From: Alphaproteobacteria bacterium
GTDB lineage: Bacteria; Pseudomonadota; Alphaproteobacteria; GM7ARS4; G965262615
Direction of reading: 5' to 3'
DNA length: 64,000 bases
NCBI GenBank assembly: GCA_965262615.1
Contig: OZ253545.1
Location: forward strand, 32,001-96,000
Under the pieces are notes generated by a model that saw only the letters and a program-made list of their open reading frames with translations, did not search any database and was not told the origin of the DNA. Made by a program: the position numbers and the translations under genes. Within the stretch, counting starts at the first letter, position 1, and every line of letters begins with the position of its first letter. Shown piece by piece: positions 1 through 64,000 of this stretch.

Positions 1-1100
1 CAGCCGCGATAAATCAAGGCGGTATAGAGTTGCACCGCCGATGCGCCCGCCGCCAGACGCGTCACCACATCCTCACCATCACTGATGCCACCACAGCTGA
101 TGACGGGAATGTGCTCAGGCAATTGCTGGCGCACCAGCCGTAACATCTGCAAGGAGCGTTGCTTGATGGGCAAGCCCGACAAACCGCCTATTTCTTTTTT
201 ATGATGACTTTTGAGATGAACAGGAGGTTTGTCTCTCGTGTTGCTGGTGTTGCTGACAATGAAACCATCCACACCCGCCGCCAAGGCACTCGTCACCTGC
301 TGACACAAAGCATCATCATCCATGTCGGGCGACAATTTTGCCAACAAAGGCACGCCTCCTTTTTTGTGCCATCCGCACCCCACCGAGAGTGCTGCCTCAA
401 TCACGGCGGCGGTCGGTGTGGGCTGTGTCAAGCTGCCAGTGGGAGCATTGGGACAAGACAAATTGAGCGTGATCCAATCACTGTAAGCAATGACATCATC
501 AATGGCGCGCCGATAATCATCAACGACGGTGCGAGTGTTTCCATTCAGCAATGTCTCTGTATTGGCAGCCACATTGACACCCAGCAACGGTAATTTTTCC
601 CCCTTCCTTTCACTCTCCAAACGAGTTCTTTTCAACCGATCTGCCAAAGCCGCCGAGCCATAATTGTTTATGCCGAAGTTATTGATGATCGCGCCGTCAG
701 CCTCCAAATGAAAAATTCGCCGCGGATTCTGATTGCCTTTTTGCGGCTTGGGCGTGACGCTTCCCAATTCCACAAATCCCACACCCAGTTTGCCCCAACC
801 ACGAATGGCAATGCCATTTTTATCCACACCCGCCGCCAAGCCAATGGGAGAACACACATCCCGACCAAAAAACTGCCTGCACAACGATGGCGAAACCGTC
901 ACCCGTTTGCGTTGCCAACGCACAAAATACAACATCGCCTTATGAGAGTGTTCAGGATGCTTTTCACGCGCCAAACGCATGGCACCTACTACAACCTTTT
1001 CGGCTTGTGCTCGTGCTGGGTGGACACTAAATCCTCGTTTTGCATAATCTGCCTTAACAGACCACGAACCTAGGCGATTGACCACATGTTTATAACTCAT
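1..1100 (-). CDS. pyrD: Dihydroorotate dehydrogenase (quinone), 3' end runs off the window
   Basis: Not in the ORF track; translated by hand. ATG at 1100 follows an AGGAGAGG RBS. Motifs PIGLAAGVDKNG, GFIVSNT, GGLSGLPI, VISCGGI and GASAVQLYTALIYRG. Confidence 0.93.
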   Translation of the reverse strand, partial: MSYKHVVNRLGSWSVKADYAKRGFSVHPARAQAEKVVVGAMRLAREKHPEHSHKAMLYFVRWQRKRVTVSPSLCRQFFGRDVCSPIGLAAGVDKNGIAIRGWGKLGVGFVELGSVTPKPQKGNQNPRRIFHLEADGAIINNFGINNYGSAALADRLKRTRLESERKGEKLPLLGVNVAANTETLLNGNTRTVVDDYRRAIDDVIAYSDWITLNLSCPNAPTGSLTQPTPTAAVIEAALSVGCGWHKKGGVPLLAKLSPDMDDDALCQQVTSALAAGVDGFIVSNTSNTRDKPPVHLKSHHKKEIGGLSGLPIKQRSLQMLRLVRQQLPEHIPVISCGGISDGEDVVTRLAAGASAVQLYTALIYRG

Positions 1101-1201
1101 TGGTTCCTCTCCTTGACATTGAGGGTTGAGAAATTTAGTGCAAAGACATAAATTCTCATTGGTGCACTACCCACATGCCGTAGCCACAATAGCATTGTTA
1201 C

Positions 1202-1276
1202 CAATATATGGCAATAGCTCAATATATGGCAATACACACTATGTGAAAATAGCACAATACATATGAAAATAACATA
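1202..1276. repeat. Short direct repeats in the pyrD / tRNA-Thr divergent intergenic region
   Basis: CAATATATGGCAATA at 1202-1216 and 1220-1234; ATGTGAAAATAGCACA at 1241-1256 and ATATGAAAATAACATA at 1261-1276. Confidence 0.6.
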
Positions 1277-1358
1277 TGCCTATCTATTTTTTGGTCTAGC
1301 GGATTCTATCAAACAATTTCATTGCGACTGATCGTGTTTGTCGTTACATAGAAGGAAT

Positions 1359-1431
1359 GCCGAATTAGCTCAGTTGGTAGAGCGGCTGATTTGTAATCAG
1401 TAGGTCGGGGGTTCGAATCCCTCATTCGGCA
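1359..1431 (+). tRNA. tRNA-Thr (anticodon TGT), CCA not encoded
   Basis: GCCGAAT acceptor stem pairs with ATTCGGC; D arm TAGCTCAGTTGGTAGAGC; anticodon loop TT-TGT-AA; T loop GGTTCGAATCC. Confidence 0.96.
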
Positions 1432-1727
1432 CCGTCTTTTTTCTCAAAGAGTTGTTCTTCCATGGCGATACATTGCTCAATCATCATGCGCCAGATGGCG
1501 GTGACTGTCTCGCCATCCATCGCCAGTGATTCAGCCGCTTGACGCTGTTTGCGAATGATTGCCTCAATGCGTTTTTCATCAATGATGTCCTCGCGCCCCT
1601 TGAAATCCACCACCTGTCGCACATAGGCACACCGCTCCGCCAATAGCAGTAGCAGTGCCTCATCAATGCGATCAATCTCTTGGCGAACCTCTGCAAGGGA
1701 GTCACATTTTTTTGCCTGATGACTCAT
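1422..1727 (-). CDS. Chorismate mutase, AroQ/type II (isochorismate-pyruvate lyase-like)
   Basis: SLAEVRQEIDRIDEALLLLLAER...IIDEKRIEAII signature. An alternative upstream start is at 1784. Confidence 0.88.
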   Translation of the reverse strand: MSHQAKKCDSLAEVRQEIDRIDEALLLLLAERCAYVRQVVDFKGREDIIDEKRIEAIIRKQRQAAESLAMDGETVTAIWRMMIEQCIAMEEQLFEKKDGAE

Positions 1728-1780
1728 GGTCGTTCCTGCCGTTTCCTCATGATGCTTTGTAGCATGAAGCCTTGCATGTT

Positions 1781-3133
1781 TCAATAAGACACCAAATCAT
1801 ATAATGCTTCCGTCTCGCCGTTCCAACGTTGCAACAACTGATGAGCAAATGTTTCTTGGTCTCGTGCTTGTTGCCACAAAGGAGCAAGATAGAGCGATTC
1901 GTCTCGTCCCTCGTCATCCACGATGTGTCGTCTGATCAAAGCTTCTTGTGCCATTTCCAACAAATCCAAGATGAGATGGTGCACAGTCTCGGCGGAATTG
2001 GTGTTGATTTTGCTGGCAAAACCATCCTTCATGATGGCTTCGCGCAATGCCTCTCGGTGCTCGTGTGATGATGCCCACGCCTTGATGCGATGCCACACAT
2101 CCGCAATGATGCTGGAGTCATAGAGCAATCCCGTCCACAAAGCCGCCAGTGCACAGATGGCTTGATGATGTCCGCCATCCGCCCCGCGCACCTCCAAATA
2201 ATGCTTCAGACGCACATCGGTAAAGACCGTGCTCATGTGATCGCGCATGTCGGCAAATGTGGCGCGTATTCCTCGCGCCTCGGGCAATGTGCCCGCCATG
2301 AAGTCACGAAAAGAACGCCCCGCCACATCATGATACGCACCGTCACGGCGATAAAAATACATCGGCACATCCAACAAATAAGAGGCATACCGCTCAAAAC
2401 CAAAACCATCCTCAAACACAAAGGGCAAATCACCGCAGCGGTCATCATCGGTGTCGCGCCACACATGAGAGCGATAACTGAGCCAATCGGTGCGAACCCC
2501 CTCCTTGAGAGGTGAGTGGGCAAATAAAAATTGAACCACCGATTGCAGTGCCAGCGCAATGCGAAATTGCCGCACCATCGTGGCTTCGCTGTCAAAATCC
2601 ACATTGACCTGAATGGAACAAGTGCGCAGCATCATGTCCAGCCCCAAGCTTCCCTGCTGCGGCATGTAGCGGCGCATGATGTCGTAGCGAGCTTTGGGCA
2701 TCCAGTGAATCTCATCCCGATGCCAGAAGGGAGCAAACCCCATGCCGAACAAACCCAAATGCAATGGCTCGGCGGCTTTGCGACACTCGCGCAAATGACG
2801 CGCCACTTCCTCACAAGTGCGGTGAATATTCTTCACCGCCGCCCCTGACAGTTCAATCTGCCCCCCCGGCTCTAGCGTGATGGATGCGTTGTCTTTTTGC
2901 AAAGCAATCAGTGTGTCGTCTTCATACACCCCCTGCCAGCCGTGGACGATGAATTGTCGCAGAAATGATTGCACCCCTCGCGCGCCCTCGTAGGGCACCG
3001 GAGCGAGGTTTTTTTTGTCAAAAAGAAATTTCTCATGTTCCGTGCCGATGCGCCATTGGTCACGGGGGGTGATTCCCGATTCCAGATAGGCGGCGATGGC
3101 ATCGGGATTTTCTATGATGTCATCTTCGTTCAT
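1781..3133 (-). CDS. gshA: Glutamate--cysteine ligase (GCS2, alphaproteobacterial/plant type)
   Basis: Motifs RIGTEHEKF, ITLEPGGQIELSGA, MPKARYDIMRRYMP, GLDMMLRTC and YLEVRGADGG. Confidence 0.95.
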   Translation of the reverse strand: MNEDDIIENPDAIAAYLESGITPRDQWRIGTEHEKFLFDKKNLAPVPYEGARGVQSFLRQFIVHGWQGVYEDDTLIALQKDNASITLEPGGQIELSGAAVKNIHRTCEEVARHLRECRKAAEPLHLGLFGMGFAPFWHRDEIHWMPKARYDIMRRYMPQQGSLGLDMMLRTCSIQVNVDFDSEATMVRQFRIALALQSVVQFLFAHSPLKEGVRTDWLSYRSHVWRDTDDDRCGDLPFVFEDGFGFERYASYLLDVPMYFYRRDGAYHDVAGRSFRDFMAGTLPEARGIRATFADMRDHMSTVFTDVRLKHYLEVRGADGGHHQAICALAALWTGLLYDSSIIADVWHRIKAWASSHEHREALREAIMKDGFASKINTNSAETVHHLILDLLEMAQEALIRRHIVDDEGRDESLYLAPLWQQARDQETFAHQLLQRWNGETEALYDLVSY

Positions 3134-3890
3134 GGTGCGTCATTCGTGCCAGTTGCAAAAGAGAGAGTGCCAAAAATGCGGCACTATCCACTCTATAGAA
3201 GTTTTGTCCCAAATGCACCTGTTCAATTGTGCTGGCGGATGGATGGCGGGCGACCCAATGACACTCCTCATCGCTCCAGCCGCCCTCAGAGCCAATGATG
3301 ACTCCCGCGCCAGAAGAAACATCGCCCTGCGCACAATGATGCCATAGATGTTGCGTGGGGTGAGAGGCATCATAGGGATGACAAAAAAACAACCGAACCC
3401 GAGATGACCAAATGTCAATGGCTTGAGCAAAAGAACAAAGGGGCTTGATTGTGGGGCATGAAAGTAACCCGCATTGTTCGGTTGCCGCCATGGCAACCGC
3501 AATTGATGATGCATGGTTGATGGAACGGCGCGCTGAGTGATGACTCACCACAGGCTGAATGACATCACAGCCGGCTTGGACGGCTTGTTCAATCACATGA
3601 TGCCAACGAGACCCCTTAGGCGGCGCACACAACAACACAAGGGGTTGTGATTCATCCACTGCCCGTAGCTGTTCGCCCACAGAAACGACCAAACATTCCT
3701 TGCTGATGGAGCGAATCACGCCGTGCCATTCACCATCACGCCCATTGAAAACACGCATCTCATCACCCACTTTTGCCCGCAGAACATGAGCCAGCTTGTG
3801 AAAATGACCATGCCTCCTGTCAATTGTGATTTTGACCCCATGCCCAAGAGATTCATTCACCAAAAATCGTCTGAATGTATGAAGGTTCAC
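3120..3890 (-). CDS. rsmE: 16S rRNA m3U1498 methyltransferase
   Basis: HVLRAKVGDEMRVFNG, AATEQCG, IIGSEGGWSDEE and LGQNFYRVDSAA (a divergent LGxRILRxETA). Confidence 0.88.
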   Translation of the reverse strand: MNLHTFRRFLVNESLGHGVKITIDRRHGHFHKLAHVLRAKVGDEMRVFNGRDGEWHGVIRSISKECLVVSVGEQLRAVDESQPLVLLCAPPKGSRWHHVIEQAVQAGCDVIQPVVSHHSARRSINHASSIAVAMAATEQCGLLSCPTIKPLCSFAQAIDIWSSRVRLFFCHPYDASHPTQHLWHHCAQGDVSSGAGVIIGSEGGWSDEECHWVARHPSASTIEQVHLGQNFYRVDSAAFLALSLLQLARMTHHERR

Positions 3891-3988
3891 GGTTCACGGT
3901 TCACAGTTTATGGTTCATGGTTCACAGTTTATGGTTCATGGTTCATGGTTCATGGTTCATGGTTCATCATCATCATCATCATCATTAT
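3884..3988. repeat. 12 x 7-bp tandem repeat (GGTTCAC/GGTTCAT/AGTTTAT) followed by a (CAT)n run
   Basis: Units counted directly at 3884-3967, then six CAT at 3968-3985. The array overlaps the predicted rsmE start. Confidence 0.92.
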
Positions 3989-3989
3989 C

Positions 3990-4024
3990 AAAAAAATAGG
4001 GGCGACATTGCTGCCGCCCCTATT
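3990..4024 (-). terminator. Rho-independent terminator of the 586-aa outer-membrane protein gene
   Basis: Stem AATAGGGGCG / CGCCCCTATT, followed on the minus strand by a T7 run, ~25 bp after the stop at 4049. Confidence 0.8.
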
Positions 4025-4048
4025 GCAAGGTTGTCTTTCAGCGAACGA

Positions 4049-5809
4049 TTACAAGGGACCGAGACCGTCAAAGGTGTAACCAAGTCCAAGAGAGATGCGG
4101 TTGTCATCAAACCCACCGTAATTGAGGATTCTGCCGTCTTGCACACCGCCACGCCCAAGCACCGTCACATTGCGTTCTTCATGGTCCAGATAAGTCCAAT
4201 CCATGCGCATGAAGAGATTGTCATAAAGGACACTTTCCACCCCCAAGCCAATGCGATAACTGCCCAATCTGTATTTGTCCACCTCCACAGACGAACTACC
4301 AAGAGTCGCATCGGCGATACTATTACAGGGATTTGTAACATCAGCATTGGATGTGAAATTGGAACTGTGATTCTCGTTTTCAAACTGCGTCCACCCATAA
4401 CCGCCCTTGAGATAAACAAGGGTCTGTGGCGTGAAGCGATAGCCCAACCGTCCCAAAAGGGCAACATCAGAGTGGCGTTTGAAAACATCGCTCCTGACAG
4501 TACAGTTATTAACCGCTGATTGTCCTGCTCCCGTTGTCGCACCCGGCGTTAAACCGTAGTTTTTCGCCACTTCACTCTCAGTGGGGCTACCGAACTCAAT
4601 TTCGCTTCCCAAATAGATGCCATCCAATTGGGATCTTTCAAAAACACGCCCCATGTCAAACCCATAGCCAACGAAACCTGCCCAGCCAAAGAAGTCCTGA
4701 CCAAAATCATTGCTCTTGTTTGTCCTGGTATTGCTCGTGCCAGAGGTGGTTCTCCAATTTGTCGAATCGGACTCGTTGTAAGCGGCATTGCTGTGGTGGA
4801 AGAGTGCTCCAGCATAGACACCATCACCGACCACGCCGCCTCTGACCTTCATGTTCTTGTGCTCGCCCTCACTGCCCGGATAGAAGGTAAAGCCCACCTG
4901 CAATGAATATGTGCGAGCGGCATACTGACGGTTATCACCTGTTCCTGTCGCCAAAACTGCGTCGCGACTGCCCGAATCACGAGTATCCAGCGCGTCCAGA
5001 GAATCATCGTAATCTCTGACAAGCCAGCCAAAGCGCAAGGCACTGCGATCACCAATGGCGATTTCCGAGCCGAAACCAAAGTTCCAAGCGTGGGCAACAT
5101 CACGAGAACCACGCACCTGAGAAGAACCACGGCTTGCTATGTCATAGAATCCCATGCTGTAGCCCACCTGCGTATAGAACAAATGATAAGGCTGCACCAA
5201 GTAACCCATGCGGGTGGAAAAATCCAAATCATAATCCATATTAACCGTGCGCGACCTCATATCAGAAGTTGGGGTCACACCCGCAGGGGTCGTGCTCGTC
5301 CCCGAATAGGTCTGTTGATCATCAGTATAGCTGTATCTTTTCTTGGTGATGGATGCGCCAAACTCACCTCCCAGATAGAAGCCGTGACGCTCAAACACTT
5401 CACCAACTCCCAGAAACATACCAAATCCACTGTTGTCACTAAAGGCGTTGAGGCTGCCATCACCCGCCGCTTGCGTAGCATTACCGGCAGCAGAACTATT
5501 TCGTTCCATTCTGCTGGCGTTATCCCGAACGACACCGCTGGAATTTTGCAACAGGAATCCCAAATAGGGACCCTCAAACATATAGCTGCGAGAGATGATG
5601 CGTCCTCTGCGTATGTCGCGAACTTCCGGCTCGAAATCCTCATCAGCAAATTCAAAGGTGGTGTCTTCAAATTCGTCATAATACTCTTCTTCGTCTCCGA
5701 CATCGGCAAACGATTGAGACACACTCAACGACACCGCCAAGAGAATCATCACCAACAAACGAAGGTGACCATCGGTATCCCTTTTTAAGAAATTAGCAAG
5801 CATTGACAT
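4049..5809 (-). CDS. Outer-membrane protein with two tandem Omp25/RopB-like beta-barrel domains
   Basis: Signal peptide (...SQSFA) and an acidic N-terminal segment. Domain 1 runs FEGPYLG...SLQVGFTF; domain 2 runs DGVYAG...RLGYRFTPQTLVYLKGGY...DNRISLGLGYTF. Confidence 0.8.
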   Translation of the reverse strand: MSMLANFLKRDTDGHLRLLVMILLAVSLSVSQSFADVGDEEEYYDEFEDTTFEFADEDFEPEVRDIRRGRIISRSYMFEGPYLGFLLQNSSGVVRDNASRMERNSSAAGNATQAAGDGSLNAFSDNSGFGMFLGVGEVFERHGFYLGGEFGASITKKRYSYTDDQQTYSGTSTTPAGVTPTSDMRSRTVNMDYDLDFSTRMGYLVQPYHLFYTQVGYSMGFYDIASRGSSQVRGSRDVAHAWNFGFGSEIAIGDRSALRFGWLVRDYDDSLDALDTRDSGSRDAVLATGTGDNRQYAARTYSLQVGFTFYPGSEGEHKNMKVRGGVVGDGVYAGALFHHSNAAYNESDSTNWRTTSGTSNTRTNKSNDFGQDFFGWAGFVGYGFDMGRVFERSQLDGIYLGSEIEFGSPTESEVAKNYGLTPGATTGAGQSAVNNCTVRSDVFKRHSDVALLGRLGYRFTPQTLVYLKGGYGWTQFENENHSSNFTSNADVTNPCNSIADATLGSSSVEVDKYRLGSYRIGLGVESVLYDNLFMRMDWTYLDHEERNVTVLGRGGVQDGRILNYGGFDDNRISLGLGYTFDGLGPL

Positions 5810-6000
5810 AGCTTCTCTCCTTCAAGAAATGAGAGACAGGTGACTCATTGACTGTAGCACCCCATCTCCGCAAAGATTCATGTTAGCGATACACACCCCA
5901 CACCTCACTCACGGCAAAGCCCATGACATGTATCATTCCCATTTTTACATCATCTTTTATAAAAAGTAAAGCCCCAATTCATAATGATGATGAGAAAATT

Positions 6001-7368
6001 TTATAAGCCCCACTGGTCAAACGCATAAATGACGGCAAGACTAATGCGATTTTCTTGAATGTTATGCAGGGCTCTGTTGTCACCAATGGTGAAATCCAGC
6101 ACATCGGCATAAGTCCAATCCAATCGGGCGGTGATGTTGTCGTAGACGACGCTTTCAATTCCCGTTCCCACAGAAAATCCGTTGACAAAAGTTTTAGCCG
6201 AAGTGGCACTGCTGCCCCCCTGTTCATACTCCAAGCGCACCCAGTTGTAGCCGCCGCGCGCATACACCATCGTTGCCGGCGTATACAGATATCCAATCCG
6301 CACACCCCAATCAATGGCAACGGGACGCTTGATCTCAGAATCACTGCCCTCATAGACAGTGTGAGAGACCAAGTTCGTGTCAAGACGCAATTCAGTTCCC
6401 AAGTAAATGTCTCTTCGTCCCTTGAAGAAGCGATTGGATCCGATTCCCACAATGCCGCCCACACTGCCGCCTCTCATGCCGACACTATCGCTACTGGCGG
6501 CTGTGTTGCCATCACGCAAATCAGCGGCACTGCTGTATTGACCCTTCACCCCCACATAGACACCATTGAACACAACGCGATTCACCTTCATTCGGCGAGC
6601 ATCAGGACGCTCCTCAAAGCGATAGACCAACCCCACCCGAGAGGTAAAGCTGCGGGGTTTGAGTTCGGTGCGCGGATTATATGCTCCCAAAGACAATTCA
6701 TAATAATCTCGCATCGCCCAATCCAAACGGAAGAAGGCGTTGCCGCCGAGGGACGCCTCCATGCCCAAGCCCACATGATACCCATGCAACAACTGAGCCT
6801 TCTCCAGCGTGATGGTATCGCCTTGCCTGTAATTATAATTAAAGTTGCTGGCACTGTATCCGCCCTGCAGGAACATGAGCGCGCCGTCATGAGAGGCGTA
6901 GGATAATCTCATTCCCACATCAAAGTCGTAGGTGTTTTCCAGATTGTAGAAATCAGTCGCCGACCGAGAAACATGCGTACGCCGCTTAATGATAGAAACC
7001 GACGATGCACCGCCCACATAAAAGTGATGACCATTCTTTGCCATGACCATGTAATCGTATCCGCCATAGAAAGTTCCTCCCATGACGCTCTGCAATCCGC
7101 GATCCTCCGCGCCGTTTGCGCTGGTCTCATTGGAGTATCCCGTTCCGTAGGCGAGTCCAGCCCCGCCGTGACTGCCCTCAAAATAACGAGACTCAGGTTG
7201 CAATGACACACGATCCATTGGCATGGTGTCCGATGGCATGGCATCGGTTTGCATGGTGTCATATGACATGTCGTCATATTGGGCGTGGGCACTGCTCGCC
7301 ATCACACCGCCAAGAGCAAAGCTCAGAACGGCAGCAACGAAGCAAAAATAAGGTGTTTTCATTGTCAT
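6001..7368 (-). CDS. Second outer-membrane protein with two tandem Omp25/RopB-like beta-barrel domains (paralog of 4049-5809)
   Basis: Signal peptide (...SSAHA). Domain 1 runs FEGSHGG...RVGLVYRF; domain 2 runs FNGVYVG...RIGYLYTPATMVYARGGY...ENRISLAVIYAF. Confidence 0.8.
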   Translation of the reverse strand: MTMKTPYFCFVAAVLSFALGGVMASSAHAQYDDMSYDTMQTDAMPSDTMPMDRVSLQPESRYFEGSHGGAGLAYGTGYSNETSANGAEDRGLQSVMGGTFYGGYDYMVMAKNGHHFYVGGASSVSIIKRRTHVSRSATDFYNLENTYDFDVGMRLSYASHDGALMFLQGGYSASNFNYNYRQGDTITLEKAQLLHGYHVGLGMEASLGGNAFFRLDWAMRDYYELSLGAYNPRTELKPRSFTSRVGLVYRFEERPDARRMKVNRVVFNGVYVGVKGQYSSAADLRDGNTAASSDSVGMRGGSVGGIVGIGSNRFFKGRRDIYLGTELRLDTNLVSHTVYEGSDSEIKRPVAIDWGVRIGYLYTPATMVYARGGYNWVRLEYEQGGSSATSAKTFVNGFSVGTGIESVVYDNITARLDWTYADVLDFTIGDNRALHNIQENRISLAVIYAFDQWGL

Positions 7369-7575
7369 GGGTCTTCCTCACAATCGTATCAGACATAAAT
7401 TCTTTCTTGTGTGACACATCAAAAACTATGAAACAGCTATAAAAGCTATGAAACAGCTATGACACATCAAAAATGCGAGACACGGTACGAGCCCCGTCAT
7501 CGCGAGGTATCATAACAAAACGAGAGCCGTAGGGCAAGCATGAAAATGTCAGTTTTTGGTCATCCATGACAAGGA

Positions 7576-8538
7576 TTATACTTTAATCTGGGGCGATATA
7601 TTGAGTGAGCCTTTTTCATTGCTCTTGATATAGCCCGTGTCCTTGCTGTCAAAAATGGCTTTGGTGAGTTCCAGCAAAATCAAGTTCTTCACCTCTTTTT
7701 CATTGTCGCTATCGGTCGCCATCACAGAATCCAGTATTGCCCTGTGAGAATTCAGGGCATTTTGTCTCTGCCTGTTGAGATTGTATAAGTGCCGTTCCGC
7801 CGCATGACCCTTAGAAAAATGGGCAATCAAAAATATCCCCAGAGACAAGACAAAAAATTTAAGCAAGGCATTGCTGACAAACATCCCATAATCTACTTGA
7901 CCATCTTTTGGAAAAGATGTGCCATCAACATAGAAGGCAACGGCAAGAATTGCCGTAACAACAATACAGCCTATCATAGTCCGAAAATTTTTATGGGCTC
8001 TTCTTTTATTCTCCTTTGCCTCATCCCCAAAGAAAGTGCCGAATTTTTCTCCCTCTTCTTTCTGCTTTTCTGTTTGAGCACTTTGAAGAAGCTCCTCTGC
8101 TTTTTTCACATTGTCCAAGCCACCCTTGAGGGCATCTAAAAGTTTTTTCGCCTGTTCTTCAGTATTCTTTAGCTTTTCATCCTCATGAGAGCCAATAGCT
8201 CGCATATATTCTCTGACCGTAGAAGTGCGTTGAATGATGTCACTTTTCTTGTTTTTAATCTTGCTGATATAATTTTCCTTTTCTGCCGTATCTCCAAAAT
8301 TTCTCACATCTTGAGCAAAACCAAAAAAATTTTGCAATAGATTTTCCATTTCTTGTACACGGTTATCGGGCAAATCGGCAAAATTTGGATGGAATAAAAT
8401 ATCATCAAATACCTTTTTGATTTGAGCAAAATCCTTTTCTGCTCCTTTTAAATTATGGTTGCCCAAGTCCTCACGGAGCAACGCGTTCCACGCCAATTGC
8501 TCGTATGCTTTTTTTATATCGGGATTAAGTTCAGCCAT
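7576..8538 (-). CDS. Hypothetical protein: coiled-coil N-terminus, two predicted TM helices, cytoplasmic C-terminal domain
   Basis: 320 aa, AT-rich. Hydrophobic segments MIGCIVVTAILAVAFYV and LLKFFVLSLGIFLIAHF; K/E-rich helical region. Confidence 0.8.
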   Translation of the reverse strand: MAELNPDIKKAYEQLAWNALLREDLGNHNLKGAEKDFAQIKKVFDDILFHPNFADLPDNRVQEMENLLQNFFGFAQDVRNFGDTAEKENYISKIKNKKSDIIQRTSTVREYMRAIGSHEDEKLKNTEEQAKKLLDALKGGLDNVKKAEELLQSAQTEKQKEEGEKFGTFFGDEAKENKRRAHKNFRTMIGCIVVTAILAVAFYVDGTSFPKDGQVDYGMFVSNALLKFFVLSLGIFLIAHFSKGHAAERHLYNLNRQRQNALNSHRAILDSVMATDSDNEKEVKNLILLELTKAIFDSKDTGYIKSNEKGSLNISPQIKV

Positions 8539-8576
8539 CCTGACACCTTGAGGAATTTTACCCCTTCGCTCTCACA

Positions 8577-8819
8577 TCAATGCTTCTTGTCACGCGGTGG
8601 GAATGGGTCATTGCCAGGGGCAACCGTGTCTGAATCCCGCCATCTGCCATATTTATTTTGTGTCACAACTTCGCCGCCGCCATTATTTTCGACTATTTCC
8701 TTTGCAGCTTCTTGGGCTTGTGCTTGCGTTGAGTGGATACTAGAGGCTCGCTGTGCATTAGGTGCTTTAACAGCCCAGCCATCTGGGTGTTTGACGACAT
8801 ATCTATTATTACTTGACAT
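8577..8819 (-). CDS. DUF2188-family small protein
   Basis: YVVKHPDGWAVKAPNAQRASSIHSTQAQA...GEVVTQNKYGRWRDSDT...GNDPFPPRD. An AGGAG RBS precedes the ATG at 8819. Confidence 0.85.
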   Translation of the reverse strand: MSSNNRYVVKHPDGWAVKAPNAQRASSIHSTQAQAQEAAKEIVENNGGGEVVTQNKYGRWRDSDTVAPGNDPFPPRDKKH

Positions 8820-8939
8820 TGCTTTGCTCCTTGATTTTGGAGTTTGGAAAAATGGTCTATAAGACACAAGCCTTGCAGACATCGACACCATTTATGGTAG
8901 CCAAAATATAAAAAATGTCAATATATTGTGGAAAATAAA

Positions 8940-8968
8940 TTTTGCGGTGTGAATTTTACACCGCAAAA
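8940..8968. terminator. Inverted repeat / probable terminator just outside the att site
   Basis: TTTTGCGGTGT-N7-ACACCGCAAAA, a perfect 11-bp stem ~20 bp downstream of the tRNA 3'-end copy. Confidence 0.65.
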
Positions 8969-8986
8969 CTCAACGCTTCATCTTTT

Positions 8987-9039
8987 TGGCGTAGAGGGGG
9001 GGGGGATTCGAACCCCTGATACGGCTCAAAACCGTATAA
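8987..9039 (-). repeat. att site: degenerate duplicate of the tRNA-Ser 3' end
   Basis: Matches 18591-18640 (TGGCGGAGAG...GATTCGAACCCCCGATACGGCTCAAAACCGTATAA) with 2 substitutions and the G run expanded from 7 to 10. Confidence 0.93.
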
Positions 9040-9775
9040 TGTGTTCCTCTCTGTTATAGACGCGTTGAATGTTGGTGAGAAAAAGATTGCCGGTCTTACT
9101 GACGGCTCTGGCTTCATCTTGAATGTGAATGTTGATTTGAAAGTCATTTCTCCAGTTGCGTCCTTCAAAGCCGTTGTGAGGGATGACGGGATCATTCAAA
9201 AATATAGCGCGTCCTTCAAAATCATCGCGCAGGCGATCCAGCACGATGATATTGGGCGCAATGAGCAAGAAATTGCGAGCGAGATTTGAATTGTCCTCGT
9301 AGGTTTTGTGAAAGAAGCTCCAAGCGATGGCGAGGCTCATGGTTTTGGTCTTGCCGCTGCCTGTTGCCATTTTGACAACCAATCTGCGCCAATGCTCTGG
9401 AAACATACCAGCTGACACCGCCCCTGAGCTGTCAAAACGCATGAGGTCGTATTTGTCTTTGAATTCAATCACCTCATGCAGATAAATGATGGTTTCTATG
9501 GCTTCTCTTTGAGCAAAATAGTATTGAAAAAGCGAGCCATCCTCTTGAGGGTGGTCGGTTGCAAACCACCATGTGAGAAGGGCGCGGCTGGTGGCGGAGC
9601 ATCCCTCGTAGTTTGTGTCACGCCATTTTTTGACGGCGGTGCGTAATTGCTCCACCAGAGGCGGCAGCAGACAATCATACCCCATGCTTTTCAGCCCATC
9701 AGGCGTGGGATACCAACGCGTTGACGGGTCAACAATGTCATGAGGCGATAAAGGAAAATCCTTACCAAGAGGCAT
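9026..9775 (-). pseudogene. res: Truncated type III restriction endonuclease Res subunit (N-terminal 249 aa only)
   Basis: YYFAQREAIET, Walker A KMATGSGKT, LLIAPNIIVLDRL and LTNIQRV. The ORF runs into the att repeat and stops before the DEAH box, helicase C-terminal and nuclease domains. Confidence 0.88.
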
Positions 9776-9802
9776 AATCCTGTCCTTTCTTTTGGTCTGT
9801 TT

Positions 9803-12031
9803 TCATATCCTTACCTCAATTACGGTCATGGAGTCGTTGCCGAATATGTCTACCACTTTGATGGCGACTTTGCGAGTGCCTGAGTCGCATTCTATGGGGG
9901 TGGTGATGAATTCCAGTTGTTTGTTTTTCTTGGTGCGGAAGCTTTGCCATTCGTTTTCAAAGATGAAGTTTCCTGTGGTCATGACATCCATCTCTGTGCC
10001 GTCCTTGCCATCGGTGAGGATGACTTCGGGCTTGCTTTCGTAGTTGAAATCCACCGACCAGTAGTCAATCCAGTCCGACCATTTTTTGGTGATGGTTTGC
10101 TGGGAACAAATGCCGTTGGTGTCCTTGCTGATTTTAACAAGCTGCCCGCGCTCCAGTATGATGGTGCTGCCGCCGTTTTTGAGGTTGGCGATGGCGGTCT
10201 CCATGGTGCCCTCATTGTAGGCGACCGAAAACCCAGTGAGTTCTATTGCCAGCATGGTTTTTTTGCCCTTGCCTGTGATGTGAGGCTTGGCTTCAATGTA
10301 GGCGATGTCGTGAAACACCACCTGATTGCGCTCCACGGCTTTTTTGTCAAACACATCACGGGGGATGTATTTGAGAGCCAGCATCACCCCTTGTTGCTTG
10401 GCTTCTTCTTGAGCGTGGGTGTTGAGGGACATTTCAAACTCAAAGGCAAGAATATCCACATTGATGATGCCGCGCCGTTTGCATTCCGCCACCACCTCAT
10501 CCACAAAATGACCCGTGACCGGCAGATTGATGGGACCCACCACCACCATGTGATTGCCCTTTTTGCCATGAAACATGGCGTCCGATGCAATGGACTCGGC
10601 GGCATAAGCTCGCAAAATGAGCCTGAGATAGTCCTGTTCTTTGACGCGCCATTGTTGAGCCTGTTGGTCATCATTGAGGTTGGTGTTGATGCCCACATAG
10701 TGCTGTCGCTCATACTTGCCCAGATTGAGAATCTCAAACGCGCGATAGTCCATGCCGTTCTTTTTGAGCTGTCGCTGCACATTGATCATGCGCTTTTTGG
10801 TGGTGTGAATGGCGAATTTGCCCAAGTCGGAGCAGATCCACTTGCGTCCCAGCTTTTCCGCCACCGCCGCGGTCGTCCCCGAACCACAAAAAAAGTCAGC
10901 GACAATATCGCCTTCTTTTGTACTAATATTTAAAATCCTCTCTAAAAGGTCTTCAGAATTTTCTGTAGGATATTTTGTTGTAAAAGAATATCCCGGAATA
11001 TCTGTCCAATTTGTATCTAAAGCCATTGTATCAGATGGCTTTACATAATACTCAAGACTATTTAGCTTCTCATTGAACCTCAATGTACCTTCGTCTATCA
11101 TTCTTTCCATGCGCTTTTGATTAAACTTAAAATGTTTCCCCGACGGCGGATAAAAAACCCGCCCAAACAAATTTCTTTCTCTTGGCTTCCTTTCTCCATC
11201 ACTATCATCCGTTCTTCTCCAATAGCCTTCTCTTATCTTGTCTCTTTTTTTGTCAATATTTATGAATTGAGAATCCTTTGATTGGAAATATACGAAAAGC
11301 GTATCTGTCGCGACAGGCAGAGAAAGTCTTCCTTGAGAAGTGACATTTTTTTTAATTCTATTTACCAGAATTTCTGACTGGAAATGTTCTTTTCCAAAAA
11401 CTTGGTCGAGCATAACCTTGACATAGTGTCCCCAGTGATGGTCAATTCTTAAAAAGAAAATTCCATCATTTGAAAGCATATCTTTCATTAATTGAACACG
11501 CTCAAAAAGCATACTTAAAAAAGTGTTCCCTTGGTTGCCCCATGTATTTCTATATGCAAATTCCTCCAGAATGGATGGGCTTTTGACAAATGGCTCGTTA
11601 GAATTATCATCACCAATATCTACCTTAATAGAGTAATCCAAACCAGCACTAAATGGTGGGTCAATATAGATGAGTTTGATGCCTCCTGCCTCCTCAATCG
11701 TGCGGCGCGTGTTGCCGCTTTTGAGGGATGACAAAATGAGTCTATTATCGCCCCAGATGAGTTTGTTTGCCCAGCCGCTGATTTGTCTGCCGCTGTGGGC
11801 ATCAAACAATTCCCCTTGCTGATGCCGCACCTCTTCGCTACGGGGTTCATCCACCTGTTCAATGGTTTGAAAGGGCAGCACCACATTGGTGACATCCTTG
11901 GTCTTGCCATTCCACACCAGCTCCACCTCTCGCTGGTCACCAAACAACAAAAACCGATACTTCTCGTCCAACGCCTTGCCATCCTCAAGCAAGCGGGTGA
12001 TATCTCTGATTTCATTGTCGCTCAAACGCAT
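9803..12031 (-). CDS. mod: Type III R-M modification subunit (N6-adenine DNA methyltransferase)
   Basis: NKLIWGDN, motif IV IYIDPPF, motif I ADFFCGSGTTAAVAEKLGRKWI, and C-terminal IAIKVVDIFGND-type motif (VAIKVVDIFGND). Lies directly upstream of res. Start at 12031 preferred over 12079. Confidence 0.93.
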   Translation of the reverse strand: MRLSDNEIRDITRLLEDGKALDEKYRFLLFGDQREVELVWNGKTKDVTNVVLPFQTIEQVDEPRSEEVRHQQGELFDAHSGRQISGWANKLIWGDNRLILSSLKSGNTRRTIEEAGGIKLIYIDPPFSAGLDYSIKVDIGDDNSNEPFVKSPSILEEFAYRNTWGNQGNTFLSMLFERVQLMKDMLSNDGIFFLRIDHHWGHYVKVMLDQVFGKEHFQSEILVNRIKKNVTSQGRLSLPVATDTLFVYFQSKDSQFINIDKKRDKIREGYWRRTDDSDGERKPRERNLFGRVFYPPSGKHFKFNQKRMERMIDEGTLRFNEKLNSLEYYVKPSDTMALDTNWTDIPGYSFTTKYPTENSEDLLERILNISTKEGDIVADFFCGSGTTAAVAEKLGRKWICSDLGKFAIHTTKKRMINVQRQLKKNGMDYRAFEILNLGKYERQHYVGINTNLNDDQQAQQWRVKEQDYLRLILRAYAAESIASDAMFHGKKGNHMVVVGPINLPVTGHFVDEVVAECKRRGIINVDILAFEFEMSLNTHAQEEAKQQGVMLALKYIPRDVFDKKAVERNQVVFHDIAYIEAKPHITGKGKKTMLAIELTGFSVAYNEGTMETAIANLKNGGSTIILERGQLVKISKDTNGICSQQTITKKWSDWIDYWSVDFNYESKPEVILTDGKDGTEMDVMTTGNFIFENEWQSFRTKKNKQLEFITTPIECDSGTRKVAIKVVDIFGNDSMTVIEVRI

Positions 12032-12209
12032 CAGGGCATGATAAGCACATCGGCACGGAATGAAAAGCCAGAAAAACATTATATTTACTTATAATGAGTT
12101 AAGAGTTACCAAAAAATCTTTGCTCGTTGAATAGCTCTGTCAGGTAAGGTAGATTATTCTCAAGGAGGGTAGTTCTGTCCTATTCTGGACAATCAGAAGC
12201 AGAACTATA

Positions 12210-14222
12210 ATGGTTGTGCCAGTGGGTTGGATAAGTCAGCTAATAGGGAAATTTACGGGGTGGTTTTGTCGTGTCCTGAAAAGATTCACTGACCCTTCTT
12301 CTGATAAAAACGAAAACTCATCGCCTGATGCCTCTACGCCAATTCCACCTCAACTACACCCCAACACTCACCCGCCAATTTTGCCAGAACATCAATCTTC
12401 CACCGAAGATAATCAAAGCGAGCAAAACCAAAAAGTCAAAGGAAATCATCCCGCAGACATTCCAGGGCGACGGAATCCGAAGCACACAGAATCAGAGCCC
12501 GAAGCTAAGGAAAAAGAATCGTCATCCTTCCGTCCTCAATTGATGTGTCGGAGAAAGGCTGGTGCTTGGCAGGTTATTGTGTCTGGGAATGAGGAGTGTC
12601 CCATCAAAGGGGTGCGTCTTGGGAATCAAGATTTGGAGGTCATCAATCAAGAATGTCCCATAGACTCACTGGAGGGACATCTTGTCACTTGGTCTGAAAA
12701 TGGGGATAAACGCGAAGTCGCGTTATTCAATGGCGAGCCTCTCATTTTCAAATTTTCAAAAAACTGGAAGGGCACGGAGATTTCTCAAATCACGAACGGT
12801 CATTTCATCGTCATCGCTCCTGCCGAATGGACAAGGGTGGGCGACAGGCGAGACGCTGGTGGGGCGGAGCCTTGTAAAGATGAAAAATTCAGGGCGCATT
12901 TTTTCTCTCGGAATAAAAATGATTCGGATGAGGAAATCAAAGGTTTTGAAGGACAGCCGCCCCTTCCTGTTGGTTTGAGCATAGAATGGGATGGCGAGAG
13001 AGTCTTTGATGACTCGGCGGACGAAGGCATCCTGTTCGTTGGAGATGCTCCAAAGCCCGTATTGTCACCAGATATTGCGAGCGCACGAGTTGTAGAGGAA
13101 ACGGAAGATGGTGGCGGTTGGGGGGAGAACTTTATTCCAAGTGATGAGAAACTTGCAAAAGTTTTGAACGGCAGAGAGGGACATTTTTCTCTTCGCATTT
13201 ACGCGCGTGGATCAAGGCGTGAGCTTGATAGCAAGCAGTTTCGTTATATGAGTCAATTGAAAGAAATCCGTGTTGATGATGAGTCATATACAGCCGCCAC
13301 CGCTATCGCGCCCACATCTGCAGGATATTCACCAACGGAAGTGCAATTCATTGCCAGAGACGGCAGCAGGCTGACTCCGAAATCATTACCCGAATTTTCT
13401 CATGCGAAGCTGGTGGGGGATGTCATTAAAGTTCCACCACACCATAAAGCAGATCGCATTGTTTGTGCTCTTGAGACAAAGACCAATGATGTGCAGATTG
13501 TGTTACAGCTGCCAAAAATATGGTGGCGATTGGAGAGCGATGGCGATGATGCGGGTGAATGGAGTGACAAACCCATCACCATGACACGAGAGGAATTTCG
13601 TGATCATGCTCGCGATGAGATAAAGATTTCAATCTTATCCAAGCGATGCAAATTGGTGCATACGGGATTCAACGACAAGCGGGATAAACAATACTCCCGC
13701 AAAGAGCAGGATGAGTGCATTCAAATTCCCTTGTATGCATTTGATGACAGGCTGCCAACTGAGCCAGAATCTCGTGCCCCTCTTCAATTCAATGTTGAAT
13801 GGATGGGAACAGTCACGACACTCATTCAGTTTGTTTCGCGACAAGGTGCAAGTGAAACAAAGTCGCTCCCTCGCACCGTAAAGCCAAGTTCCAAAAATGA
13901 AGTAAAGGGCGTTAAAAGAAACTACGGTTCTGATTCGTTACGAGATACGAGTAGAAAAAAGCCGCCCACTCTTCCAAAAGTCAGGCTCATCAAGCCAGAA
14001 GCCACCGCCGTTTGGCTGGTGGAGAATAGTTCTCTCACTTTTAAGCAGATTGCGGATTTTGTTGACATGCATGTTCTGGAGATTCAGGCAATTGCGGATG
14101 GCGAAGCTCATGCCGACCTTATAGGTGAAGACCCCGTTAAAGAATTGCATCAGCTCACCAGAGAAGAGATTGAACGCTGTGAAAAAGACCCAGAAGCTTC
14201 TCTCAGACTTAAAGAAATTTAG
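12210..14222 (+). CDS. Hypothetical 670-aa protein with a C-terminal DUF1013/TrcR-like module; partner of the downstream helicase
   Basis: Pro/Gln-rich disordered N-terminus, beta-rich core and basic linker. Ends LIKPEATAVWLVENSSLTFKQIADFVDMHVLEIQAIADGE...DPV...QLTREEIERCEKDPEASLRL, which matches the DUF1013 N-terminal consensus as recalled. Confidence 0.8.
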   Translation: MVVPVGWISQLIGKFTGWFCRVLKRFTDPSSDKNENSSPDASTPIPPQLHPNTHPPILPEHQSSTEDNQSEQNQKVKGNHPADIPGRRNPKHTESEPEAKEKESSSFRPQLMCRRKAGAWQVIVSGNEECPIKGVRLGNQDLEVINQECPIDSLEGHLVTWSENGDKREVALFNGEPLIFKFSKNWKGTEISQITNGHFIVIAPAEWTRVGDRRDAGGAEPCKDEKFRAHFFSRNKNDSDEEIKGFEGQPPLPVGLSIEWDGERVFDDSADEGILFVGDAPKPVLSPDIASARVVEETEDGGGWGENFIPSDEKLAKVLNGREGHFSLRIYARGSRRELDSKQFRYMSQLKEIRVDDESYTAATAIAPTSAGYSPTEVQFIARDGSRLTPKSLPEFSHAKLVGDVIKVPPHHKADRIVCALETKTNDVQIVLQLPKIWWRLESDGDDAGEWSDKPITMTREEFRDHARDEIKISILSKRCKLVHTGFNDKRDKQYSRKEQDECIQIPLYAFDDRLPTEPESRAPLQFNVEWMGTVTTLIQFVSRQGASETKSLPRTVKPSSKNEVKGVKRNYGSDSLRDTSRKKPPTLPKVRLIKPEATAVWLVENSSLTFKQIADFVDMHVLEIQAIADGEAHADLIGEDPVKELHQLTREEIERCEKDPEASLRLKEI

Positions 14223-14273
14223 TCATTGACGAATGGGAGAAGAGGGCTCACCCTATATCCGTTGAGGAGCGGC

Positions 14274-17200
14274 ATGATGGCAAACGAAGTTGATATAAAG
14301 CATCTCAAGCAATGGACGAAGAGAATTCACCAACGCTATGTGGATTATTTGACCACCTCATTCTTTTTCTCAGACCCTGATTTGCGCCGATCGTTTCGTG
14401 ATGCTCTTGGCAAAGAGGGAAGGCTGCAGAAAGAGGCTTCAGAAGAACATTTTGAATTCAAAAAGGGAATGCACGCTCATCAATTGGCGGAAAAAATTTT
14501 TGCAGGCAAAAATGTGAGTGATCTTAAGCACGCATTAATTGGTGATGCGTTGTATGACCATCAAGAACAAGCCATCAAAAATGCCTTTGCGAAGCAAAAG
14601 AATTTGGTTGTTGCTACTGGGACTGCCAGTGGCAAGACCGAGAGTTTTCTTTATCCCATTTTGTTTGAATTATTTCGCCAGCACCTTGCGGGAGATTTGA
14701 AAAATCCTGGGGTGCGCGCCATGATTCTGTATCCCATGAATGCACTGGCGAACGACCAGCGCGAACGCTTGGGAGAAATTTGCAAGAAATTGAAAGAGGC
14801 AGGCTCTCAGTTCAAACCGACATTTGGGCAATACATTGGGCAAACTCCAGAGGACGAAAAAAACGAGTGGCGCAATGCGTCCGAGCGCGAAAAAAATCGC
14901 TTAGATGGGGAACTGGTTTTTCGTAAAGAAATGCGTGACACACCGCCTCACATTTTATTGACCAATTATTCAATGCTGGAATATTTGCTCATTCGCCCCA
15001 AGGATACTCCTCTGTTTGATGGTGACAGAGGCGCGCATTGGCAGTTTCTCGTTCTGGATGAGGCGCATCAGTATCGCGGTGCCAAGGGGATGGAAATCGG
15101 CATGCTGATGCGGCGTCTCAAGCAGCGATTGCGTGACGGGGGGCGGCAAGATTCTTTTCGCTGCATCGCCACCAGTGCCACCATGTCATCGCGCGAAAAT
15201 CAAGAAGACAGAAAGGCGATTGCCGAATTCGCCAAAAAACTTTTTGACGAGCCTTTTGCCGAGGATGACATCATATTTGGCAAAAGGGAAAAGGTTAAAG
15301 ATGAAAGCACGCCGAGCCGCCATCATGCCTTTTTGCGTGGGCTTCAGGGTGCGTTTCTTGTCCATAAGAATGGCAAGGACACTGTGGCACTCAATCGCAA
15401 GGATGAGGACGACAGCAAAGAAAAAAGCGAACCTCTTGAGATCGCGCTGTGCCGCGAATGCGGACAACATTATTATGTCGGCAAAGAACAAGATGGCAAA
15501 CTGAGAGAAGGAATTCGCGATCCCAGTCATGAAGAATTCGGCGTGGATTACTATCTGCCAGATGAAACGGGGAAAGGAGTTTTATGTCGGCAATGTGGGG
15601 CTCTTGCGAAGTCATCATGCGATTGCACAAATTCGGCGTTCATTGCCGTCAAGAAATGCAAATCTCACAAAGAGCATCCCGACGAATTGGAGAAGTGTGA
15701 GGCTTGCGGCTATGGGCGTGGCAGCATTGGTGACCCTGTGCGAGAGATTGTGCATGGCTCGGATGGACCGGGCACTGTGATCGCCACCACTGTGCATGAG
15801 GTGCTACACGAATTTCTTCCCGAAGACAAACGCAAAATTTTGGCTTTTGCCGACAGTCGCCAGCGAGCGGCATTCTTTGCTTGGTATATTGAGGATTCCT
15901 ACAGGAATATTCTTCACCGCAATCTCATTTACAGAGCGATGAACTCCGAAGACATTGCGGATGAAGGTTTAACCATCAACGACTTGACCCATTGCGTGTA
16001 TAAATTGTGGGAAAAGATTGGACTCTTTGAAAAACCAAGTGCAAGTAAGGCGGAAAAATCCCGTGAAGTGTCAGAATCCGTTCTGCGCGAGGCGGTGACT
16101 GATGATAAAAGGAGGTCTTTGAGTGGTGTTGGCTTGGTGAAATGGTCTGTCAAATTACACCCGAATTTGAAGCTGCCCCCCGAAATGCTTCAACCGCCGT
16201 GGAATTTCAGCGAGGATGATGCTTACGCTCTGATCCGTTATCTGCTGGACAATATGCGCTCGCATCAAAGAGCCATAAGTTTGCCAGAAGATAGTAAAAC
16301 CGCAAAATGGGCGGATATATCACCGTATGAGCAGAAGCCAAAGGGGAAGACACTTGTGCAATGGTGTAACACAAAAAATACCATTGTTGGTTGGTTTCTT
16401 CACAGAATTCTTGACGCAAAAGAAAGTGGGCTATCGGATGAAGAGAAGCACTCTTGTGCCGCAAAACTCCTGCGCAAGATTTGGTATGAATTGCGAGATT
16501 TACCAGAAAATGATCCTATGCTCATGCGTATATCGCACCGTAGCGACGCGTTTCTTCTGAATTGTGGCTGGGTGCGGGTAAAGCTGGCAAAGCCTGATGA
16601 AATTTGGCGTTGTGAAGACTGCACCACGCTCAGTAGCCATAACATTCGCGATGTTTGTCCGCGCAAGGGGTGTGGTGGCATGTTGAAACCTGTTGATGAG
16701 GATAAGCAGAAGGTTCTTGAAGGAAATCACTATCGCAAGCTCTATAAAAACGCTCATCTGCCGCCGAAACTGCGCGCGAAGGAACACACCGCTCAGATTG
16801 AGGCGAATGAGGCGGCTCAAAGACAGAGCGAATTCAAGGATGGTAAAATTCATCTGCTGAGTTCCTCCACCACATTTGAGTTGGGTGTTGATCTTGGCGA
16901 TTTGGATTGTGTTTTTCTGCGTAATGTTCCGCCAGAGCCGTTCAATTATGTGCAACGGGCTGGTCGTGCGGGGCGAAGAGATTCTCCGGGTCTGGTCTTG
17001 ACCTATTGCGACCGCAATCCGCATGATCTCTATCATTACGAAGACCCCGAACGCATCATGAAAGGTGAGGTGCGTCCGCCACAGCTGCACATGACCAACC
17101 ATAAGATTGTATCACGCCACATGGTGGCTGCCGTCTTATCTGAATTTTTTAGGGCACATCCAGAACGGTTTGAAAGTGTGGAGAGCTTTGTTGACGATTG

Positions 17201-18563
17201 GGAAGGCATGGAAGACCCGCAAGTGGCAAGTGACATTCGTCAATTTTGCAAAAAGAACAGCCAATTGAAAGAATCTTTGTGTCGCATCGTGGATGAGAAT
17301 ATGCACAAGAAAGTCGGGCTCAAGGATGATGCGTGGATTGATGAAATTGCGGGCAAAGACAGTCGTCTTGTTAAGGCGGTGAAGGAGGTTTTGAACGACC
17401 ATAAAAAACTGGAGGAAATTCTTGGAAAACTCAGTAAAGAAAAAAAATATCAAGAGTGCGACCAAATAGTGAAGCGTCAAAACACCATCAAAGGTGAGAG
17501 GGTTCTTGATTTTCTTTCACGCAAAGCGGTCATTCCCAAATACGGCTTTCCTGTTGATGTTGTTGAGCTTGACATCCATTCTGGTGATAAGAATGTTTCG
17601 CTCCAGCGCGACCTATCTCAGGCAATTGGCGAATATGCGGCGGGCAGCAAGGTGGTGGCTGATAAAAAGGAATGGATTCCCTACGGCATTAAGACAATTG
17701 CTGGTAAAAGGTGGAAGGAGCAGTATTACCACTACACCAATGCTCGCGACTTTAAGAATTGGAGCGAAGGTGAAAGCGAAGACGAAAAAGACAAACAGGG
17801 GCGTCAATATCTCATTCCAGAGTTTGGTTTTGTCACTGAGTGGTTCAAAAAAGCTCCAGAGCCACGGAGAGGGGCGCGCCGTCTCTACACGACGCGTCCT
17901 TTCTTTCCTGGTTTCAAGGATCAAAAAGAGCCAGAGTCCAAAAATATAGCGGGTGTGAATGTCACTCCCGCCACCCCTGGCACTCTGGTGATCCTTTGTG
18001 AAGGAAGAAAAAGAAATGGTTTTTATATTTGTCCTGATTGCGGTACTCAAAGAGCAGAGCGCGAGATTCCCCACAAAACACCGTGGGGTTCAACATGTAG
18101 GACACCGCCGCGTCCTTTTTCCCTCGGTCACGAATTGGAGACCGATGTTGTGTGTCTTCATTTTCCGAATCTGTGTGATGAATGGGAAGCTTATTCCGTT
18201 GCCTATGCGATGTTGTTGGGTGCGGCGGATAGATTGGGCGTTCCCGATAATGATTTGAATGTCACCATCACGGGAGGTAAAGGTAAAGACGAGTACGCAG
18301 TCGTACTTTATGACAATGTTCCAGGCGGAGCAGGTCTGGTGGCGCAGCTTGAGAAAGAAGATGTTTTTTGTGATATCCTTAAGAGTGCCGAAGCGCGTGT
18401 TCAAGGTCAATGTGGCTGTGATTCAAGTTGTTACGGTTGTCTTCGAAGCTATCGCAATCAGTTCGCACATGCAGACCTCAATCGGCAACGGGCAAAGGAA
18501 ATTCTCGAAAGTTGTGTGGGACAAATGGTTGGACAGGCAAGCTTGCCTTCCCTCAAAACATAG
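14274..18563 (+). CDS. Large DEAD/DEAH-box helicase with Cys clusters and C-terminal DUF1998 (Druantia DruE / MrfA-related)
   Basis: Q motif LYDHQ, Walker A ATGTASGKTE, YPMNALANDQ, TNYSMLE, LDEAH, ATSAT, FADSRQRAA, EHTAQ, STTFELGVDLG, YVQRAGRAGRR, LYDNVPGGAG and CGCDSSCYGCLRSYRNQ. GAGGAG RBS before the ATG at 14274. Confidence 0.92.
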   Translation: MMANEVDIKHLKQWTKRIHQRYVDYLTTSFFFSDPDLRRSFRDALGKEGRLQKEASEEHFEFKKGMHAHQLAEKIFAGKNVSDLKHALIGDALYDHQEQAIKNAFAKQKNLVVATGTASGKTESFLYPILFELFRQHLAGDLKNPGVRAMILYPMNALANDQRERLGEICKKLKEAGSQFKPTFGQYIGQTPEDEKNEWRNASEREKNRLDGELVFRKEMRDTPPHILLTNYSMLEYLLIRPKDTPLFDGDRGAHWQFLVLDEAHQYRGAKGMEIGMLMRRLKQRLRDGGRQDSFRCIATSATMSSRENQEDRKAIAEFAKKLFDEPFAEDDIIFGKREKVKDESTPSRHHAFLRGLQGAFLVHKNGKDTVALNRKDEDDSKEKSEPLEIALCRECGQHYYVGKEQDGKLREGIRDPSHEEFGVDYYLPDETGKGVLCRQCGALAKSSCDCTNSAFIAVKKCKSHKEHPDELEKCEACGYGRGSIGDPVREIVHGSDGPGTVIATTVHEVLHEFLPEDKRKILAFADSRQRAAFFAWYIEDSYRNILHRNLIYRAMNSEDIADEGLTINDLTHCVYKLWEKIGLFEKPSASKAEKSREVSESVLREAVTDDKRRSLSGVGLVKWSVKLHPNLKLPPEMLQPPWNFSEDDAYALIRYLLDNMRSHQRAISLPEDSKTAKWADISPYEQKPKGKTLVQWCNTKNTIVGWFLHRILDAKESGLSDEEKHSCAAKLLRKIWYELRDLPENDPMLMRISHRSDAFLLNCGWVRVKLAKPDEIWRCEDCTTLSSHNIRDVCPRKGCGGMLKPVDEDKQKVLEGNHYRKLYKNAHLPPKLRAKEHTAQIEANEAAQRQSEFKDGKIHLLSSSTTFELGVDLGDLDCVFLRNVPPEPFNYVQRAGRAGRRDSPGLVLTYCDRNPHDLYHYEDPERIMKGEVRPPQLHMTNHKIVSRHMVAAVLSEFFRAHPERFESVESFVDDWEGMEDPQVASDIRQFCKKNSQLKESLCRIVDENMHKKVGLKDDAWIDEIAGKDSRLVKAVKEVLNDHKKLEEILGKLSKEKKYQECDQIVKRQNTIKGERVLDFLSRKAVIPKYGFPVDVVELDIHSGDKNVSLQRDLSQAIGEYAAGSKVVADKKEWIPYGIKTIAGKRWKEQYYHYTNARDFKNWSEGESEDEKDKQGRQYLIPEFGFVTEWFKKAPEPRRGARRLYTTRPFFPGFKDQKEPESKNIAGVNVTPATPGTLVILCEGRKRNGFYICPDCGTQRAEREIPHKTPWGSTCRTPPRPFSLGHELETDVVCLHFPNLCDEWEAYSVAYAMLLGAADRLGVPDNDLNVTITGGKGKDEYAVVLYDNVPGGAGLVAQLEKEDVFCDILKSAEARVQGQCGCDSSCYGCLRSYRNQFAHADLNRQRAKEILESCVGQMVGQASLPSLKT

Positions 18564-18590
18564 GTATCATAAGGGCTTGCAGGGCACTCT

Positions 18591-18683
18591 TGGCGGAGAG
18601 GGGGGGATTCGAACCCCCGATACGGCTCAAAACCGTATAACGGATTAGCAATCCGCCGCTTTCGACCACTCAGCCACCTCTCC
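18591..18683 (-). tRNA. tRNA-Ser (anticodon GCT), CCA encoded; island integration site
   Basis: GGAGAGG...CCTCTCC-GCCA; anticodon arm GCGGA-TTGCTAA-TCCGT; long variable arm; GGTTCGAATCC. Confidence 0.97.
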
Positions 18684-18712
18684 AAGAACCACACGCAAAC
18701 AACGCGACCACG

Positions 18713-18880
18713 CTATTTAATCTTGGCTTCTTTGAACATCACATGTTTTTTGGCAATGGGGTCGTATTTACGCACCTCCATTTTCTCGGTGACATTGCGC
18801 GGATTCTTACGGGTTACATAGAAAAAACCCGTGTCCGCCGTGCTCACCAACCTGATTTTAATCACCGCCGATTTCGCCAT
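18713..18880 (-). CDS. rpmG: 50S ribosomal protein L33 (Cys-free type)
   Basis: Below the ORF-track cutoff; translated by hand as [55 protein letters not shown]. Confidence 0.97.
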
Positions 18881-18930
18881 GAACCAATCTCCTTACCCCC
18901 ACACTATAATGTTCCCCATGCCATAACAAG

Positions 18931-21498
18931 TCACGCCGCCGCGACTTTTTTGGCTTTGTGCGTCCGTGTCGGCTTGGCAGTTTTGGCTTTGGACTTGGCT
19001 TGGGGTTTGATTTTGCCTTTTCTTGCCTTTGCCGCCAGCAATGCCAAGCCTTGCTCCAGAGTCAATTCCTTTGCCTCCGTACCATGAGGCAACGGCGCGC
19101 GCACCGCATTATGCCCCACATAAAAACCATAGCGACCTCGCACCAACACCACCAATTTGCCGTCCGAAGGATGCGTCCCCAACTCGCGATCCCCTCTCGC
19201 GCGTTTTTTCTGCAACGCCGTCTCAATCAATTCCATCGCCCGATTTGCTCCGATGGTGAGAACATCCTCATCTTTGGGGATGGTCGCCGACACCCATCCG
19301 CATTGCAAATACGCCCCAAAGCGTCCCACATGAGCCATAATCATCTCATCCATTTCCTCATGACGAGTCACCTCACGCGGCAAGGAAAGCAACCGCACCG
19401 CCTTGGCAAAATCCACCGTTTCGGCTTCGTAGTGCGGCGTGAGACCAAACCGCTTGGGCTTGGGAGTCTTCTTGCCCGCCGCTCCCTCACGCTCCCAATG
19501 CAAATACGCCCCGTAAGGACCATACCGCATCGTCACCTCACCGCCATCGGGATGAACCCCCAAAATGCTTTCTTCGCGCTGAGGCTCATTGCCATCACTG
19601 CCAAAAGAACGACTATACCGACACTCAGGATACAAAGTGCAACCAATAAACGCGCCATACCGGCTCAGCTTCAAGCTCAAACGACCCTCCTCACAACGAG
19701 GACACACCTGCCCATCGGGAAATAACAATTCAGCCAATGTCTCATTCAAAGCATCAATGATGGCACGGGTGCTGAGGGAACTGGCTCCCGTCATGGCGTG
19801 AGTGAAATCTTGCCAAAACTCACCCAGCACCGATTTCCATTGATGGCGACCTTGAGCGATATCATCCAACTGATTCTCCAAAGACGCAGTGAAATCATAG
19901 GCAATGTGGCGATTGAAAAAATGATTCAAAAAACAAGTCAAAATACGCCCTCTGTTTTCAGGCATAAACCGCCGACTCTCCAGCGTCACATACTGACGCT
20001 GCTGCAACACATCAATGATGCTGGCATAGGTGGAGGGTCTGCCGATGCCCAGCTCTTCCATTTTTTTCACCAGACTCGCCTCACTGTAGCGCGGCGGCGG
20101 CTTGGTAAAATGCTGTGAGGTCTCCACCTTTTGCAATGACACCGCGTCACCCTTGTGCAGTGGCGGCAGCAACTGATTTTTGTTCTCGCCACTGTCGTCA
20201 TCATCACGCCCTTCTTCATATAATTTAAGAAAGCCGTCAAACAGCACCCGATTGCCATTGGCTCGCAAAATGAGAGAGCCGTCATCAGTGGAAATGTCTG
20301 CACTCACCTGTTCCAATTGGGCATCCGCCATTTGACACGCCATCGCCCGCCGCCAAATCAAGCCATACAATTTATGTTGGTCATCGGTCAGATGTGCTCG
20401 CATTGTGTCGGCGTGTTGCGTGCAATCGGTGGGACGAATGGCTTCGTGAGCCTCTTGAGCATTTTTTGCCTTCTTTTTGAACAGACGCTTTTGCTCAGGC
20501 ACATATTTCTTGCCATACAGAGACTCAATATGCCGCCGCAGCATGGTGACGGCATCATTGGCAAGATGAGTGGAGTCGGTACGCATATAAGTAATGAGTC
20601 CGATGCGTCCGTGTCCGATGTCAATTCCCTCATAGAGCTGTTGTGCGGTGCGCATGGTGCGTTTGGCAGAAAATCCCAATTGCCGCGCCGCCTCTTGCTG
20701 CATGGTGGAAGTGGTAAAAGGCGGCGATGGACGGCGCGCTCGCAAGGATGTCTTGTGGTCACCCACATGCAGGCGGGCTTTTTCTAAAATAGCTTGAGCG
20801 GCATGGGCATGGTCTTGAGTCAAACCGTATTGGGCGATTTTTTTGCCCTCCCTGTGGGTGAGACGCGCCTTGAATGATTCCCCGTCCTTGCTGATGAGCT
20901 GTGCCACCAGCTGCCAGTATTCTTGCGGCTCAAAAGCTTCTATTTCCAGCTCACGCTCACAAATCAATTTCAGTGCCACCGATTGCACCCGCCCCGCCGA
21001 GCGACTCCCCGGCAGCTTGCGCCACAAAAGAGGCGAGAGCGTAAAGCCCACAAGATAATCCAACGCACGGCGCGCAAAATAAGCATCCACAAGATTCTGA
21101 TTGATCGCACGCGGATGGCTCATGGCATGACGCACCGCATCCGGTGTCACTTCATGAAACACCACTCGTTTGATGTCAATGGATTTGTCTTTGAACGCCT
21201 GCTGTTTTTGCAAAGCCGCCACAATGTGCCACGAAATAGCCTCCCCTTCGCGATCGGGGTCGGTGGCAAGATAGAGCGTGGTCGCGCCATCCAACGCTTG
21301 CGTGATGCGTTTGAGTTTGTCGCGCGCGCCCTTAATCTCCACCCAGTCCATGGCGAAATCGTCATCGGGACGCACCGAGCCATTCTGTGACGGCAGGTCA
21401 CGCACATGCCCATAACTCGCCAAAACATGATAGCTGCCGCCAAGATACTTATGCAATGTCTTTGCCTTGGTGGCGGATTCTACAATCACAACATCCAT
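18931..21498 (-). CDS. topA: DNA topoisomerase I
   Basis: VIVES, ASYGHVRDL, LATDPDREGEAI, SAGRVQSVAL, LITYMRTDS and AQEAHEAIRPT, plus a zinc ribbon and C-terminal repeats. Confidence 0.97.
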   Translation of the reverse strand: MDVVIVESATKAKTLHKYLGGSYHVLASYGHVRDLPSQNGSVRPDDDFAMDWVEIKGARDKLKRITQALDGATTLYLATDPDREGEAISWHIVAALQKQQAFKDKSIDIKRVVFHEVTPDAVRHAMSHPRAINQNLVDAYFARRALDYLVGFTLSPLLWRKLPGSRSAGRVQSVALKLICERELEIEAFEPQEYWQLVAQLISKDGESFKARLTHREGKKIAQYGLTQDHAHAAQAILEKARLHVGDHKTSLRARRPSPPFTTSTMQQEAARQLGFSAKRTMRTAQQLYEGIDIGHGRIGLITYMRTDSTHLANDAVTMLRRHIESLYGKKYVPEQKRLFKKKAKNAQEAHEAIRPTDCTQHADTMRAHLTDDQHKLYGLIWRRAMACQMADAQLEQVSADISTDDGSLILRANGNRVLFDGFLKLYEEGRDDDDSGENKNQLLPPLHKGDAVSLQKVETSQHFTKPPPRYSEASLVKKMEELGIGRPSTYASIIDVLQQRQYVTLESRRFMPENRGRILTCFLNHFFNRHIAYDFTASLENQLDDIAQGRHQWKSVLGEFWQDFTHAMTGASSLSTRAIIDALNETLAELLFPDGQVCPRCEEGRLSLKLSRYGAFIGCTLYPECRYSRSFGSDGNEPQREESILGVHPDGGEVTMRYGPYGAYLHWEREGAAGKKTPKPKRFGLTPHYEAETVDFAKAVRLLSLPREVTRHEEMDEMIMAHVGRFGAYLQCGWVSATIPKDEDVLTIGANRAMELIETALQKKRARGDRELGTHPSDGKLVVLVRGRYGFYVGHNAVRAPLPHGTEAKELTLEQGLALLAAKARKGKIKPQAKSKAKTAKPTRTHKAKKVAAA

Positions 21499-21543
21499 GA
21501 CTGGCATAAGTGACAAAAGACGCCTCACAAAGCAAGAGGCAAT

Positions 21544-22653
21544 TTACGACACCAATGACACCTTATTGCCGGCATGATAACGCACCAAGCCCTCCAGCTC
21601 CAACTGCACCAGCACATAAGTCACCGCCTGATGGGATGCCCCACTCTCGCGAATGAGCTCATCCACGCCAATGGGCGTGAGGCTGAGCAGCTGCATGATG
21701 ATGTCCCGCAATTGACGCAGTTCGGTCTCATCGGGCAGTGGTTGCGGCTTGGAAGGGGGCGGAATTTTTTGCTCTCTCAGTGAGGTCATCTCTCCCTCTA
21801 AAATATCAATAATTTCCTGACCGCTCTCCACCAGATGCGCGCCGTCTTTGAGCAGTTTGTTGGGGCCTTTGCTGCGAGGGTCGGACGGTGCGCCCGGAAT
21901 GGCAAACACCTCTCTGCCTTGTTCGGCGGCACATTGTGCGGTGATGAGCGAGCCGGACCGCAACGGAGCTTCCACCACCACAACACCCACCGCCAAGCCC
22001 GACACGATGCGGTTGCGTCTGGGAAACAATTGGGGACGGGGCATCGTGCCCCAGGGCATCTCACTGATGATTGCCCCCACCGAGACGATGTCATGATACA
22101 GCTCTTCGTTTTCTGGAGGATAGATATGATCCACGCCGCCCGCCATGACCGCCACCGTTCCACCCTGCAATGCCCCTTGATGAGCGGCGGTATCAATGCC
22201 GCGTGCCAGTCCCGATACCACCACATAGCCGGCTTGGGTGAGAGCCTCACTGCATTGACGCGTCCATAGGCGGGCATGGGCGGAAGCATTGCGCGTGCCC
22301 ACCATCGCCACACACTTTTGTTGCAACAAATGATGATGCCCGCGCACCGTCACAATAGATGGCGGGTCATCCAGTTCCGCCAACAAAGGTGGATAATCCG
22401 CCGCGCCATAGACAAAAACCGATGCGTCATGGTCTTTGATGTGTTGTCGCTCTTTTTGCGCCCGTGCCTCATCACAAATCACAATGGCACTTTTGCTACG
22501 CGCCGCCATCGTGGGCAATTGACGCAATGCCTCCGTGCCACTGCCAAACAGCTCAATCAATTTGCGAAAAGTGACCGCACCCACGCGCTCACTGCGAGCC
22601 ACACGAAGGGCGGCAATCAGTTCTTCTTCCTGTTTATGAGCCGTCACCATCAT
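21544..22653 (-). CDS. dprA: DNA-processing protein DprA
   Basis: VAMVGTRNAS, VVSGLARGIDTAAH, FPRRNRIVSGL, SGSLITA and a C-terminal winged helix. Confidence 0.96.
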   Translation of the reverse strand: MMVTAHKQEEELIAALRVARSERVGAVTFRKLIELFGSGTEALRQLPTMAARSKSAIVICDEARAQKERQHIKDHDASVFVYGAADYPPLLAELDDPPSIVTVRGHHHLLQQKCVAMVGTRNASAHARLWTRQCSEALTQAGYVVVSGLARGIDTAAHQGALQGGTVAVMAGGVDHIYPPENEELYHDIVSVGAIISEMPWGTMPRPQLFPRRNRIVSGLAVGVVVVEAPLRSGSLITAQCAAEQGREVFAIPGAPSDPRSKGPNKLLKDGAHLVESGQEIIDILEGEMTSLREQKIPPPSKPQPLPDETELRQLRDIIMQLLSLTPIGVDELIRESGASHQAVTYVLVQLELEGLVRYHAGNKVSLVS

Positions 22654-23235
22654 TTATCGCACACGAAATCGGTGTTCCTTGCCGTGCCACAGGGCAATGA
22701 TATTGTGCCAGTGCGCAAGGACAATCATCAATGATATCACCACCACAGCAAACCATAACGCATCCTCTCCTTGCATCCACCACACGCACGGTGTCGCCAG
22801 TGCCATGCACACAGATGCCAGCGAAACATATCCACTGAGTAAAAAAACAATCCCCCATACACCAATCAGTGCCGCGAGCAAAACAGGCTCAAGCACCAAC
22901 ACGATGCCCACCAGCACCGCCACCCCCTTGCCGCCACGCCCATACAGCCAGATGGGAAACATATGCCCCAGCACCACACACATCATCGCCACCTGCACCA
23001 ACAGGTCGTCAGACACGAATACCGCCATCACCACAGCGGCTTTGCCGGCATCCAATACAAATGTGACCAGCCCCAGCCATCGTCCCAACAGACGAGTCAC
23101 ATTGGTCGCCCCCACATTACCGGAGCCGTGTTCGCGCACATCCACACCATAAAAACGCGCGAGCACATAGCCAAAGGGAACAGAGCCAATGCCATAGCCC
23201 ACCAATGCCGCCATCCACACAGAACCATCCATCAT
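22654..23235 (-). CDS. plsY: Glycerol-3-phosphate acyltransferase PlsY
   Basis: GSVPFG, GSGNVGATNV, GHMFPIW, GGKGVA and HWHNI. Confidence 0.95.
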   Translation of the reverse strand: MMDGSVWMAALVGYGIGSVPFGYVLARFYGVDVREHGSGNVGATNVTRLLGRWLGLVTFVLDAGKAAVVMAVFVSDDLLVQVAMMCVVLGHMFPIWLYGRGGKGVAVLVGIVLVLEPVLLAALIGVWGIVFLLSGYVSLASVCMALATPCVWWMQGEDALWFAVVVISLMIVLAHWHNIIALWHGKEHRFRVR

Positions 23236-24509
23236 GACATCATCACCCCATCCACCAAAGTCCAGCGCACCGCCCCTTTGACTTTGTGTCCATCAAACGG
23301 TGTGCTATGAGAGAGGCTAACAAATGACGCGCCATCAATCACGCCCTCCTTGTTCACATCAAAACAAACCATATCCGCCGCCCACCCTTTATGCAATCCA
23401 CCCAGTGGCAGACGGGTGACTGTGGCAGGATGATGAGTCACACACGCCAGCCATGCCAACAACGAACAGTGCCCCTCATGATACAAACGCAGCGACAAAG
23501 GCAATAATGTCTCCAGTCCCACTGCGCCCACAGCCGCCTGCGAAAATGGCAGAGATTTGCTTTCGCTGTCTTGAGGCTCATGGGCTGACACAATAACATC
23601 AATCACCCCTCGCGCCACGCCCTGCACCACCGCTTGGCGGTCGCTCTCCTCACGCAATGGCGGCATGACGCGCGCCGCCGTGCAGTAATCCGTCACCGCA
23701 TCCTCCGTCAGCCACATATAAAGAGGTGCCGTGCCCGCCGTCAGAGACAAGCCCTCCGTTTTTGCCGCCGCCAACAATGACACCGCTTCGGCGGTGGTCA
23801 CCAAGTTCACATGAACGCGCGCCCCCGTCTCGCGCACCAAACGAATGATGCGCTCCAAAACCATCGCCTCCGTAAATGAAGGAATCCCCTCAACACCCAG
23901 ATGAGTCGCCAAAAAACCCTCATTCATCACGCCATGACCAAAGGATGCCTCCTGCAACGAAACAAGCAACAGAGAATCATGAGCCCTGCTATAAAGCATG
24001 GCATTATATAATGTCTTGACGGAACACATCCGCTCGCCATCGCCAAAGGCAATCACCCCCGCTTCTTGCAAAAGCCCCATGTCGGTCAGTATCTTCCCTT
24101 CTCGCCCTTGGGTGAGTGCGGCGGTGGGATAGAGCTTGCTCCTTTTGGCTTCACGAGCTTTGCGTTCCATAAATCCCACCATGCCGGCATGATCCACCAC
24201 CGGCTCGGTATCGGCGGTCGCCACCACCGCCGTCACCCCACCTTGAGCCGCCGATGACAACGCCGAGAAAATCGTCTCCTTATGAGATTCCTCATGCTCT
24301 CGCACCGACACCTGCATATCAATCAAACCCGCCGCCAGACAGTGCCCCTCACAATCCACAATGGCGCAATCACCGCCGCAATTGTCTGCCGTCACCTGCG
24401 CCCCCCAATCCTCAATCACGCCATCGCGCACCAGCACGCCTCCCATGCCGTCATGGGCGGTGGCACAATCCAGCACCCGTCCATTGACATAAGCGGTGCG
24501 CATCGTCAT
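23232..24509 (-). CDS. pyrC: Dihydroorotase-like protein (PyrC', probably non-catalytic)
   Basis: Amidohydrolase-type sequence (PPLRE, GLETLLPL, TPFDG) coupled to pyrB. The metal-binding HxH is replaced (IDMQVSVRE). Confidence 0.88.
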   Translation of the reverse strand: MTMRTAYVNGRVLDCATAHDGMGGVLVRDGVIEDWGAQVTADNCGGDCAIVDCEGHCLAAGLIDMQVSVREHEESHKETIFSALSSAAQGGVTAVVATADTEPVVDHAGMVGFMERKAREAKRSKLYPTAALTQGREGKILTDMGLLQEAGVIAFGDGERMCSVKTLYNAMLYSRAHDSLLLVSLQEASFGHGVMNEGFLATHLGVEGIPSFTEAMVLERIIRLVRETGARVHVNLVTTAEAVSLLAAAKTEGLSLTAGTAPLYMWLTEDAVTDYCTAARVMPPLREESDRQAVVQGVARGVIDVIVSAHEPQDSESKSLPFSQAAVGAVGLETLLPLSLRLYHEGHCSLLAWLACVTHHPATVTRLPLGGLHKGWAADMVCFDVNKEGVIDGASFVSLSHSTPFDGHKVKGAVRWTLVDGVMMS

Positions 24510-25450
24510 GACAAAACCCCCATCGCCCACTCAATGCACGCCATGCGCACCGCCACCCCATTGTGCACCTGTGATTGAATCACACTGTGATTGATGTCAT
24601 GGGCTAAGCCGCCATCAATCTCCAAACCGCGATTGATGGGACCCGGGTGCATAATCAGTGCACCCTTCGCCGCCAGACTAAAATGCTCCTGCGTCAAACC
24701 ATAGAAACGAAAATACTCCTTGCGTGATGGAATCACCCCTCGTTCAATGCGCTCCTTTTGCAACCGCAGCATCATCACAATATCACAATCGCGTATGCCT
24801 TCCTTGATATCGTAAAAACACTTCACGCCCCACCGCTCAATGTGTGATGGCATCAACGGCGGCGGCGCAATGAGGTGCAGCGATGCTCCCATTTTTTTCA
24901 ATAAGTGTATATTAGAGCGCGCAACACGCGAATGTTTGATATCACCACAAATCGCCACCCGCAAATTTTTGATGGATTTTTTGTGTTGAATCATGGTGCA
25001 CGCATCCAGCAAAGCTTGGGTTGGATGCTCATGGCGACCATCCCCCGCATTGATGACCACGCACGACAAATCATCCGCCAAATTGCGCACCGCCCCCGAA
25101 AAAGGATGACGAATCACCAACACATCAGGCTGCATGGCATCCAATGTGATGGCGGTGTCGTGCAGAGTCTCCCCCTTCTTGATGGCACTGTCCACCAATT
25201 GCAAATTGCTCACGCTGATGCCCAGTCGCTTTGCCGCCAATTCAAATGATGTGCGGGTGCGGGTGGAAGTCTCAAAAAAAAGATTCATCAGCGTGCATCC
25301 CGCCAATGAATTGTCTCCCTTTGCCTTTTTGGGGTCTCGCAGCCACGCCAGAGCGCGCGTCAAAATGACATCAATATCTTCTCGCGCCAGACCCTCAATC
25401 CCCAATAAATGCCGATGGGATGGATGTTTTGATGGGACGCGCGCAGTCAT
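24506..25450 (-). CDS. pyrB: Aspartate carbamoyltransferase catalytic subunit
   Basis: FFETSTRTRTSFE, INAGDGRHEHPTQALLD, HSRVARSN and MHPGPINRG. Confidence 0.97.
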   Translation of the reverse strand: MTARVPSKHPSHRHLLGIEGLAREDIDVILTRALAWLRDPKKAKGDNSLAGCTLMNLFFETSTRTRTSFELAAKRLGISVSNLQLVDSAIKKGETLHDTAITLDAMQPDVLVIRHPFSGAVRNLADDLSCVVINAGDGRHEHPTQALLDACTMIQHKKSIKNLRVAICGDIKHSRVARSNIHLLKKMGASLHLIAPPPLMPSHIERWGVKCFYDIKEGIRDCDIVMMLRLQKERIERGVIPSRKEYFRFYGLTQEHFSLAAKGALIMHPGPINRGLEIDGGLAHDINHSVIQSQVHNGVAVRMACIEWAMGVLS

Positions 25451-25532
25451 CAAAGGGTGAGTATGAAGCAACCGCCACCCTCGCACAAGAGGTCATCTTG
25501 ACCTGCCCTCATATTTTCTGCCACAGTGGCTT

Positions 25533-27350
25533 ATGGCTGACAATTTCAAATCTCATCGTTCTGACCGCCAGATTTTGCGGCGCGTGGTGGTGGAGTACAT
25601 GGGCAGATACTGGGAAAATTTTGCCGGCGGTGTCCTCTGCATGCTTATGGTCGCCGCCGCCACCGCCGCCACCGCTCAACTCATGCAGCCCATCCTTGAC
25701 GATGTCTTTTTGAACAAAGACCAAACCATGATTTATCTTGTGCCTCTCGTCATCATCATCGTCTTTGTGTTCAAGGGAGGAGCAGAATTTGGTCACATGA
25801 TGCTCACGCGGCGCGCCTCTTCCTTCATCATGGTTGACTTACAAAATCAATTGTTTGACACCATTCTCAAGCGGGAGATTGTCTTCTTTGATCACAATTC
25901 CAGCGGCATGCTGGCGGCGCGTTTTACCACTGAAGTCATGATGGTGGTCAATGCGGTGGTCAATTTGCTGGTGGGCTATGTGCGTGATGGACTCTCCTTC
26001 TTGTTTTTGCTGCTGGTCATGATTTATCAAGATTGGCAGCTGTCCATCATCGTCTTGCTGGTTTTCTCCCTTGCCTACACCCCCGTGTTGATGCTTGCCA
26101 AACGCTCGCGCAACGACTCCGCCGTGCAGCAACAATCTATGGGGAAGCTCAATGCCCAACTGGTGGAAATCTTTTCCGGCATCCGCATGGTGCAATCCTA
26201 CGGCAGAGAAAAAGAAGAAAATAAACGCATGAAGCAAACCACCACAAAAATTCGTGAGATCATGAACAACATGGCGCGCCTGCAAGCCATGCCGCGCCCC
26301 ATCATGGAGGGACTCACAGGCATCGCCATCGCCATCGTGGTCTATTACGGCGGACAGCAAGTGTTCTCAGGAGAAGCCACACCAGGTGAATTGTTTTCCT
26401 TCATCACCGCCATGCTCCTTGCCTATAAGCCCGCCAAATCGGTCATCAATCTGCATATTCAATTGCAAATGGGACTCACAGCCGCCAATAATATTTTCAA
26501 AATCTTTGATAGCCCCCCCGCCATCAAAGACAAACCCAATGCTTATAATCTTCCCAAGGATGACACAAACGGCTGGTCTCTCACTTTTGATCAAGTTGAT
26601 TTCTCCTACGATGGACACCATCAAGCATTGCAAAACATGTCAATGACAATCCCCGCTCATCAAACGGTTGCGCTGGTGGGGCCATCGGGCGGCGGCAAAT
26701 CCACCACCTTCAATCTCATCGGCAGATTCTATGACCCGCAAAAAGGACGCATCACCATCGGCAACCACGCCATTCAAGATGTGACGCTGGAATCACTGCG
26801 CGCCAAAGTGGGATATGTCAGCCAAGACATCGTCATCTTCAATGACACCATCGCCAAAAACATTTTATTCGGCAAAGAAGACGCAACCCACGATGACATG
26901 CACAACGCCAGCCGCAAAGCATTTGCCGATGAGTTTATCAGTCAATTGCCGCAAGGCTATGACACCCTCGTGGGCGAGAACGGTGTGTTGCTGTCGGGGG
27001 GACAAAAACAACGCATTGCTCTTGCTCGCGCCTTGCTCAAAAGCGCACCCATCCTGCTGCTGGATGAAGCCACCGCCGCACTGGACAACGAATCGGAATT
27101 CTACATTCGCTCCGCTCTCCATGAACTCAAGCGACACCATACCATTGTCATTATTGCCCATCGTCTCAGCACGGTGCGTGATGCCGATTGCATTTTTGTC
27201 ATTCAAAATGGCTCGGTGGTGGAGAGCGGTAATTATCAAACACTGCTGAACAAGAAAGGTGTCTTTACTCAATTGCATGAATTTCAAAGTGCCGTTGAAA
27301 CGATGGATCTCAAGCGTCCGATGCGTCCTCTTGTTTCTCCCTCTTCTTGA
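25533..27350 (+). CDS. msbA: Lipid A export ABC transporter (permease + ATPase)
   Basis: TM domain plus GPSGGGKS, LSGGQKQRIA and LLLDEAT; heads the waaA-lpxK-lpxL cluster. Confidence 0.88.
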   Translation: MADNFKSHRSDRQILRRVVVEYMGRYWENFAGGVLCMLMVAAATAATAQLMQPILDDVFLNKDQTMIYLVPLVIIIVFVFKGGAEFGHMMLTRRASSFIMVDLQNQLFDTILKREIVFFDHNSSGMLAARFTTEVMMVVNAVVNLLVGYVRDGLSFLFLLLVMIYQDWQLSIIVLLVFSLAYTPVLMLAKRSRNDSAVQQQSMGKLNAQLVEIFSGIRMVQSYGREKEENKRMKQTTTKIREIMNNMARLQAMPRPIMEGLTGIAIAIVVYYGGQQVFSGEATPGELFSFITAMLLAYKPAKSVINLHIQLQMGLTAANNIFKIFDSPPAIKDKPNAYNLPKDDTNGWSLTFDQVDFSYDGHHQALQNMSMTIPAHQTVALVGPSGGGKSTTFNLIGRFYDPQKGRITIGNHAIQDVTLESLRAKVGYVSQDIVIFNDTIAKNILFGKEDATHDDMHNASRKAFADEFISQLPQGYDTLVGENGVLLSGGQKQRIALARALLKSAPILLLDEATAALDNESEFYIRSALHELKRHHTIVIIAHRLSTVRDADCIFVIQNGSVVESGNYQTLLNKKGVFTQLHEFQSAVETMDLKRPMRPLVSPSS

Positions 27351-27354
27351 TGCC

Positions 27355-28638
27355 ATGGCGCGCTGGTTTTCTTTGTTATCCGCGTATCATCACATCAGCC
27401 CCTTGTTTCGTCCTCTGATGCCACTGCTGGTGCAAGCACGGCTACGGCAGGGCAAGGAAGAAGCGTCACGCACTCAGGAACGCTACGGCGTGGCATCTCA
27501 TGCCCGCCCGCACGGAACGGTCGTCTGGGTGCATGGCGCGAGCGTGGGAGAATCTCTCTCGGTGCTGCCATTGCTGACAGCTCTGTTGCAACGCATGCCG
27601 CACCTCTCCATTGTGATGACCACCGTCACCGTCAGTGCCGCCCAATTGTTGCGAGAGCGATTGCCCGCCGCCGCCATTCATCAATACAGCTGCTTTGATG
27701 TGCCTTGTTATGCCGAGCGATTTCTTGTCCATTGGCGACCGCAGATGGTGTTGTGGCTGGAATCGGAGCTGTGGCTCAATCAATTGACCGCCATTCATCG
27801 CCGTCACATTCCGTTGTTTTTGCTGGGAGGGCGACTTTCAAAAAGGAGTTTTAGACGATGGCAGCGCGCCCCTTCTATTATTCGTAAGGTTTTGTCTTAT
27901 TTTGATGTCATCTTTGCTCAGAGCTGTGTTGAGGCTGACAGGTTCTCTCAATTGAGCGGTCGCCATCGCATCACGGTTGCCAATTTGAAAATGATTCCGC
28001 CATTGGTGTCTGTTGATGCCCACAAACGCCGCTGGCTGCAGCACCAATTGCAAGGCAGGCATTGTTGGCTGGCTGCCAGCACCCATGATGGCGAAGAGGC
28101 GATGATGGTGGCGTGTCATCGTTATTTGTGTGAGCATTTTTCTGATTTGGTGACCATCATTGCGCCGCGCCATGCTCGTCGCGGTGATGCCATCGCCGCC
28201 GCCATGACGGCTGCCAACATTCCTCTGGCGCGCCGCTCCCGTGACGACACCCTGCCGCCTCATCAAGGGATTTATCTGGCTGACACAATGGGCGAGATGC
28301 CATTGCTGTATGAAAGCGTGCCTGTGTCTGTGATCGGTGGCTCGCTGGTGAATCATGGCGGACACAATCCGCTGGAAGCCGCCCGAGCCAAAACCGCCGT
28401 GCTGTTCGGACAATACATGGATAATTTTCAACCGCTGGCACAAGAACTCATTGACCACAATGGCGCACGCATGGTGACCAATGAACGCCAACTGAGCCAA
28501 CAACTGCACACTCTGCTCGCCAATGAGAATGAGTGTAGGAAAATGTCATCGGCTGCCGCCGCCTTTGCCCATGAAACAGGTCGTCATGTTTTGGATGATT
28601 ACCTTGAACGCATCCTGCCATGGCTATCATCTCCATGA
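27355..28638 (+). CDS. waaA: Kdo transferase
   Basis: WVHGASVGE, ESELW, AASTHDGEE, IAPRH, DTMGEM and GGHNPLEAA. Confidence 0.95.
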   Translation: MARWFSLLSAYHHISPLFRPLMPLLVQARLRQGKEEASRTQERYGVASHARPHGTVVWVHGASVGESLSVLPLLTALLQRMPHLSIVMTTVTVSAAQLLRERLPAAAIHQYSCFDVPCYAERFLVHWRPQMVLWLESELWLNQLTAIHRRHIPLFLLGGRLSKRSFRRWQRAPSIIRKVLSYFDVIFAQSCVEADRFSQLSGRHRITVANLKMIPPLVSVDAHKRRWLQHQLQGRHCWLAASTHDGEEAMMVACHRYLCEHFSDLVTIIAPRHARRGDAIAAAMTAANIPLARRSRDDTLPPHQGIYLADTMGEMPLLYESVPVSVIGGSLVNHGGHNPLEAARAKTAVLFGQYMDNFQPLAQELIDHNGARMVTNERQLSQQLHTLLANENECRKMSSAAAAFAHETGRHVLDDYLERILPWLSSP

Positions 28639-29609
28639 CCCCTTTCAGAACACCGTCTTTTTGGTATGAGCGCGCGTTTTCATGGCAATCTCATTGCCTT
28701 GCGCCACTGTCATGGCTCTATGGTGTGCTGGGAGACATTAATTACCGCCGCCGCAAGAGCGTCACGCGCGTGACCCCTGCCGTTGTGACGGTGGGCAATG
28801 CCGTGGCAGGGGGTGCGGGCAAAACACCCGTTGTCAAAAGTCTGGCAGCCATTGCCCAAAAAATGGGTATTGGCACTCATATTGTGAGTCACGGCTATGG
28901 TGGCGCAATCCGCCACGCCACGCGCGTGAATGACTCCATTCATGATGCCACCATGGTGGGTGATGAGGCTCTGTTGCTTTCGTCCATTGCGCCCACATGG
29001 GTGGGCAAACGCGCGCAAGCCCTTCGTGCCGCCGCCAATGCCGACCTGGTGCTGCTGGATGACGGATTTTTTGACCCTCATATTCACAAGAACCATCATC
29101 TATTGGTGGTGGATGGCATGAGCGGATTTGGCAATGAGCGCGTCATCCCTGCGGGACCATTGCGCCGTCCTTTGGCTCGCGCGCTTGAGCAGCACCCCAC
29201 ATGGGTGATGATTGGCGAGGATTGTCACCATCTGCACAAACGCTATGGCGAAGGATGCGATGTCTGGCGCGCCGATAAGGTCTTTCACAGCTCACAGCCC
29301 ATTGCCAACACAAACATCATTGCCGCCTGTGGACTAGCTCGCCCTCAGGCATTTTTTGATATGATTGACACCAATGGCGGACATCTCATCGCCTCGTTTG
29401 CCTATCCCGACCACAAGCCACTGCCGCCACGCCACATTGAACGGTGGAAACAGATGGCAAAAAAAAACAACGCCCTGCTTGCCATCACCGCTAAAGATTT
29501 TGTAAAAATTCATCCAAGCCAGCGCAGCGACATTGTGGTATGCGATGTCACCATTGCGTGGCATGATGAAAAAATCGTCCGAGACACCATCAAAAAACTC
29601 TGTCCATGA
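28635..29609 (+). CDS. lpxK: Tetraacyldisaccharide 4'-kinase
   Basis: VGNAVAGGAGKTP, GDEALLL, LLDDGF, GNERVIPAGPLR and TAKDFVK; ATGA overlap with waaA. Confidence 0.95.
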   Translation: MTPFRTPSFWYERAFSWQSHCLAPLSWLYGVLGDINYRRRKSVTRVTPAVVTVGNAVAGGAGKTPVVKSLAAIAQKMGIGTHIVSHGYGGAIRHATRVNDSIHDATMVGDEALLLSSIAPTWVGKRAQALRAAANADLVLLDDGFFDPHIHKNHHLLVVDGMSGFGNERVIPAGPLRRPLARALEQHPTWVMIGEDCHHLHKRYGEGCDVWRADKVFHSSQPIANTNIIAACGLARPQAFFDMIDTNGGHLIASFAYPDHKPLPPRHIERWKQMAKKNNALLAITAKDFVKIHPSQRSDIVVCDVTIAWHDEKIVRDTIKKLCP

Positions 29610-30526
29610 TGAAACCACTCAAACATATCCGCTATATCGTGGAAGCAGCTCTATTGCTGTTGCTGTTTTTCTTTTTTCGTGTTCTGGGATTGGATCGGGC
29701 ATCGGCGTTGGGCTCTTATCTGGCTCGTCATTTTGGTCCTTTGCTTCATCTGCACAGACGGGCGCGCAGCAACCTTCGCCTGCTCAAAATGACCGCCAAT
29801 GAACAAGAAGAGCAAAAGATTTTGCGCGGCATGTGGGACAATCTGGGACGAGTCGTGGCGGAATATATCTATCTGGGTCAGCTGCAGCTCTATGATGATC
29901 GCCCTGCCGTTGCGCGCTCTCCCTATTTGGGTCGGGTGCAAGTGAAAAATCGCCAACGCTTGGAGCAATTGTTATCATCAAACAAAGGCGTGATTTTTTT
30001 CGCAGCACACCTTGCCAATTGGGAATTGAGCGCGCTGTGTGTGACCTCTTTGGGATATCCTCTCACGGTGGGATATCGTCCGCCCAACAATCCGTGGGTG
30101 CGCTGGATGATTGGTTTTTTCCGCCGCCCTGTGGCGAAGTATTTTGCCTCTAAGCTGGATGGCGGTGGGCGAGATTTTATTCGCGCCATCAGACGACACG
30201 AAGCTCTCGGAATTGTGGCGGATCAAAACACCGGCAGTCTGCAATTGCCTTTTTTGGGTCAATCGGCACGCACATTGGAGATGCCCGCCCGCTTGGCTCT
30301 GCAATTTGATGTGCCCCTCGTCCCCATCCATGTGGTGCGCACACACGGCTCTCATTTCACACTGACGGTGGAAAAACCTCTTGCCTACACAAAAAAGACA
30401 TCCATCAGCGAGCTGACTCACAAGATGAATGATCGCATCTCAGATTGGATTAGACAAAACCCCGAACAATGGCTGTGGATTCACAACCGTTGGAAGCACG
30501 GTGCTTACGGCTCATTTGTGCCATAA
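29606..30526 (+). CDS. lpxL: Lipid A late acyltransferase (LpxL/HtrB family)
   Basis: AHLANWEL, YRPPNNP, ADQ and PEQWLWIHNRWK. Confidence 0.88.
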   Translation: MMKPLKHIRYIVEAALLLLLFFFFRVLGLDRASALGSYLARHFGPLLHLHRRARSNLRLLKMTANEQEEQKILRGMWDNLGRVVAEYIYLGQLQLYDDRPAVARSPYLGRVQVKNRQRLEQLLSSNKGVIFFAAHLANWELSALCVTSLGYPLTVGYRPPNNPWVRWMIGFFRRPVAKYFASKLDGGGRDFIRAIRRHEALGIVADQNTGSLQLPFLGQSARTLEMPARLALQFDVPLVPIHVVRTHGSHFTLTVEKPLAYTKKTSISELTHKMNDRISDWIRQNPEQWLWIHNRWKHGAYGSFVP

Positions 30527-31404
30527 CGCTTGGGTTGCGGCAGTGTTTGCGGCGGCTGAATGGCGGCATCGGCGAGAGCGGGCGGCAAATCGCTGACCAG
30601 AGCCGGATCAATGGCGGTGAAATTCAAATAGACCCCCCAATGCAAGTGAGGCCCTGTCACGCGCCCCGTTGCCCCGATGCTGCCAATCACATCCCCTCGC
30701 TGAACCGATTGCCCTGGCGTGACGCTGATCTCATGCAAATGGGAATAGAGGGTGAACAGTCCCAACCCGTGATCCACAATGATGGTATGCCCCGTGAAAA
30801 AAAGGTCGTGCCGTGCGAGTCTCACAATGCCGCCATCGGCTGCGACGATGGGCGTTCCTTGCGGTGCGGCGATGTCCAGCCCCAAATGACGGGCGCGCGG
30901 CTGTCCATTGAGCACCCGCCGTGAGCCAAAAACCCCACTGACGCGCCCATCAACCGGCACACGCAATGGCAACTGAGGCAATCGGGAACAATCCACCTCA
31001 GCCCTTGCCTCACGCATGGCAATGCGCTCCGTGCCAATGCGCTTCAACGCCGCGAGATCGGGTGTCACTTTTGCCTGTGGCAAGCCCTCAATGTGCGTCT
31101 CTTTATACTGGCGCGGCGGCACGGCAATCTCCCATGAAGTAATTATGTCTTCATCGTCCTTGACGCTCACCGTCACATCGCCGTGCAACAACGCCGGCAC
31201 CGCCAGCAAAAAATGACGGCCACACAAAGCCCGCTTCAAGCCTCCTTGGGTGCGTAATCCATGCTGAGACGGCAAAACTCCCGAGAGCAAACCGCCGCCC
31301 ACCGCAATGCCCTCAAAGGAAAAATCAGAAAAAACACGCTCCTCTGCCGAGACGCTGGAAAGCGTCATCATCGTCACCAGTATCCATCTGTGCAGTGGCA
31401 TCAT
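30505..31404 (-). CDS. M23 family metallopeptidase
   Basis: HLGLDIA, VDHGLGLFTLYSHL and GATGRVTGPHLHWG; N-terminal signal. Confidence 0.92.
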   Translation of the reverse strand: MMPLHRWILVTMMTLSSVSAEERVFSDFSFEGIAVGGGLLSGVLPSQHGLRTQGGLKRALCGRHFLLAVPALLHGDVTVSVKDDEDIITSWEIAVPPRQYKETHIEGLPQAKVTPDLAALKRIGTERIAMREARAEVDCSRLPQLPLRVPVDGRVSGVFGSRRVLNGQPRARHLGLDIAAPQGTPIVAADGGIVRLARHDLFFTGHTIIVDHGLGLFTLYSHLHEISVTPGQSVQRGDVIGSIGATGRVTGPHLHWGVYLNFTAIDPALVSDLPPALADAAIQPPQTLPQPKRYGTNEP

Positions 31405-32597
31405 GTCTCTCCCGTGACATCCAATGAACCATCAAACCATTCTATGGTCAATTGGTGATTGTCTCCCACTTGACTTTTGCGTGCCACCAATGACTGTGTC
31501 CCATCACGGCGATGCACCAACGCATAGCCCTGCCGCAAAATATGACGATAGGAATGAGCCTCCACCACTCGGCGGGCGGCGGCAATGGCATCACGATGAC
31601 GGCGCAGCATGGTATTGATTACCCACTGCCAGCGTTGCGTTTTTTCATCCAATGCCCGTCTTTGATGCTCAATGCGATGCTGTGGATGCACAAGAGCCCG
31701 AGCGGTCAGCTGCCACAGCTCCTTACGGCGCGCAATGACCGCCATCATGGCATGACGAAGGCGCGCAATGCTCTCACTGTGCGCGCTTTGCAATTGAGCC
31801 AAGAGTGGCGTTGCCAGCTCCGCCGCCGCGGTGGGGGTGGCGGCGCGCTGGTCGGCGACATCATCGCTCAATGTGACATCGGTCTCGTGTCCCACGGCGG
31901 AAATCACGGGAATAACCGAGCGCGCAATCGCCCGCACCACCTCTTCTTCATTGAACGCCCATAAATCCTCAATGCTGCCGCCACCGCGTCCCACGATGAG
32001 AACATCGGGACGCTGAGTCTCATCTTGTCTATTGAAAAAATCAATGGCGTGAGCAATCTCGCTTTTGGCTTCCTCACCCTGCACCTTCACAGGATACACC
32101 ACAATATGTGTGGGACAGCGCGCCCGCACCCGCACCACAATATCTCGCAACACCGCACCCTGCGGCGAGGTCACCACGCCGATGCGGCGCGGCATAAACG
32201 GCAGAGGTTTTTTGCGCGCTGCGGCAAACAGTCCTTCTTTGGCGAGCCGCTCTCGCAGCTGAGCAAGTTCTCGGTGAAAATCCCCCGTGCCCGCCAGCCG
32301 CATCTGCTCAATCACCAACTGATACACCGATCGCCCGCCATAAATAGACAACCGCCCGCGACACTCCACCTCCATGCCGTCTTGAGGCGGCGGCGACAAC
32401 CTGGCAAAAACCGATCTCCAGCACACCGCCTCCAACACCGATTGGTCATCCTTCAGACGACAATAATAATGTCCCGATGCCGCCCGCATGCCATTGCTCA
32501 CCTCACCGCGCACCATCACCGTGCCGTATTTGCGCTCCACATCACGGCGCAGTGCCTGAGCGATTTGCGTCACGCTATAGATGGTTTCTTGAGTCAT
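31401..32597 (-). CDS. xseA: Exodeoxyribonuclease VII large subunit
   Basis: VRGEVSN, SGHYYCRLKD, IVGRGGGSIEDLWAFNEE, SAVGHETD and ATPTAAAE. Confidence 0.96.
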   Translation of the reverse strand: MTQETIYSVTQIAQALRRDVERKYGTVMVRGEVSNGMRAASGHYYCRLKDDQSVLEAVCWRSVFARLSPPPQDGMEVECRGRLSIYGGRSVYQLVIEQMRLAGTGDFHRELAQLRERLAKEGLFAAARKKPLPFMPRRIGVVTSPQGAVLRDIVVRVRARCPTHIVVYPVKVQGEEAKSEIAHAIDFFNRQDETQRPDVLIVGRGGGSIEDLWAFNEEEVVRAIARSVIPVISAVGHETDVTLSDDVADQRAATPTAAAELATPLLAQLQSAHSESIARLRHAMMAVIARRKELWQLTARALVHPQHRIEHQRRALDEKTQRWQWVINTMLRRHRDAIAAARRVVEAHSYRHILRQGYALVHRRDGTQSLVARKSQVGDNHQLTIEWFDGSLDVTGET

Positions 32598-32680
32598 GTC
32601 TTTATTTAGTGCGTTTAGAACGATGCCGCCGCCACAAAAGCCCTCATAAAGGCAACCTCACCACGAGGCAAGGACAAGGT

Positions 32681-33238
32681 TCATTTGAGAATAATGGTCA
32701 CTATCGTTCCCAAAAGAGCCGCCATCATGCTGACAAGAACAGCAATCACCCTCATAGCCGTGCGATTGAAAGCCTGCAACAATTCATTTTTCGCCGTTTC
32801 AATCTTGTTATCCATTGCCGCCATATCTGCCTTGTTTTCAGCCTGCAATTCGGCGAATTTTTTCTGATTTTCAGCTCGCAATTCGGCGAATTTTTTCTGG
32901 TTTTCAGTCTGTAGTTCGGCGAATTTTTTCTGGTTTTCATCTCGCAGTTCGGCGAATGCTTTTTGGTTTTCATCTCGCAGTTCGGCGAGTGCTTTTTGGT
33001 TTTCAGCCCGCAGTTCGGCGAATGCTTTTTGGTTTTCAGCCCGCAGTTCGGCGAATGCTTTTTGGTTTTCAGCTTGCCCTTCGGCGATGTCAGTTCGCAC
33101 CTCGGCGACATCTTCCTTCGTGGCAAAATGCTTACCTTGCTCTTTGAGAGTGGCGACATCCACTTTGAGAGTCACCACATCATCATGCAAGCCATTCGCC
33201 GCGCGATGTTCTGTTTTTTGATCTTCCTGAATACCCAC
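32681..33238 (-). CDS. Coiled-coil protein with 11-aa repeats and C-terminal TM anchor (CCDC90/DUF1640-like)
   Basis: FATKEDVAEVR neck motif, 7 x (A/D/T)ENQK(A/K)(F/L)AEL(R/Q), and a C-terminal hydrophobic helix. The start is uncertain (GTG at 33238, or 33367 in the ORF track). Confidence 0.78.
   Translation of the reverse strand: MGIQEDQKTEHRAANGLHDDVVTLKVDVATLKEQGKHFATKEDVAEVRTDIAEGQAENQKAFAELRAENQKAFAELRAENQKALAELRDENQKAFAELRDENQKKFAELQTENQKKFAELRAENQKKFAELQAENKADMAAMDNKIETAKNELLQAFNRTAMRVIAVLVSMMAALLGTIVTIILK
32836..33075. repeat. 33-bp coding tandem repeat, 7 full units plus a partial
   Basis: Units such as TTTTCAGCCCGCAGTTCGGCGAATGCTTTTTGG lie head to tail with no spacers. Confidence 0.92.
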
Positions 33239-33353
33239 ACTGAAAAGAATATGTGCGTTGAAAGTTTTTGTCAATGCCAAGATATTTTCATAAATAGAGA
33301 GCAGCTGTGTCAGATGTCTTTTCTCATTCCCTTCTTTGCGATAAGACCATAGC

Positions 33354-34586
33354 ATGAGACTGCTCATTGTCGGAAGTGGTGGCAGAGAACACGCCCTTGC
33401 TTGGAAGTGTGCTCAATCGGCGGATACCGTCTTTGTGACATCCGCCAATGATGCCATGAATTCCGACACCATCACCGCCATCAATCTGCCCACCGATGAG
33501 GCAACCGTCCAGTGGGCAAAGGACAATGCCATTGATCTCATCATCATCGGCGGGGAAGAGCCTCTAGCGCGGGGACTGGCAGACGCATGTCAGCAAAACG
33601 ATTTATTGTGTCTGGGCCCCACTCAAGATGGTGCGCGGCTGGAATCTTCCAAAATTTGGATGAAGAAACTCTGCACCCGCTATCATATTCCCACCGCACC
33701 ATGGCGCGTCTGTGATGATGAAGCCGCCGCGCACCAGTGCATCACCCAAGATTCCGCCATGCGGGTGCTCAAAAAAGACGGCTTGGCGGCGGGCAAAGGA
33801 GTCGTGGTGGCGCACGATGAAGAATCCGCATTGCACCATGCCTCACACCACTTTGCCCATCATGATGAGCCTTTGTTGATTGAACAGCGTCTGGATGGCA
33901 GGGAGCTGAGCGTCTTTGCTCTGTTGGATGGGCGCAATTCGTTGTGGCTGGGGGCAGCTCAAGACTACAAGCGCGCCCATGATGGCAATCAGGGTGACAA
34001 CACTGGCGGCATGGGAGCGGTCTCTCATGATGAATTGGTCAGCGACACCTTGCGGGCACACATTCAAAAGCATTTTATTGACCGCCTGCTGCACGCCATG
34101 CAAAAAGAAAACATTGACTACAAAGGCGTGCTTTTTGCCGGCTTGATGGTGCGTGATGACGAGGCTCATTTGCTGGAATACAATGTGCGCTTTGGTGACC
34201 CCGAATGTCAGACACTCATGATGCGCTTGCAAGCGGATCTGTGTCAGCTGCTTCATGCGGCGGCAAGCGGCTCTCTTTCGTCTGTGTCCTCTCCTCAATG
34301 GCGCGGCGCGTCCGTCAATGTCGTCTGGGCGGCACAAGGCTATCCTCATGCACCGCACAAAGGCGGCACGCTCACGGGACTAGATGATGCCGCCGCCACC
34401 GACAATGTCATGCTCTTTCACGCCGCCACAAAAATCCAAAACGACAAAACCATTGCCACAGGCGGACGCGTGCTTCATGTCAGTGCGTGTGGCGACAATC
34501 TGCACGATGCCCGTTCCCAATGCTACGATGCCGTACAAAAAATAAACTTCCCAAAAGGATTTCACCGTTCAGACATCGGAAATTGA
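33354..34586 (+). CDS. purD: Phosphoribosylamine--glycine ligase
   Basis: LIVGSGGREHALAW, KKDGLAAGKGV, QDYKR, NTGGMGA, EYNVRFGDPE and TGGRVL. Confidence 0.97.
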   Translation: MRLLIVGSGGREHALAWKCAQSADTVFVTSANDAMNSDTITAINLPTDEATVQWAKDNAIDLIIIGGEEPLARGLADACQQNDLLCLGPTQDGARLESSKIWMKKLCTRYHIPTAPWRVCDDEAAAHQCITQDSAMRVLKKDGLAAGKGVVVAHDEESALHHASHHFAHHDEPLLIEQRLDGRELSVFALLDGRNSLWLGAAQDYKRAHDGNQGDNTGGMGAVSHDELVSDTLRAHIQKHFIDRLLHAMQKENIDYKGVLFAGLMVRDDEAHLLEYNVRFGDPECQTLMMRLQADLCQLLHAAASGSLSSVSSPQWRGASVNVVWAAQGYPHAPHKGGTLTGLDDAAATDNVMLFHAATKIQNDKTIATGGRVLHVSACGDNLHDARSQCYDAVQKINFPKGFHRSDIGN

Positions 34587-34631
34587 TGGGGGGATTTGAT
34601 GGGCGATTTGATGGGCGATTTGATGAACGAT
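34583..34631. repeat. ~4 x 12-bp tandem repeat (TTGATGGGCGAT) starting at the purD stop codon
   Basis: TTGATGGGGGGAT TTGATGGGCGAT TTGATGGGCGAT TTGATGAACGAT. Confidence 0.8.
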
Positions 34632-34785
34632 TCACATATCATCTCGCTCTTCTAAATAGGCAATGGCATTACGAAGATAATTTTCGGGAACTATGCACAA
34701 TGTTACACACAACGAATAATCACCTTTACCCATCGCCAAATAACGCAATGAAAAAGGGCAATGTGCATTAGTTTCTAAAAACGGC

Positions 34786-35433
34786 TCAACTATGCTTCGT
34801 GTGCTTTTTGTCATTGTAATTGCGAATGATGCCGGAGAGTCTGCCCTGAATGGTGACCTGATCCACCCCAAAGACACGCGCCTCATAGGCATCATTGGCG
34901 GGCTCAAGGGTGATGGATGTTTTGGCTTTGCGCACATACTTCAGTGTGGCTTCCTCACCCCCCACCAGTGCCACCACGATTGAGCCATCTGGTGCGTCAT
35001 CGCATTTCTCCACGATGGCAATGTCGCCATCCAAAATTCCCGCCCCCACCATAGAATCCCCCCGCACCCGCAGCGCATAGCTGCCACGCCGTGACACCAA
35101 ATGGATGGGCACGGGATATGTCTCACTGGGATCCATCCATGCTTCCAACGGGTCGCCCGCCACAATCTTGCCCACAAAGGGAATATCCATGATGCCGTTG
35201 GTGTCGTGCACATTCTCACTATCGGGCAGACGCACAATCTCCACCGCCCGCGCCCGATGAGGCAACCGTCTGATAAAACCCCGCTCCTCCAAAGAAGACA
35301 TCAACCGATGCACCGGCGCCTTAGAGCGCAAGGACAAGGCATCCTTCATTTCCTCAAAAGATGGCGCAACGCCCTCATCTCGCAGACGCTTCTGAATGAA
35401 CAACAACAAATCTTTCTGGCGATTGGTCAGCAT
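34786..35433 (-). CDS. lexA: SOS repressor LexA
   Basis: MLTNRQKDLL, PSFEEMKDAL, LEERGFIRRLPHRARA, cleavage site VAG, GDSM and ATLK. Confidence 0.97.
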   Translation of the reverse strand: MLTNRQKDLLLFIQKRLRDEGVAPSFEEMKDALSLRSKAPVHRLMSSLEERGFIRRLPHRARAVEIVRLPDSENVHDTNGIMDIPFVGKIVAGDPLEAWMDPSETYPVPIHLVSRRGSYALRVRGDSMVGAGILDGDIAIVEKCDDAPDGSIVVALVGGEEATLKYVRKAKTSITLEPANDAYEARVFGVDQVTIQGRLSGIIRNYNDKKHTKHS

Positions 35434-35439
35434 GAAAAC

Positions 35440-35476
35440 AAACAGAAAGCGAACATATCATAAATAAAACAAGAAC
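35440..35476 (-). promoter_or_regulatory. Alphaproteobacterial-type SOS boxes (GAAC-N7-GAAC variants) upstream of lexA
   Basis: AAAC (35440), GAAC (35451), AAAT (35462) and GAAC (35473) lie at exact 11-bp spacing directly before the lexA ATG. Confidence 0.7.
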
Positions 35477-35483
35477 GCAATCA

Positions 35484-35945
35484 TCAAATGACATAATCAT
35501 CGGCACGCTGTGCCTCGCTCTCAATGCCGATGGCGCGCGTCTCTTCGCACAAATCCTCAATGGTGATGGTGTCCATATAGCCATGCAGATGCTCCTCACA
35601 TCGCTGCCACAACGGCTTGAGCACACCCGCGCCAATTGCCGAGGCGGAGATCAAACGCATCCCTTTGGCATCCTCCTTATCATCATCATGCGACAGAGCT
35701 TTGTGAATATCACCCAAGGTGATGCGTCTGCGCTCACGCGCCAACACATACCCGCCTTTAGGACCGCGAATCCCTTTCAACACACCCCCGCGCACCAACT
35801 TTTGCAGCAGCTGCTCCAAATAGCGTTCGGGAATGTTTTGCCGTCGCGTGATATCACTGCTTCGCACGGGAATGCCGCCCGCGTGATAAGCAACATCAAT
35901 CACCGCCTCAACAGCAAAGAGAAATTTACCAGGAAATGATAGCAC
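35484..35945 (-). CDS. Rrf2-family transcriptional regulator (no Fe-S cysteine triad evident)
   Basis: IPERYLEQLLQKL and GIRGPKGGYVLARERRRITLGDI. Start is 35945 or 35960. Confidence 0.92.
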   Translation of the reverse strand: MLSFPGKFLFAVEAVIDVAYHAGGIPVRSSDITRRQNIPERYLEQLLQKLVRGGVLKGIRGPKGGYVLARERRRITLGDIHKALSHDDDKEDAKGMRLISASAIGAGVLKPLWQRCEEHLHGYMDTITIEDLCEETRAIGIESEAQRADDYVI

Positions 35946-35999
35946 ATTGTCATTATACACAAAAAATCTTGTGTGATAACAACAAAAGACAAATTTCTA

Positions 36000-37208
36000 T
36001 TACATTTTTTTTGCGGTGTTTGCGAAAAATGCGCCAATGCGCTCAACCAATTGGGTAGCCACCTGCTGTTTGGGCATGGATTGCCATCTCTCCTCGCCGC
36101 GCTCACTGATGAGACACACCTCGTTGTCATCGCCTCCCATGACATCGCCACTGATGTCATTGACAACAAGCCAGTCGCAATTTTTTCGTTTTTTCTTCCG
36201 CCGTGCCGCCGCCACATCCCAGCCATAGTGGGCGGCAAACCCAATGAGCAGTGACGGACGCAACTCATGGCGCGCCACATCGGCTAAGATGTCCCGATTT
36301 TTCACCCAGCCAATGGGCGGTGGCGACGATTGCGATTCCATCTTTCCTTTGACAATTGTTTGCGGTCGCCAGTCCGCCACCGCCGCCGCCATGACGACAA
36401 TATCCGCGGGAAGACTCTCCATCACCGCCTGATGCATGTCGGCGGCACTGCGCACCGTCACCAATTGAGCGGCGGGATGATGCCCCACAGTCGCCGCCTG
36501 CACGCCACTGATGATGGTGGTCTGAGCTCCCCATTGTGCCAGTGCCGCCGCCACCGCATGACCCTGTTTGCCCGATGAATGATTAGACACATAACGCACC
36601 GCATCCCAAGCCTCTTGCGTTGCGCCACTGGTCACCACCGCCCGCAAACCGCGCAGACGATTGCGATGAGTAAAATGTGATGTCAATGATGCCATCATGT
36701 CGGCGACTTCCATCATGCGTCCCTCGTCATAATCGCCACACGCCAGCCGCCCCGCATGAGGCTCAAAAAAATGAATCCCGCGCCGCCGCAAAGTGAGACA
36801 ATTGGCGCGACAGGCTTCATGACGCCACATCCAGCCGTTCATGCCCGGTGCCACAAACACCGGCGCACCGCGATTGGCAAGCAGCAGTGTGCTCGCCAAA
36901 CAATCCGCCATGCCGTGTGCCATCTTTGCCAAAAAATGAGCCGAAGCAGGTGCCACCACAATGGCATCACAATCACGAACCAAATCAATATGAGACATGG
37001 TGTAATCCTCACCAAACAAACGATGATGCCACGCACCACCACTGGCATCGTGCAATTGGTCACGATTCAGCAACTGCAAAGCCCCCCGTGTCACCACAGT
37101 GGTGACATCAGCTTGCTCTGAGCGCAATGCTCCAACCAATTGCAACGCCTTGCGCGCCGCAATGCCGCCCGACACAATCACCACAAGTTTTTTATTGGCT
37201 AATACCAT
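36000..37208 (-). CDS. coaBC: Bifunctional phosphopantothenoylcysteine decarboxylase/synthase
   Basis: SGGIAA, HIDL, APGMN, LACGDYDEGRM, VRYVSNHSSGKQG and AAAVADWR. Confidence 0.95.
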   Translation of the reverse strand: MVLANKKLVVIVSGGIAARKALQLVGALRSEQADVTTVVTRGALQLLNRDQLHDASGGAWHHRLFGEDYTMSHIDLVRDCDAIVVAPASAHFLAKMAHGMADCLASTLLLANRGAPVFVAPGMNGWMWRHEACRANCLTLRRRGIHFFEPHAGRLACGDYDEGRMMEVADMMASLTSHFTHRNRLRGLRAVVTSGATQEAWDAVRYVSNHSSGKQGHAVAAALAQWGAQTTIISGVQAATVGHHPAAQLVTVRSAADMHQAVMESLPADIVVMAAAVADWRPQTIVKGKMESQSSPPPIGWVKNRDILADVARHELRPSLLIGFAAHYGWDVAAARRKKKRKNCDWLVVNDISGDVMGGDDNEVCLISERGEERWQSMPKQQVATQLVERIGAFFANTAKKM

Positions 37209-37262
37209 CCCTTCATTATAGAATAGACATCACCCTCAACACAATGTTAGATATGAGCCATC

Positions 37263-37673
37263 ATGCCCGACCAGCCCGCACTTGAAGCCATTGCATCGCC
37301 TCATCGCGACTGCCGTTGGGTGACGCGTTTTACCTGTCCCGAATTCACCACCTTGTGTCCGCGCACCGCCCAACCAGATTTTGCTCATCTCATCATTGAC
37401 TACATCGCCGACCAATTCATTGTGGAGAGCAAGTCACTCAAATTGTATCTGCACTCTTTTCGCAATGAGCAACATTTTCACGAGGATTGCACCGTCACCA
37501 TTGCTCATGCCGTGAGCGATGCCATCACGCCTCATTGGCTACGCATTGGCGGCTATTGGAATCCGCGCGGCGGCATTCCCATTGACATTTTTTATCAAAT
37601 CAAGACACCGCCGAGCGATGTGTGGATTCCCGACCAACCAGTGGCAGGATACCATCCTCGCCATTCCCAATGA
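37263..37673 (+). CDS. queF: PreQ0 reductase QueF (type I)
   Basis: [31 protein letters not shown] and PRGGIPI. Confidence 0.96.
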
Positions 37674-37674
37674 T

Positions 37675-37752
37675 TGGGGCGAACGATGGGATTTGAACCC
37701 ACGACCCCCGGTGCCACAAACCGGTGCTCTAACCAACTGAGCTACGTTCGCC
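37675..37752 (-). tRNA. tRNA-His (anticodon GTG), with G-1, C73 and encoded CCA
   Basis: G-GCGAACG...CGTTCGC-C-CCA; anticodon arm CCGGT-TTGTGGC-ACCGG. Confidence 0.96.
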
Positions 37753-37772
37753 ATCATGCTTCCATGTAACCC

Positions 37773-38657
37773 ATGAATCGCCATAAAATCAAGCAATCAT
37801 CCGTCTTCAGTGAGATTATGGTGCTGATGCGCTGGGATCGTCCCATTGGGGTGGTGCTGCTGATGCTTCCCGCTTTTTGCGGACTCGCCCTTGCGGGCGG
37901 CGCAATGTCCGAAGCTCATCTTTATGGCGTGTTGGCATTGGGAGCATTTCTCACCCGCAGTGCCGGATGCGTCATTAACGACCTGTGGGATGCGCCCTTT
38001 GACCGTCATGTGACACGCACAAAAAACCGACCCCTGGCGCAACAAAGCGTCTCCGTTGCTTGTGCCATCATCGTTGCCGTCATTTTGTTGCTGCTGGCAT
38101 TTGTCCTGACGCTCACCCTGCCCGTGCGCAGCATAATTATTGCGATCTGTTTGCTGCCGCTCATCGTCATCTATCCGTTGGCAAAACGAGTGACATCATG
38201 CCCACAAATCGTGCTGGGATTTGTCTTCAACGGCGGCGTTCTTGTGGGATGGTCATTGGTGCGCGGTGACCTGCCCGCGGCTCTGTGGTGTCTTTATGGC
38301 GGCTGCGTCCTGCTCACCATCAATTACGACACCCTCTATGCCATGATGGATCGCCATGACGACAAACGCCTGCAACTGGGATCGCTGGCTGTTAGCGTCA
38401 CACGGCGGCGCACAATGCTCACCGTGTCTCTTGCCTGTGCCTGCCTGTTGTGGAGTGCCGCCCTCATGATGCAAGGCGGCGAATTTTTTGTCATCATGGT
38501 CATGACGATGGCGATCATATTTGCTCATGGCACACGCCTTGCCGCCCTGACTGAGCAAACGCGTCCCGCAACAGACTACGGACGCGCATTTCGCGCCCAT
38601 AGTCTGTTGCTGTTTTTATTGTGGAGTCTTATTGTTTTGACGATGGGTGTGCGATAA
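37773..38657 (+). CDS. ubiA: 4-hydroxybenzoate polyprenyltransferase
   Basis: LMRWDRPIG, RSAGCVINDLWDAPFDRHVTRTKNRPLA, YPLAKR and YDTLYAMMDRHDD. Confidence 0.94.
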   Translation: MNRHKIKQSSVFSEIMVLMRWDRPIGVVLLMLPAFCGLALAGGAMSEAHLYGVLALGAFLTRSAGCVINDLWDAPFDRHVTRTKNRPLAQQSVSVACAIIVAVILLLLAFVLTLTLPVRSIIIAICLLPLIVIYPLAKRVTSCPQIVLGFVFNGGVLVGWSLVRGDLPAALWCLYGGCVLLTINYDTLYAMMDRHDDKRLQLGSLAVSVTRRRTMLTVSLACACLLWSAALMMQGGEFFVIMVMTMAIIFAHGTRLAALTEQTRPATDYGRAFRAHSLLLFLLWSLIVLTMGVR

Positions 38658-38667
38658 TATGTGTGCC

Positions 38668-41643
38668 ATGAACGACTCCTCGCAATCGTGGCAGCACAGC
38701 CTCACCCAATGTCGCCAGATTTATCGTGATTTTCGTCAGAAAGCTCACATTGCCAATCATGTTCTGTTGCTGGCGCGGGTGATTGCCGAAGAATTGGAAC
38801 AAGACCGCCATCGCCTGGGTGACCTCAGCACATTGATTGATGGCATGACGGAGCAACAATTCAAACACCGTATTGAACAAATGCGCGCTCGCATCGGCGT
38901 TGTTGACTTTAATCAGAACGAAGAGCATTGGCGCGCTTTTTTGAGTTCTGCCATTGAGCATCATATGGCGGCTGGCGATTCTGCCTCGCAAGCCATTGAG
39001 CGTGTGTGTTCTCCTTTGTGGCTTCGTTTTGTTTTCACGGCTCATCCCACCTTTGCCCTCACACGAGACGGCATGGAATCAATCGTTCACAATCTGACTC
39101 AAAGCGACACTGATGCCTCTCTTGCCAGCTCATCTCAAGCCATTCGCGCCCATGCCCCCAGTTTGGATGATGAATATGAACTCGCGGCTCATGCCATCGC
39201 CACAGGACGGCGCGCCCTCAAGCGTTTCTTTGCCATCGCCTTTGAGGTGGTGGAGAAATATGAATCATTGAATGACCCCCCCAATTTCTCCATGGTGTCC
39301 CTTGCCAGCTGGGTGGGATACGACAGCGATGGCCGCTCCGACATCTCCTGGGCGGACAATTTTCACAAGCGATTGCTCTCCCGCATCGCCTATCTGGATG
39401 AACTCAGCCAAGACCTGCAATCCATCGCCACGGCATTGCCGGCAAGTCACGCATCTCTGGCACAACAGATGGAACACCTCAGCGACAATCTCACAAAAGA
39501 CAGCAAGGCAAGCAGCGATCTTTTGCCGGCATTCAAAAAATGGAGCGGACACAAAAACAACCCAAACCACACAGATGACATTGAATGGCTGAAAAAAGCA
39601 GGACAAGATTTGCATCGCGGCAAGCATCATGCCGCCAGCAAAGGCATGAGCATCACGCCGCGCGCCCTTGAAAAAACCTTGTGTGATTTTTATCGCACCT
39701 GCCACCAACAACTGCCCCATGATACCTTGCGCAGTCATTTGTGTGGTCGCTTGAGTGCCATCATCACACTGCTGCGCCATCACGGTGTGAGCACGGCGCG
39801 CGCTCATATGCGCATCAATGCCAGTCAAATTAACAATGCGCTGCGTCCCCTCATCAGTGACGATGCGCCCAGTGCGCCCGAAGTGCGTCATAAACAATTG
39901 CTCACCATTCTCAACAAACAACTGGACAAAGAGGAAGAAGTCGCCATCAATTTTGGCTCTCTGATTGCCGAACCCCTGTCGGCGAGACGCATGGTCATGA
40001 GCATGAAGAACATGATTGATTACACCGACAAACACACCCCCATTCGCTTTTTGATTGCGGAATGTGAATCTTCTCTCACTTTGCTGGGAGGTCTTTATTT
40101 TCTGCGTCTGTTTGGCATTGCCGACATGGTGGAGCTGTGTCCGTTGTTTGAGACTCCGCAATCCATGCGCACGGGACACCGCATCATTGAGGAGTTCTTA
40201 GATCATCCCCACGGACGAGCCTACATTGAACAACACGGTCGCCTCCATGTGCAAATCGGCTTTTCCGATTCCGCCCGCCAGATCGGACAAATCGCCTCGG
40301 TGCTTGCCATTGAAAATCTCCACATGCAAATCGCCCGCTTGCTCAAACGCAAAAAAATGTCTCATATCACCGTGCTGTTTTTTGACACCCACGGCGAAGC
40401 CGTCGGACGCGGCGGCTTTGCGGGAGGAATCGGCGAGAGACCTTTTTATCTTTGCTCCCCTTACGCGCGCGCCCTGTTTCATGATTTGCAACTGCGCCAC
40501 GAACAAGAAATGAGCTTTCAAGGAGGCGATGGCTATATGTGGTTCTTTGATGAAGCCCTTGCCTTTGCCAGTCTGGTGCGGGTGAGTGAGCATTATCTGC
40601 ATCATCACATGCAACTGCATCGCCCGCACGAAACAACGGCACGAGCCAGTGTGGGCGATCCTCTTTATGACGAGCCTGATTTTGCCATCAACCTCGCCGA
40701 TACCGTTCGTAACTTTAATCAAAATCTGATGCATGATGCCGGCTATGGGGATATTTTGTTGCTGTTTGGAGGCTCATTGTTGTTTGCGTCCGGCTCTCGT
40801 CCCTTGGCGCGCGCCGATGAACAGCGTCATTACACCAGCCGCCTCAAGCCACAAGACTGGCGAGCCATTCCGCAAAATGCCATCCTGCAGCAACTGGGTA
40901 TGGTGCCACACCTGCTGGGAGGAATCGGAGATTATCTTGATGCACACAGTGATGAAGCCGTGCAGATGTTGCAAAAAAGCGCGCGCTTTCGCCATATCAT
41001 GACCAATGTCTGGAATTGTGACCAATGGTGCGAATCATTGGTGCTGGAGAGCTACGCCGCTATGCGATCGCCGGCATTGTGGTCGGCTATGGCGCGCCAT
41101 AGCCATGATTCACTCCACAGCGACCACTTGCGAAAAACCGCTTCACTGCTGGAGAATCATCCAATCAGCGATGATGTCCTTAAAATCATCCGCCTCATCA
41201 CACGCAACTACGATGCCTTTCATTCGTGGTGTGAGAAAAATCAAAAGGCGATCGCGTCTCACACACAGAAGACGCGCCACGAAGAAAGTGAAGATGTCAT
41301 GATTCTGCACGCTCTGCGTATCGCCTTGTTGCAATACAGCTATGGTCAATTGCTCAATCTGCCTGACTTTAGCTATCAACAAGGATTTGGTCGCGCCGAT
41401 ATTGAGGATATGATCCTTCACATGAATGTGCCGCAAGCCTTAGAGATTTTGCGCAATGTCTTTCCGCGTGAGCCTTTTACCATTGAACAAGAAGATTTCG
41501 GCGCGCCCTCCAGTTATGCCAGCGATGCTCTCAAAGGCTATCGCCATGAGCATCAAGAAATTTTTGAGCCACTGGAGCAATCCTATGGGTTGATTCGCCG
41601 CATATCCATGGCACTGATGCATCATATCGGCGCAGTGGGATGA
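38668..41643 (+). CDS. ppc: Phosphoenolpyruvate carboxylase (divergent)
   Basis: VFTAHPT, SWVGYDSDGR, PLFET, GFSDS, HGEAVGRGG, QGGDG and RAIP. The start is uncertain (38647-38668). Confidence 0.88.
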   Translation: MNDSSQSWQHSLTQCRQIYRDFRQKAHIANHVLLLARVIAEELEQDRHRLGDLSTLIDGMTEQQFKHRIEQMRARIGVVDFNQNEEHWRAFLSSAIEHHMAAGDSASQAIERVCSPLWLRFVFTAHPTFALTRDGMESIVHNLTQSDTDASLASSSQAIRAHAPSLDDEYELAAHAIATGRRALKRFFAIAFEVVEKYESLNDPPNFSMVSLASWVGYDSDGRSDISWADNFHKRLLSRIAYLDELSQDLQSIATALPASHASLAQQMEHLSDNLTKDSKASSDLLPAFKKWSGHKNNPNHTDDIEWLKKAGQDLHRGKHHAASKGMSITPRALEKTLCDFYRTCHQQLPHDTLRSHLCGRLSAIITLLRHHGVSTARAHMRINASQINNALRPLISDDAPSAPEVRHKQLLTILNKQLDKEEEVAINFGSLIAEPLSARRMVMSMKNMIDYTDKHTPIRFLIAECESSLTLLGGLYFLRLFGIADMVELCPLFETPQSMRTGHRIIEEFLDHPHGRAYIEQHGRLHVQIGFSDSARQIGQIASVLAIENLHMQIARLLKRKKMSHITVLFFDTHGEAVGRGGFAGGIGERPFYLCSPYARALFHDLQLRHEQEMSFQGGDGYMWFFDEALAFASLVRVSEHYLHHHMQLHRPHETTARASVGDPLYDEPDFAINLADTVRNFNQNLMHDAGYGDILLLFGGSLLFASGSRPLARADEQRHYTSRLKPQDWRAIPQNAILQQLGMVPHLLGGIGDYLDAHSDEAVQMLQKSARFRHIMTNVWNCDQWCESLVLESYAAMRSPALWSAMARHSHDSLHSDHLRKTASLLENHPISDDVLKIIRLITRNYDAFHSWCEKNQKAIASHTQKTRHEESEDVMILHALRIALLQYSYGQLLNLPDFSYQQGFGRADIEDMILHMNVPQALEILRNVFPREPFTIEQEDFGAPSSYASDALKGYRHEHQEIFEPLEQSYGLIRRISMALMHHIGAVG

Positions 41644-41647
41644 AAAG

Positions 41648-42472
41648 ATGAGGCAAGTCTTTTTTTTGTTGCTTTTGCTATCGGTATCTCAGAACGGTAC
41701 GGCAAAAAGTTTCAGCCAAGCTCATACCGCTTTTCAGCGCGGTGATTATGCCATTGCCCTGGATATGTTTCGTCATTTGGCTGGGCAAGGCGATGGACGC
41801 GCACCTTTGTATCTGGCGCGCCTCTACGAGATGAATAGCGTCACCATTCCTCGCAATTGGAAGAAAGTTTTTGAGTGGTATCATGAAGCGGCAACGGTGT
41901 ATGAATCGGCGGAGAGCATGTATCATTTGGCGCGCTTGTTTGAAGAAGGCAACGGCACGACCAGAGATATGCAAAAAGCCTTCTTTTGGTACGACCAAGC
42001 CGCTCACAAAAATGATGCCCTCGCTCAAGATAAGGTGGCACACATGTATCTGTACGGCATTGGTGTGCCGCAAGATGAGACCAAAGCCTTTTTTTGGCAA
42101 ACCCAAGCGGCACAACAGGGCTTGCCGCGCGCTTTTTTTCATCTGGCGCATTTTTACAAACACGGCGTTGCGACTCCTCAAGACATCAAAGAAAGCCATC
42201 GCCTCCGTGAAAAAGCCGCCCGCTTGGGACATAGCGAGGCTCAGTTTCAAATCGCCATGCTCTTTGTGGACGGAAGAGACCGTCCTCATGATTTGCGTCA
42301 AGCGTATCAGTGGATGTATCTGTCGGCACAAGGTGGCTATGATGCCGCCAGAGATGCCGAACAATGGCTGCGCCGCCGTCTTGCCGTCACGGACATCCCC
42401 ACTTTGCAAGCCAATGCCAATCGCCTTGCCGATTTGACACCCCCCTCATTTCATCTCATCACCGCCTATTAG
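41648..42472 (+). CDS. Secreted Sel1-like repeat protein
   Basis: Signal peptide plus about five SLR repeats (AMYxLA..Y..G.G...D..KAFFWY..AA pattern). Confidence 0.9.
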   Translation: MRQVFFLLLLLSVSQNGTAKSFSQAHTAFQRGDYAIALDMFRHLAGQGDGRAPLYLARLYEMNSVTIPRNWKKVFEWYHEAATVYESAESMYHLARLFEEGNGTTRDMQKAFFWYDQAAHKNDALAQDKVAHMYLYGIGVPQDETKAFFWQTQAAQQGLPRAFFHLAHFYKHGVATPQDIKESHRLREKAARLGHSEAQFQIAMLFVDGRDRPHDLRQAYQWMYLSAQGGYDAARDAEQWLRRRLAVTDIPTLQANANRLADLTPPSFHLITAY

Positions 42473-43852
42473 GACGCTCGGATTCATTCTATTGTCGGGA
42501 TCAAGAGCATCTTTGAGCTGACGCAATAACGCCAGTGTCACCGCATCCTTTTGGCGCGCCAGTAAGCTGCGCTTTCGGCGTCCAATGCCATGCTCGCCAC
42601 TGATGCTGCCGCCCATCGCCATCGCTTGTTCATAAATCACATCACTGATGGTATCACGCGCCGCACGGCTGATGTCAGACGGACACTGCACATTGTAATG
42701 CAGACTGCCATCGGCAAAATGACCAAAGGTGATGCAGCGCACCCGCTCATCCACCGCCAACACCTTTGGTTCTGTTTGGGCGAGAAAGTCACACAAGCGA
42801 TGGAGCGGCAGGGCGATATCATGTTTGAGACTGATGCCTCTCGCGCGTGTTTGTGCCTCACTCATACAATCGCGCACATGGTGAAAATGGCGACGCATGG
42901 CATCATCGCTGGCATGAACAAAATCCTCAACAATCCCCTCGTTTTGCATCTGCCCGAGCCATTGCGCCAGCAAAGATGTGGTCGTTTTGCCAAGTGTGGG
43001 GGTGGTCAATGCCAGCAGAGCGTAACACTCATAATCTTGTTTGAAAGGCGACATCTCCTTGACCAATTGCATGGCGTTGTGACTGATGTATTCAAACAGC
43101 GACACCATGGATGCGCCATCTCGGCGCGCCGCCTGCCACAACTTCATGAGATGAGACGCATCGGCAACGGCGACAAAAGCAACATCGTCATCCAACCGAT
43201 GAGCAACCAAGCGAAAAGTCACCGATGCAATGACCCCCAGCGTGCCCTCCGAGCCAATGAACAATTGCTTGAGGTCATAGCCCGTGTTGTCTTTGAATAA
43301 TTGGGATTGCCCATTCCAGTCGCGTCCATTGGGCAAAATGACGGACAGTCCCACGATGTTCTGGCGCGCCATGCCATAGCGCACCACATGCTGTCCGCCG
43401 GCATTGGTGGCAGCCATGCCGCCCGCCGTGGCATGAGGGGCGGCGATGGCAATGGGAAATGAGTATCCATGAGCGGCGGCAACTTCGTGCATGTGAGCCA
43501 AAGTCACCCCCGCATCCACCGTGATGGTGCAGGTGTCATGATTAACCTCACACACGCGATTCAGCCGACACAACGACAATAAAATAGCGGGGTCATCGCC
43601 ATGAGGCACAGAGCCGCCCACCAAGCCACTGTTGCCTCCTTGCGGCACGATTGACCATCCATGCTGCGCGCTGTGGGTCATCAATTGCTGCAATTGGTTG
43701 TGAGTGGCGGGCATCACAATCGCGAGCGTTGTTCCGTGTAGCGATGCGCGTGCATCGGTGAGCATTAAGCGCGCGTTTTCACTGTCTGGTTCAATAATTC
43801 CGTCATCGCCCACAATGGCGCGCAGCTGGTCATGAAAAGAACGCGTCATCAT
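42446..43852 (-). CDS. FAD-binding oxidoreductase (D-2-hydroxyacid dehydrogenase, GlcD-like family)
   Basis: VPQGGNSGLVGG, ATNAGG, KDNTGYDLKQLFIGSEGTLG, FGHFADGSLHYN and SISGEHGIG. Confidence 0.9.
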   Translation of the reverse strand: MMTRSFHDQLRAIVGDDGIIEPDSENARLMLTDARASLHGTTLAIVMPATHNQLQQLMTHSAQHGWSIVPQGGNSGLVGGSVPHGDDPAILLSLCRLNRVCEVNHDTCTITVDAGVTLAHMHEVAAAHGYSFPIAIAAPHATAGGMAATNAGGQHVVRYGMARQNIVGLSVILPNGRDWNGQSQLFKDNTGYDLKQLFIGSEGTLGVIASVTFRLVAHRLDDDVAFVAVADASHLMKLWQAARRDGASMVSLFEYISHNAMQLVKEMSPFKQDYECYALLALTTPTLGKTTTSLLAQWLGQMQNEGIVEDFVHASDDAMRRHFHHVRDCMSEAQTRARGISLKHDIALPLHRLCDFLAQTEPKVLAVDERVRCITFGHFADGSLHYNVQCPSDISRAARDTISDVIYEQAMAMGGSISGEHGIGRRKRSLLARQKDAVTLALLRQLKDALDPDNRMNPSVLIGGDEMK

Positions 43853-44805
43853 TGTTGCACGGCGCGCCGCAGGCGGTCATTAATCACACGCCCCCATCCC
43901 TCATTGGGAATGGGCGCAACGGCAATGTGACCGTGCTCATCCAAAATTCTCAGCATTTCATACAGATTGCGCGCCGCCTCCATCAAGTCGGCTTTTGTGC
44001 TCAAGTTCATCTCACACCGACCGCCACGCATGATGGATGAACCGATTGAGAGCCCCGCCTCATGAGGCAAACACGATGGAGCATTCAAACGCAGCGATGA
44101 AGACGGTGCATAGTGGCGTCCCAATAGCCCCGCACTGGCATGAGACGACATCCGCTGGTCTTCATAACAACGAATCGTGCCAAAATACGAACGCAATTGG
44201 TCATCGCTCACCGCACCCATGCGCAAACGCAGCGGCACATCATCACACAGGCTGCAGATGGTGGATTCAATGCCCCACTTTGTGAGATGTGCGTCATCGT
44301 CAATGATGGCATCAATGCGTCCATCCAGTTGTTGCAACACGGCGGAGGCGGATGTGGCGGACAATCTGCCACTCATATTGGCACTGGGTGCGGCAAGAGG
44401 CACGCCCGCCTTTTCAATAAGCATGCGCGCCCCCCCATGGTGAGGCACACGCAAGGCAATGGTCTGTTGTCCCGCCACCGCCACCGAACACACGCCCTGC
44501 CGCAAAGGCACAACAAATGTGACCGATGACGCTTTTGCCCAAAAATGCTGCAGTGCAAGTTTTCGCTGTTCATTGATGACTCCATAGCGAACGGCATCAT
44601 GCCATGAGGCAATGTGAATGATGAGGGGATTGCGCGAGTCTCTGCCCTTCACCCGATAAATGGCACGAACTGCTTCCTCGTTATTGGCATCCGCCGCCAA
44701 GCCATAGACCGTCTCGGTGGGAAACGCCACCAATCCGCCTTTTTGAATGATGGCAGCCGCGCGCTGCAAATCCGCTTCACTGCCACTGAGCCGCTGGGTT
44801 TTCAT
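43849..44805 (-). CDS. tsaC: L-threonylcarbamoyladenylate synthase (Sua5 type)
   Basis: VAFPTETVYGLAADA, KGRDSRNPLI, AAPSANMSG, GIEST, HYAP and the SUA5 C-terminal domain. Confidence 0.95.
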   Translation of the reverse strand: MKTQRLSGSEADLQRAAAIIQKGGLVAFPTETVYGLAADANNEEAVRAIYRVKGRDSRNPLIIHIASWHDAVRYGVINEQRKLALQHFWAKASSVTFVVPLRQGVCSVAVAGQQTIALRVPHHGGARMLIEKAGVPLAAPSANMSGRLSATSASAVLQQLDGRIDAIIDDDAHLTKWGIESTICSLCDDVPLRLRMGAVSDDQLRSYFGTIRCYEDQRMSSHASAGLLGRHYAPSSSLRLNAPSCLPHEAGLSIGSSIMRGGRCEMNLSTKADLMEAARNLYEMLRILDEHGHIAVAPIPNEGWGRVINDRLRRAVQQ

Positions 44806-45602
44806 GATGTGAGTGCGCCGCGCGCCACAAAAGCCTCATTGCGATAGCCATCTTTGCCATAGACAAGAGGCGCGCCGTTCATGTCGGACACCATGCCGCT
44901 CGCGGCGCGCACGATGGCATCGCCTGCGGCGGTGTCCCATTCCATCGTTGGCGTGAGGCGAGGATAGAGATCCACCACCCCTTCGGCGACCCAGCCAAAC
45001 TTCAAAGAACTGCCGATGGAACGCCGATGACAAACACTGTATTGAGTCAAATAATTCTGCAGTGATGCGTCATCCTTTTGCCAATGACTCACGGCGACGG
45101 TCAAGCCTTCAGACGGCGGCTCGCGAGTGGTGATGGCGGAAAACTTCTGCCAACCCCGACTGACAAAAGCTCCCACACCCATCTTGCCAGCATAACACAG
45201 TCCTCCCTCAAAAAGAGGCGCGATCACCACGCCCATAACGGGAGAATCCTTTTCAATGAGTGCAATGTTCACCGTGAAGCAATTGTCCCCTTTGATAAAA
45301 TCGCGCGTGCCATCAATGGGATCAACCAACCAAAAAGTATGAGGAGTCTTGCGGTGCGCCGTATGCTCTTCACCAATAACGGGATATGAAGACACGCCGC
45401 GCAGCTGGTCATCAATCAGTTGTTGCGCGGCGGTATCGGCATCGGTGACGGGAGAGCCATCCTCTTTGTGCTGCACCTGCACCCCTTTGTCTCGCATGGC
45501 AACCACCAACCGAGCCGCTTCACAAGCAATGGAGGTGATGGCGCGCAAGTCGTCATCAGGCAAAGAAGATGAAACATCCAATACCATGTGTATCGCCATC
45601 AC
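44802..45602 (-). CDS. cysQ: 3'(2'),5'-bisphosphate nucleotidase CysQ
   Basis: KEDGSPVTDAD, WLVDPIDGTRDF, GSSLKF, YPR and EWDTAAG. Confidence 0.93.
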   Translation of the reverse strand: MMAIHMVLDVSSSLPDDDLRAITSIACEAARLVVAMRDKGVQVQHKEDGSPVTDADTAAQQLIDDQLRGVSSYPVIGEEHTAHRKTPHTFWLVDPIDGTRDFIKGDNCFTVNIALIEKDSPVMGVVIAPLFEGGLCYAGKMGVGAFVSRGWQKFSAITTREPPSEGLTVAVSHWQKDDASLQNYLTQYSVCHRRSIGSSLKFGWVAEGVVDLYPRLTPTMEWDTAAGDAIVRAASGMVSDMNGAPLVYGKDGYRNEAFVARGALTS

Positions 45603-45679
45603 CGTCAGTCATCATTCCACACACCGTGTCATAAAACAAAAGCGGTGTCAGGGCAAGGATGGCTTTTAGTTTCTGGCTT

Positions 45680-46018
45680 TTAGTTTCTGGCAAAAATATC
45701 AGACATGTGCTTGATATAATCACTCACGATGAGCATTCCTTTGGTGGTGAGGGTGACGATTTTGCGTCTGTGGTCACCATCATCGTGACTTCTTTGAACC
45801 CATCCGTGCTTTTCTAAAAAATCAATATAACGCAGTGCCGTGGTGGTGGTGACACACGAACCGTAACACAATGATGTCACCGCCATGCCATCATTTTTAT
45901 GCTCCATGAGATCCATCAGCATCAGCAACATGGCATCTTTATTGGTCGCCGTCTTGGGAAACAACGATGAATTCAAGAGCAACATCTCGTGAATTTGTTT
46001 GACACTCACACGATTCAT
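45680..46018 (-). CDS. Small MarR-like winged-helix DNA-binding protein
   Basis: VTSLC..S.VTTTTALRYIDFLEKHGWVQR..D..DHRRKIVTLTTKG. Confidence 0.8.
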   Translation of the reverse strand: MNRVSVKQIHEMLLLNSSLFPKTATNKDAMLLMLMDLMEHKNDGMAVTSLCYGSCVTTTTALRYIDFLEKHGWVQRSHDDGDHRRKIVTLTTKGMLIVSDYIKHMSDIFARN

Positions 46019-46197
46019 AGTATGGTTATAGCAAAAAAACAATACAACTTCAAGTTGTATTTCCAGCGACAGGCACGGCTCATCAGCAGATGGTGTTCAT
46101 CCGCCAATGAGCCAATGCAAGACAGAACAACAATCATTAATGTCCTGTTGGCTATGGTAGTGTCACATTGCTCATAAATGTTGCATAATGGGGGGCA

Positions 46198-46821
46198 ATG
46201 TCGGTGTGGGTGAAAATTTGCGGTGTGAATGAGTACCATTCCAGCCTTGATGGCACGGATGCGGTTGGCTTTATGTTTTATCCTCGCTCGCCTCGTTTTG
46301 TCACAGCCGATGCTGCCGCCGCCATTGCATCCAGATTGCCGCGCACTGTGCACCGCATCGGCGTGTTTGTGGATTCCGCCGATGATGTGCTGGAGCACAT
46401 CCTCTCCCATCTGTCGTTGGATGGCATTCAACTGCATGGCTATGAGGATGAGGAGCGTATTTGTCATGTCAAGAAGCGGTTTGGTCTTCCCGTCACCAAA
46501 GCGGTGCGGGTGAGCAGCAGTGAGGTCATTGGTCAGGCACAGCGCGCTTATCCATCGGCGGACATGCTATTGTTGGATTCGCGCGGCGCATCGCGGCAAA
46601 GCCAAGAAGACGGCGTAAAATTTAACTGGCGTTGGCTCAAGGAACATGAAATAAACCACCCTTGGTGTTTGGCGGGCGGCATCACGCCTGCCAATCTTGA
46701 ACAAGCGGTGCGAGAATCGGGAGCAACGCGCATTGATGTCGCCTCTGGAGTGGAATCATCGGCAGGAGTCAAGGATGCAAACCTTGTGAATTCACTGTTG
46801 CACATTGCCCATCGCTTGTGA
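46198..46821 (+). CDS. trpF: Phosphoribosylanthranilate isomerase
   Basis: VKICG, GFMFYPRSPRFV, QLHGYE, LAGGITPAN and IDVASGVES. Confidence 0.95.
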   Translation: MSVWVKICGVNEYHSSLDGTDAVGFMFYPRSPRFVTADAAAAIASRLPRTVHRIGVFVDSADDVLEHILSHLSLDGIQLHGYEDEERICHVKKRFGLPVTKAVRVSSSEVIGQAQRAYPSADMLLLDSRGASRQSQEDGVKFNWRWLKEHEINHPWCLAGGITPANLEQAVRESGATRIDVASGVESSAGVKDANLVNSLLHIAHRL

Positions 46822-46851
46822 AAAGCCCATGTCTATGTCATAATTAACGCC

Positions 46852-48099
46852 ATGCTGCATCACACCACCACACCTCACCCATTGAAAAAAAATGATGTCT
46901 GTCCCGATGAGCGCGGTCATTTTGGCATCTATGGCGGACGCTATGTCGCCGAGACCCTCATGCCTCTGTTGCTGGAGTTGGAACGACAATGGCACAAAGC
47001 CAGCAGTGATGATGACTTTGCTCAGCAGTTCAACCATCATGCCGCCACCTTTATCGGACGCCCCACGCCCCTCTATGAAGCCACTCGTCTGGCGGCTCAT
47101 ATCAAGGAACAGGCGGGCATTGATTTGACCATTGTCTTCAAGCGGGAGGATCTCAATCATACGGGGGCGCATAAAATCAATAATTGCTTGGGGCAAATTC
47201 TGCTGGCACAACGCATGGGCAAAAAACGCATCATTGCCGAGACGGGGGCCGGACAACACGGAGTCGCCACCGCCACCGTCTGTGCCCGCTTTGGACTGCC
47301 GTGCTGCATCTACATGGGGGAGACCGATATCAAACGCCAAGAGCCCAATGTCTTTCGCATGAAACTGATGGGAGCCGAGGTGCGAGCGGTGACATCAGGC
47401 ACGCGCACCCTCAAGGATGCTCTCAATGAGGCACTGCGCGACTGGGTCGCCAATGTGGAGGACACATTTTATATCATCGGCACGGTGGCGGGACCTCATC
47501 CCTATCCCCTCATGGTGCGCCAGCTGCAATCGGTCATTGGCACAGAGGCGCGGGCGCAGTGTTTGGAACGATACGGACGCATCCCTCATGGCATTGTTGC
47601 CTGTGTGGGTGGCGGCTCTAATGCCATCGGTATCTTTCACGCCTTTCGCGATGATGACTGCCAATTGATTGGTGTGGAGGCAGGGGGGCGCGCCCTCACC
47701 CAAGGCGACCACGCCGCCAGCATCAATGGCGGCGCGCCAGGAATTTTGCACGGCAATCGCACCTATCTGCTGCAAAACCAAAGCGGACAAGTGAGCGATG
47801 CCCATTCCGTTGCCGCAGGATTGGATTACCCCGGCGTTGGACCCGAACACGCCCTGCTCTACGATACGGGGCGCGCGTCCTATGTCACCGTCAATGATGA
47901 GCGCGCATTGCATGCCTTTCATCTTGTGAGCCGTCTGGAAGGCATCATTCCTGCTCTGGAGACCAGTCACGCACTGGCGCATCTGATTGACAATCCTCAT
48001 GAGTTCAATGACGGCGATCTCATCATGCTCAATCTCAGTGGCAGAGGCGACAAAGATGCCGCCACCGTCTCAAATCTGATGCAAGATGCCGCCTCATGA
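46852..48099 (+). CDS. trpB: Tryptophan synthase beta chain
   Basis: [43 protein letters not shown] and NLSGRGDKD. Confidence 0.98.
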
Positions 48100-48902
48100 A
48101 CACCCGCCTTGCCAATTGCTTTGCCGCGCTCAAGCAACAAAACAAAAGCGCGTTTATTCCGTTTCTGACGGCGGGCTATCCTGATGACCAAACCTCTCTT
48201 GCTCTGCTGGAGGGCTTAGTCCAAGCCGATGCCGACATCGTGGAGTGGGGCATTCCCTTCAGCGACCCCGCCGCCGATGGCCCCGCCATCCAAGTCGCCA
48301 ATGAACACGCCATCGGCAACGGCACTTCCATCACCTCCATTCTCGCCAATGTCAAACAATTTCGTGGCAAAAATCAAACCACACCTCTCATTCTCATGGG
48401 ATATGCCAATCCTCTGCACCATTATGGCATGGCGCGATTTGCTCAAGACGCTCATGATGTCGGCGTGGATGGCATCATTGTGGTGGATATTCCCATGGAA
48501 GAAGATGAAGACACCGAGCCCTTGCGTCAGCAGCTGGATGTGATTCGCCTCATCGCCCCCACCAGTGGCGAGGCGCGCATCAAAGAAATGATGGCAAAAG
48601 CATCTGGATTTGTCTATTATATCAGTGTGGCTGCCACCACCGGCACAAAAGACATTGCCCTTTCATCTCTGCCTCACCATATTGCCATGATGAGACAACA
48701 CACCTCCCTGCCCATCGCCGTTGGTTTTGGCATCACGCAAACTGACCAAGCCCGTGCTGTGGCGCGCCATGCCGATGGCGTGGTGGTGGGCTCACTCTTT
48801 TTGAACACCATCCATCAGGCTTGCCAAAACGGCGATGACCCTCTGCCGTCCCTCATCACCACCGCCACCGATATGGCACACGCCATTCATCATGCGTCAT
48901 GA
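48096..48902 (+). CDS. trpA: Tryptophan synthase alpha chain
   Basis: [25 protein letters not shown] and ADGVVVGS. Confidence 0.97.
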
Positions 48903-49759
48903 ACTGGCTGCGTTCACTGTCACTGCCCAAAATCGGCACATCTCGCCCCAATAAGCGGGATGTGCCTGACCATATGTGGGTCAATTGTCCCGAATGTGGT
49001 CATGTGTTGTTTCGCCGCGATTTGGAAGACAACCATCATATTTGCAGCCAGTGTGACCATCACATGCGGATGCCCATCGCCGATCGCTTTGCTTTATTGC
49101 TGGACAGCAAGGGCAAAAACATTGCCATGCCGCAAGTCAAAGAAGACCCCCTCGCCTTCAAAGATTCCAAACGCTACAAAGATCGCCTCAGAGATGCCCG
49201 CCATAAAACCAACGAAGACGATGCCATTCTCAGCCGCTCTGGCACGGTCAATGGCAATGGCGTGGTGATGAGTGTCATGAATTTTGCCTTCATGGGAGGC
49301 TCTATGGGACAAGCGGTGGGGGAGGGCATCGTCACCGCCTGTGAGGAAGCACTCAAGAGGCAGTGTCCGTTTGTCATGGTGGCATCATCGGGAGGGGCGC
49401 GTATGCAAGAGGGCATGCTGTCATTGATGCAAATGCCCCGCAGCATCATTGCCATCAAAAATCTGAAACAGGCGCGCCTGCCGGTCATCATGATTCTTGC
49501 CGACCCCACCACAGGCGGCGTTTCTGCCAGTTTTGCCATGCTGGGCGATATCGCCATTGCCGAGAAAGGCGCGATCATTGGCTTTGCCGGCGCACGCGTC
49601 ATTCAAGAGACCATTCGCACACCCATCCCTGAAGGATTTCAAAAAGCCGAATCCCTGAAAGACCATGGCATGGTGGATATGGTGGTGAGTCGCCATGACC
49701 TCAAAGAGCAACTGGGGCGCGTGCTCTCGCTGCTCACGCAAAAACACATCGCCTCATGA
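48899..49759 (+). CDS. accD: Acetyl-CoA carboxylase carboxyltransferase beta subunit
   Basis: Zinc finger CPEC...CSQC, FMGGSMG, SGGARMQEG, PTTGGVSASF and GFAGARVI. Confidence 0.97.
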   Translation: MNWLRSLSLPKIGTSRPNKRDVPDHMWVNCPECGHVLFRRDLEDNHHICSQCDHHMRMPIADRFALLLDSKGKNIAMPQVKEDPLAFKDSKRYKDRLRDARHKTNEDDAILSRSGTVNGNGVVMSVMNFAFMGGSMGQAVGEGIVTACEEALKRQCPFVMVASSGGARMQEGMLSLMQMPRSIIAIKNLKQARLPVIMILADPTTGGVSASFAMLGDIAIAEKGAIIGFAGARVIQETIRTPIPEGFQKAESLKDHGMVDMVVSRHDLKEQLGRVLSLLTQKHIAS

Positions 49760-51162
49760 GTCTTCACCTCAATGACTATATGCGGCGCATCGCCATGCGT
49801 CATCCACGAGTCATTGATTTATCACTGCAACGAATGCACGACCTGCTGGCGGCATTGGGCAATCCTCATCATCGTCTGCCGCCCACCATTCATGTGGCGG
49901 GAACGAACGGCAAAGGCTCTGCCATCGCCTTTATGCGCGCCATGCTGGAGGCGGCGGGATATGGCGTTCATGTCTATAGCTCCCCTCATATTGTGCGCGC
50001 CAATGAACGCATTGTGGTGAATGGGCATCCCGTATCCGATGACACATTCATTCAAGCTCTGCACCTGTGCGAACAAACCCACTGTGTCGCCACGCTGTTT
50101 GAGGTCATCACCGCGGCGGCATTGACGATTTTTGCCGCCTCGCGCGGCGATGTGCTGCTGCTGGAGACTGGACTGGGCGGACGCTACGATGCCACCAATG
50201 TTGTCACCAAGCCGCTGGTCTCTGCCATCACCGCCATTGACATGGATCATATGTCCTATCTTGGCAACACGCTTCGTCATATTGCTCGGGAAAAAGCAGG
50301 CATCTGCAAAGCTGATGTTCCCCTTGCCACTTCTCATCAGCATCCTCATGTGCGGCGAGTGCTGCACGGTGTGGCACAACGGGTGGGCGTGCCGTTCATT
50401 CACGACCAATGGCGCATGATTCGTCATGATGATGGCTCTTTTCGTTATGACGGCATTGATGTCTCCCATGATTTTCCTGCTCCCAGCCTGCATGGACACC
50501 ATCAATACGCCAATGCCGCCACCGCCATTGCCACATTAGAATGTGCGCCATCGCTGGATGTGTCACCGTCTCACATGGCGCGCGGCATTGCCCGTGCCTC
50601 ATGGCGCGGACGGCTGGAGCGTTTGTCTGCCGATGCTGCTGGGTCTCTTGGCTTTGCGGGGGATGTCTGGCTGGACGGCGGACACAATCCCGCCGCCGCC
50701 GCCGCCCTTGCCAATGCCCTGCAAGCCATGCCCGCCAAAAAACTGCACATCCTCTGCGGCATTTTGCGCAGCAAAGACATTGAAGGATTTCTCGCTCCCC
50801 TCATTCCCCTCGCCCACCGATTTCACATGGTGACCATTGATGGCGAGCCCAACGCCGCCACAGGCAAAGAACTGTCTGACTGGCTGCATCAGCGCGCCAT
50901 ACCCGCCACGGCTCATGACAGCGTCACAAACGCCCTTGCCACACTGGCAAAGACCATTCCTGCATCGGCGCGTGTGTTGATTGGCGGCTCCCTCTATCTG
51001 GTGGGACGCATCCACACCCTGCTGGAACAAGCTCCTTACGAATCGCTCAGTTGCTCTTCCACCCAAGAAAACAATTGTCCCCTTGGCAGTGCTCCCACAC
51101 GGGTGGCTTTCAATTCGCCATTGGCAAAAAACATCAAAGTGGGAATGCTGCGCACCCCGTAG
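49756..51162 (+). CDS. folC: Dihydrofolate/folylpolyglutamate synthase
   Basis: HVAGTNGKGS, ETGLGGRYDATN, WRGRL, DGGHNP and GSLYLVG. The C-terminal tail overlaps trxA. Confidence 0.95.
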   Translation: MSLHLNDYMRRIAMRHPRVIDLSLQRMHDLLAALGNPHHRLPPTIHVAGTNGKGSAIAFMRAMLEAAGYGVHVYSSPHIVRANERIVVNGHPVSDDTFIQALHLCEQTHCVATLFEVITAAALTIFAASRGDVLLLETGLGGRYDATNVVTKPLVSAITAIDMDHMSYLGNTLRHIAREKAGICKADVPLATSHQHPHVRRVLHGVAQRVGVPFIHDQWRMIRHDDGSFRYDGIDVSHDFPAPSLHGHHQYANAATAIATLECAPSLDVSPSHMARGIARASWRGRLERLSADAAGSLGFAGDVWLDGGHNPAAAAALANALQAMPAKKLHILCGILRSKDIEGFLAPLIPLAHRFHMVTIDGEPNAATGKELSDWLHQRAIPATAHDSVTNALATLAKTIPASARVLIGGSLYLVGRIHTLLEQAPYESLSCSSTQENNCPLGSAPTRVAFNSPLAKNIKVGMLRTP

Positions 51163-51377
51163 CGAATGGCGGTGTCGGGATTGGCATCAATGTCCAATTT
51201 CACCACCTGCAAGGCATCGCCTTTTTCTTGTGCCAACGCCTCCAAAAAAGGCGCAATCTGTTTGCACGGACCGCACCACTCAGCCCAAAAATCCACCACC
51301 GACGGCGTGGATGACCGCAACACCGCCTCCGCAAAAGAGGCATCGGTCACATGAAGCGGCTGGTGAGATGATGGCAT
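51036..51377 (-). CDS. trxA: Thioredoxin
   Basis: VDFWAEWCGPCK and YGVRSIPTL; GGAG RBS before the ATG at 51377. Confidence 0.97.
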   Translation of the reverse strand: MPSSHQPLHVTDASFAEAVLRSSTPSVVDFWAEWCGPCKQIAPFLEALAQEKGDALQVVKLDIDANPDTAIRYGVRSIPTLMFFANGELKATRVGALPRGQLFSWVEEQLSDS

Positions 51378-51410
51378 GGCGAACTCCTGTCTCCTTTGTA
51401 AATTCAATCC

Positions 51411-54400
51411 CTATGAGAGGTCAAGCCATTTTTGGCGCGCCTGTTGCAATTGCTGCTGCGATAAGTGATGAACGCGACAATTGCGCGTCTCCACAATCAT
51501 CATGGTGCGCGCTGTTTTTTGATTCATAGTGGCAAGCAACACATCATAGAGTGCCATTTGTTGTAGCCACGAGGCTGGCAGTTCTTTTTTCACTGCACCT
51601 GTTTTGAAGTCGGCACAGAGCCATCCGTTATCATGATGGGCGAGCCGATCCACCCGTCCATTGATGCGCCGTCCTCGCCACAATCCCGTGATGGCAACCT
51701 CACCTCGTGACTGGTCGCCAAACAACAGTGCCAATTGTGGATGCGCCATCACCGCCAGCGTCTCCGCCACCAACGATTCCCGCCGCTCCCCCGACCATGT
51801 GGGCAACCAGCGATGCACCATCACTTCCGCCCGTTTTTCTCTTTCATCCTCATCAATTGTGGGCAGATACTCCAGCAATTGATGAATGATGATGCCGCGC
51901 TGCCTGGCATCATCACCGCCAGTGCCTGATTCCACCACTTCCTCATCGTGTTTGTATGCCGATGGCACAAGAACCATGGGAGGTGTCTCTTGCTTCATGG
52001 CATCGGCAGGCTGACGGCTCAACAGCGCGCTGATGTCATGACTGGCTTTGCGCGATGTGTCTGATGGTGTTGGTGGCGACAGTATCGTGGCGGATGTCCC
52101 TGGCACATTCTTCTCAATAATGGCGTGCCAATTGTCACCGCCACTTCTTTCAACTCCCGCCACCACCAATCGTCTTTTGGCTCGTGTCATCGCCACATAG
52201 AGCAAGCGGTTGCGACTTTGCTGTTCTTTTTTTCTTTCTATGCTTTGACGCATCATGAACATCGGCGCGCCTTTGGCGATGGACGACGCCCCCGTCCAGA
52301 GTGGCAATTCACCACCCGCACCTTTCAGCAATCCGCCCGCATCTTTGCCTCCCATCGCATCGCTGGCATCGGCAAGAATGACCGTGTCCGCCTCCAAGCC
52401 CTTCGCTCCGTGAATGGTGGATATTTTCACATGATCGCGCGAGGTGGAAATCTCCCGCTTCACATCGCCTCGCTGCCACTGCTCTTTTTCATGCACAAAC
52501 AGCTGCAACGATGAGCCGTGTCTTTGTTCATAACGCAATGCCTCATCCAAAAAATAAGTCACCGCATCACGGTCGTGCTGAGCATAGGTCAGACGGTGCG
52601 CCAGCGAGGCAAAAAACTCATAGAGAGGCTGATAGTCACTGCGCGCCAGCACATCACTGAGCAGCTCATGAGCGCGCCGATGAGATTCGTGCGATGACCG
52701 CTTCAATCCCTGCCACAGCGATTGGTCTGCACGCAAAACGGTGAGCTGTTCCAAATCGTCATCATGCAAGTGGCACAGGGGTGACTTCAGCACTTCGGCA
52801 AGACTCAAATCGTCATTGATGTCCAGTGCAAAGCGCGCCACCGCCATGAGATCCTGCACCGCCATGTGGTCAAAGGGATTGAAACGATCCGGCTCTTCGG
52901 CAATCACCTGATGTTTTTTCAGAGCGGGCATCAATGCCCTGAAAATATCTTTGCGCGTTCTCACCAAAATCATGATGTCACTGGGCGCGCTGCCCTCATC
53001 AATCAATTGTCTCACATAGCTGGCAATGCGTGTCGCCAGCACATGTTCTGTCTGCACGCTTGCCGTTTGGGGAGGATAGGCAAAGGGATTATCATTCTTT
53101 GGCGGCTGTGCCTTTTTTTCTTGCAAGCTCCACACTTCAATGCTTCCCTCAAGGTTTTCTGTCTTGTCACTGGCTTGATGGTGCAACGCCTCATCGTCTG
53201 CCACCACACCATCACGAACGGCATCATCGGCAAAAACGCCATCCACCGCTCGCAAAATCACGGGCGAGGAGCGAAAAGAATGATGCAATCCGCGCTTTGC
53301 CACATCCGTTTGCACCTGACCATAACACGCTTCGAAACGCTGATAGGCTTCTTCAAAAACGGCAGGGGATGCTCCCTTGAAGCCATAGATTGATTGCTTG
53401 GGGTCGCCCACACTGAAAAAAGAGCGTTTGATGTCATGCGTCCGTTCTTCATTCGCGCCACTGCCTGCGGTGAAATCTTGCGTCAAGCCGAAGATCATCT
53501 CCCATTGTTGTTCATCAGTGTCTTGTGCCTCATCAATCAACACATGGCGAATGGCTTGGTCTAGTTTATACATCACCCACGAAACGCCATGACTGTCTCG
53601 CACCAAGCGCGTGGTTTGTTCAATGAGGTCATCATAAAAGAGCACGGCGCGCCGTCTTTTGACCTCATTGAGCTCATCCATATAGGCGCGTCCCACCCGC
53701 AACAACAAACGGCTATTGGAAGCCAAATCTTCAATGGCTTCGCGCGCCACCAATTGACGAATGGGGTCGGCGTGTTCATGGGTTTCAAGATTTTTTCTCA
53801 CCTCTCCTTTTTGCGTCAAGAATTGTGCGTAGTAGTCATCCAGTTCTTCTGGCTTGATGTTCCATTGTGCGGCGTGTGTCTGTCTCATCACATGGGCGGA
53901 GTCGCCGTCATTGAGCCCCAGCAATTGATTGATGTCATAACTGTGCTGCACATCGTCTTGACTCAATTGCCGCAAGGCATCGTGCCAACCACTGGAGCTG
54001 CCTTTGGCAAAGGGATTGGTCTCACTGCTGATGGTGACAATGCGAGCCAAAGCCTCCGCCGTCTGACTGGTGGGCTCGGCTGCGGCGCGCTGCACCAACG
54101 ATTGCAATGCCTCGTGCCGCAGAGATTCTTCCATCCCCTCGTCACACAGTTCAAAGACTGGTTCTATGCCCGCCTCCAAAGGAAATCGCCGCAGCACCAT
54201 CTGACAAAAGGCATGAATGGTGGTGAGCTGCAAATCATGGTAGTGATTCAAACAGTGAGCAAACAAAGCTCGGGCGCGCTCTTTTTTCTCAGGTGTGACA
54301 TCCTCTCCCATCTGTTGCAATTCGTGATGCAGCTGGTCATCCGCCATGTGCCACCATCGCCCCAGTCGCTGAAGCAACCGCTCCTTCATTTCAAACGCCG

Positions 54401-54560
54401 CATTGCGGGTGTAGGTGAGACACAAAATGCTGCGGGCATCCTCACCCGCCAGCAACAGACGCAAAAAACGCTCCACCAAAATATGCGTCTTGCCGGTGCC
54501 CGCATGGGCTTGGGTCCATGCCGAATGATGCGGGTCGGTCAATGAAAGCGGCTCAGTCAT
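51411..54560 (-). CDS. addA: Double-strand break repair helicase-nuclease AddA
   Basis: AHAGTGKT, LTYTRNAA, IDEAQDT, VGDPKQSIY, TIHGAKGLE, LLYVAMTRA and nuclease GRVDRL...DFKTG. Confidence 0.95.
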   Translation of the reverse strand: MTEPLSLTDPHHSAWTQAHAGTGKTHILVERFLRLLLAGEDARSILCLTYTRNAAFEMKERLLQRLGRWWHMADDQLHHELQQMGEDVTPEKKERARALFAHCLNHYHDLQLTTIHAFCQMVLRRFPLEAGIEPVFELCDEGMEESLRHEALQSLVQRAAAEPTSQTAEALARIVTISSETNPFAKGSSSGWHDALRQLSQDDVQHSYDINQLLGLNDGDSAHVMRQTHAAQWNIKPEELDDYYAQFLTQKGEVRKNLETHEHADPIRQLVAREAIEDLASNSRLLLRVGRAYMDELNEVKRRRAVLFYDDLIEQTTRLVRDSHGVSWVMYKLDQAIRHVLIDEAQDTDEQQWEMIFGLTQDFTAGSGANEERTHDIKRSFFSVGDPKQSIYGFKGASPAVFEEAYQRFEACYGQVQTDVAKRGLHHSFRSSPVILRAVDGVFADDAVRDGVVADDEALHHQASDKTENLEGSIEVWSLQEKKAQPPKNDNPFAYPPQTASVQTEHVLATRIASYVRQLIDEGSAPSDIMILVRTRKDIFRALMPALKKHQVIAEEPDRFNPFDHMAVQDLMAVARFALDINDDLSLAEVLKSPLCHLHDDDLEQLTVLRADQSLWQGLKRSSHESHRRAHELLSDVLARSDYQPLYEFFASLAHRLTYAQHDRDAVTYFLDEALRYEQRHGSSLQLFVHEKEQWQRGDVKREISTSRDHVKISTIHGAKGLEADTVILADASDAMGGKDAGGLLKGAGGELPLWTGASSIAKGAPMFMMRQSIERKKEQQSRNRLLYVAMTRAKRRLVVAGVERSGGDNWHAIIEKNVPGTSATILSPPTPSDTSRKASHDISALLSRQPADAMKQETPPMVLVPSAYKHDEEVVESGTGGDDARQRGIIIHQLLEYLPTIDEDEREKRAEVMVHRWLPTWSGERRESLVAETLAVMAHPQLALLFGDQSRGEVAITGLWRGRRINGRVDRLAHHDNGWLCADFKTGAVKKELPASWLQQMALYDVLLATMNQKTARTMMIVETRNCRVHHLSQQQLQQARQKWLDLS

Positions 54561-57363
54561 CGTGCCACTCCGTGCGCCGCATCAAATGATGATAGTCTCT
54601 GGATGCCATGTCACCCAGTGCCACAAAAGAAGCGTTTTCGTCACGCAAATAATGACGCAAAAACCCTAATAATTGAATCTCGCACGCATCAATGGAAAGT
54701 TTGTTCTTGTATTCTTGCGGCACGGTGATGTCATTTGTGGTGAGATGACCATCATGGCTGCGTTTTTTGAGATGAAGACAACATAAATCCACCGCCTGCT
54801 GAGAAGTGATGGCGACGCCGGCAAAGCCGTTGTTGCGGGCGATCAATTCCTGCACCAGCCATTGCGGCTCATGAGCCGTGCCGATGCTTTTTTTAGACGG
54901 CACACCGCCCGTTTTGTAATCAATGATGCGCCAACGCCCATCCTTCACATCCAGTCGGTCACAACGGGCGGTGAGGCGGATGTCATCCACCATCCATGCA
55001 CCCTTATGCTCACATGCCACCGTTCGCCATCCTGTCGCTAAACCGTTTTGCTGCCACTTCCAAAATGCTCGCAGCACCTCTTCCAGTTGCGGCGCAAAAA
55101 TCAGTCGCCACGCTTTATCAGTCATGCCTTGAGTGGCAAGAGTCTTCCGCATCACTTCTTGCAAGGTCTCCCACGAATCATCGGGCGAGGCATTGGCGAC
55201 ATATTGACGAAGAATGTCATGAATCAAACTTCCCCAACGCATGGGGGTCATGGAATCATCCAGGGGCTGTTTTTTGTGCAGACGCAAAATGGCAGAGGCG
55301 TAGTAGCCGTAGGGGTCTTGCATCAATTGGCGCAGCTGTGAGACCGAAATGTGCTTGGGGCGCAGAGACACCGATGGACACGGCACAGGTGCATCTTTAT
55401 GGCGCGTCTCCTCTTGCGAGTCTTGCGGCAGCTCATCGGCGCGCAATTCCACAATGTGCCCCGCTCCACTATGACGCAAGCGAGTGATAAAGCGCGACGG
55501 CTCACAGCGTCCCCCCTCGTTCAGCAAGCTGTAGGTGAGATAGACGGTGTCATGAGAAAAACTGTGAATGAAATCATGCGCCGAGCGTCCCACGCGCCAA
55601 TCGGGCGGCGGCAGTCCGATTTGTTGCTGCATGGCGGCATTGAGCCACGGCGAACGATGCGCCGCCGGCGGATACGACCCCTCATTCATCCCCCCCACAA
55701 TCAACACATCGCTCTGCTGCAAACGCGCCTCCAGCGCGCCCCACAAAAACAGACGAGGATGTGCCTGCCCGTAATCATGATAGCGTCCTCGTCCCATGTA
55801 GTGGATGAAAAATTCGGTGTATTCGGCAAGGGTGAGCCGCACATCGCCGCAATCACCGCCGTAGCGCATGATGTCCTCAAAGCGACTGGCGACCATGCGC
55901 CCTGCCTGTCCGTGCCGTAGCACATCATCGCCACTGGTCTCATGGTTTTTTGCCAATTGCACCGCCACCCGCCAATGCCGCTGAGCCCATTCGGTCACGG
56001 TGTGTTGGGCGCGCGCCGCCAGAGGCTTGAGCATGGCGTTCCAGTCCTCAAGCCAAGCGGGTGACTCCTTGCTTTGATACGCCCCCTCCTGCTCCCACTG
56101 CCGAGCCATCGCCAGAGTGTGTTCACGAAGCTGCCCCATGGCACACAACGGATGCTTCATCACAGCCAGATGCGTCAGAGCATTGCTGGCAATGACATGC
56201 TCCACAATAAGACGCAAAAACACCATCGGCGGCGATTGACGCAATAATCTGCCGAACGAATTGTGCGCCACCCAGCCACGCTGACGCAAACCATGATCCA
56301 CCAACCGATTGAGTGTGGCATTGTGCGTCACCAGTGCCACCGTGCATTGCTTGTGTGCCAAGTGCGCCAGCAACAATCGCACAATCACCGATGCCTCCTG
56401 ATGATGATGATTGGCTTCAATCACCGTGCACACAGGAGACGACATCGCCATCTTGCTGGGCACAGTGCGAAATGCCTCTTGCACCAACTGACAACGCCGC
56501 GCCCGTGTCTTGCTTTTTTCTTGAGCCCATGTCTGCACATCGGCGCGCGTTTTATTGAGGCGATGCAACAAACGCACAAAATTATATTGAGGATGGGTGG
56601 GTTCGTTTTCACCGATGGCAAGCCATTCCTCATCCGACAAAGCGTCATCCAACCCGGGCAGCACCACTGCGCCGTTGGGCAATTGCAGCACCGCCGCCAT
56701 GAGGTCGGCGGTCAAAGGGCGGCTGCCCGTTGAGCCCACAATCATCACCGGATGCGTTGGCGGCTGCGTTCGCCACACTGCCATGCGCCGTCTGACGGCT
56801 TGTTCGCGCGCCACAAATGGGTCGCTGCGGTGTTCACGCGTCAGCATGGCATCCCAATCCTTGCCAATCACCTGCAGAAACGAGAAAATGATTTGCCAAT
56901 AATCCGACCACTCATGGTCTCGTGATAGATTCTCCAAAGATGCCCGTTCCACCCGCAATTGCTGCAGAAAATCATGCAGCTGCTGTGCCAGAGCCATGCC
57001 GCGCGTCCGTGACCATCCTTTTTGCCCGCCATACCCCATGATGCGCTGATAGAGCCAAAACACACTACGCGGCATCTCTAAAGGCGGCAGGGAGTCATCA
57101 TCCAGCGCGGCAATGGTGTCATCGTGTCCAAAAACAAGGTCATCTTCCTCTTCGCCGATGGGCATCATGGTGGGCAAAATCGATGCCCCATCGCTGTGTG
57201 CCATAAAGGCATTTTCCAGCGATTGAATACTGCGGCGATTGGGAGTCAGCAACAGTGTGGAAGACAGTGCCAGTGGCGATGAATCCGTGTAAGCCGTCAT
57301 CAACCTTCGCGCCAATTGAGAGGCAAAAGGCTCGGACGCGGGAATGGAGTAGAGTCCTCCCAT
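54553..57363 (-). CDS. addB: Double-strand break repair protein AddB
   Basis: LLTPNRRS, IVGSTGS, THPQY, WGALEARL, DPYGYYA and nuclease ARCDRL...IIDYKTG. The ATG at 57363 overlaps the upstream TGA. Confidence 0.93.
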   Translation of the reverse strand: MGGLYSIPASEPFASQLARRLMTAYTDSSPLALSSTLLLTPNRRSIQSLENAFMAHSDGASILPTMMPIGEEEDDLVFGHDDTIAALDDDSLPPLEMPRSVFWLYQRIMGYGGQKGWSRTRGMALAQQLHDFLQQLRVERASLENLSRDHEWSDYWQIIFSFLQVIGKDWDAMLTREHRSDPFVAREQAVRRRMAVWRTQPPTHPVMIVGSTGSRPLTADLMAAVLQLPNGAVVLPGLDDALSDEEWLAIGENEPTHPQYNFVRLLHRLNKTRADVQTWAQEKSKTRARRCQLVQEAFRTVPSKMAMSSPVCTVIEANHHHQEASVIVRLLLAHLAHKQCTVALVTHNATLNRLVDHGLRQRGWVAHNSFGRLLRQSPPMVFLRLIVEHVIASNALTHLAVMKHPLCAMGQLREHTLAMARQWEQEGAYQSKESPAWLEDWNAMLKPLAARAQHTVTEWAQRHWRVAVQLAKNHETSGDDVLRHGQAGRMVASRFEDIMRYGGDCGDVRLTLAEYTEFFIHYMGRGRYHDYGQAHPRLFLWGALEARLQQSDVLIVGGMNEGSYPPAAHRSPWLNAAMQQQIGLPPPDWRVGRSAHDFIHSFSHDTVYLTYSLLNEGGRCEPSRFITRLRHSGAGHIVELRADELPQDSQEETRHKDAPVPCPSVSLRPKHISVSQLRQLMQDPYGYYASAILRLHKKQPLDDSMTPMRWGSLIHDILRQYVANASPDDSWETLQEVMRKTLATQGMTDKAWRLIFAPQLEEVLRAFWKWQQNGLATGWRTVACEHKGAWMVDDIRLTARCDRLDVKDGRWRIIDYKTGGVPSKKSIGTAHEPQWLVQELIARNNGFAGVAITSQQAVDLCCLHLKKRSHDGHLTTNDITVPQEYKNKLSIDACEIQLLGFLRHYLRDENASFVALGDMASRDYHHLMRRTEWHDD

Positions 57364-59072
57364 CAAAAATGCCTCCTTAGAAATTGTCTCATGCGCCATA
57401 AATCCCGCAAGCCAGAGAGATGACACCAGTCACCGTCAAACACCAAACCATGAAGACAATTTCGCGCCATCGCCTCATCATACACATCATTGAGGCGACA
57501 CGATTCTCCTTTCGTCACAGGGGCAAACAGACGGGGATGCACAATTTGCATGCCGCAAAACACATAATCCGCCGTCTGTCCTTTGGCGGGACGCATCACG
57601 CGTCCATTGGGCGTGAGATTGAAATCTCCTTTTTCCATGTTTGTTTGGTCGCGTGGCATCAGCACCAGCAAGCCATCCATTGATGGCTCATAGCGCGCCG
57701 CCAGCAATGACAGCAAAGGAAACATCTCATTCTCATGCCACAGACTGTCGCCATTGAGAAGATAAAACGGCTCATCAGCAAAAAAATCCAATGCCGCCGC
57801 CACGCCGCCGCCACTGTGCAAATCATGCGTGTGTCGGCTTTCATCAGACAGCGTCACGCGCCAATTTTGCGTATGACGGTGCATGACATCAGAAAGATAG
57901 CGAGTATTCACCATAATGCGCGTCACCCCCAATCTTTTGCATTGAGCCACCAGACACGCCAGCACAGAGCGCGGCTCGCGTATTCGCAACGAAATGAGAG
58001 GCTTGGGAATCCAGCGGGTCACAGGACGCAGCCGCATTCCTTTGCCCGCCGCCAAAATGATTCCTTGAGGCAACGCGAGGATAGACGAGAGAGGAGGTGC
58101 ATGGGTAGCGTACTCAGGAACATAATTCGCAAACCATTCGCGCAGTGGCTTGTGATGGTCTTTGGTCAAATAGCGATTGATGTCACGCCATGTTTGGTTG
58201 AGGTATTGTCTGTATTGTGTTTTGCCATCACGGCGTTCTAGCCTCACAAAAATGCCCGCGATTTTCAAAAGACGCTGCAAGGACAGCGTCTCGCCATGAC
58301 GCACGCAATTGTCATCCCAATTCATCTCAGTGGCATAATGCTCCATGCACTCTTTTTTGACGGCATCGGAGACGGGACGGCGCACATCATCCAGCAATGA
58401 CACCAAATCAAAAGCCGGATGACCCATCGCCGCATCCTGAAAATCCAACCAGCCAATCGCCGCCAACCCCTCGCGATGCGGCAGCCACATCAGATTATCA
58501 ATATGCACATCTCGCAACACCGGCACCCGCGCCTTGAATTGAACGATGGGCTTGAGCAACGCGCGCATGATGGCAAAAAACTCACGCCGCATGGTCTTGC
58601 TGCGTCCCATGCCCCAGCTTTGTAAATGCCAATCCAATAGCAATTGATGTTCTTGTTCATAATCGGTCATATCGTATGAGGGCACACGCCACACATTTTT
58701 CTGCCAGTGGCGGTGCAAATGAATGATTCCATCCACCACGCGCCGATAGAGCATTGCCTCATTTTCCTTTTGCAGTGCCACCCGCAGTGTGATGTCGCCC
58801 AAGTCTTCCAACAAAGCAAAGCCGTTTTTTTCATCCAGAGCCTCAATGCGCGGCGCAGATAATTCCGTTTCTTGCAGAGCTCGTGCCACTTTGACAAAAG
58901 CACACAAGTTTTTTGGCTGTGAATCCTCCATCACAATGATGGATTTGTTTTTTTTGGTCACGCGCTCATAGCGGCGAGACGATGCATCCGCCGCCAGTGG
59001 CGTGCGCGTGGCTTCGTGCCATCCGTTTTGCCGCAGAAAATCATTCAGCCGTGTGGCGCGTGCCTGCTCCAT
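57363..59072 (-). CDS. Fused AmgK-like anomeric MurNAc/GlcNAc kinase + MurU-like nucleotidyltransferase
   Basis: N-half LAADASSRRYER, LLEDLGD, LRDVHIDNLMW, LDFQDA, DGKTQY. C-half IILAAGKGMRLRP...PKPL, LLNGDSLW, GDF, WCHL. One uninterrupted frame. Confidence 0.88.
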   Translation of the reverse strand: MEQARATRLNDFLRQNGWHEATRTPLAADASSRRYERVTKKNKSIIVMEDSQPKNLCAFVKVARALQETELSAPRIEALDEKNGFALLEDLGDITLRVALQKENEAMLYRRVVDGIIHLHRHWQKNVWRVPSYDMTDYEQEHQLLLDWHLQSWGMGRSKTMRREFFAIMRALLKPIVQFKARVPVLRDVHIDNLMWLPHREGLAAIGWLDFQDAAMGHPAFDLVSLLDDVRRPVSDAVKKECMEHYATEMNWDDNCVRHGETLSLQRLLKIAGIFVRLERRDGKTQYRQYLNQTWRDINRYLTKDHHKPLREWFANYVPEYATHAPPLSSILALPQGIILAAGKGMRLRPVTRWIPKPLISLRIREPRSVLACLVAQCKRLGVTRIMVNTRYLSDVMHRHTQNWRVTLSDESRHTHDLHSGGGVAAALDFFADEPFYLLNGDSLWHENEMFPLLSLLAARYEPSMDGLLVLMPRDQTNMEKGDFNLTPNGRVMRPAKGQTADYVFCGMQIVHPRLFAPVTKGESCRLNDVYDEAMARNCLHGLVFDGDWCHLSGLRDLWRMRQFLRRHF

Positions 59073-59548
59073 TGTGTCTCCAACCACTGCCGCCACTCAT
59101 CATGAGACGATGATATTCGCACATGGCGAGCATCCACCGCATCGGCAAATTGCAGCTCAATCTGCAAATGACGCGGCGGCAACCACTCTTGCAATTGTGT
59201 CGCCCATTCAATCAGGCTGATGCCTTGCTCCAGAGATTCCTCCCATCCCGTCTCCAGTGCCTCATCGGGATTGGCAAGGCGATAAAAATCATGATGGCGA
59301 ATGGTGATGTCCCCACACTCATACACTTGCGTCACGGTAAAGGTGGGGCTGGGAATAACACAAGGAGCAGCATCACCATAACACGCCGTGATGAATGCGC
59401 GCGCGAAAGTGGTCTTGCCCGCACCCAAAGGCGCATTGAGCGATAACAGTAAGGGTTGGCGAGGCGCGTGAAGCATGGTAAGACAATGTGCCAAGTTCAT
59501 CGCAACTTCGCAGACCGATTCTTGCGATAAATTTTTCAGTGAAATCAT
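59045..59548 (-). CDS. tsaE: tRNA threonylcarbamoyladenosine biosynthesis ATPase TsaE
   Basis: LGAGKTTFARAFI, IPSPTFT, HHDFYRL and IEW. The ORF-track extension to 60103 is antisense to lepB. Confidence 0.93.
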   Translation of the reverse strand: MISLKNLSQESVCEVAMNLAHCLTMLHAPRQPLLLSLNAPLGAGKTTFARAFITACYGDAAPCVIPSPTFTVTQVYECGDITIRHHDFYRLANPDEALETGWEESLEQGISLIEWATQLQEWLPPRHLQIELQFADAVDARHVRISSSHDEWRQWLETQWSRHAPHG

Positions 59549-59590
59549 CACCCACACCATGACACGATTGCCCGCAAAAAGCGATAGACC

Positions 59591-60307
59591 ATGATGCAAA
59601 CCCTCAAAAGCTTCTTGTGGGCACTCCTGCTGGTGGGGGTGATTCGCAGCTTTCTTTTTGAGCCTTTTCACATCCCATCCAGCTCCATGCTGCCTAATCT
59701 GCTGGTGGGCGATTATCTCTTTGTCAATAAATACGACTATGGCTATGGTCGCTACTCCTTTCCCTTTGATATTCCCGTGATTGATGAGGGACGGTGGTGG
59801 TCTGCTGCTGCAAAACGCGGCGATATGATTGTCTTTCGTCCCGTTCATGATGCCAAACGCTCCTACATCAAGCGGGTGGTGGGCGTGGGCGGAGACACCA
59901 TTCAGATGCAAAACGGCACGGTCTTTCTCAATGGCGAGCCTCTGCCGCGCCAAAAACGAGCCCCTTCCGTTGAGATAGACGGCAAAAGGCACTATGTCTC
60001 TCTCTATGAGGAGACCAACCACCAACGAAACTATGACATCATGGAATTTGCCAACGATGACTTCTTTGACAATACGCCTCCTTACACCGTGCCTGACAAT
60101 CATTATTTTGTCATGGGTGACAATCGGGATGCCTCACGAGACAGCCGCGATTTCTCACTGGTGGGCTTTGTGCCTCATGACAATGTGATTGGCAAGGCGG
60201 AGGTGATTTTTTTCTCCTTGCATCCCGCTCGTGACATGATTGAATACTTTTTATTGCCGTGGCGCATTCGCTATCATCGTTTGTTTAGAGACCTCACCAA
60301 TGACTGA
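59591..60307 (+). CDS. lepB: Signal peptidase I
   Basis: EPFHIPSSSMLPNLLVGD, YIKRVVG and YFVMGDNRDASRDSR. Confidence 0.96.
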   Translation: MMQTLKSFLWALLLVGVIRSFLFEPFHIPSSSMLPNLLVGDYLFVNKYDYGYGRYSFPFDIPVIDEGRWWSAAAKRGDMIVFRPVHDAKRSYIKRVVGVGGDTIQMQNGTVFLNGEPLPRQKRAPSVEIDGKRHYVSLYEETNHQRNYDIMEFANDDFFDNTPPYTVPDNHYFVMGDNRDASRDSRDFSLVGFVPHDNVIGKAEVIFFSLHPARDMIEYFLLPWRIRYHRLFRDLTND

Positions 60308-60983
60308 CGATTATTTATCAACTTTTTTCGCCTATCGCTTTAAGGATGCCTCATTGCTTGAGGATGGCTTGCGTGGTTTATGGGTGCGTGACAGACGCTT
60401 TGAGCGTCTTGAGTTTTTGGGGGATCGGGTTTTGGCATTGTCGGTGGCGCAGTTGTTGTTTGAGAATTTTCCCGATGAATCGGAAGGAGACTTAGCCAAA
60501 CGCCACAGCGAGCTGGTGTCGGGTCGTCAATTACGCTTGTTGGTGAATGATGAGCTGCGTCAATTTTTTGCGCATCACGCGCGCCTGCACAATAGCAAAA
60601 AACCCATCACCGCCTCTTTGCTGGAGGACATGATGGAAGCCATTGTTGCCGCCATTTATCTGGATGGTGGCTTTGATGCCGTGGTGACATCTTTAGCACA
60701 TGTTTATCATGATGACATTGAGCGGCAGCGTCACAAAGAGCCTCCTGTGAATGCCAAAAGTGCGTTGCAAGAGTGGGCACTGCAGCGCGCCATGCCATTG
60801 CCGCGCTATCAGGTCACATCCCGCATGGGCAAGAGTCATAATCCCACCTTTGTCATTGAGGCATCGGTGGATGGTCAAACGCCCGCCTATGGCATGGGAA
60901 GCAGCAAAAGCAAGGCGGAACAAAAAGCCGCTCGTTTATTGCTCGAAAAATTGCAAAAGAAAGAACTTTCATGCAAGGCGTAA
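60300..60983 (+). CDS. rnc: Ribonuclease III
   Basis: ERLEFLGDRVL, EGDL, EAIVAAIYLDGG and dsRBD AKSALQE...GSSKSKAEQKAA. Confidence 0.95.
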   Translation: MTDDYLSTFFAYRFKDASLLEDGLRGLWVRDRRFERLEFLGDRVLALSVAQLLFENFPDESEGDLAKRHSELVSGRQLRLLVNDELRQFFAHHARLHNSKKPITASLLEDMMEAIVAAIYLDGGFDAVVTSLAHVYHDDIERQRHKEPPVNAKSALQEWALQRAMPLPRYQVTSRMGKSHNPTFVIEASVDGQTPAYGMGSSKSKAEQKAARLLLEKLQKKELSCKA

Positions 60984-61831
60984 CCATCGCTGTGGCGGGC
61001 GCGAGCAATGCCGGCAAGTCCACATTGCTCAACCGCCTGTTGGGCAGAAATATGAGCATCACCAGCAGCCGTCCTCATACCACGCAAAAAACGCTCACTT
61101 TTCTTCACGACAATGGCTCCCTCTGGCTGGATGGACGCGGCACATCATCTCATATGCGCATCGCCAATGCTCCTGCCACATCGGTGATGCCTCATGCCGA
61201 TGTCACACTCTTGGTGATTGACAGCCGCCAAAACTGGAATGAAAAGATGTGCTCTGATGCCCAAAATCATTATGGCAAGCGGGACGGAAAACTCTATGTG
61301 GTGCTGAATAAAATTGACAAAGTGCAAAAAAGCAAGCTGCTGCCTCTTGCCGATGACCTGTGTTCGCTGCTCAAGGCGGACGGCTGTTTCATGGTGTCGG
61401 CAAAGACGGGCAGTGGATGCGATGGCTTGTGGTATCAATTGCAGCAGCACAAAAAAAAAATGGATACCGCGCGCCGAGATGCCCTGCCGCCTCCCATGAA
61501 TGATGAACAACTGGCGCGCGAGTTCACGCGCGAAGCCTTGTTTTATCTATTGCGAGACGAATTGCCCTATGAGATTTATGTGTCCAGTCAATCTTTTGAA
61601 CAAGAAGGAACGCGTCTGATTGTGACGCAGGAATTGCTCACCGACAAAAAAAGCCGCAAAGCCATGATGATTGGCAAAAAAGGGGCGATGATCAAACAAA
61701 TCGGCAGCATGACGCGCCTGCGGATGCGGGCTTTTTTTCAAAAAAAAGTGGATGTTTTTTTAACCGTGCGTCTGATAAAACACGGTCAGTTCATATCATT
61801 GCAGCAGGAAGAATTGCGAGGCTCACTATGA
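60971..61831 (+). CDS. era: GTPase Era (divergent)
   Basis: G1 GASNAGKST, G4 NKID, G5 SAKTG, ELPY and KH domain IGKKGAMIK; follows rnc. Confidence 0.9.
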   Translation: MQGVTIAVAGASNAGKSTLLNRLLGRNMSITSSRPHTTQKTLTFLHDNGSLWLDGRGTSSHMRIANAPATSVMPHADVTLLVIDSRQNWNEKMCSDAQNHYGKRDGKLYVVLNKIDKVQKSKLLPLADDLCSLLKADGCFMVSAKTGSGCDGLWYQLQQHKKKMDTARRDALPPPMNDEQLAREFTREALFYLLRDELPYEIYVSSQSFEQEGTRLIVTQELLTDKKSRKAMMIGKKGAMIKQIGSMTRLRMRAFFQKKVDVFLTVRLIKHGQFISLQQEELRGSL

Positions 61832-62746
61832 TTTTAGGCTATGTTTTCACGGGACAAGGCTCACAAAAAGTGGGAATGGGGCGCGATTTCTATGACCATC
61901 CCGCAGGACGGGCGGTCTATGAGGAGGTTAATGATGCTCTGCGGTACGATTTGGCACAGCTGGCTTTTGCCGGCGATGAGGCGACTCTGCGTCTGACTCA
62001 TCACGCCCAACCCGCCATCATGATGGTGAGCATGGCAGGCTACCGTGTGCTAGAAGCGATGTTGGGGAAATCTTTGACTCCGCATTTTTTTGCGGGACAC
62101 TCATTGGGAGAATACAGCGCATTGATTGCCAGTGGCGCGCTATCATTGAGTGATGGGGCGCGCCTTTTGAAAATCAGAGGCGAGGCGATGCAGGCGGCGG
62201 TTGCTGAGGGCGAGGGCGGCATGGCTGCCATCATTTGCGGGCTTTTTTTCAAAAAAAAGTGGATGTTTTTTTAACCGTGCGTCTGATAAAACACGGTCAG
62301 TTCATATCATTACAGCAGGAAGAATTGCGAGGCTCACTATGATTTTAGGCTATGTTTTCACGGGACAAGGCTCGCAAAAGGTGGGAATGGGACGCGATTT
62401 TTATGACCATCCCGCAGGACGGGCGGTCTATGAGGAGGTTAATGATGCTCTGCGGTACGATTTGGCACAGCTGGCTTTTGCGGGCGATGAGGCGACTCTG
62501 CGTCTGACTCATCACGCCCAACCCGCCATCATGATGGTGAGCATGGCGGGCTATCGCGTGATGGAGGCGATGCTGGGGAAATCTTTGACTCCGCATTTTT
62601 TTGCCGGACACTCATTGGGAGAATACAGTGCATTGATTGCCAGTGGCGCGCTGTCATTGAGTGATGGGGCGCGCCTTTTGAAAATCAGAGGCGAGGCGAT
62701 GCAGGCAGCCGTTGCTGAGGGCGAGGGCGGCATGGCTGCCATCATT
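61725..62746 (+). repeat. 511-bp tandem duplication (61725-62235 and 62236-62746) of the era 3' end and fabD 5' half
   Basis: Manual alignment: constant offset of 511 bp, about 18 substitutions, no indels. Confidence 0.95.
61828..62274 (+). pseudogene. fabD: Truncated first copy of fabD (N-terminal ~136 aa, then out-of-frame junction)
   Basis: FTGQGSQ, AGHSLGEY, GGMAAII, then a non-homologous tail CGLFFKKKWMFF-stop across the junction. Confidence 0.85.
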
Positions 62747-63277
62747 GGCTTGACACACGATGATGTGATGCCGTTGTGTCATGAGCAGGATGATGCTCAC
62801 GGCATCATCACCATCGCCAATGACAACAGCGCGCAGCAGGTGGTGGTGTCCGGTCATAAAGCGGCGGTGGAGACATTGTGTATGACGGCAAAAGAACGAG
62901 GTGCAAAACGCGCCATCATGCTGGAGGTGAGCGCGCCCTTTCACTGCCCCTTGATGAAAGACGCACAAAGCGTCATGGCGGACGCTCTTGACCAAGTGAC
63001 ATGGCAAACGCCCAGCGCGCCCATCATGACCAATGTCACGGCACATTACGAGACAGACCCCGTCCAATTGAAGCAATTGCTGGTGCAACAGGTCACCGCC
63101 ATGGTGCGCTGGCGAGAAATGATGGCGCGCATGGCGAAGGATTCTGTCTCATTGATGCTGGAGCTGGGACCCGCCAATGTGCTGGGTAATTTGGCGCGCC
63201 GCTCAGGGCATGATTTTGCCACTCACAGCATTACCGATATGGCATCACTGGAAGAAGCTCTGCCGTTGCTGGCGTGA
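62339..63277 (+). CDS. fabD: Malonyl-CoA:ACP transacylase (intact copy)
   Basis: FTGQGSQ, GHSLGE, ANDN, VSAPFHCPLM, VRW and ELGP. Confidence 0.95.
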   Translation: MILGYVFTGQGSQKVGMGRDFYDHPAGRAVYEEVNDALRYDLAQLAFAGDEATLRLTHHAQPAIMMVSMAGYRVMEAMLGKSLTPHFFAGHSLGEYSALIASGALSLSDGARLLKIRGEAMQAAVAEGEGGMAAIIGLTHDDVMPLCHEQDDAHGIITIANDNSAQQVVVSGHKAAVETLCMTAKERGAKRAIMLEVSAPFHCPLMKDAQSVMADALDQVTWQTPSAPIMTNVTAHYETDPVQLKQLLVQQVTAMVRWREMMARMAKDSVSLMLELGPANVLGNLARRSGHDFATHSITDMASLEEALPLLA

Positions 63278-63280
63278 CAC

Positions 63281-64000
63281 ATGGAATGGCGTGATGAGGC
63301 ACTGGTGGTGGCGTGTCATTGGCATGGCGAACACGCCGCCATCTTGTCGGTATTGACCAAAGGGCGCGGCGTGTGGCGCGGACTGGTGCATGGCGCGCAC
63401 GGCAAAAAAACACGCGCCCTCATTCAACTGGGATTTCCTCTCACGGTGACTCACAGAGCGCGCACCGCCGACCAATTGGGGGTGTTTCGGCTGGATGCCT
63501 CACCCCATTGCGGCTTTTCCTATCGGCTGCACAGAGGACATCGCTTGGCGATGCAATCATCGGCGTGTGCCTTGGTGGCGTTGTTGTGTCCCGAACATCA
63601 ACCTCATGAGGCGATTTTTAGCTCTTTGTGTGATTTATTCATGCGACTGGCAAACAATGAAGCAGAGCATCATTATGTGGCGTGGGAATATGATTTGTTG
63701 CGCCATCTCGGCTATGGCACGGATATTAGCCGTTGTGCACTCAGTAAACAGATACCCGTCTCTTTTGTGTCCAAAAAGAGCGGGCGGGGAATTCATGCAT
63801 CGCACATGCAAGAAAAATGGCGTTCTCATGTGTTGCCGGTGCCAGCGTTTTTATCGCACTATGCTCAAAGCCAGACCATGAAAGATGACGCCATTGACGC
63901 GTATGAGCTCAAACAAGGTTTATCTCTCACGGGTTATTTTCTTCACCAATGCGCGCTGCACCGTCATCGCCCTCTGCCACAGGTGCGGGCATTGATTATG
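63281..64000 (+). CDS. recO: DNA repair protein RecO, runs off the window
   Basis: Not in the ORF track; translated by hand as MEWRDEALVV...HGEHAAILSVLT...G.WRGLVHG...ARTADQLG...PEHQPH...WEYDLLRHLGYG.D...CA...VSKKSGR. Confidence 0.92.
   Translation, partial: MEWRDEALVVACHWHGEHAAILSVLTKGRGVWRGLVHGAHGKKTRALIQLGFPLTVTHRARTADQLGVFRLDASPHCGFSYRLHRGHRLAMQSSACALVALLCPEHQPHEAIFSSLCDLFMRLANNEAEHHYVAWEYDLLRHLGYGTDISRCALSKQIPVSFVSKKSGRGIHASHMQEKWRSHVLPVPAFLSHYAQSQTMKDDAIDAYELKQGLSLTGYFLHQCALHRHRPLPQVRALIM

Follow-up and report, generated by a model that had tools for sequence, protein, structure and literature searches.

A pair of co-oriented genes in an alphaproteobacterial genome probably constitutes a Druantia III-B-like, two-gene anti-phage module (probability roughly 0.6), in which a DruE-family helicase is joined by a sensor or adaptor analogous, but not homologous, to DruH, and which is carried by the remnant of an element at a tRNA-Ser gene. 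The window analysed is a 64,000-nucleotide stretch (GCA_965262615.1, OZ253545.1:32001-96000). We infer the defence activity, together with every step of the mechanism proposed below. The first-pass annotation had suggested an undescribed Druantia-like subtype, and this stands only in part. The compact-DruE layout, consisting of a DruE without PLD domains and one upstream protein, has already been named III-B (Himpich et al., 2026) and the helicase clade was catalogued in 2025; the novelty lies in the partner family with its variable C-terminal modules.

A tRNA-Ser island and its type III R-M neighbours

The two intact ORFs, at 12210-14222 (+, ATG start, 670 aa, hereafter the partner) and 14274-18563 (+, 1429 aa, the helicase), lie on a 9.5-kb island. 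The ORF of the helicase gene (14226-18563, +) opens at a TTG; the most likely start is the ATG at 14274, which is preceded by GAGGAG and fits the N-terminal consensus of 26 relatives, giving a protein of 1429 aa and a 51-bp gap to the partner gene. The island is bordered by a duplicated 3' half of tRNA-Ser. On the right, tRNA-Ser(gct) (18591-18683, -) lies 28 bp past the helicase stop and its 3' half (18590-18640) forms the proximal copy, whereas on the left an att-like distal direct repeat is found at 8986-9039. The two copies share a 41-nt repeat (8999-9039 and 18600-18640; 40/41 identical), and the match runs on, with one indel, to approximately 8986 and 18590. These features agree with the earlier description of two co-oriented genes 51 bp apart in a tRNA-Ser island. 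As the tRNA repeat is present but an ORF scan and Pfam searches revealed no integrase ORF between its copies, the 9.5-kb stretch is read as the remnant of an element integrated at tRNA-Ser. The G+C content is 0.44-0.48 at 8001-18000 as compared with 0.49-0.57 elsewhere, and this low value, the att repeat and the absence of the partner core from all 30 relatives searched argue for horizontal acquisition of the pair.

The pair is, as had been noted, divergent from a type III R-M locus. An intact DNA methyltransferase gene, mod (9803-12079, -, 758 aa; Pfam N6_N4_Mtase, 5.8e-32; PADLOC MTase_III PDLC03633, 4.8e-92), is separated from the partner gene by 130 bp (12080-12209) presumed to hold the divergent promoters. 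The restriction subunit is limited to an N-terminal part, res' (9026-9775, -, 249 aa; Pfam ResIII, 2.1e-12, profile positions 7-114 of 164), and no other Res fragment was found in the window with the 804-aa Res of locus L009 as query, so that this R-M system comprises an intact Mod without a full-length Res. The stop of res' falls within the distal tRNA repeat, which indicates that the gene was cut at the island border by a single event rather than by random decay. The earlier suggestion that the pair is under selection, being intact next to a broken res, is thus weak.

The helicase, its pairing and its known relatives

The second gene encodes a compact SF2 helicase of the DruE (YprA) family, as seen from motifs, PADLOC and Pfam matches, PDB comparison, phylogeny and a predicted structure. 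All SF2 motifs are intact (GTASGKT 116-122, DEAH 262-265, SAT 301-303, QRAGRAGR 894-901), and Pfam identifies DEAD (aa 95-308, 2.1e-20; 14556-15197, +), Helicase_C (828-902, 2.1e-12; 16755-16979, +) and MZB/DUF1998 (PF09369, 1310-1390, 5.8e-12; 18201-18443, +) domains, the last with four zinc-domain cysteines at 1380, 1382, 1386 and 1389. The protein has no recognisable nuclease domain, and the 39 residues that follow MZB leave no room for a C-terminal one. The protein contains six CxxC motifs (393, 438, 475, 780, 1253 and 1386), including clusters at 393-478 and 780-800, and in its model residues 333-462 form a beta-rich insert and 498-741 carry helical ones. For the Druantia-ARMADA branch, section 7 of Bell et al. 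describes additional zinc-binding CxxC inserts along with BrxA-like or MarR-like ones. The initial reading of a DruE-like, ~1430-aa SF2 helicase with all motifs, CxxC clusters and a terminal DUF1998 but no nuclease is therefore borne out. Of the PADLOC DruE models, 7/7 match it (5.4e-170 for DruE1, 3.6e-143 for DruE3, down to 8.6e-101), with scores of 336-566 bits that mark it as an outlier, given the 2185 bits reached by a true III-A member. Sequence matches in the PDB include two solved helicases of DruE length, 9tu7_Y ('DEAD/DEAH box helicase', 2108 aa; 4.6e-73) and 9wae_A (6.7e-42), as well as MrfA/YprA (6znp, 3.8e-23), and the best fold match of the predicted structure of aa 1-1200 is MrfA (6znq, 3.3e-9).

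The pairing of the two genes is strict. Of 46 genome loci, which span many phyla, 43 have the helicase gene directly downstream of the partner gene on the same strand, confirming that the pair is a conserved two-gene module in which homologues of the partner core precede this helicase clade. In 31 of the 38 intact loci, 4-11 nt are shared by the two ORFs; the helicase measures 1396-1453 aa in all 38, and only these two families recur across loci, with no conserved third gene. Broken copies of the pair occur at L004, L022, L035 and L039. No fused partner-helicase was found, which is weak evidence, and no copy of the pair was found on viral contigs. Pairwise identity averages 41.7% in the partner core against 65.6% in the helicase; in 740/741 pairs the partner shows the lower value, and the two sets of values are correlated (Spearman 0.89). 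The genes are thus co-inherited, the partner evolving faster. Their distribution is patchy over many phyla, with near-identical helicases in different orders. Among flanking ORFs, 21/133, at 17/45 loci, match PADLOC families (E<=1e-8), including type I and III REases, Avs2, NsnAB, PDC-S01, RmrA, SIR2, GajB and AbiLi; defence genes are thus frequent neighbours of the pair, although the 17/45 figure stands without a background rate and 28/45 loci have no PADLOC match within two ORFs.

A tree of 52 helicases places the 39 encoded downstream of a partner-family gene in a single clade (SH-aLRT 100) on a long stem of 1.02 substitutions per site (SH-aLRT 100), sister (99) to the helicase of C. butyricum pNPD4_2 and apart from III-A (100) and ARMADA II. 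The C. butyricum protein, the nearest named relative at 35.5% identity, is labelled 'III-B-like' in Table S1 of the 2025 catalogue. The same label is given there to contig JAPOVX010000017.1 (locus L032, matched by contig and not by protein accession), the helicase of which sits inside the clade holding that of the window. The window's helicase therefore falls in the 'III-B-like' clade, which is mostly nuclease-free, by way of a clade-mate and not of its own sequence, and the helicase half of the pair was already catalogued. The shared features are two genes, partner first, and a DruE-family helicase with MZB and no nuclease at its end; the partner, in contrast, is neither the canonical DruH (YjiT/STY4851) nor one of the upstream proteins of C. 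butyricum or Ralstonia. The label itself spans unrelated partners of 1069 aa, 470 aa, and a ParA-like 967-aa protein with one of 307 aa.

The III-A systems of E. coli and P. aeruginosa (DruH-DruE) share with the pair the helicase superfamily, the gene order and, according to the legend to Fig. 5 of the III-A source, a location on tRNA-linked islands. However, their DruE is ~2100 aa long with two C-terminal PLD-like nuclease domains, whereas none is present in the 1429 aa found here. That a nuclease is not needed is indicated by one study of III-A, which could dispense with the PLDs, and by the published description of III-B as a type without them. A two-gene type III system of M. smegmatis (MSMEG_1253/1254), with a 1667-aa DruE without a canonical nuclease domain, was reported to have anti-phage activity by experiment, with both genes needed; its DruH has 1132 aa. 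MrfA/YprA-MrfB has in common the SF2 core and MZB/DUF1998, but MrfA is ~750 aa long and works with an exonuclease partner, which is missing here, where the helicase has additional, probably zinc-binding inserts like those of the defence branch. ARMADA type II and DISARM are also centred on a YprA-family helicase; nonetheless, BrxHII-like helicase, PglX-like methylase, GajB-like helicase and DrmB/C are not conserved beside the pair, the neighbouring methylase being a type III Mod on the opposite strand, and ARMADA II helicases form a separate clade, while DISARM DrmA models match the window's helicase only weakly and locally. With respect to Druantia I and II, PADLOC identified no DruA-D or DruM/F/G genes among the window neighbours or the 133 flanking ORFs, no third gene is conserved, and the helicase lacks a C-terminal extension (inactivated Vsr-like domain).

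The partner family and its C-terminal modules

The partner (12210-14222, +) was modelled with AlphaFold2 from 67 sequences (mean pLDDT 77). From N- to C-terminus, the model and family alignments delineate a helix (aa 6-24; 12225-12281, +), a disordered linker (aa 24-104) in which a basic motif is conserved (aa 81-90; 12450-12479, +), the conserved, family-defining core (aa 105-545; 12522-13844, +), a second disordered linker (aa 547-590) and a helical C-terminal module. The core is predicted to consist of some four Ig/FN3-like beta-sandwich domains in a row. Judged from its sequence, the partner represents an uncharacterised family of its own, which comprises 936 clusters at 50% identity.

The partner has no detectable relationship to DruH at the sequence level. 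It gave 0 matches, even at E<=10, to the PADLOC models, including those for DruH and the other Druantia and DISARM partners, in line with the first impression that it is not a recognisable component of either system, and 0 matches to NCBIfam, including the YjiT family (NF038336); E. coli DruH, as a positive control, matched 10 PADLOC DruH models and scored 987 bits on NF038336. An hhalign comparison of 67 partner with 21 DruH sequences returned a probability of 0.42%, and single-sequence profile tests 0.4-0.6%. Precomputed PF27205/PF27201 tags are present in 0/24 partner homologues, as opposed to 42/43 (PF27205) and 41/43 (both) DruH homologues. The markers of a strict type III system, A or B (YjiT or STY4851-ECs_5259, PF27205 with PF27201, PADLOC DruH3), are thus absent from the partner. 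DruH of III-A (~1120 aa) has helical domains at both termini, the C-terminal alpha-helical one binding the DruE stalk, and has been reported to bind ssDNA or to act as a nuclease; the core of the partner, in contrast, comprises 440 aa, is all-beta in the model and lacks these helical domains, including the stalk-binding one. Ig-like domains are nevertheless common to both, with three (Wu et al.) or six (722862 preprint) reported for DruH, and DruH, too, evolves faster than DruE according to Wu et al.

The C-terminal module of the partner (aa 591-669; 13980-14216, +) reproduces the N-terminal domain of TrcR/DUF1013 (PF06242 positions 1-46 of 139, 2.4e-10), being 63% identical to the TrcR gene of the same genome (G000:C1:182780-183013) and 42-63% identical to those of 29 relatives. 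TrcR is an RNA-polymerase-associated factor. Across the family, the core stays constant while the module that follows its disordered linker is exchanged. The commonest is eL13-like (160/215 members); others correspond to bS6 (profile positions 1-90 of 90, 6.6e-25) and uS5 (4-151 of 156, 3.6e-33), and one member ends in MacB_PCD. The ORF of L040 bears sigma-70 regions 2-4 at its N-terminus.

A candidate mechanism and its rivals

In the favoured Druantia III-B-like reading, the helicase would act as the motor. By analogy with III-A, where the DruE proteins of E. coli and P. aeruginosa have been demonstrated to do so, it would load onto replicating phage DNA wherever this is single-stranded or 3'-tailed and use ATP to unwind it 3'->5'. 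With no nuclease recognisable in either protein, the block would result either from phage DNA being unwound or stalled or from nucleases of the host. The partner stands where DruH does in III-A and may be the infection-sensing or adaptor subunit, its C-terminal module on the flexible linker possibly tethering it to RNA or to the machinery of transcription or translation. The analogy rests on unsettled ground, as four 2026 preprints disagree on whether III-A DruH is an exonuclease, a dimer-dependent nuclease and sensor, an ATP-inhibited ssDNA binder without nuclease activity or a monomer of unknown function.

The partner could instead be a true DruH, extremely diverged and shortened, in an ordinary III-B locus with nothing new. 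It shares the position and orientation of druH ahead of a DruE-family helicase, as well as the Ig-like domains and rapid evolution noted above, and the 1069-aa protein upstream of the III-B-like helicase of C. butyricum likewise evades all PADLOC and NCBIfam DruH models, so that proteins called DruH because of their position can lie outside these models. The hhalign, model and tag results, obtained while the E. coli control scored, and the core without helical terminal domains make this unlikely. A different function is conceivable for the C-terminal modules, which may be baits copying phage-attacked host proteins (uS5, bS6, TrcR, possibly sigma-70) and make the pair an integrated-decoy guard. 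The modules are near-complete host-protein copies and not generic nucleic-acid-binding folds, they are exchanged on a constant core, and L040 offers a sigma-70 example. Yet bacteria have no eL13, so the commonest module cannot be a host-protein decoy; MacB_PCD has no part in gene expression, these modules have no known phage effector in these hosts, and a plain RNA-binding or tethering role accounts for the same data. We consider this guard rather improbable, and just as doubtful its presumed trigger, whereby a phage effector that modifies or binds the bait would switch on or license the nuclease-free helicase. If true, bacteria would possess an equivalent of the integrated decoys found in plant NLRs, and the guard would tie Druantia-type helicases to transcription and translation surveillance, beyond DNA ends alone.

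A role outside immunity, in which a DNA-repair helicase akin to MrfA/YprA would serve housekeeping together with an accessory protein, has in its favour the MrfA fold match, the common MZB and the sequence matches to TIGR03817 and MrfA. It is highly improbable given a length about twice that of MrfA, additional CxxC-rich inserts of the sort seen in the defence branch and DruE models scoring far above repair-helicase models, to which are added the lack of a conserved MrfB-like exonuclease nearby, the location beside an R-M system on a tRNA island, the absence from 30/30 relatives searched and the patchy, multi-phylum spread. Whatever the family does elsewhere, the cassette might also be a non-functional relic in this 1.54-Mb genome: the integrase and part of res at the border have been lost, so this copy could be inactive, and the pair is broken at the four loci named above. 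This is very unlikely to be the case here, as both ORFs are full length and keep every catalytic motif and the family-invariant residues, and the helicase aligns with its relatives from end to end.

The gene pair and its tRNA-Ser island

The partner gene (12210-14222, + strand) encodes a 670-aa protein and is followed on the same strand by the helicase gene, whose longest open reading frame (ORF) spans 14226-18563 (+). The most likely helicase start is the ATG at 14274, preceded by GAGGAG, which gives a protein of 1429 aa and is consistent with the N-terminus common to 26 relatives; with this start the spacer is 51 bp, in agreement with the two co-oriented, intact genes described in the first-pass annotation. 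The placement of the pair inside a tRNA-Ser island also holds. The 3' half of tRNA-Ser(gct) (18591-18683, -) is duplicated at 8999-9039 with 40 of 41 positions identical, the match extending, when one indel is allowed, to about 8986 and 18590, and the G+C content of the 9.5 kb between the repeat copies is 0.44-0.48, compared with 0.49-0.57 outside. The island, which contains exactly four genes (a type III Res stump, a type III Mod, the partner, and the helicase) and no integrase, is probably what remains of an element once integrated at the tRNA. The Mod is intact (PADLOC MTase_III, 4.8e-92) and the Res stump is 249 aa long, its reading frame stopping inside the distal repeat; a tblastn search of the window with the full Res from another partner locus (L009) revealed no further Res fragment. 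Since Res was lost at the border in one event, its breakage says little about selection for the pair, and the earlier argument that an intact pair beside a broken res implies selection is weak.

The genes topA, dprA, and plsY lie on the other side of the tRNA-Ser from the island. Outside the distal repeat are a DUF2188 gene (8577-8891, -; 4.3e-18) and a 320-aa ORF assigned to no family (7576-8538, -), followed by neighbouring paralogues (4049-5809 and 6001-7368, both -) with outer-membrane-protein beta-barrel domains (2e-12 and 9.2e-15, respectively) and a 55-nt repeat in common near their 3' ends. Downstream of the 4049-5809 gene, at the start of an ORF at 3120-3890 (-), the 7-nt unit GGTTCAT is repeated 12 times in tandem (3884-3967, 85% matches), and this tract could be prone to slippage. 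The genome itself is a single contig of 1.54 Mb and is 98% complete.

The partner family and its variable modules

The partner was proposed not to be a known Druantia or DISARM component, and PADLOC returned no match to it even at E<=10. NCBIfam also gave none, and the sole Pfam match was between its last 47 residues and the start of TrcR/DUF1013 (2.4e-10). Profile-profile comparison with DruH of E. coli (strain Sakai) reached probabilities of only 0.6% and 0.4%, and comparison of 67 partner sequences with 21 diverse DruH sequences reached 0.42%. Among precomputed tags, PF27205 was present in 42 of 43 DruH homologues, 41 of which also carried PF27201, and neither tag occurred in any of 24 partner homologues. 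At the sequence level, the partner is therefore without detectable relation to DruH, which is represented among the PDB sequences by 9tud_A. An AlphaFold2 model built from 67 sequences (mean pLDDT 77, pTM 0.62) predicts – from N- to C-terminus – a helix (aa 6-24), a disordered stretch including a conserved basic motif (aa 24-104), a confident all-beta core (aa 105-545), a second disordered linker (aa 547-590), and a small helical domain (aa 596-669). The basic motif has the family consensus PRxIGGRR, in which P81 and R88 are nearly invariant. Polar residues C222, H230, R293, E297, and R329 are invariant, and D224, D267, D340, and R345 nearly so; C222, H230, R293, and E297, together with D224, D267, and D340, could form a metal or ligand site. 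The codons of C222/H230 and R293/E297 fall within 12873-12899 and 13086-13100, respectively, in a beta-sandwich protein that is otherwise fast-evolving. A search of the ESM Atlas with the core gave no usable match. In an Arenicellales locus (L041:8076-10412), the partner segment matching aa 328-500 is present in three tandem copies, which suggests that the beta-sandwich array is able to expand.

A word-indexed search identified 24 partner clusters, and a core profile run over 1.84 billion representatives retrieved 936 proteins at E<=1e-3 (828 at <=1e-10 and 606 at <=1e-30), these being clusters at 50% identity. Searching one genome per species yielded 46 loci, all in metagenome-assembled genomes whose titles include Gamma- and Alphaproteobacteria, Rhodothermales, Latescibacterota, Poribacteria, the SAR202 cluster, Binatia, Bryobacterales, Spirochaetia, Thermoanaerobaculia, Limisphaerales, and Thermodesulfobacteriota. 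Searches of 30 genomes related to that of the window did not find the core. No partner was seen on viral contigs, the 66 pattern matches to the partner alignment including no relative, and 3190 candidates held no longer, possibly fused form, which is weak evidence. The sequencing-run listing contained no RNA dataset; three small-share rows were labelled sponge metagenome, from which no habitat is drawn.

The expectation that partner homologues precede one helicase clade was borne out: a helicase lies directly downstream on the same strand in 43 of the 46 loci. At two of the exceptions the contig ends (L011) or the partner is truncated (L029), and in the third (L010:9985-12335) the partner gene is followed not by the helicase but by NsnA and NsnB (6.2e-145 and 4.6e-104), the remaining 5.4 kb of contig containing no helicase. 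When the 594 ORFs of the loci were clustered, the partner and the helicase were the only families present in more than three loci. Intact copies measure 1396-1453 aa for the helicase and 578-1357 aa for the partner, and four loci (L004, L022, L035, and L039) are visibly broken; with longest-ORF starts, 31 of 38 loci show an overlap of 4-11 nt between the two ORFs. Averaged over all pairs, identity reaches 41.7% in the partner core and 65.6% in the helicase. In 740 of 741 pairs the partner has the lower value, and partner distances correlate with helicase distances (Spearman 0.89). The two genes travel together, the partner evolving faster. Defence genes are often found near the pair: PADLOC matches at E<=1e-8 within two genes of the pair were found in 21 of 133 ORFs and at 17 of 45 loci, counts without a matched background, and the other 28 loci had no such match at that distance. 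The flanking families include type I and type III restriction enzymes, Avs2, NsnAB, PDC-S01, RmrA, SIR2, GajB, and AbiLi/PDC-M38A.

The region past the core was typed in 215 family members, which are not a random sample. The C-terminal module was eL13-like in 160, TrcR-like in seven, and uS5-like in seven; 29 carried a different tail of 60 aa or more, and 12 had none or one shorter than 60 aa. The eL13-like assignment is based on archaeal L13e (NF008914, 2.3e-11) and on eL13 in the PDB (3.3e-4), and the uS5 assignment on TIGR01021 (positions 4-151 of 156, 3.6e-33). Among 29 further members scanned, two ended in a complete bS6 (PF01250, 1-90 of 90; 6.6e-25 and 8.3e-23) and one in MacB_PCD. In the longest partner ORF (L040:5388-9461, 1357 aa), the core is preceded by sigma-70 regions 2, 3, and 4, and the ORF also matches PADLOC MzaA (2.5e-63); this arrangement could be either a genuine fusion or the result of an ORF called too long. 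The module of the window's partner is 63% identical to the free-standing TrcR gene of the same genome (positions 182780-183013 of the contig) and 42-63% identical to the TrcR genes of 29 relatives. TrcR is an RNA-polymerase-associated factor, according to the accessible part of PMC12864828, citing Delaby et al. 2021.

The helicase and its place among Druantia-type systems

The helicase contains GTASGKT (116-122), DEAH (262-265), SAT (301-303), and QRAGRAGR (894-901) together with six CxxC pairs, and its Pfam domains are DEAD, Helicase_C, and the MrfA zinc-binding domain (DUF1998, 1310-1390). It ends 39 residues past the latter and is thus without a C-terminal nuclease, as the first-pass annotation described. 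All seven PADLOC DruE models match (5.4e-170 to 8.6e-101), with scores of 336-566 bits compared with 2185 bits for a genuine III-A DruE on its own model, and no NCBIfam model reached its cut-off. Sequence matches in the PDB were to 9tu7_Y, a 2108-aa helicase (4.6e-73), 9wae_A (6.7e-42), and B. subtilis MrfA/YprA (3.8e-23). For a structure model of residues 1-1200 (27 sequences, mean pLDDT 73), the best solved fold was MrfA (6znq, 3.3e-9) in a library extending to 2026-04-08 from which DruE entries were not returned.

A maximum-likelihood tree of 52 helicases (1404 columns, LG+G4, quick search) contained no helicase of Druantia types I, II, or IV; screening 401 genomes of the phylum for type I helicases turned up a single match, which was left out. 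The 39 partner-following helicases form one clade (SH-aLRT 100, stem 1.02), with the window's helicase as the earliest branch and the helicase of C. butyricum plasmid pNPD4_2 as sister (99). III-A (seven rows) and ARMADA II (three rows) form separate clades, each at 100, and the deep branching order is unsure because of long branches. PDLC00035 was considered as a model of the compact III-B helicase and was rejected, as it represents the N-terminal 1460 positions of the 2080-aa III-A helicases.

The accessible part of Bell et al. 2025 describes a 'Druantia Type III-like' branch in which the helicases for the most part lack a nuclease domain, and the main text never mentions DruH or partners. 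From this branch and the part of Himpich et al. available, the helicase half is already catalogued; what stands of the proposed undescribed system is the partner family, no description of which was found in the literature searched, with its variable C-terminal modules. No paper was found joining DUF1998 with L13e, nor, judging by titles and the beginnings of abstracts, any relevant work joining Druantia with decoys. The upstream partners under the 'III-B-like' label are mutually unrelated. They include a 1069-aa protein in C. butyricum, a 470-aa protein preceding a 1968-aa helicase in Ralstonia (L052:7499-14814), and, ahead of a 2097-aa helicase in Nostoc (L053:5122-15243), a ParA-annotated 967-aa protein together with a 307-aa protein. 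None of these upstream proteins matched PADLOC or NCBIfam, and those of C. butyricum and Ralstonia have no similarity to the partner family. The label covers several distinct systems, and our comparison of sequences shows that one large sub-clade of its helicases pairs with a partner lacking any detectable sequence relation to DruH.

In III-A, DruE unwinds DNA 3'→5', starting where it is single-stranded or 3'-tailed, and DruH touches the DruE stalk on forked DNA through its C-terminal helical domain, a DNA-dependent contact; that domain is absent from the partner. In the portions available of the III-A reports, both genes are required, the PLDs are dispensable in one study, and DruH is a proposed sensor, described variously as an ssDNA binder or a nuclease, four 2026 preprints being at odds over its role. 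A nuclease-free DruH-DruE of M. smegmatis protects against mycobacteriophages, as stated in the accessible part of its report.

A candidate defence pair with exchangeable modules

The locus is probably a Druantia-type defence pair with a non-DruH partner (a probability of roughly 60%); our confidence in any single mechanistic step is far lower. The initial observation is confirmed and its interpretation partly supported. The helicase would be a conserved motor acting on phage replication intermediates, and the partner may serve as a sensor or adaptor, analogous to DruH and by sequence unrelated to it. The module would direct the partner to RNA or to the machinery of transcription or translation; the kinds of module found suggest RNA, the ribosome, or RNA polymerase. 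What makes the locus interesting is the partner family with its swappable modules rather than the helicase.

Druantia systems are widespread and among the least understood defence systems. If the pair defends, the constant element would be the helicase and not DruH, the sensor or adaptor would be exchangeable, and a nuclease would be dispensable in both proteins, while the modules (eL13-like, uS5, bS6, and the TrcR N-domain) would offer an experimental handle on sensing or placement. PADLOC 2.0 and NCBIfam would report a lone helicase at such loci, which are therefore now overlooked or mislabelled.

Follow-up and report, generated by a model that had tools for sequence, protein, structure and literature searches.

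The locus raises the question of why a protein encoded directly upstream of a predicted defense helicase should end in a piece of a transcription-associated protein of its own host. In the window, that is, the whole 64,000-nucleotide stretch of DNA analyzed, an open reading frame at 12210-14222 on the plus strand encodes a 670-aa protein (P0002), and positions 13959-14222 encode its aa 584-670, with the stop codon at the end. The initial annotation read these last residues as the first module of TrcR (DUF1013), fused to the partner of a helicase, and translation reproduced the peptide that it quoted. The features of the protein and its surroundings are listed below.

12210-14222, plus strand: partner gene of DruE, 670 aa (P0002); open reading frame and translation
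12225-12281, plus strand: predicted N-terminal amphipathic helix, aa 6-24; AF2 model, consensus in alignments A3 and A4
12282-12521, plus strand: predicted disordered region rich in proline and acidic residues, aa 25-104; pLDDT <50 for residues 23-104
12522-13844, plus strand: conserved, predicted all-beta core of Ig-like sandwiches in series, aa 105-545; pLDDT mostly 80-95, Foldseek
13845-13982, plus strand: predicted basic disordered linker, aa 546-591, net charge +8; AF2 model, charge count
13983-14219, plus strand: TrcR/DUF1013 N-module tip, aa 592-670; Pfam, BLASTP against the host TrcR
13809-14214, plus strand: linker and tip cassette, exchanged as a whole in a second allele from the same samples; contig joint 13808->14215
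14226-18563, plus strand: DruE helicase, 1445 aa as listed (TTG start); PADLOC, Pfam
18591-18683, minus strand: tRNA-Ser(gct), right edge of the low-GC island; tRNA call, GC profile
7576-12079, minus strand: rest of the island, with a 320-aa open reading frame and the three genes that follow
8577-8891, minus strand: DUF2188/PDC-S16 gene
9026-9775, minus strand: truncated type III Res
9803-12079, minus strand: type III Mod

The Tip-Bearing Protein Is the Variable Partner of a DruE Helicase

The helicase matched the PADLOC families DruE1 (7.1e-170) and DruE3 (3.9e-143), the DruE3 alignment ending at profile position 1676 of 2055. Its Pfam domains were DEAD, Helicase_C, and MZB, and no nuclease domain was found in it by Pfam. 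The true start of DruE may be the ATG pair at 14274, since homologues align only from residue 17-27 on. A DruE orthologue lay directly downstream of the partner in 25 of 26 loci from other genomes, the 26th ending at a contig end, and no third conserved gene was found around these 26 loci. In the same loci, the partner cores were 35-45% identical, compared with 53-60% for full-length DruE. These results show that the protein is the variable component paired with a DruE that is Druantia III-like and has no nuclease. With the DruE match and the position in a low-GC island beside tRNA-Ser, its first description as the partner of a predicted defense helicase proved correct.

The AF2 model of the partner shows, from the N-terminus on, a helix, a disordered linker, an array of Ig-like beta domains, a basic linker, and the C-terminal tip. 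The N-terminal helix was found family-wide (A3 and A4), and a basic motif is conserved inside the disordered region, where P81, I84, and R88 are invariant in A3. One relative, P0074, has a DUF4389 domain at its N-terminal end. The Foldseek search with the partner model returned only generic tandem Ig-like arrays, with a TM of about 0.1. P0002 matched no PADLOC family, DruH included, even at E ≤ 10. The ESM Atlas gave nothing usable for the core, the core had no match in 72,556 plasmid records when the whole protein was used in tblastn, and the partner had none in phage records.

The Tip Is the N Module of TrcR

The tip alone matched the Pfam family TrcR (PF06242) with an E value of 3.4e-12 and 47 bits, against a gathering cut-off of 22.2. 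With the whole protein, the match was at 2.4e-10 and 41.1 bits, and residues 623-669 were placed on profile positions 1-46 of 139, while the host's own TrcR matched positions 1-134. In BLASTP against the genome's own 188-aa TrcR (L001:1402-1968), 50 of 79 residues of the tip were identical (63%, E 9e-33) over host residues 2-79. This comparison covers more because the Pfam model begins after the first two helices of TrcR. The full protein has two homologous modules, N and C, as seen in a second BLASTP HSP and in the structure model; the tip ends where the first module ends, and the basic linker and the C module are absent. The tip is therefore a fragment of TrcR that lacks the two-module architecture of the full protein. 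It keeps 24 of the 26 invariant or nearly invariant positions of the N module, as counted by reading against the list.

The tblastn matches of the whole protein in the plasmid records were confined to aa 588-669. They came from 7 records, all alphaproteobacterial, with 46-51% identity, and where an annotated feature lay beneath the match (n = 3), it was a DUF1013 gene. The Pfam score, the identity to the host TrcR, and these DUF1013 matches bear out the proposal that the tip corresponds to the first module of TrcR. Among proteins of 368-1173 aa, the TrcR N module was found only in the partner family and in one 384-aa hexapeptide-repeat protein.

TrcR itself was present in 40 of 41 sampled genomes of the class. 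It is described as associated with RNA polymerase (RNAP) in two articles that cite Delaby et al. 2021 (PMC10754441, PMC12864828), and Caulobacter trcR deletion mutants are reported there to be viable (PMC12864828). The description of TrcR as a host core protein needs one correction: it is widely conserved, but, with viable deletion mutants reported, it is not strictly essential.

The N module of TrcR was acidic in 40 of 40 genomes (median net charge -5, range -10 to -2), whereas the linker and the C module were basic (medians +4 and +3). This makes the N module the likelier half to bind protein. The tip is acidic as well, with a net charge of -9 and a pI of 4.6 for the 75 residues aligned to host residues 5-78. 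This charge argues against the tip being a generic nucleic-acid-binding end, a reading that we consider improbable. In its favor, the TrcR model contains helix-turn-helix-like helices with a weak likeness to the DNA-binding domains of DeoR, MntR, and MarR, but none of the Foldseek matches of the model was significant (zero at E ≤ 0.001). A sequence search found no solved structure of TrcR. [quoted passage not shown]

The Fusion Is Real, Old, and Polymorphic

The fusion could be an assembly chimera, or the decaying and functionless remnant of a duplicated trcR, and its rarity fits such a view: it was present in only 1 of the 401 genomes sampled from the class. However, the junction was bridged in four public sequencing runs from 2 studies (X1, X2, X4, and X5). 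Contigs without a single difference covered 13779-14269 in X1 and X2, 13918-14269 in X4, and 13710-14237 in X5. Moreover, two independent metagenome proteins, P0004 and P0005, bear the identical tip on different N-termini, and the possibility of a chimera can be dropped. The frame is open, and the 24 conserved positions are kept despite saturated synonymous sites. We regard a relic or an artifact as extremely improbable.

The synonymous saturation was measured against the host trcR over 79 codons, where pS was 0.77 and pN 0.24. Since synonymous sites are saturated, the capture is old. The rare states S18 and H45 are common to the tip and the host TrcR and occurred in 0 of 39 other genomes, which indicates that the tip came from the host lineage; V29, also common to both, was found in 3 of the 39, two of them of the same order. 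In the tree, the four fused tips grouped (support 80/84) with the host, with one genome of the same order, and with two more. The capture from the host lineage, as first suggested, is thus upheld by the host-only states and by the grouping with the genome's own trcR. These results show that in this genome the slot contains the acidic TrcR N module of the host lineage itself, copied long ago and maintained by selection. We hold the anatomy and origin of partner and tip, as described, with high confidence.

A second allele was found in contigs of X2 and X4, in which the joint 13808->14215 replaces the linker and tip cassette alone. In X1, there was a loose end at 13808, and its translation, made by eye, resembles the allele P0006. 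The linker and tip form one of two hypervariable regions of the partner protein; in the core, aa 270-424 are hypervariable between alleles. The tips of P0006-P0008 had only 18-65% identity to that of P0002 per 40-column segment, whereas P0006 and P0007 showed 95-100% identity over aa 115-270. The P0006-P0008 tips lay on long branches of the tree, and the ADGE loop, nearly invariant in TrcR, was absent from P0007 and P0008.

The C-Terminal Slot Holds Exchangeable Modules

The first protein search gave 24 homologues of the partner, and 734 representatives were found at E ≤ 1e-30. The tips were counted over 163 relatives, with the representatives taken from the best 150 of the 734. The tip was eL13-like in 129 relatives, TrcR-like in 6, and ribosomal S5 in 6, and the rest were others. 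Further tips of the family are the RNAP subunit omega, MacB_PCD, a basic coiled coil, and several unnamed types. These results show that the C-terminal slot is a swappable module. The annotation's mention of relatives with other ends, such as an L13e-like one, proved correct, and the range found is wider than that.

The eL13-like tips scored around the Pfam cut-off. PF01294 was matched at E ≤ 0.01 by 11 of 25 proteins in one set and by 16 of 23 in another, with about 45 of the 180 profile positions covered. In genome scans, the scores were 22.8-26 bits against a gathering score of 24.9, and 3 of 5 were above it. By phmmer, the tip matched solved eL13 over 46 aa with an E value of 0.0034. The ESM Atlas gave leads under 0.9 only, which were small archaeal PF01294 clusters and a 76-aa bacterial cluster. 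In all five host genomes searched, the fused tip was the sole match to PF01294. Pfam returned nothing for the tips of types P0130, P0080, P0062, P0110, P0126, P0172, and P0019. A HARE-HTH or NusA-like domain was not confirmed among the unnamed tips, the nearest match being HHH_5, whose 17.3 bits fell short of the cut-off. Neither the P0080-type nor the coiled-coil tips had paralogues in their own genomes.

Omega is a structural subunit of RNAP and binds beta-prime. In L015, the slot holds the whole host omega in frame; 96 of 96 aa are identical, and the 4 differences between the open reading frames are all synonymous. The most common tips are basic: the pI is 10.6-11.9 for the eL13-like and 9.0-10.8 for the S5 tips, and the coiled coil has a net charge of +19. 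That most tips resemble basic RNA or DNA binders (eL13-like, S5, the basic coiled coil, and the weak HhH match) supports a nucleic-acid-binding end, while the omega tip, which is acidic (net -10) and not a nucleic-acid binder, speaks against it.

The tip might also be a dominant-negative effector, in analogy to the exchange of C-terminal cassettes in polymorphic toxins. Once activated, the half-TrcR, the diverged S5, or the bulky omega fusion would interfere with transcription or translation in the host and so poison it. This has been considered because the DruE found here has no C-terminal nuclease region, and the C-terminal cassette polymorphism resembles the logic of polymorphic toxins (PMC3482391). 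However, an exact host copy of omega should be benign, and none of the tips matched a toxin family. Furthermore, nuclease-less helicases are reported to be frequent in the Druantia III-like branch (10.1101/2025.09.15.676423). An effector role therefore appears highly improbable to us.

Possible Roles of the Tip

Two readings of the tip remain ahead of the others. The one we favor, tentatively, is docking onto the network of RNAP and TrcR. The tip would perform the TrcR N module's own job, presumably protein-protein docking onto RNAP, and the docked tip would bring DruE, along with the Ig-like sensor array, to transcription complexes, as an anchor or a guard. Across the family, the slot would be an anchoring module. 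Most members would use basic, nucleic-acid-binding tips (eL13-like, S5, basic coiled coil) as anchors, and a few lineages would have swapped in pieces of their own RNAP-associated proteins, the TrcR N module here and the whole omega in L015. Since unrelated tip folds stand beside a conserved DruE, the tip is probably an input or address rather than the surface that couples to DruE. The stronger divergence of the partner than of DruE fits the sensor role proposed for DruH (10.64898/2026.05.12.724681).

Some observations count against docking. Allelic diversity within one population is not predicted by pure docking onto an invariant host machine, and no bacterial docking site is known for the eL13-like tips. 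The MacB_PCD and P0080-type tips fit neither RNAP nor nucleic-acid binding, which counts against anchoring.

The other reading is an integrated bait, which we regard as possible and rather unlikely. The tip would mimic TrcR, and a phage protein aimed at TrcR or RNAP would bind or modify it and thereby switch on the partner and DruE. The host-derived modules (TrcR N, omega) are consistent with this, as are the exchange of the linker and tip cassette between alleles in the same samples, its place in one of the two hypervariable regions, and the long branches of the P0006-P0008 tips. A decoy also requires only a fragment of TrcR. Canonical DruH is a proposed sensor of phage proteins and is reported to show positive selection (10.64898/2026.05.12.724681), and a decoy has been suggested for a bacterial NLR-related protein, though with no homologous host protein (PMC11702601).

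Against the bait, a search of 50,697 phage records gave no homologue of TrcR, and phage anti-defense proteins could instead explain the diversity of tips. We know of no phage factor that targets TrcR, omega, or S5. A family-wide bait is further disfavored by the most common tip (129 of 163), since the eL13-like module has no bacterial protein to mimic, PF01294 occurring only in the fused tip in the five genomes. We tentatively favor docking over phage bait.

Relation to Known Systems

The operon resembles Druantia type III (DruH-DruE) in several ways: it has two genes, the first encoding a large, variable partner and the second a DruE helicase (DEAD, Helicase_C, MZB/DUF1998); Ig-like domains abound in the partner, which diverges more than DruE does; and the setting is a defense island. 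The nearest branch is that of the nuclease-less "Type III-like / III-B" YprA helicases. Several features set it apart: the likeness of the partner to DruH, which it does not match in PADLOC, is one of Ig-like arrays in general. With 670 aa, the partner is shorter and lacks the globular N domain and the C-terminal ssDNA-binding domain of DruH; at its end, a flexible linker carries the swappable tip. The DruE of Druantia type III-A has a PLD nuclease end, unlike the one here. A Clostridium plasmid encodes another DruE without a nuclease, whose partner is different again: it is unrelated (hhalign probability 0.05) and has no PADLOC match. The partner and DruE are a new variant of Druantia III-like systems. 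We found no description of such tips in the literature, and in a survey of YprA helicases the terms TrcR, DUF1013, L13e, ribosomal, and decoy do not occur.

With TrcR (PF06242), the tip shares homology to residues 2-79 and nearly all conserved positions; here the first module alone is fused to a 590-aa predicted defense protein. Polymorphic toxin systems likewise combine a conserved body with a hypervariable C-terminal module exchanged by recombination between conserved flanks, but the modules here are not toxins, there are no immunity genes, and the context is a helicase defense operon. As in plant NLRs with integrated domains, a presumed immune sensor carries a variable host-derived domain that differs between members at one position. 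Homology to a host protein was found for the TrcR N module, for omega in L015, and for S5 in 6 relatives. In contrast to the plant proteins, the partner has no NLR or STAND ATPase, and the tip of most members has no host counterpart; no pathogen effector is known to us for these tips.

Work on the mechanisms of Druantia is still at an early stage, and this family offers a way into them: it is large (734 representatives), and its tip slot is defined, exchanged by recombination, and legible in its contents from sequence. The slot contains a copy of an RNAP-associated host protein in two lineages or more. If the tips are anchors, a defense helicase would be addressed to the transcription machinery. 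On the less probable bait reading, this would be the first family of prokaryotic immune sensors with true integrated decoys, in which the captured TrcR N module, whole omega, and S5 would bait hijackers of transcription or translation and trigger DruE. Each tip would then name the host node attacked by the phages of that lineage, and the principle of the integrated decoy would extend from plants to bacteria.

The C-Terminal Tip of the DruE Partner Is the First Module of TrcR

The sequence at 13959-14222 (+) translates into the peptide described in the initial annotation, is closed by a stop codon, and corresponds to aa 584-670, the C-terminus of the 670-aa protein encoded by the ORF 12210-14222 (the partner, P0002). 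This tip had been assigned initially to the N-terminal half of TrcR/DUF1013, and the Pfam search bore this out, with an E-value of 3.4e-12 and 47 bits for the tip alone, and 2.4e-10 and 41.1 bits for the whole partner (cut-off 22.2 bits). The last 47 residues covered profile positions 1-46 of 139. The window's genome, a single 1.54-Mb contig, also encodes a full-length TrcR of its own, ~137 kb from the fusion, which scored 146.8 bits over positions 1-134. BLASTP aligned the tip with residues 2-79 of the host TrcR (50/79 identities, E 9e-33), and a second weak HSP showed that the two modules of TrcR form an internal repeat. The tip is thus the entire first module and contains none of the second, as had been claimed. 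When the whole partner was compared with plasmid records by tblastn, the matches were confined to aa 588-669, all 7 records hit were alphaproteobacterial, and where a match fell under an annotated feature (3 matches) that feature was a DUF1013 gene, which agrees independently, at the sequence level, with this identity. The sole other long protein found with a TrcR-like N module, P0173 (384 aa), also carries hexapeptide-repeat domains and may be a gene-call fusion.

The Fusion Is Real and the Tip Is Exchanged as a Cassette

An assembly chimera was checked for with contigs from public sequencing runs (X1, X2, X4, X5; two studies). Contigs without a single difference covered 13779-14269 (X1, X2), 13918-14269 (X4), and 13710-14237 (X5), together reaching from the core interior over linker and tip and on into the following gene. 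An identical tip was present on differing N-termini in P0004 and P0005, metagenome proteins of other contigs. The fusion of the tip to the partner is real.

Compared with the window's protein, its relative P0006 was 95-100% identical at aa 1-270, 40-72% at 270-424, and 18-50% in linker and tip, and for P0008 the mid-protein pattern was reversed; alleles also differ in the mid-core (aa 270-424), a second hypervariable block. In X2 and X4, which carry the window's allele, other contigs departed at 13808 and rejoined at 14215, with exactly the linker and tip replaced and the flanks conserved. The loose end of an X1 contig at 13808, translated by eye, resembled the P0006 allele. As this mosaic and the departing contigs show, linker and tip are swapped as a single cassette bounded by the conserved end of the core and the start of druE.

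Tip Types in the Partner Family

A swappable tip, including an L13e-like one, had been suggested initially, and tabulation of C-terminal domains yielded eL13-like, S5, TrcR, omega, MacB_PCD, and other types. Pfam assigned L13e to 11, S5_N plus S5_C to 5, and TrcR to 5 of the first 25 proteins, and L13e to 16 and RNA_pol_Rpb6 (omega) to 1 of 23 genome-locus proteins; MacB_PCD and a weak HhH match were further tips. For tail clustering, the best 150 of 734 representatives were pooled with the window's protein and the 24 close hits. Of 170 proteins scanned, 169 had the core; 163 were kept, each with a complete core followed by a tail of 40 aa or more, and 6 were excluded because the core was incomplete or the tail too short.

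Tip types among the 163 proteins kept (set including the best 150 of 734 representatives)
eL13-like: 129
TrcR-like: 6 (a count raised by the query's close relatives; P0004 alone is among the best 150)
S5: 6
Unnamed types: one with 3 proteins and three with 2 each
Tails ending inside an Ig-like domain (P0096, P0167): 2
Singletons: 11

The majority tip matched solved eL13 with an E-value of 0.0034 over 46 aa (phmmer), a putative likeness that is short, yet consistent. In all five host genomes searched, the fused tip was the sole match to PF01294.

Anatomy of the Partner and Its Genomic Setting

The AF2 model of the partner (mean pLDDT 68) comprised the following regions:
aa 6-24: helix
aa 25-104: disordered region
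aa 105-545: all-beta core, confident (pLDDT mostly 80-95)
aa 545-607: disordered basic linker (net +8 over aa 546-591)

The tip was poorly modelled because few alignment rows contain it. Foldseek matched the model solely to tandem Ig-like arrays. Canonical DruH, the variable partner in Druantia type III, is likewise described as organised around Ig-like subdomains (10.64898/2026.05.12.722862; 10.64898/2026.05.12.724681), with ssDNA bound via Ig5 and the C-terminal domain (10.64898/2026.05.12.722862). The partner itself matched no PADLOC family, DruH included, even at E<=10. Its disordered region holds a short basic motif that, like the amphipathic helix at the N-terminus, is conserved across phyla (12225-12473); the two could serve membrane association or as a docking peptide. 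In one relative, P0074, this end carries a DUF4389 domain.

Features near the partner
14226-18563: DruE helicase, next gene (PADLOC and Pfam)
9026-12079 (-): type III restriction-modification remnant; Mod apparently whole (758 aa), Res truncated to a 249-aa N-terminal ResIII piece
8577-8891 (-): small DUF2188 protein, PADLOC candidate family PDC-S16 (1.6e-21)
7576-8538: 320-aa ORF without family, adjoining the DUF2188 gene
4049-5809 and 6001-7368 (-): adjacent pair of outer-membrane beta-barrel paralogues, just beyond the island
End of the low-GC stretch: tRNA-Ser(gct)

The helicase is a DruE family member (DruE1 7.1e-170, DruE3 3.9e-143), whose alignment to the DruE3 profile stops at position 1676 of 2055. 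Pfam found DEAD, Helicase_C, and MZB domains in it and no nuclease domain. Nuclease-less helicases are likewise reported for the 'Druantia Type III-like' branch (10.1101/2025.09.15.676423). Homologues align from residue 17-27 on, the site of two ATG codons (14226-14277), so the TTG listed as the druE start probably lies too far upstream.

Partner and druE lie in a stretch of GC 0.40-0.51 between ~7500 and ~18500, compared with 0.53-0.58 beyond, which also contains the type III and DUF2188 genes. Of 401 genomes sampled from the class, the partner family was found in 2 (one a weak match), and a search of two same-order genomes did not find it; this makes the stretch an acquired island rather than a gene of the lineage.

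Partner and DruE Form a Conserved Two-Gene Module

A scan limited to a single genome for each species yielded 26 loci, spread over many phyla. A DruE orthologue lay directly downstream of the partner in 25, and the 26th ran off its contig; no third conserved gene was found around them. Partner cores shared 35-45% identity with the window's, compared with 53-60% for full-length DruE. Some loci had split DruE genes. At L011, L018, L020, and L025, druE or the partner was broken into two or more ORFs, so these copies may be decaying. The full HMMER scan returned 734 representatives at E<=1e-30 and 5094 at E<=0.001, the latter probably including proteins with only Ig-like or tip domains in common. 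On a Clostridium butyricum plasmid (L077:2768-5977), the partner of a nuclease-less DruE is a 1069-aa protein that matches no PADLOC family and is unrelated to the P0002 family; DruE partners thus appear more varied than catalogued DruH.

No published description of the tip architecture was found in the literature searched, and a YprA survey mentioned none of TrcR, DUF1013, L13e, ribosomal, or decoy. What is new here is a DruE partner with no sequence match to DruH and with an architecture not found in print; the DruE helicase itself is known.

Origin of the Tips

In another genome (locus L015), the entire rpoZ (omega) of the host occupies the tip slot in frame, with 96/96 aa identical. The DNA (L015:9763-10073 and L069:1408-1718) was identical at 304/311 positions, homology ran from 11 nt before the ATG to 9 nt past the stop, and the 4 differences within the ORF were all at synonymous third positions.

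The best match of the window's tip was its host TrcR (49/80). In a tree with the genome's own trcR, as initially suggested, the host fell into a group (80/84 support) with four fused tips, one same-order genome, and two others, with no resolution inside. S18 and H45 are common to tip and host TrcR alone (0/39 other genomes), and V29 occurs also in three others, two of the same order. Synonymous sites between tip and host trcR were saturated (pS 0.77), pN was 0.24, and by our own count against the conserved-position list the tip retained 24 of 26 conserved N-module positions. Judged from these sequence comparisons, it is an old capture kept under constraint, and a relic or artefact is highly improbable. 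Host origin is not general, since no paralogue of two other tip types was found in their own genomes.

Possible Function of the Tip

Because the folds of the tips are unrelated while DruE is conserved, we infer that the tip is an input or address, not a DruE-coupling surface. One rather unlikely reading, still the main rival to the one we prefer, is bait for phage factors. It fits the diversification of the tip at the population level and the infection-sensor role proposed for canonical DruH (10.64898/2026.05.12.724681), but the eL13-like majority tip mimics no bacterial protein. An integrated decoy has already been suggested for a bacterial protein related to NLRs, in that case with no homologous protein in the host (PMC11702601).

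The tips fall into two charge classes: eL13-like, S5, and coiled-coil tips are basic, and the acidic class comprises TrcR-N (net -9) and omega (net -10). In 40/40 genomes TrcR had an acidic N module, compared with a basic linker and C module, and from these charges TrcR-N is a predicted protein-binding module. Generic nucleic-acid binding by the tip is quite improbable, and a dominant-negative effector a little more so. Our preference, a tentative one, is that the slot anchors the partner: in most members the tip would bind nucleic acid, and the window's TrcR-N and the omega of L015 would bind the RNAP network.
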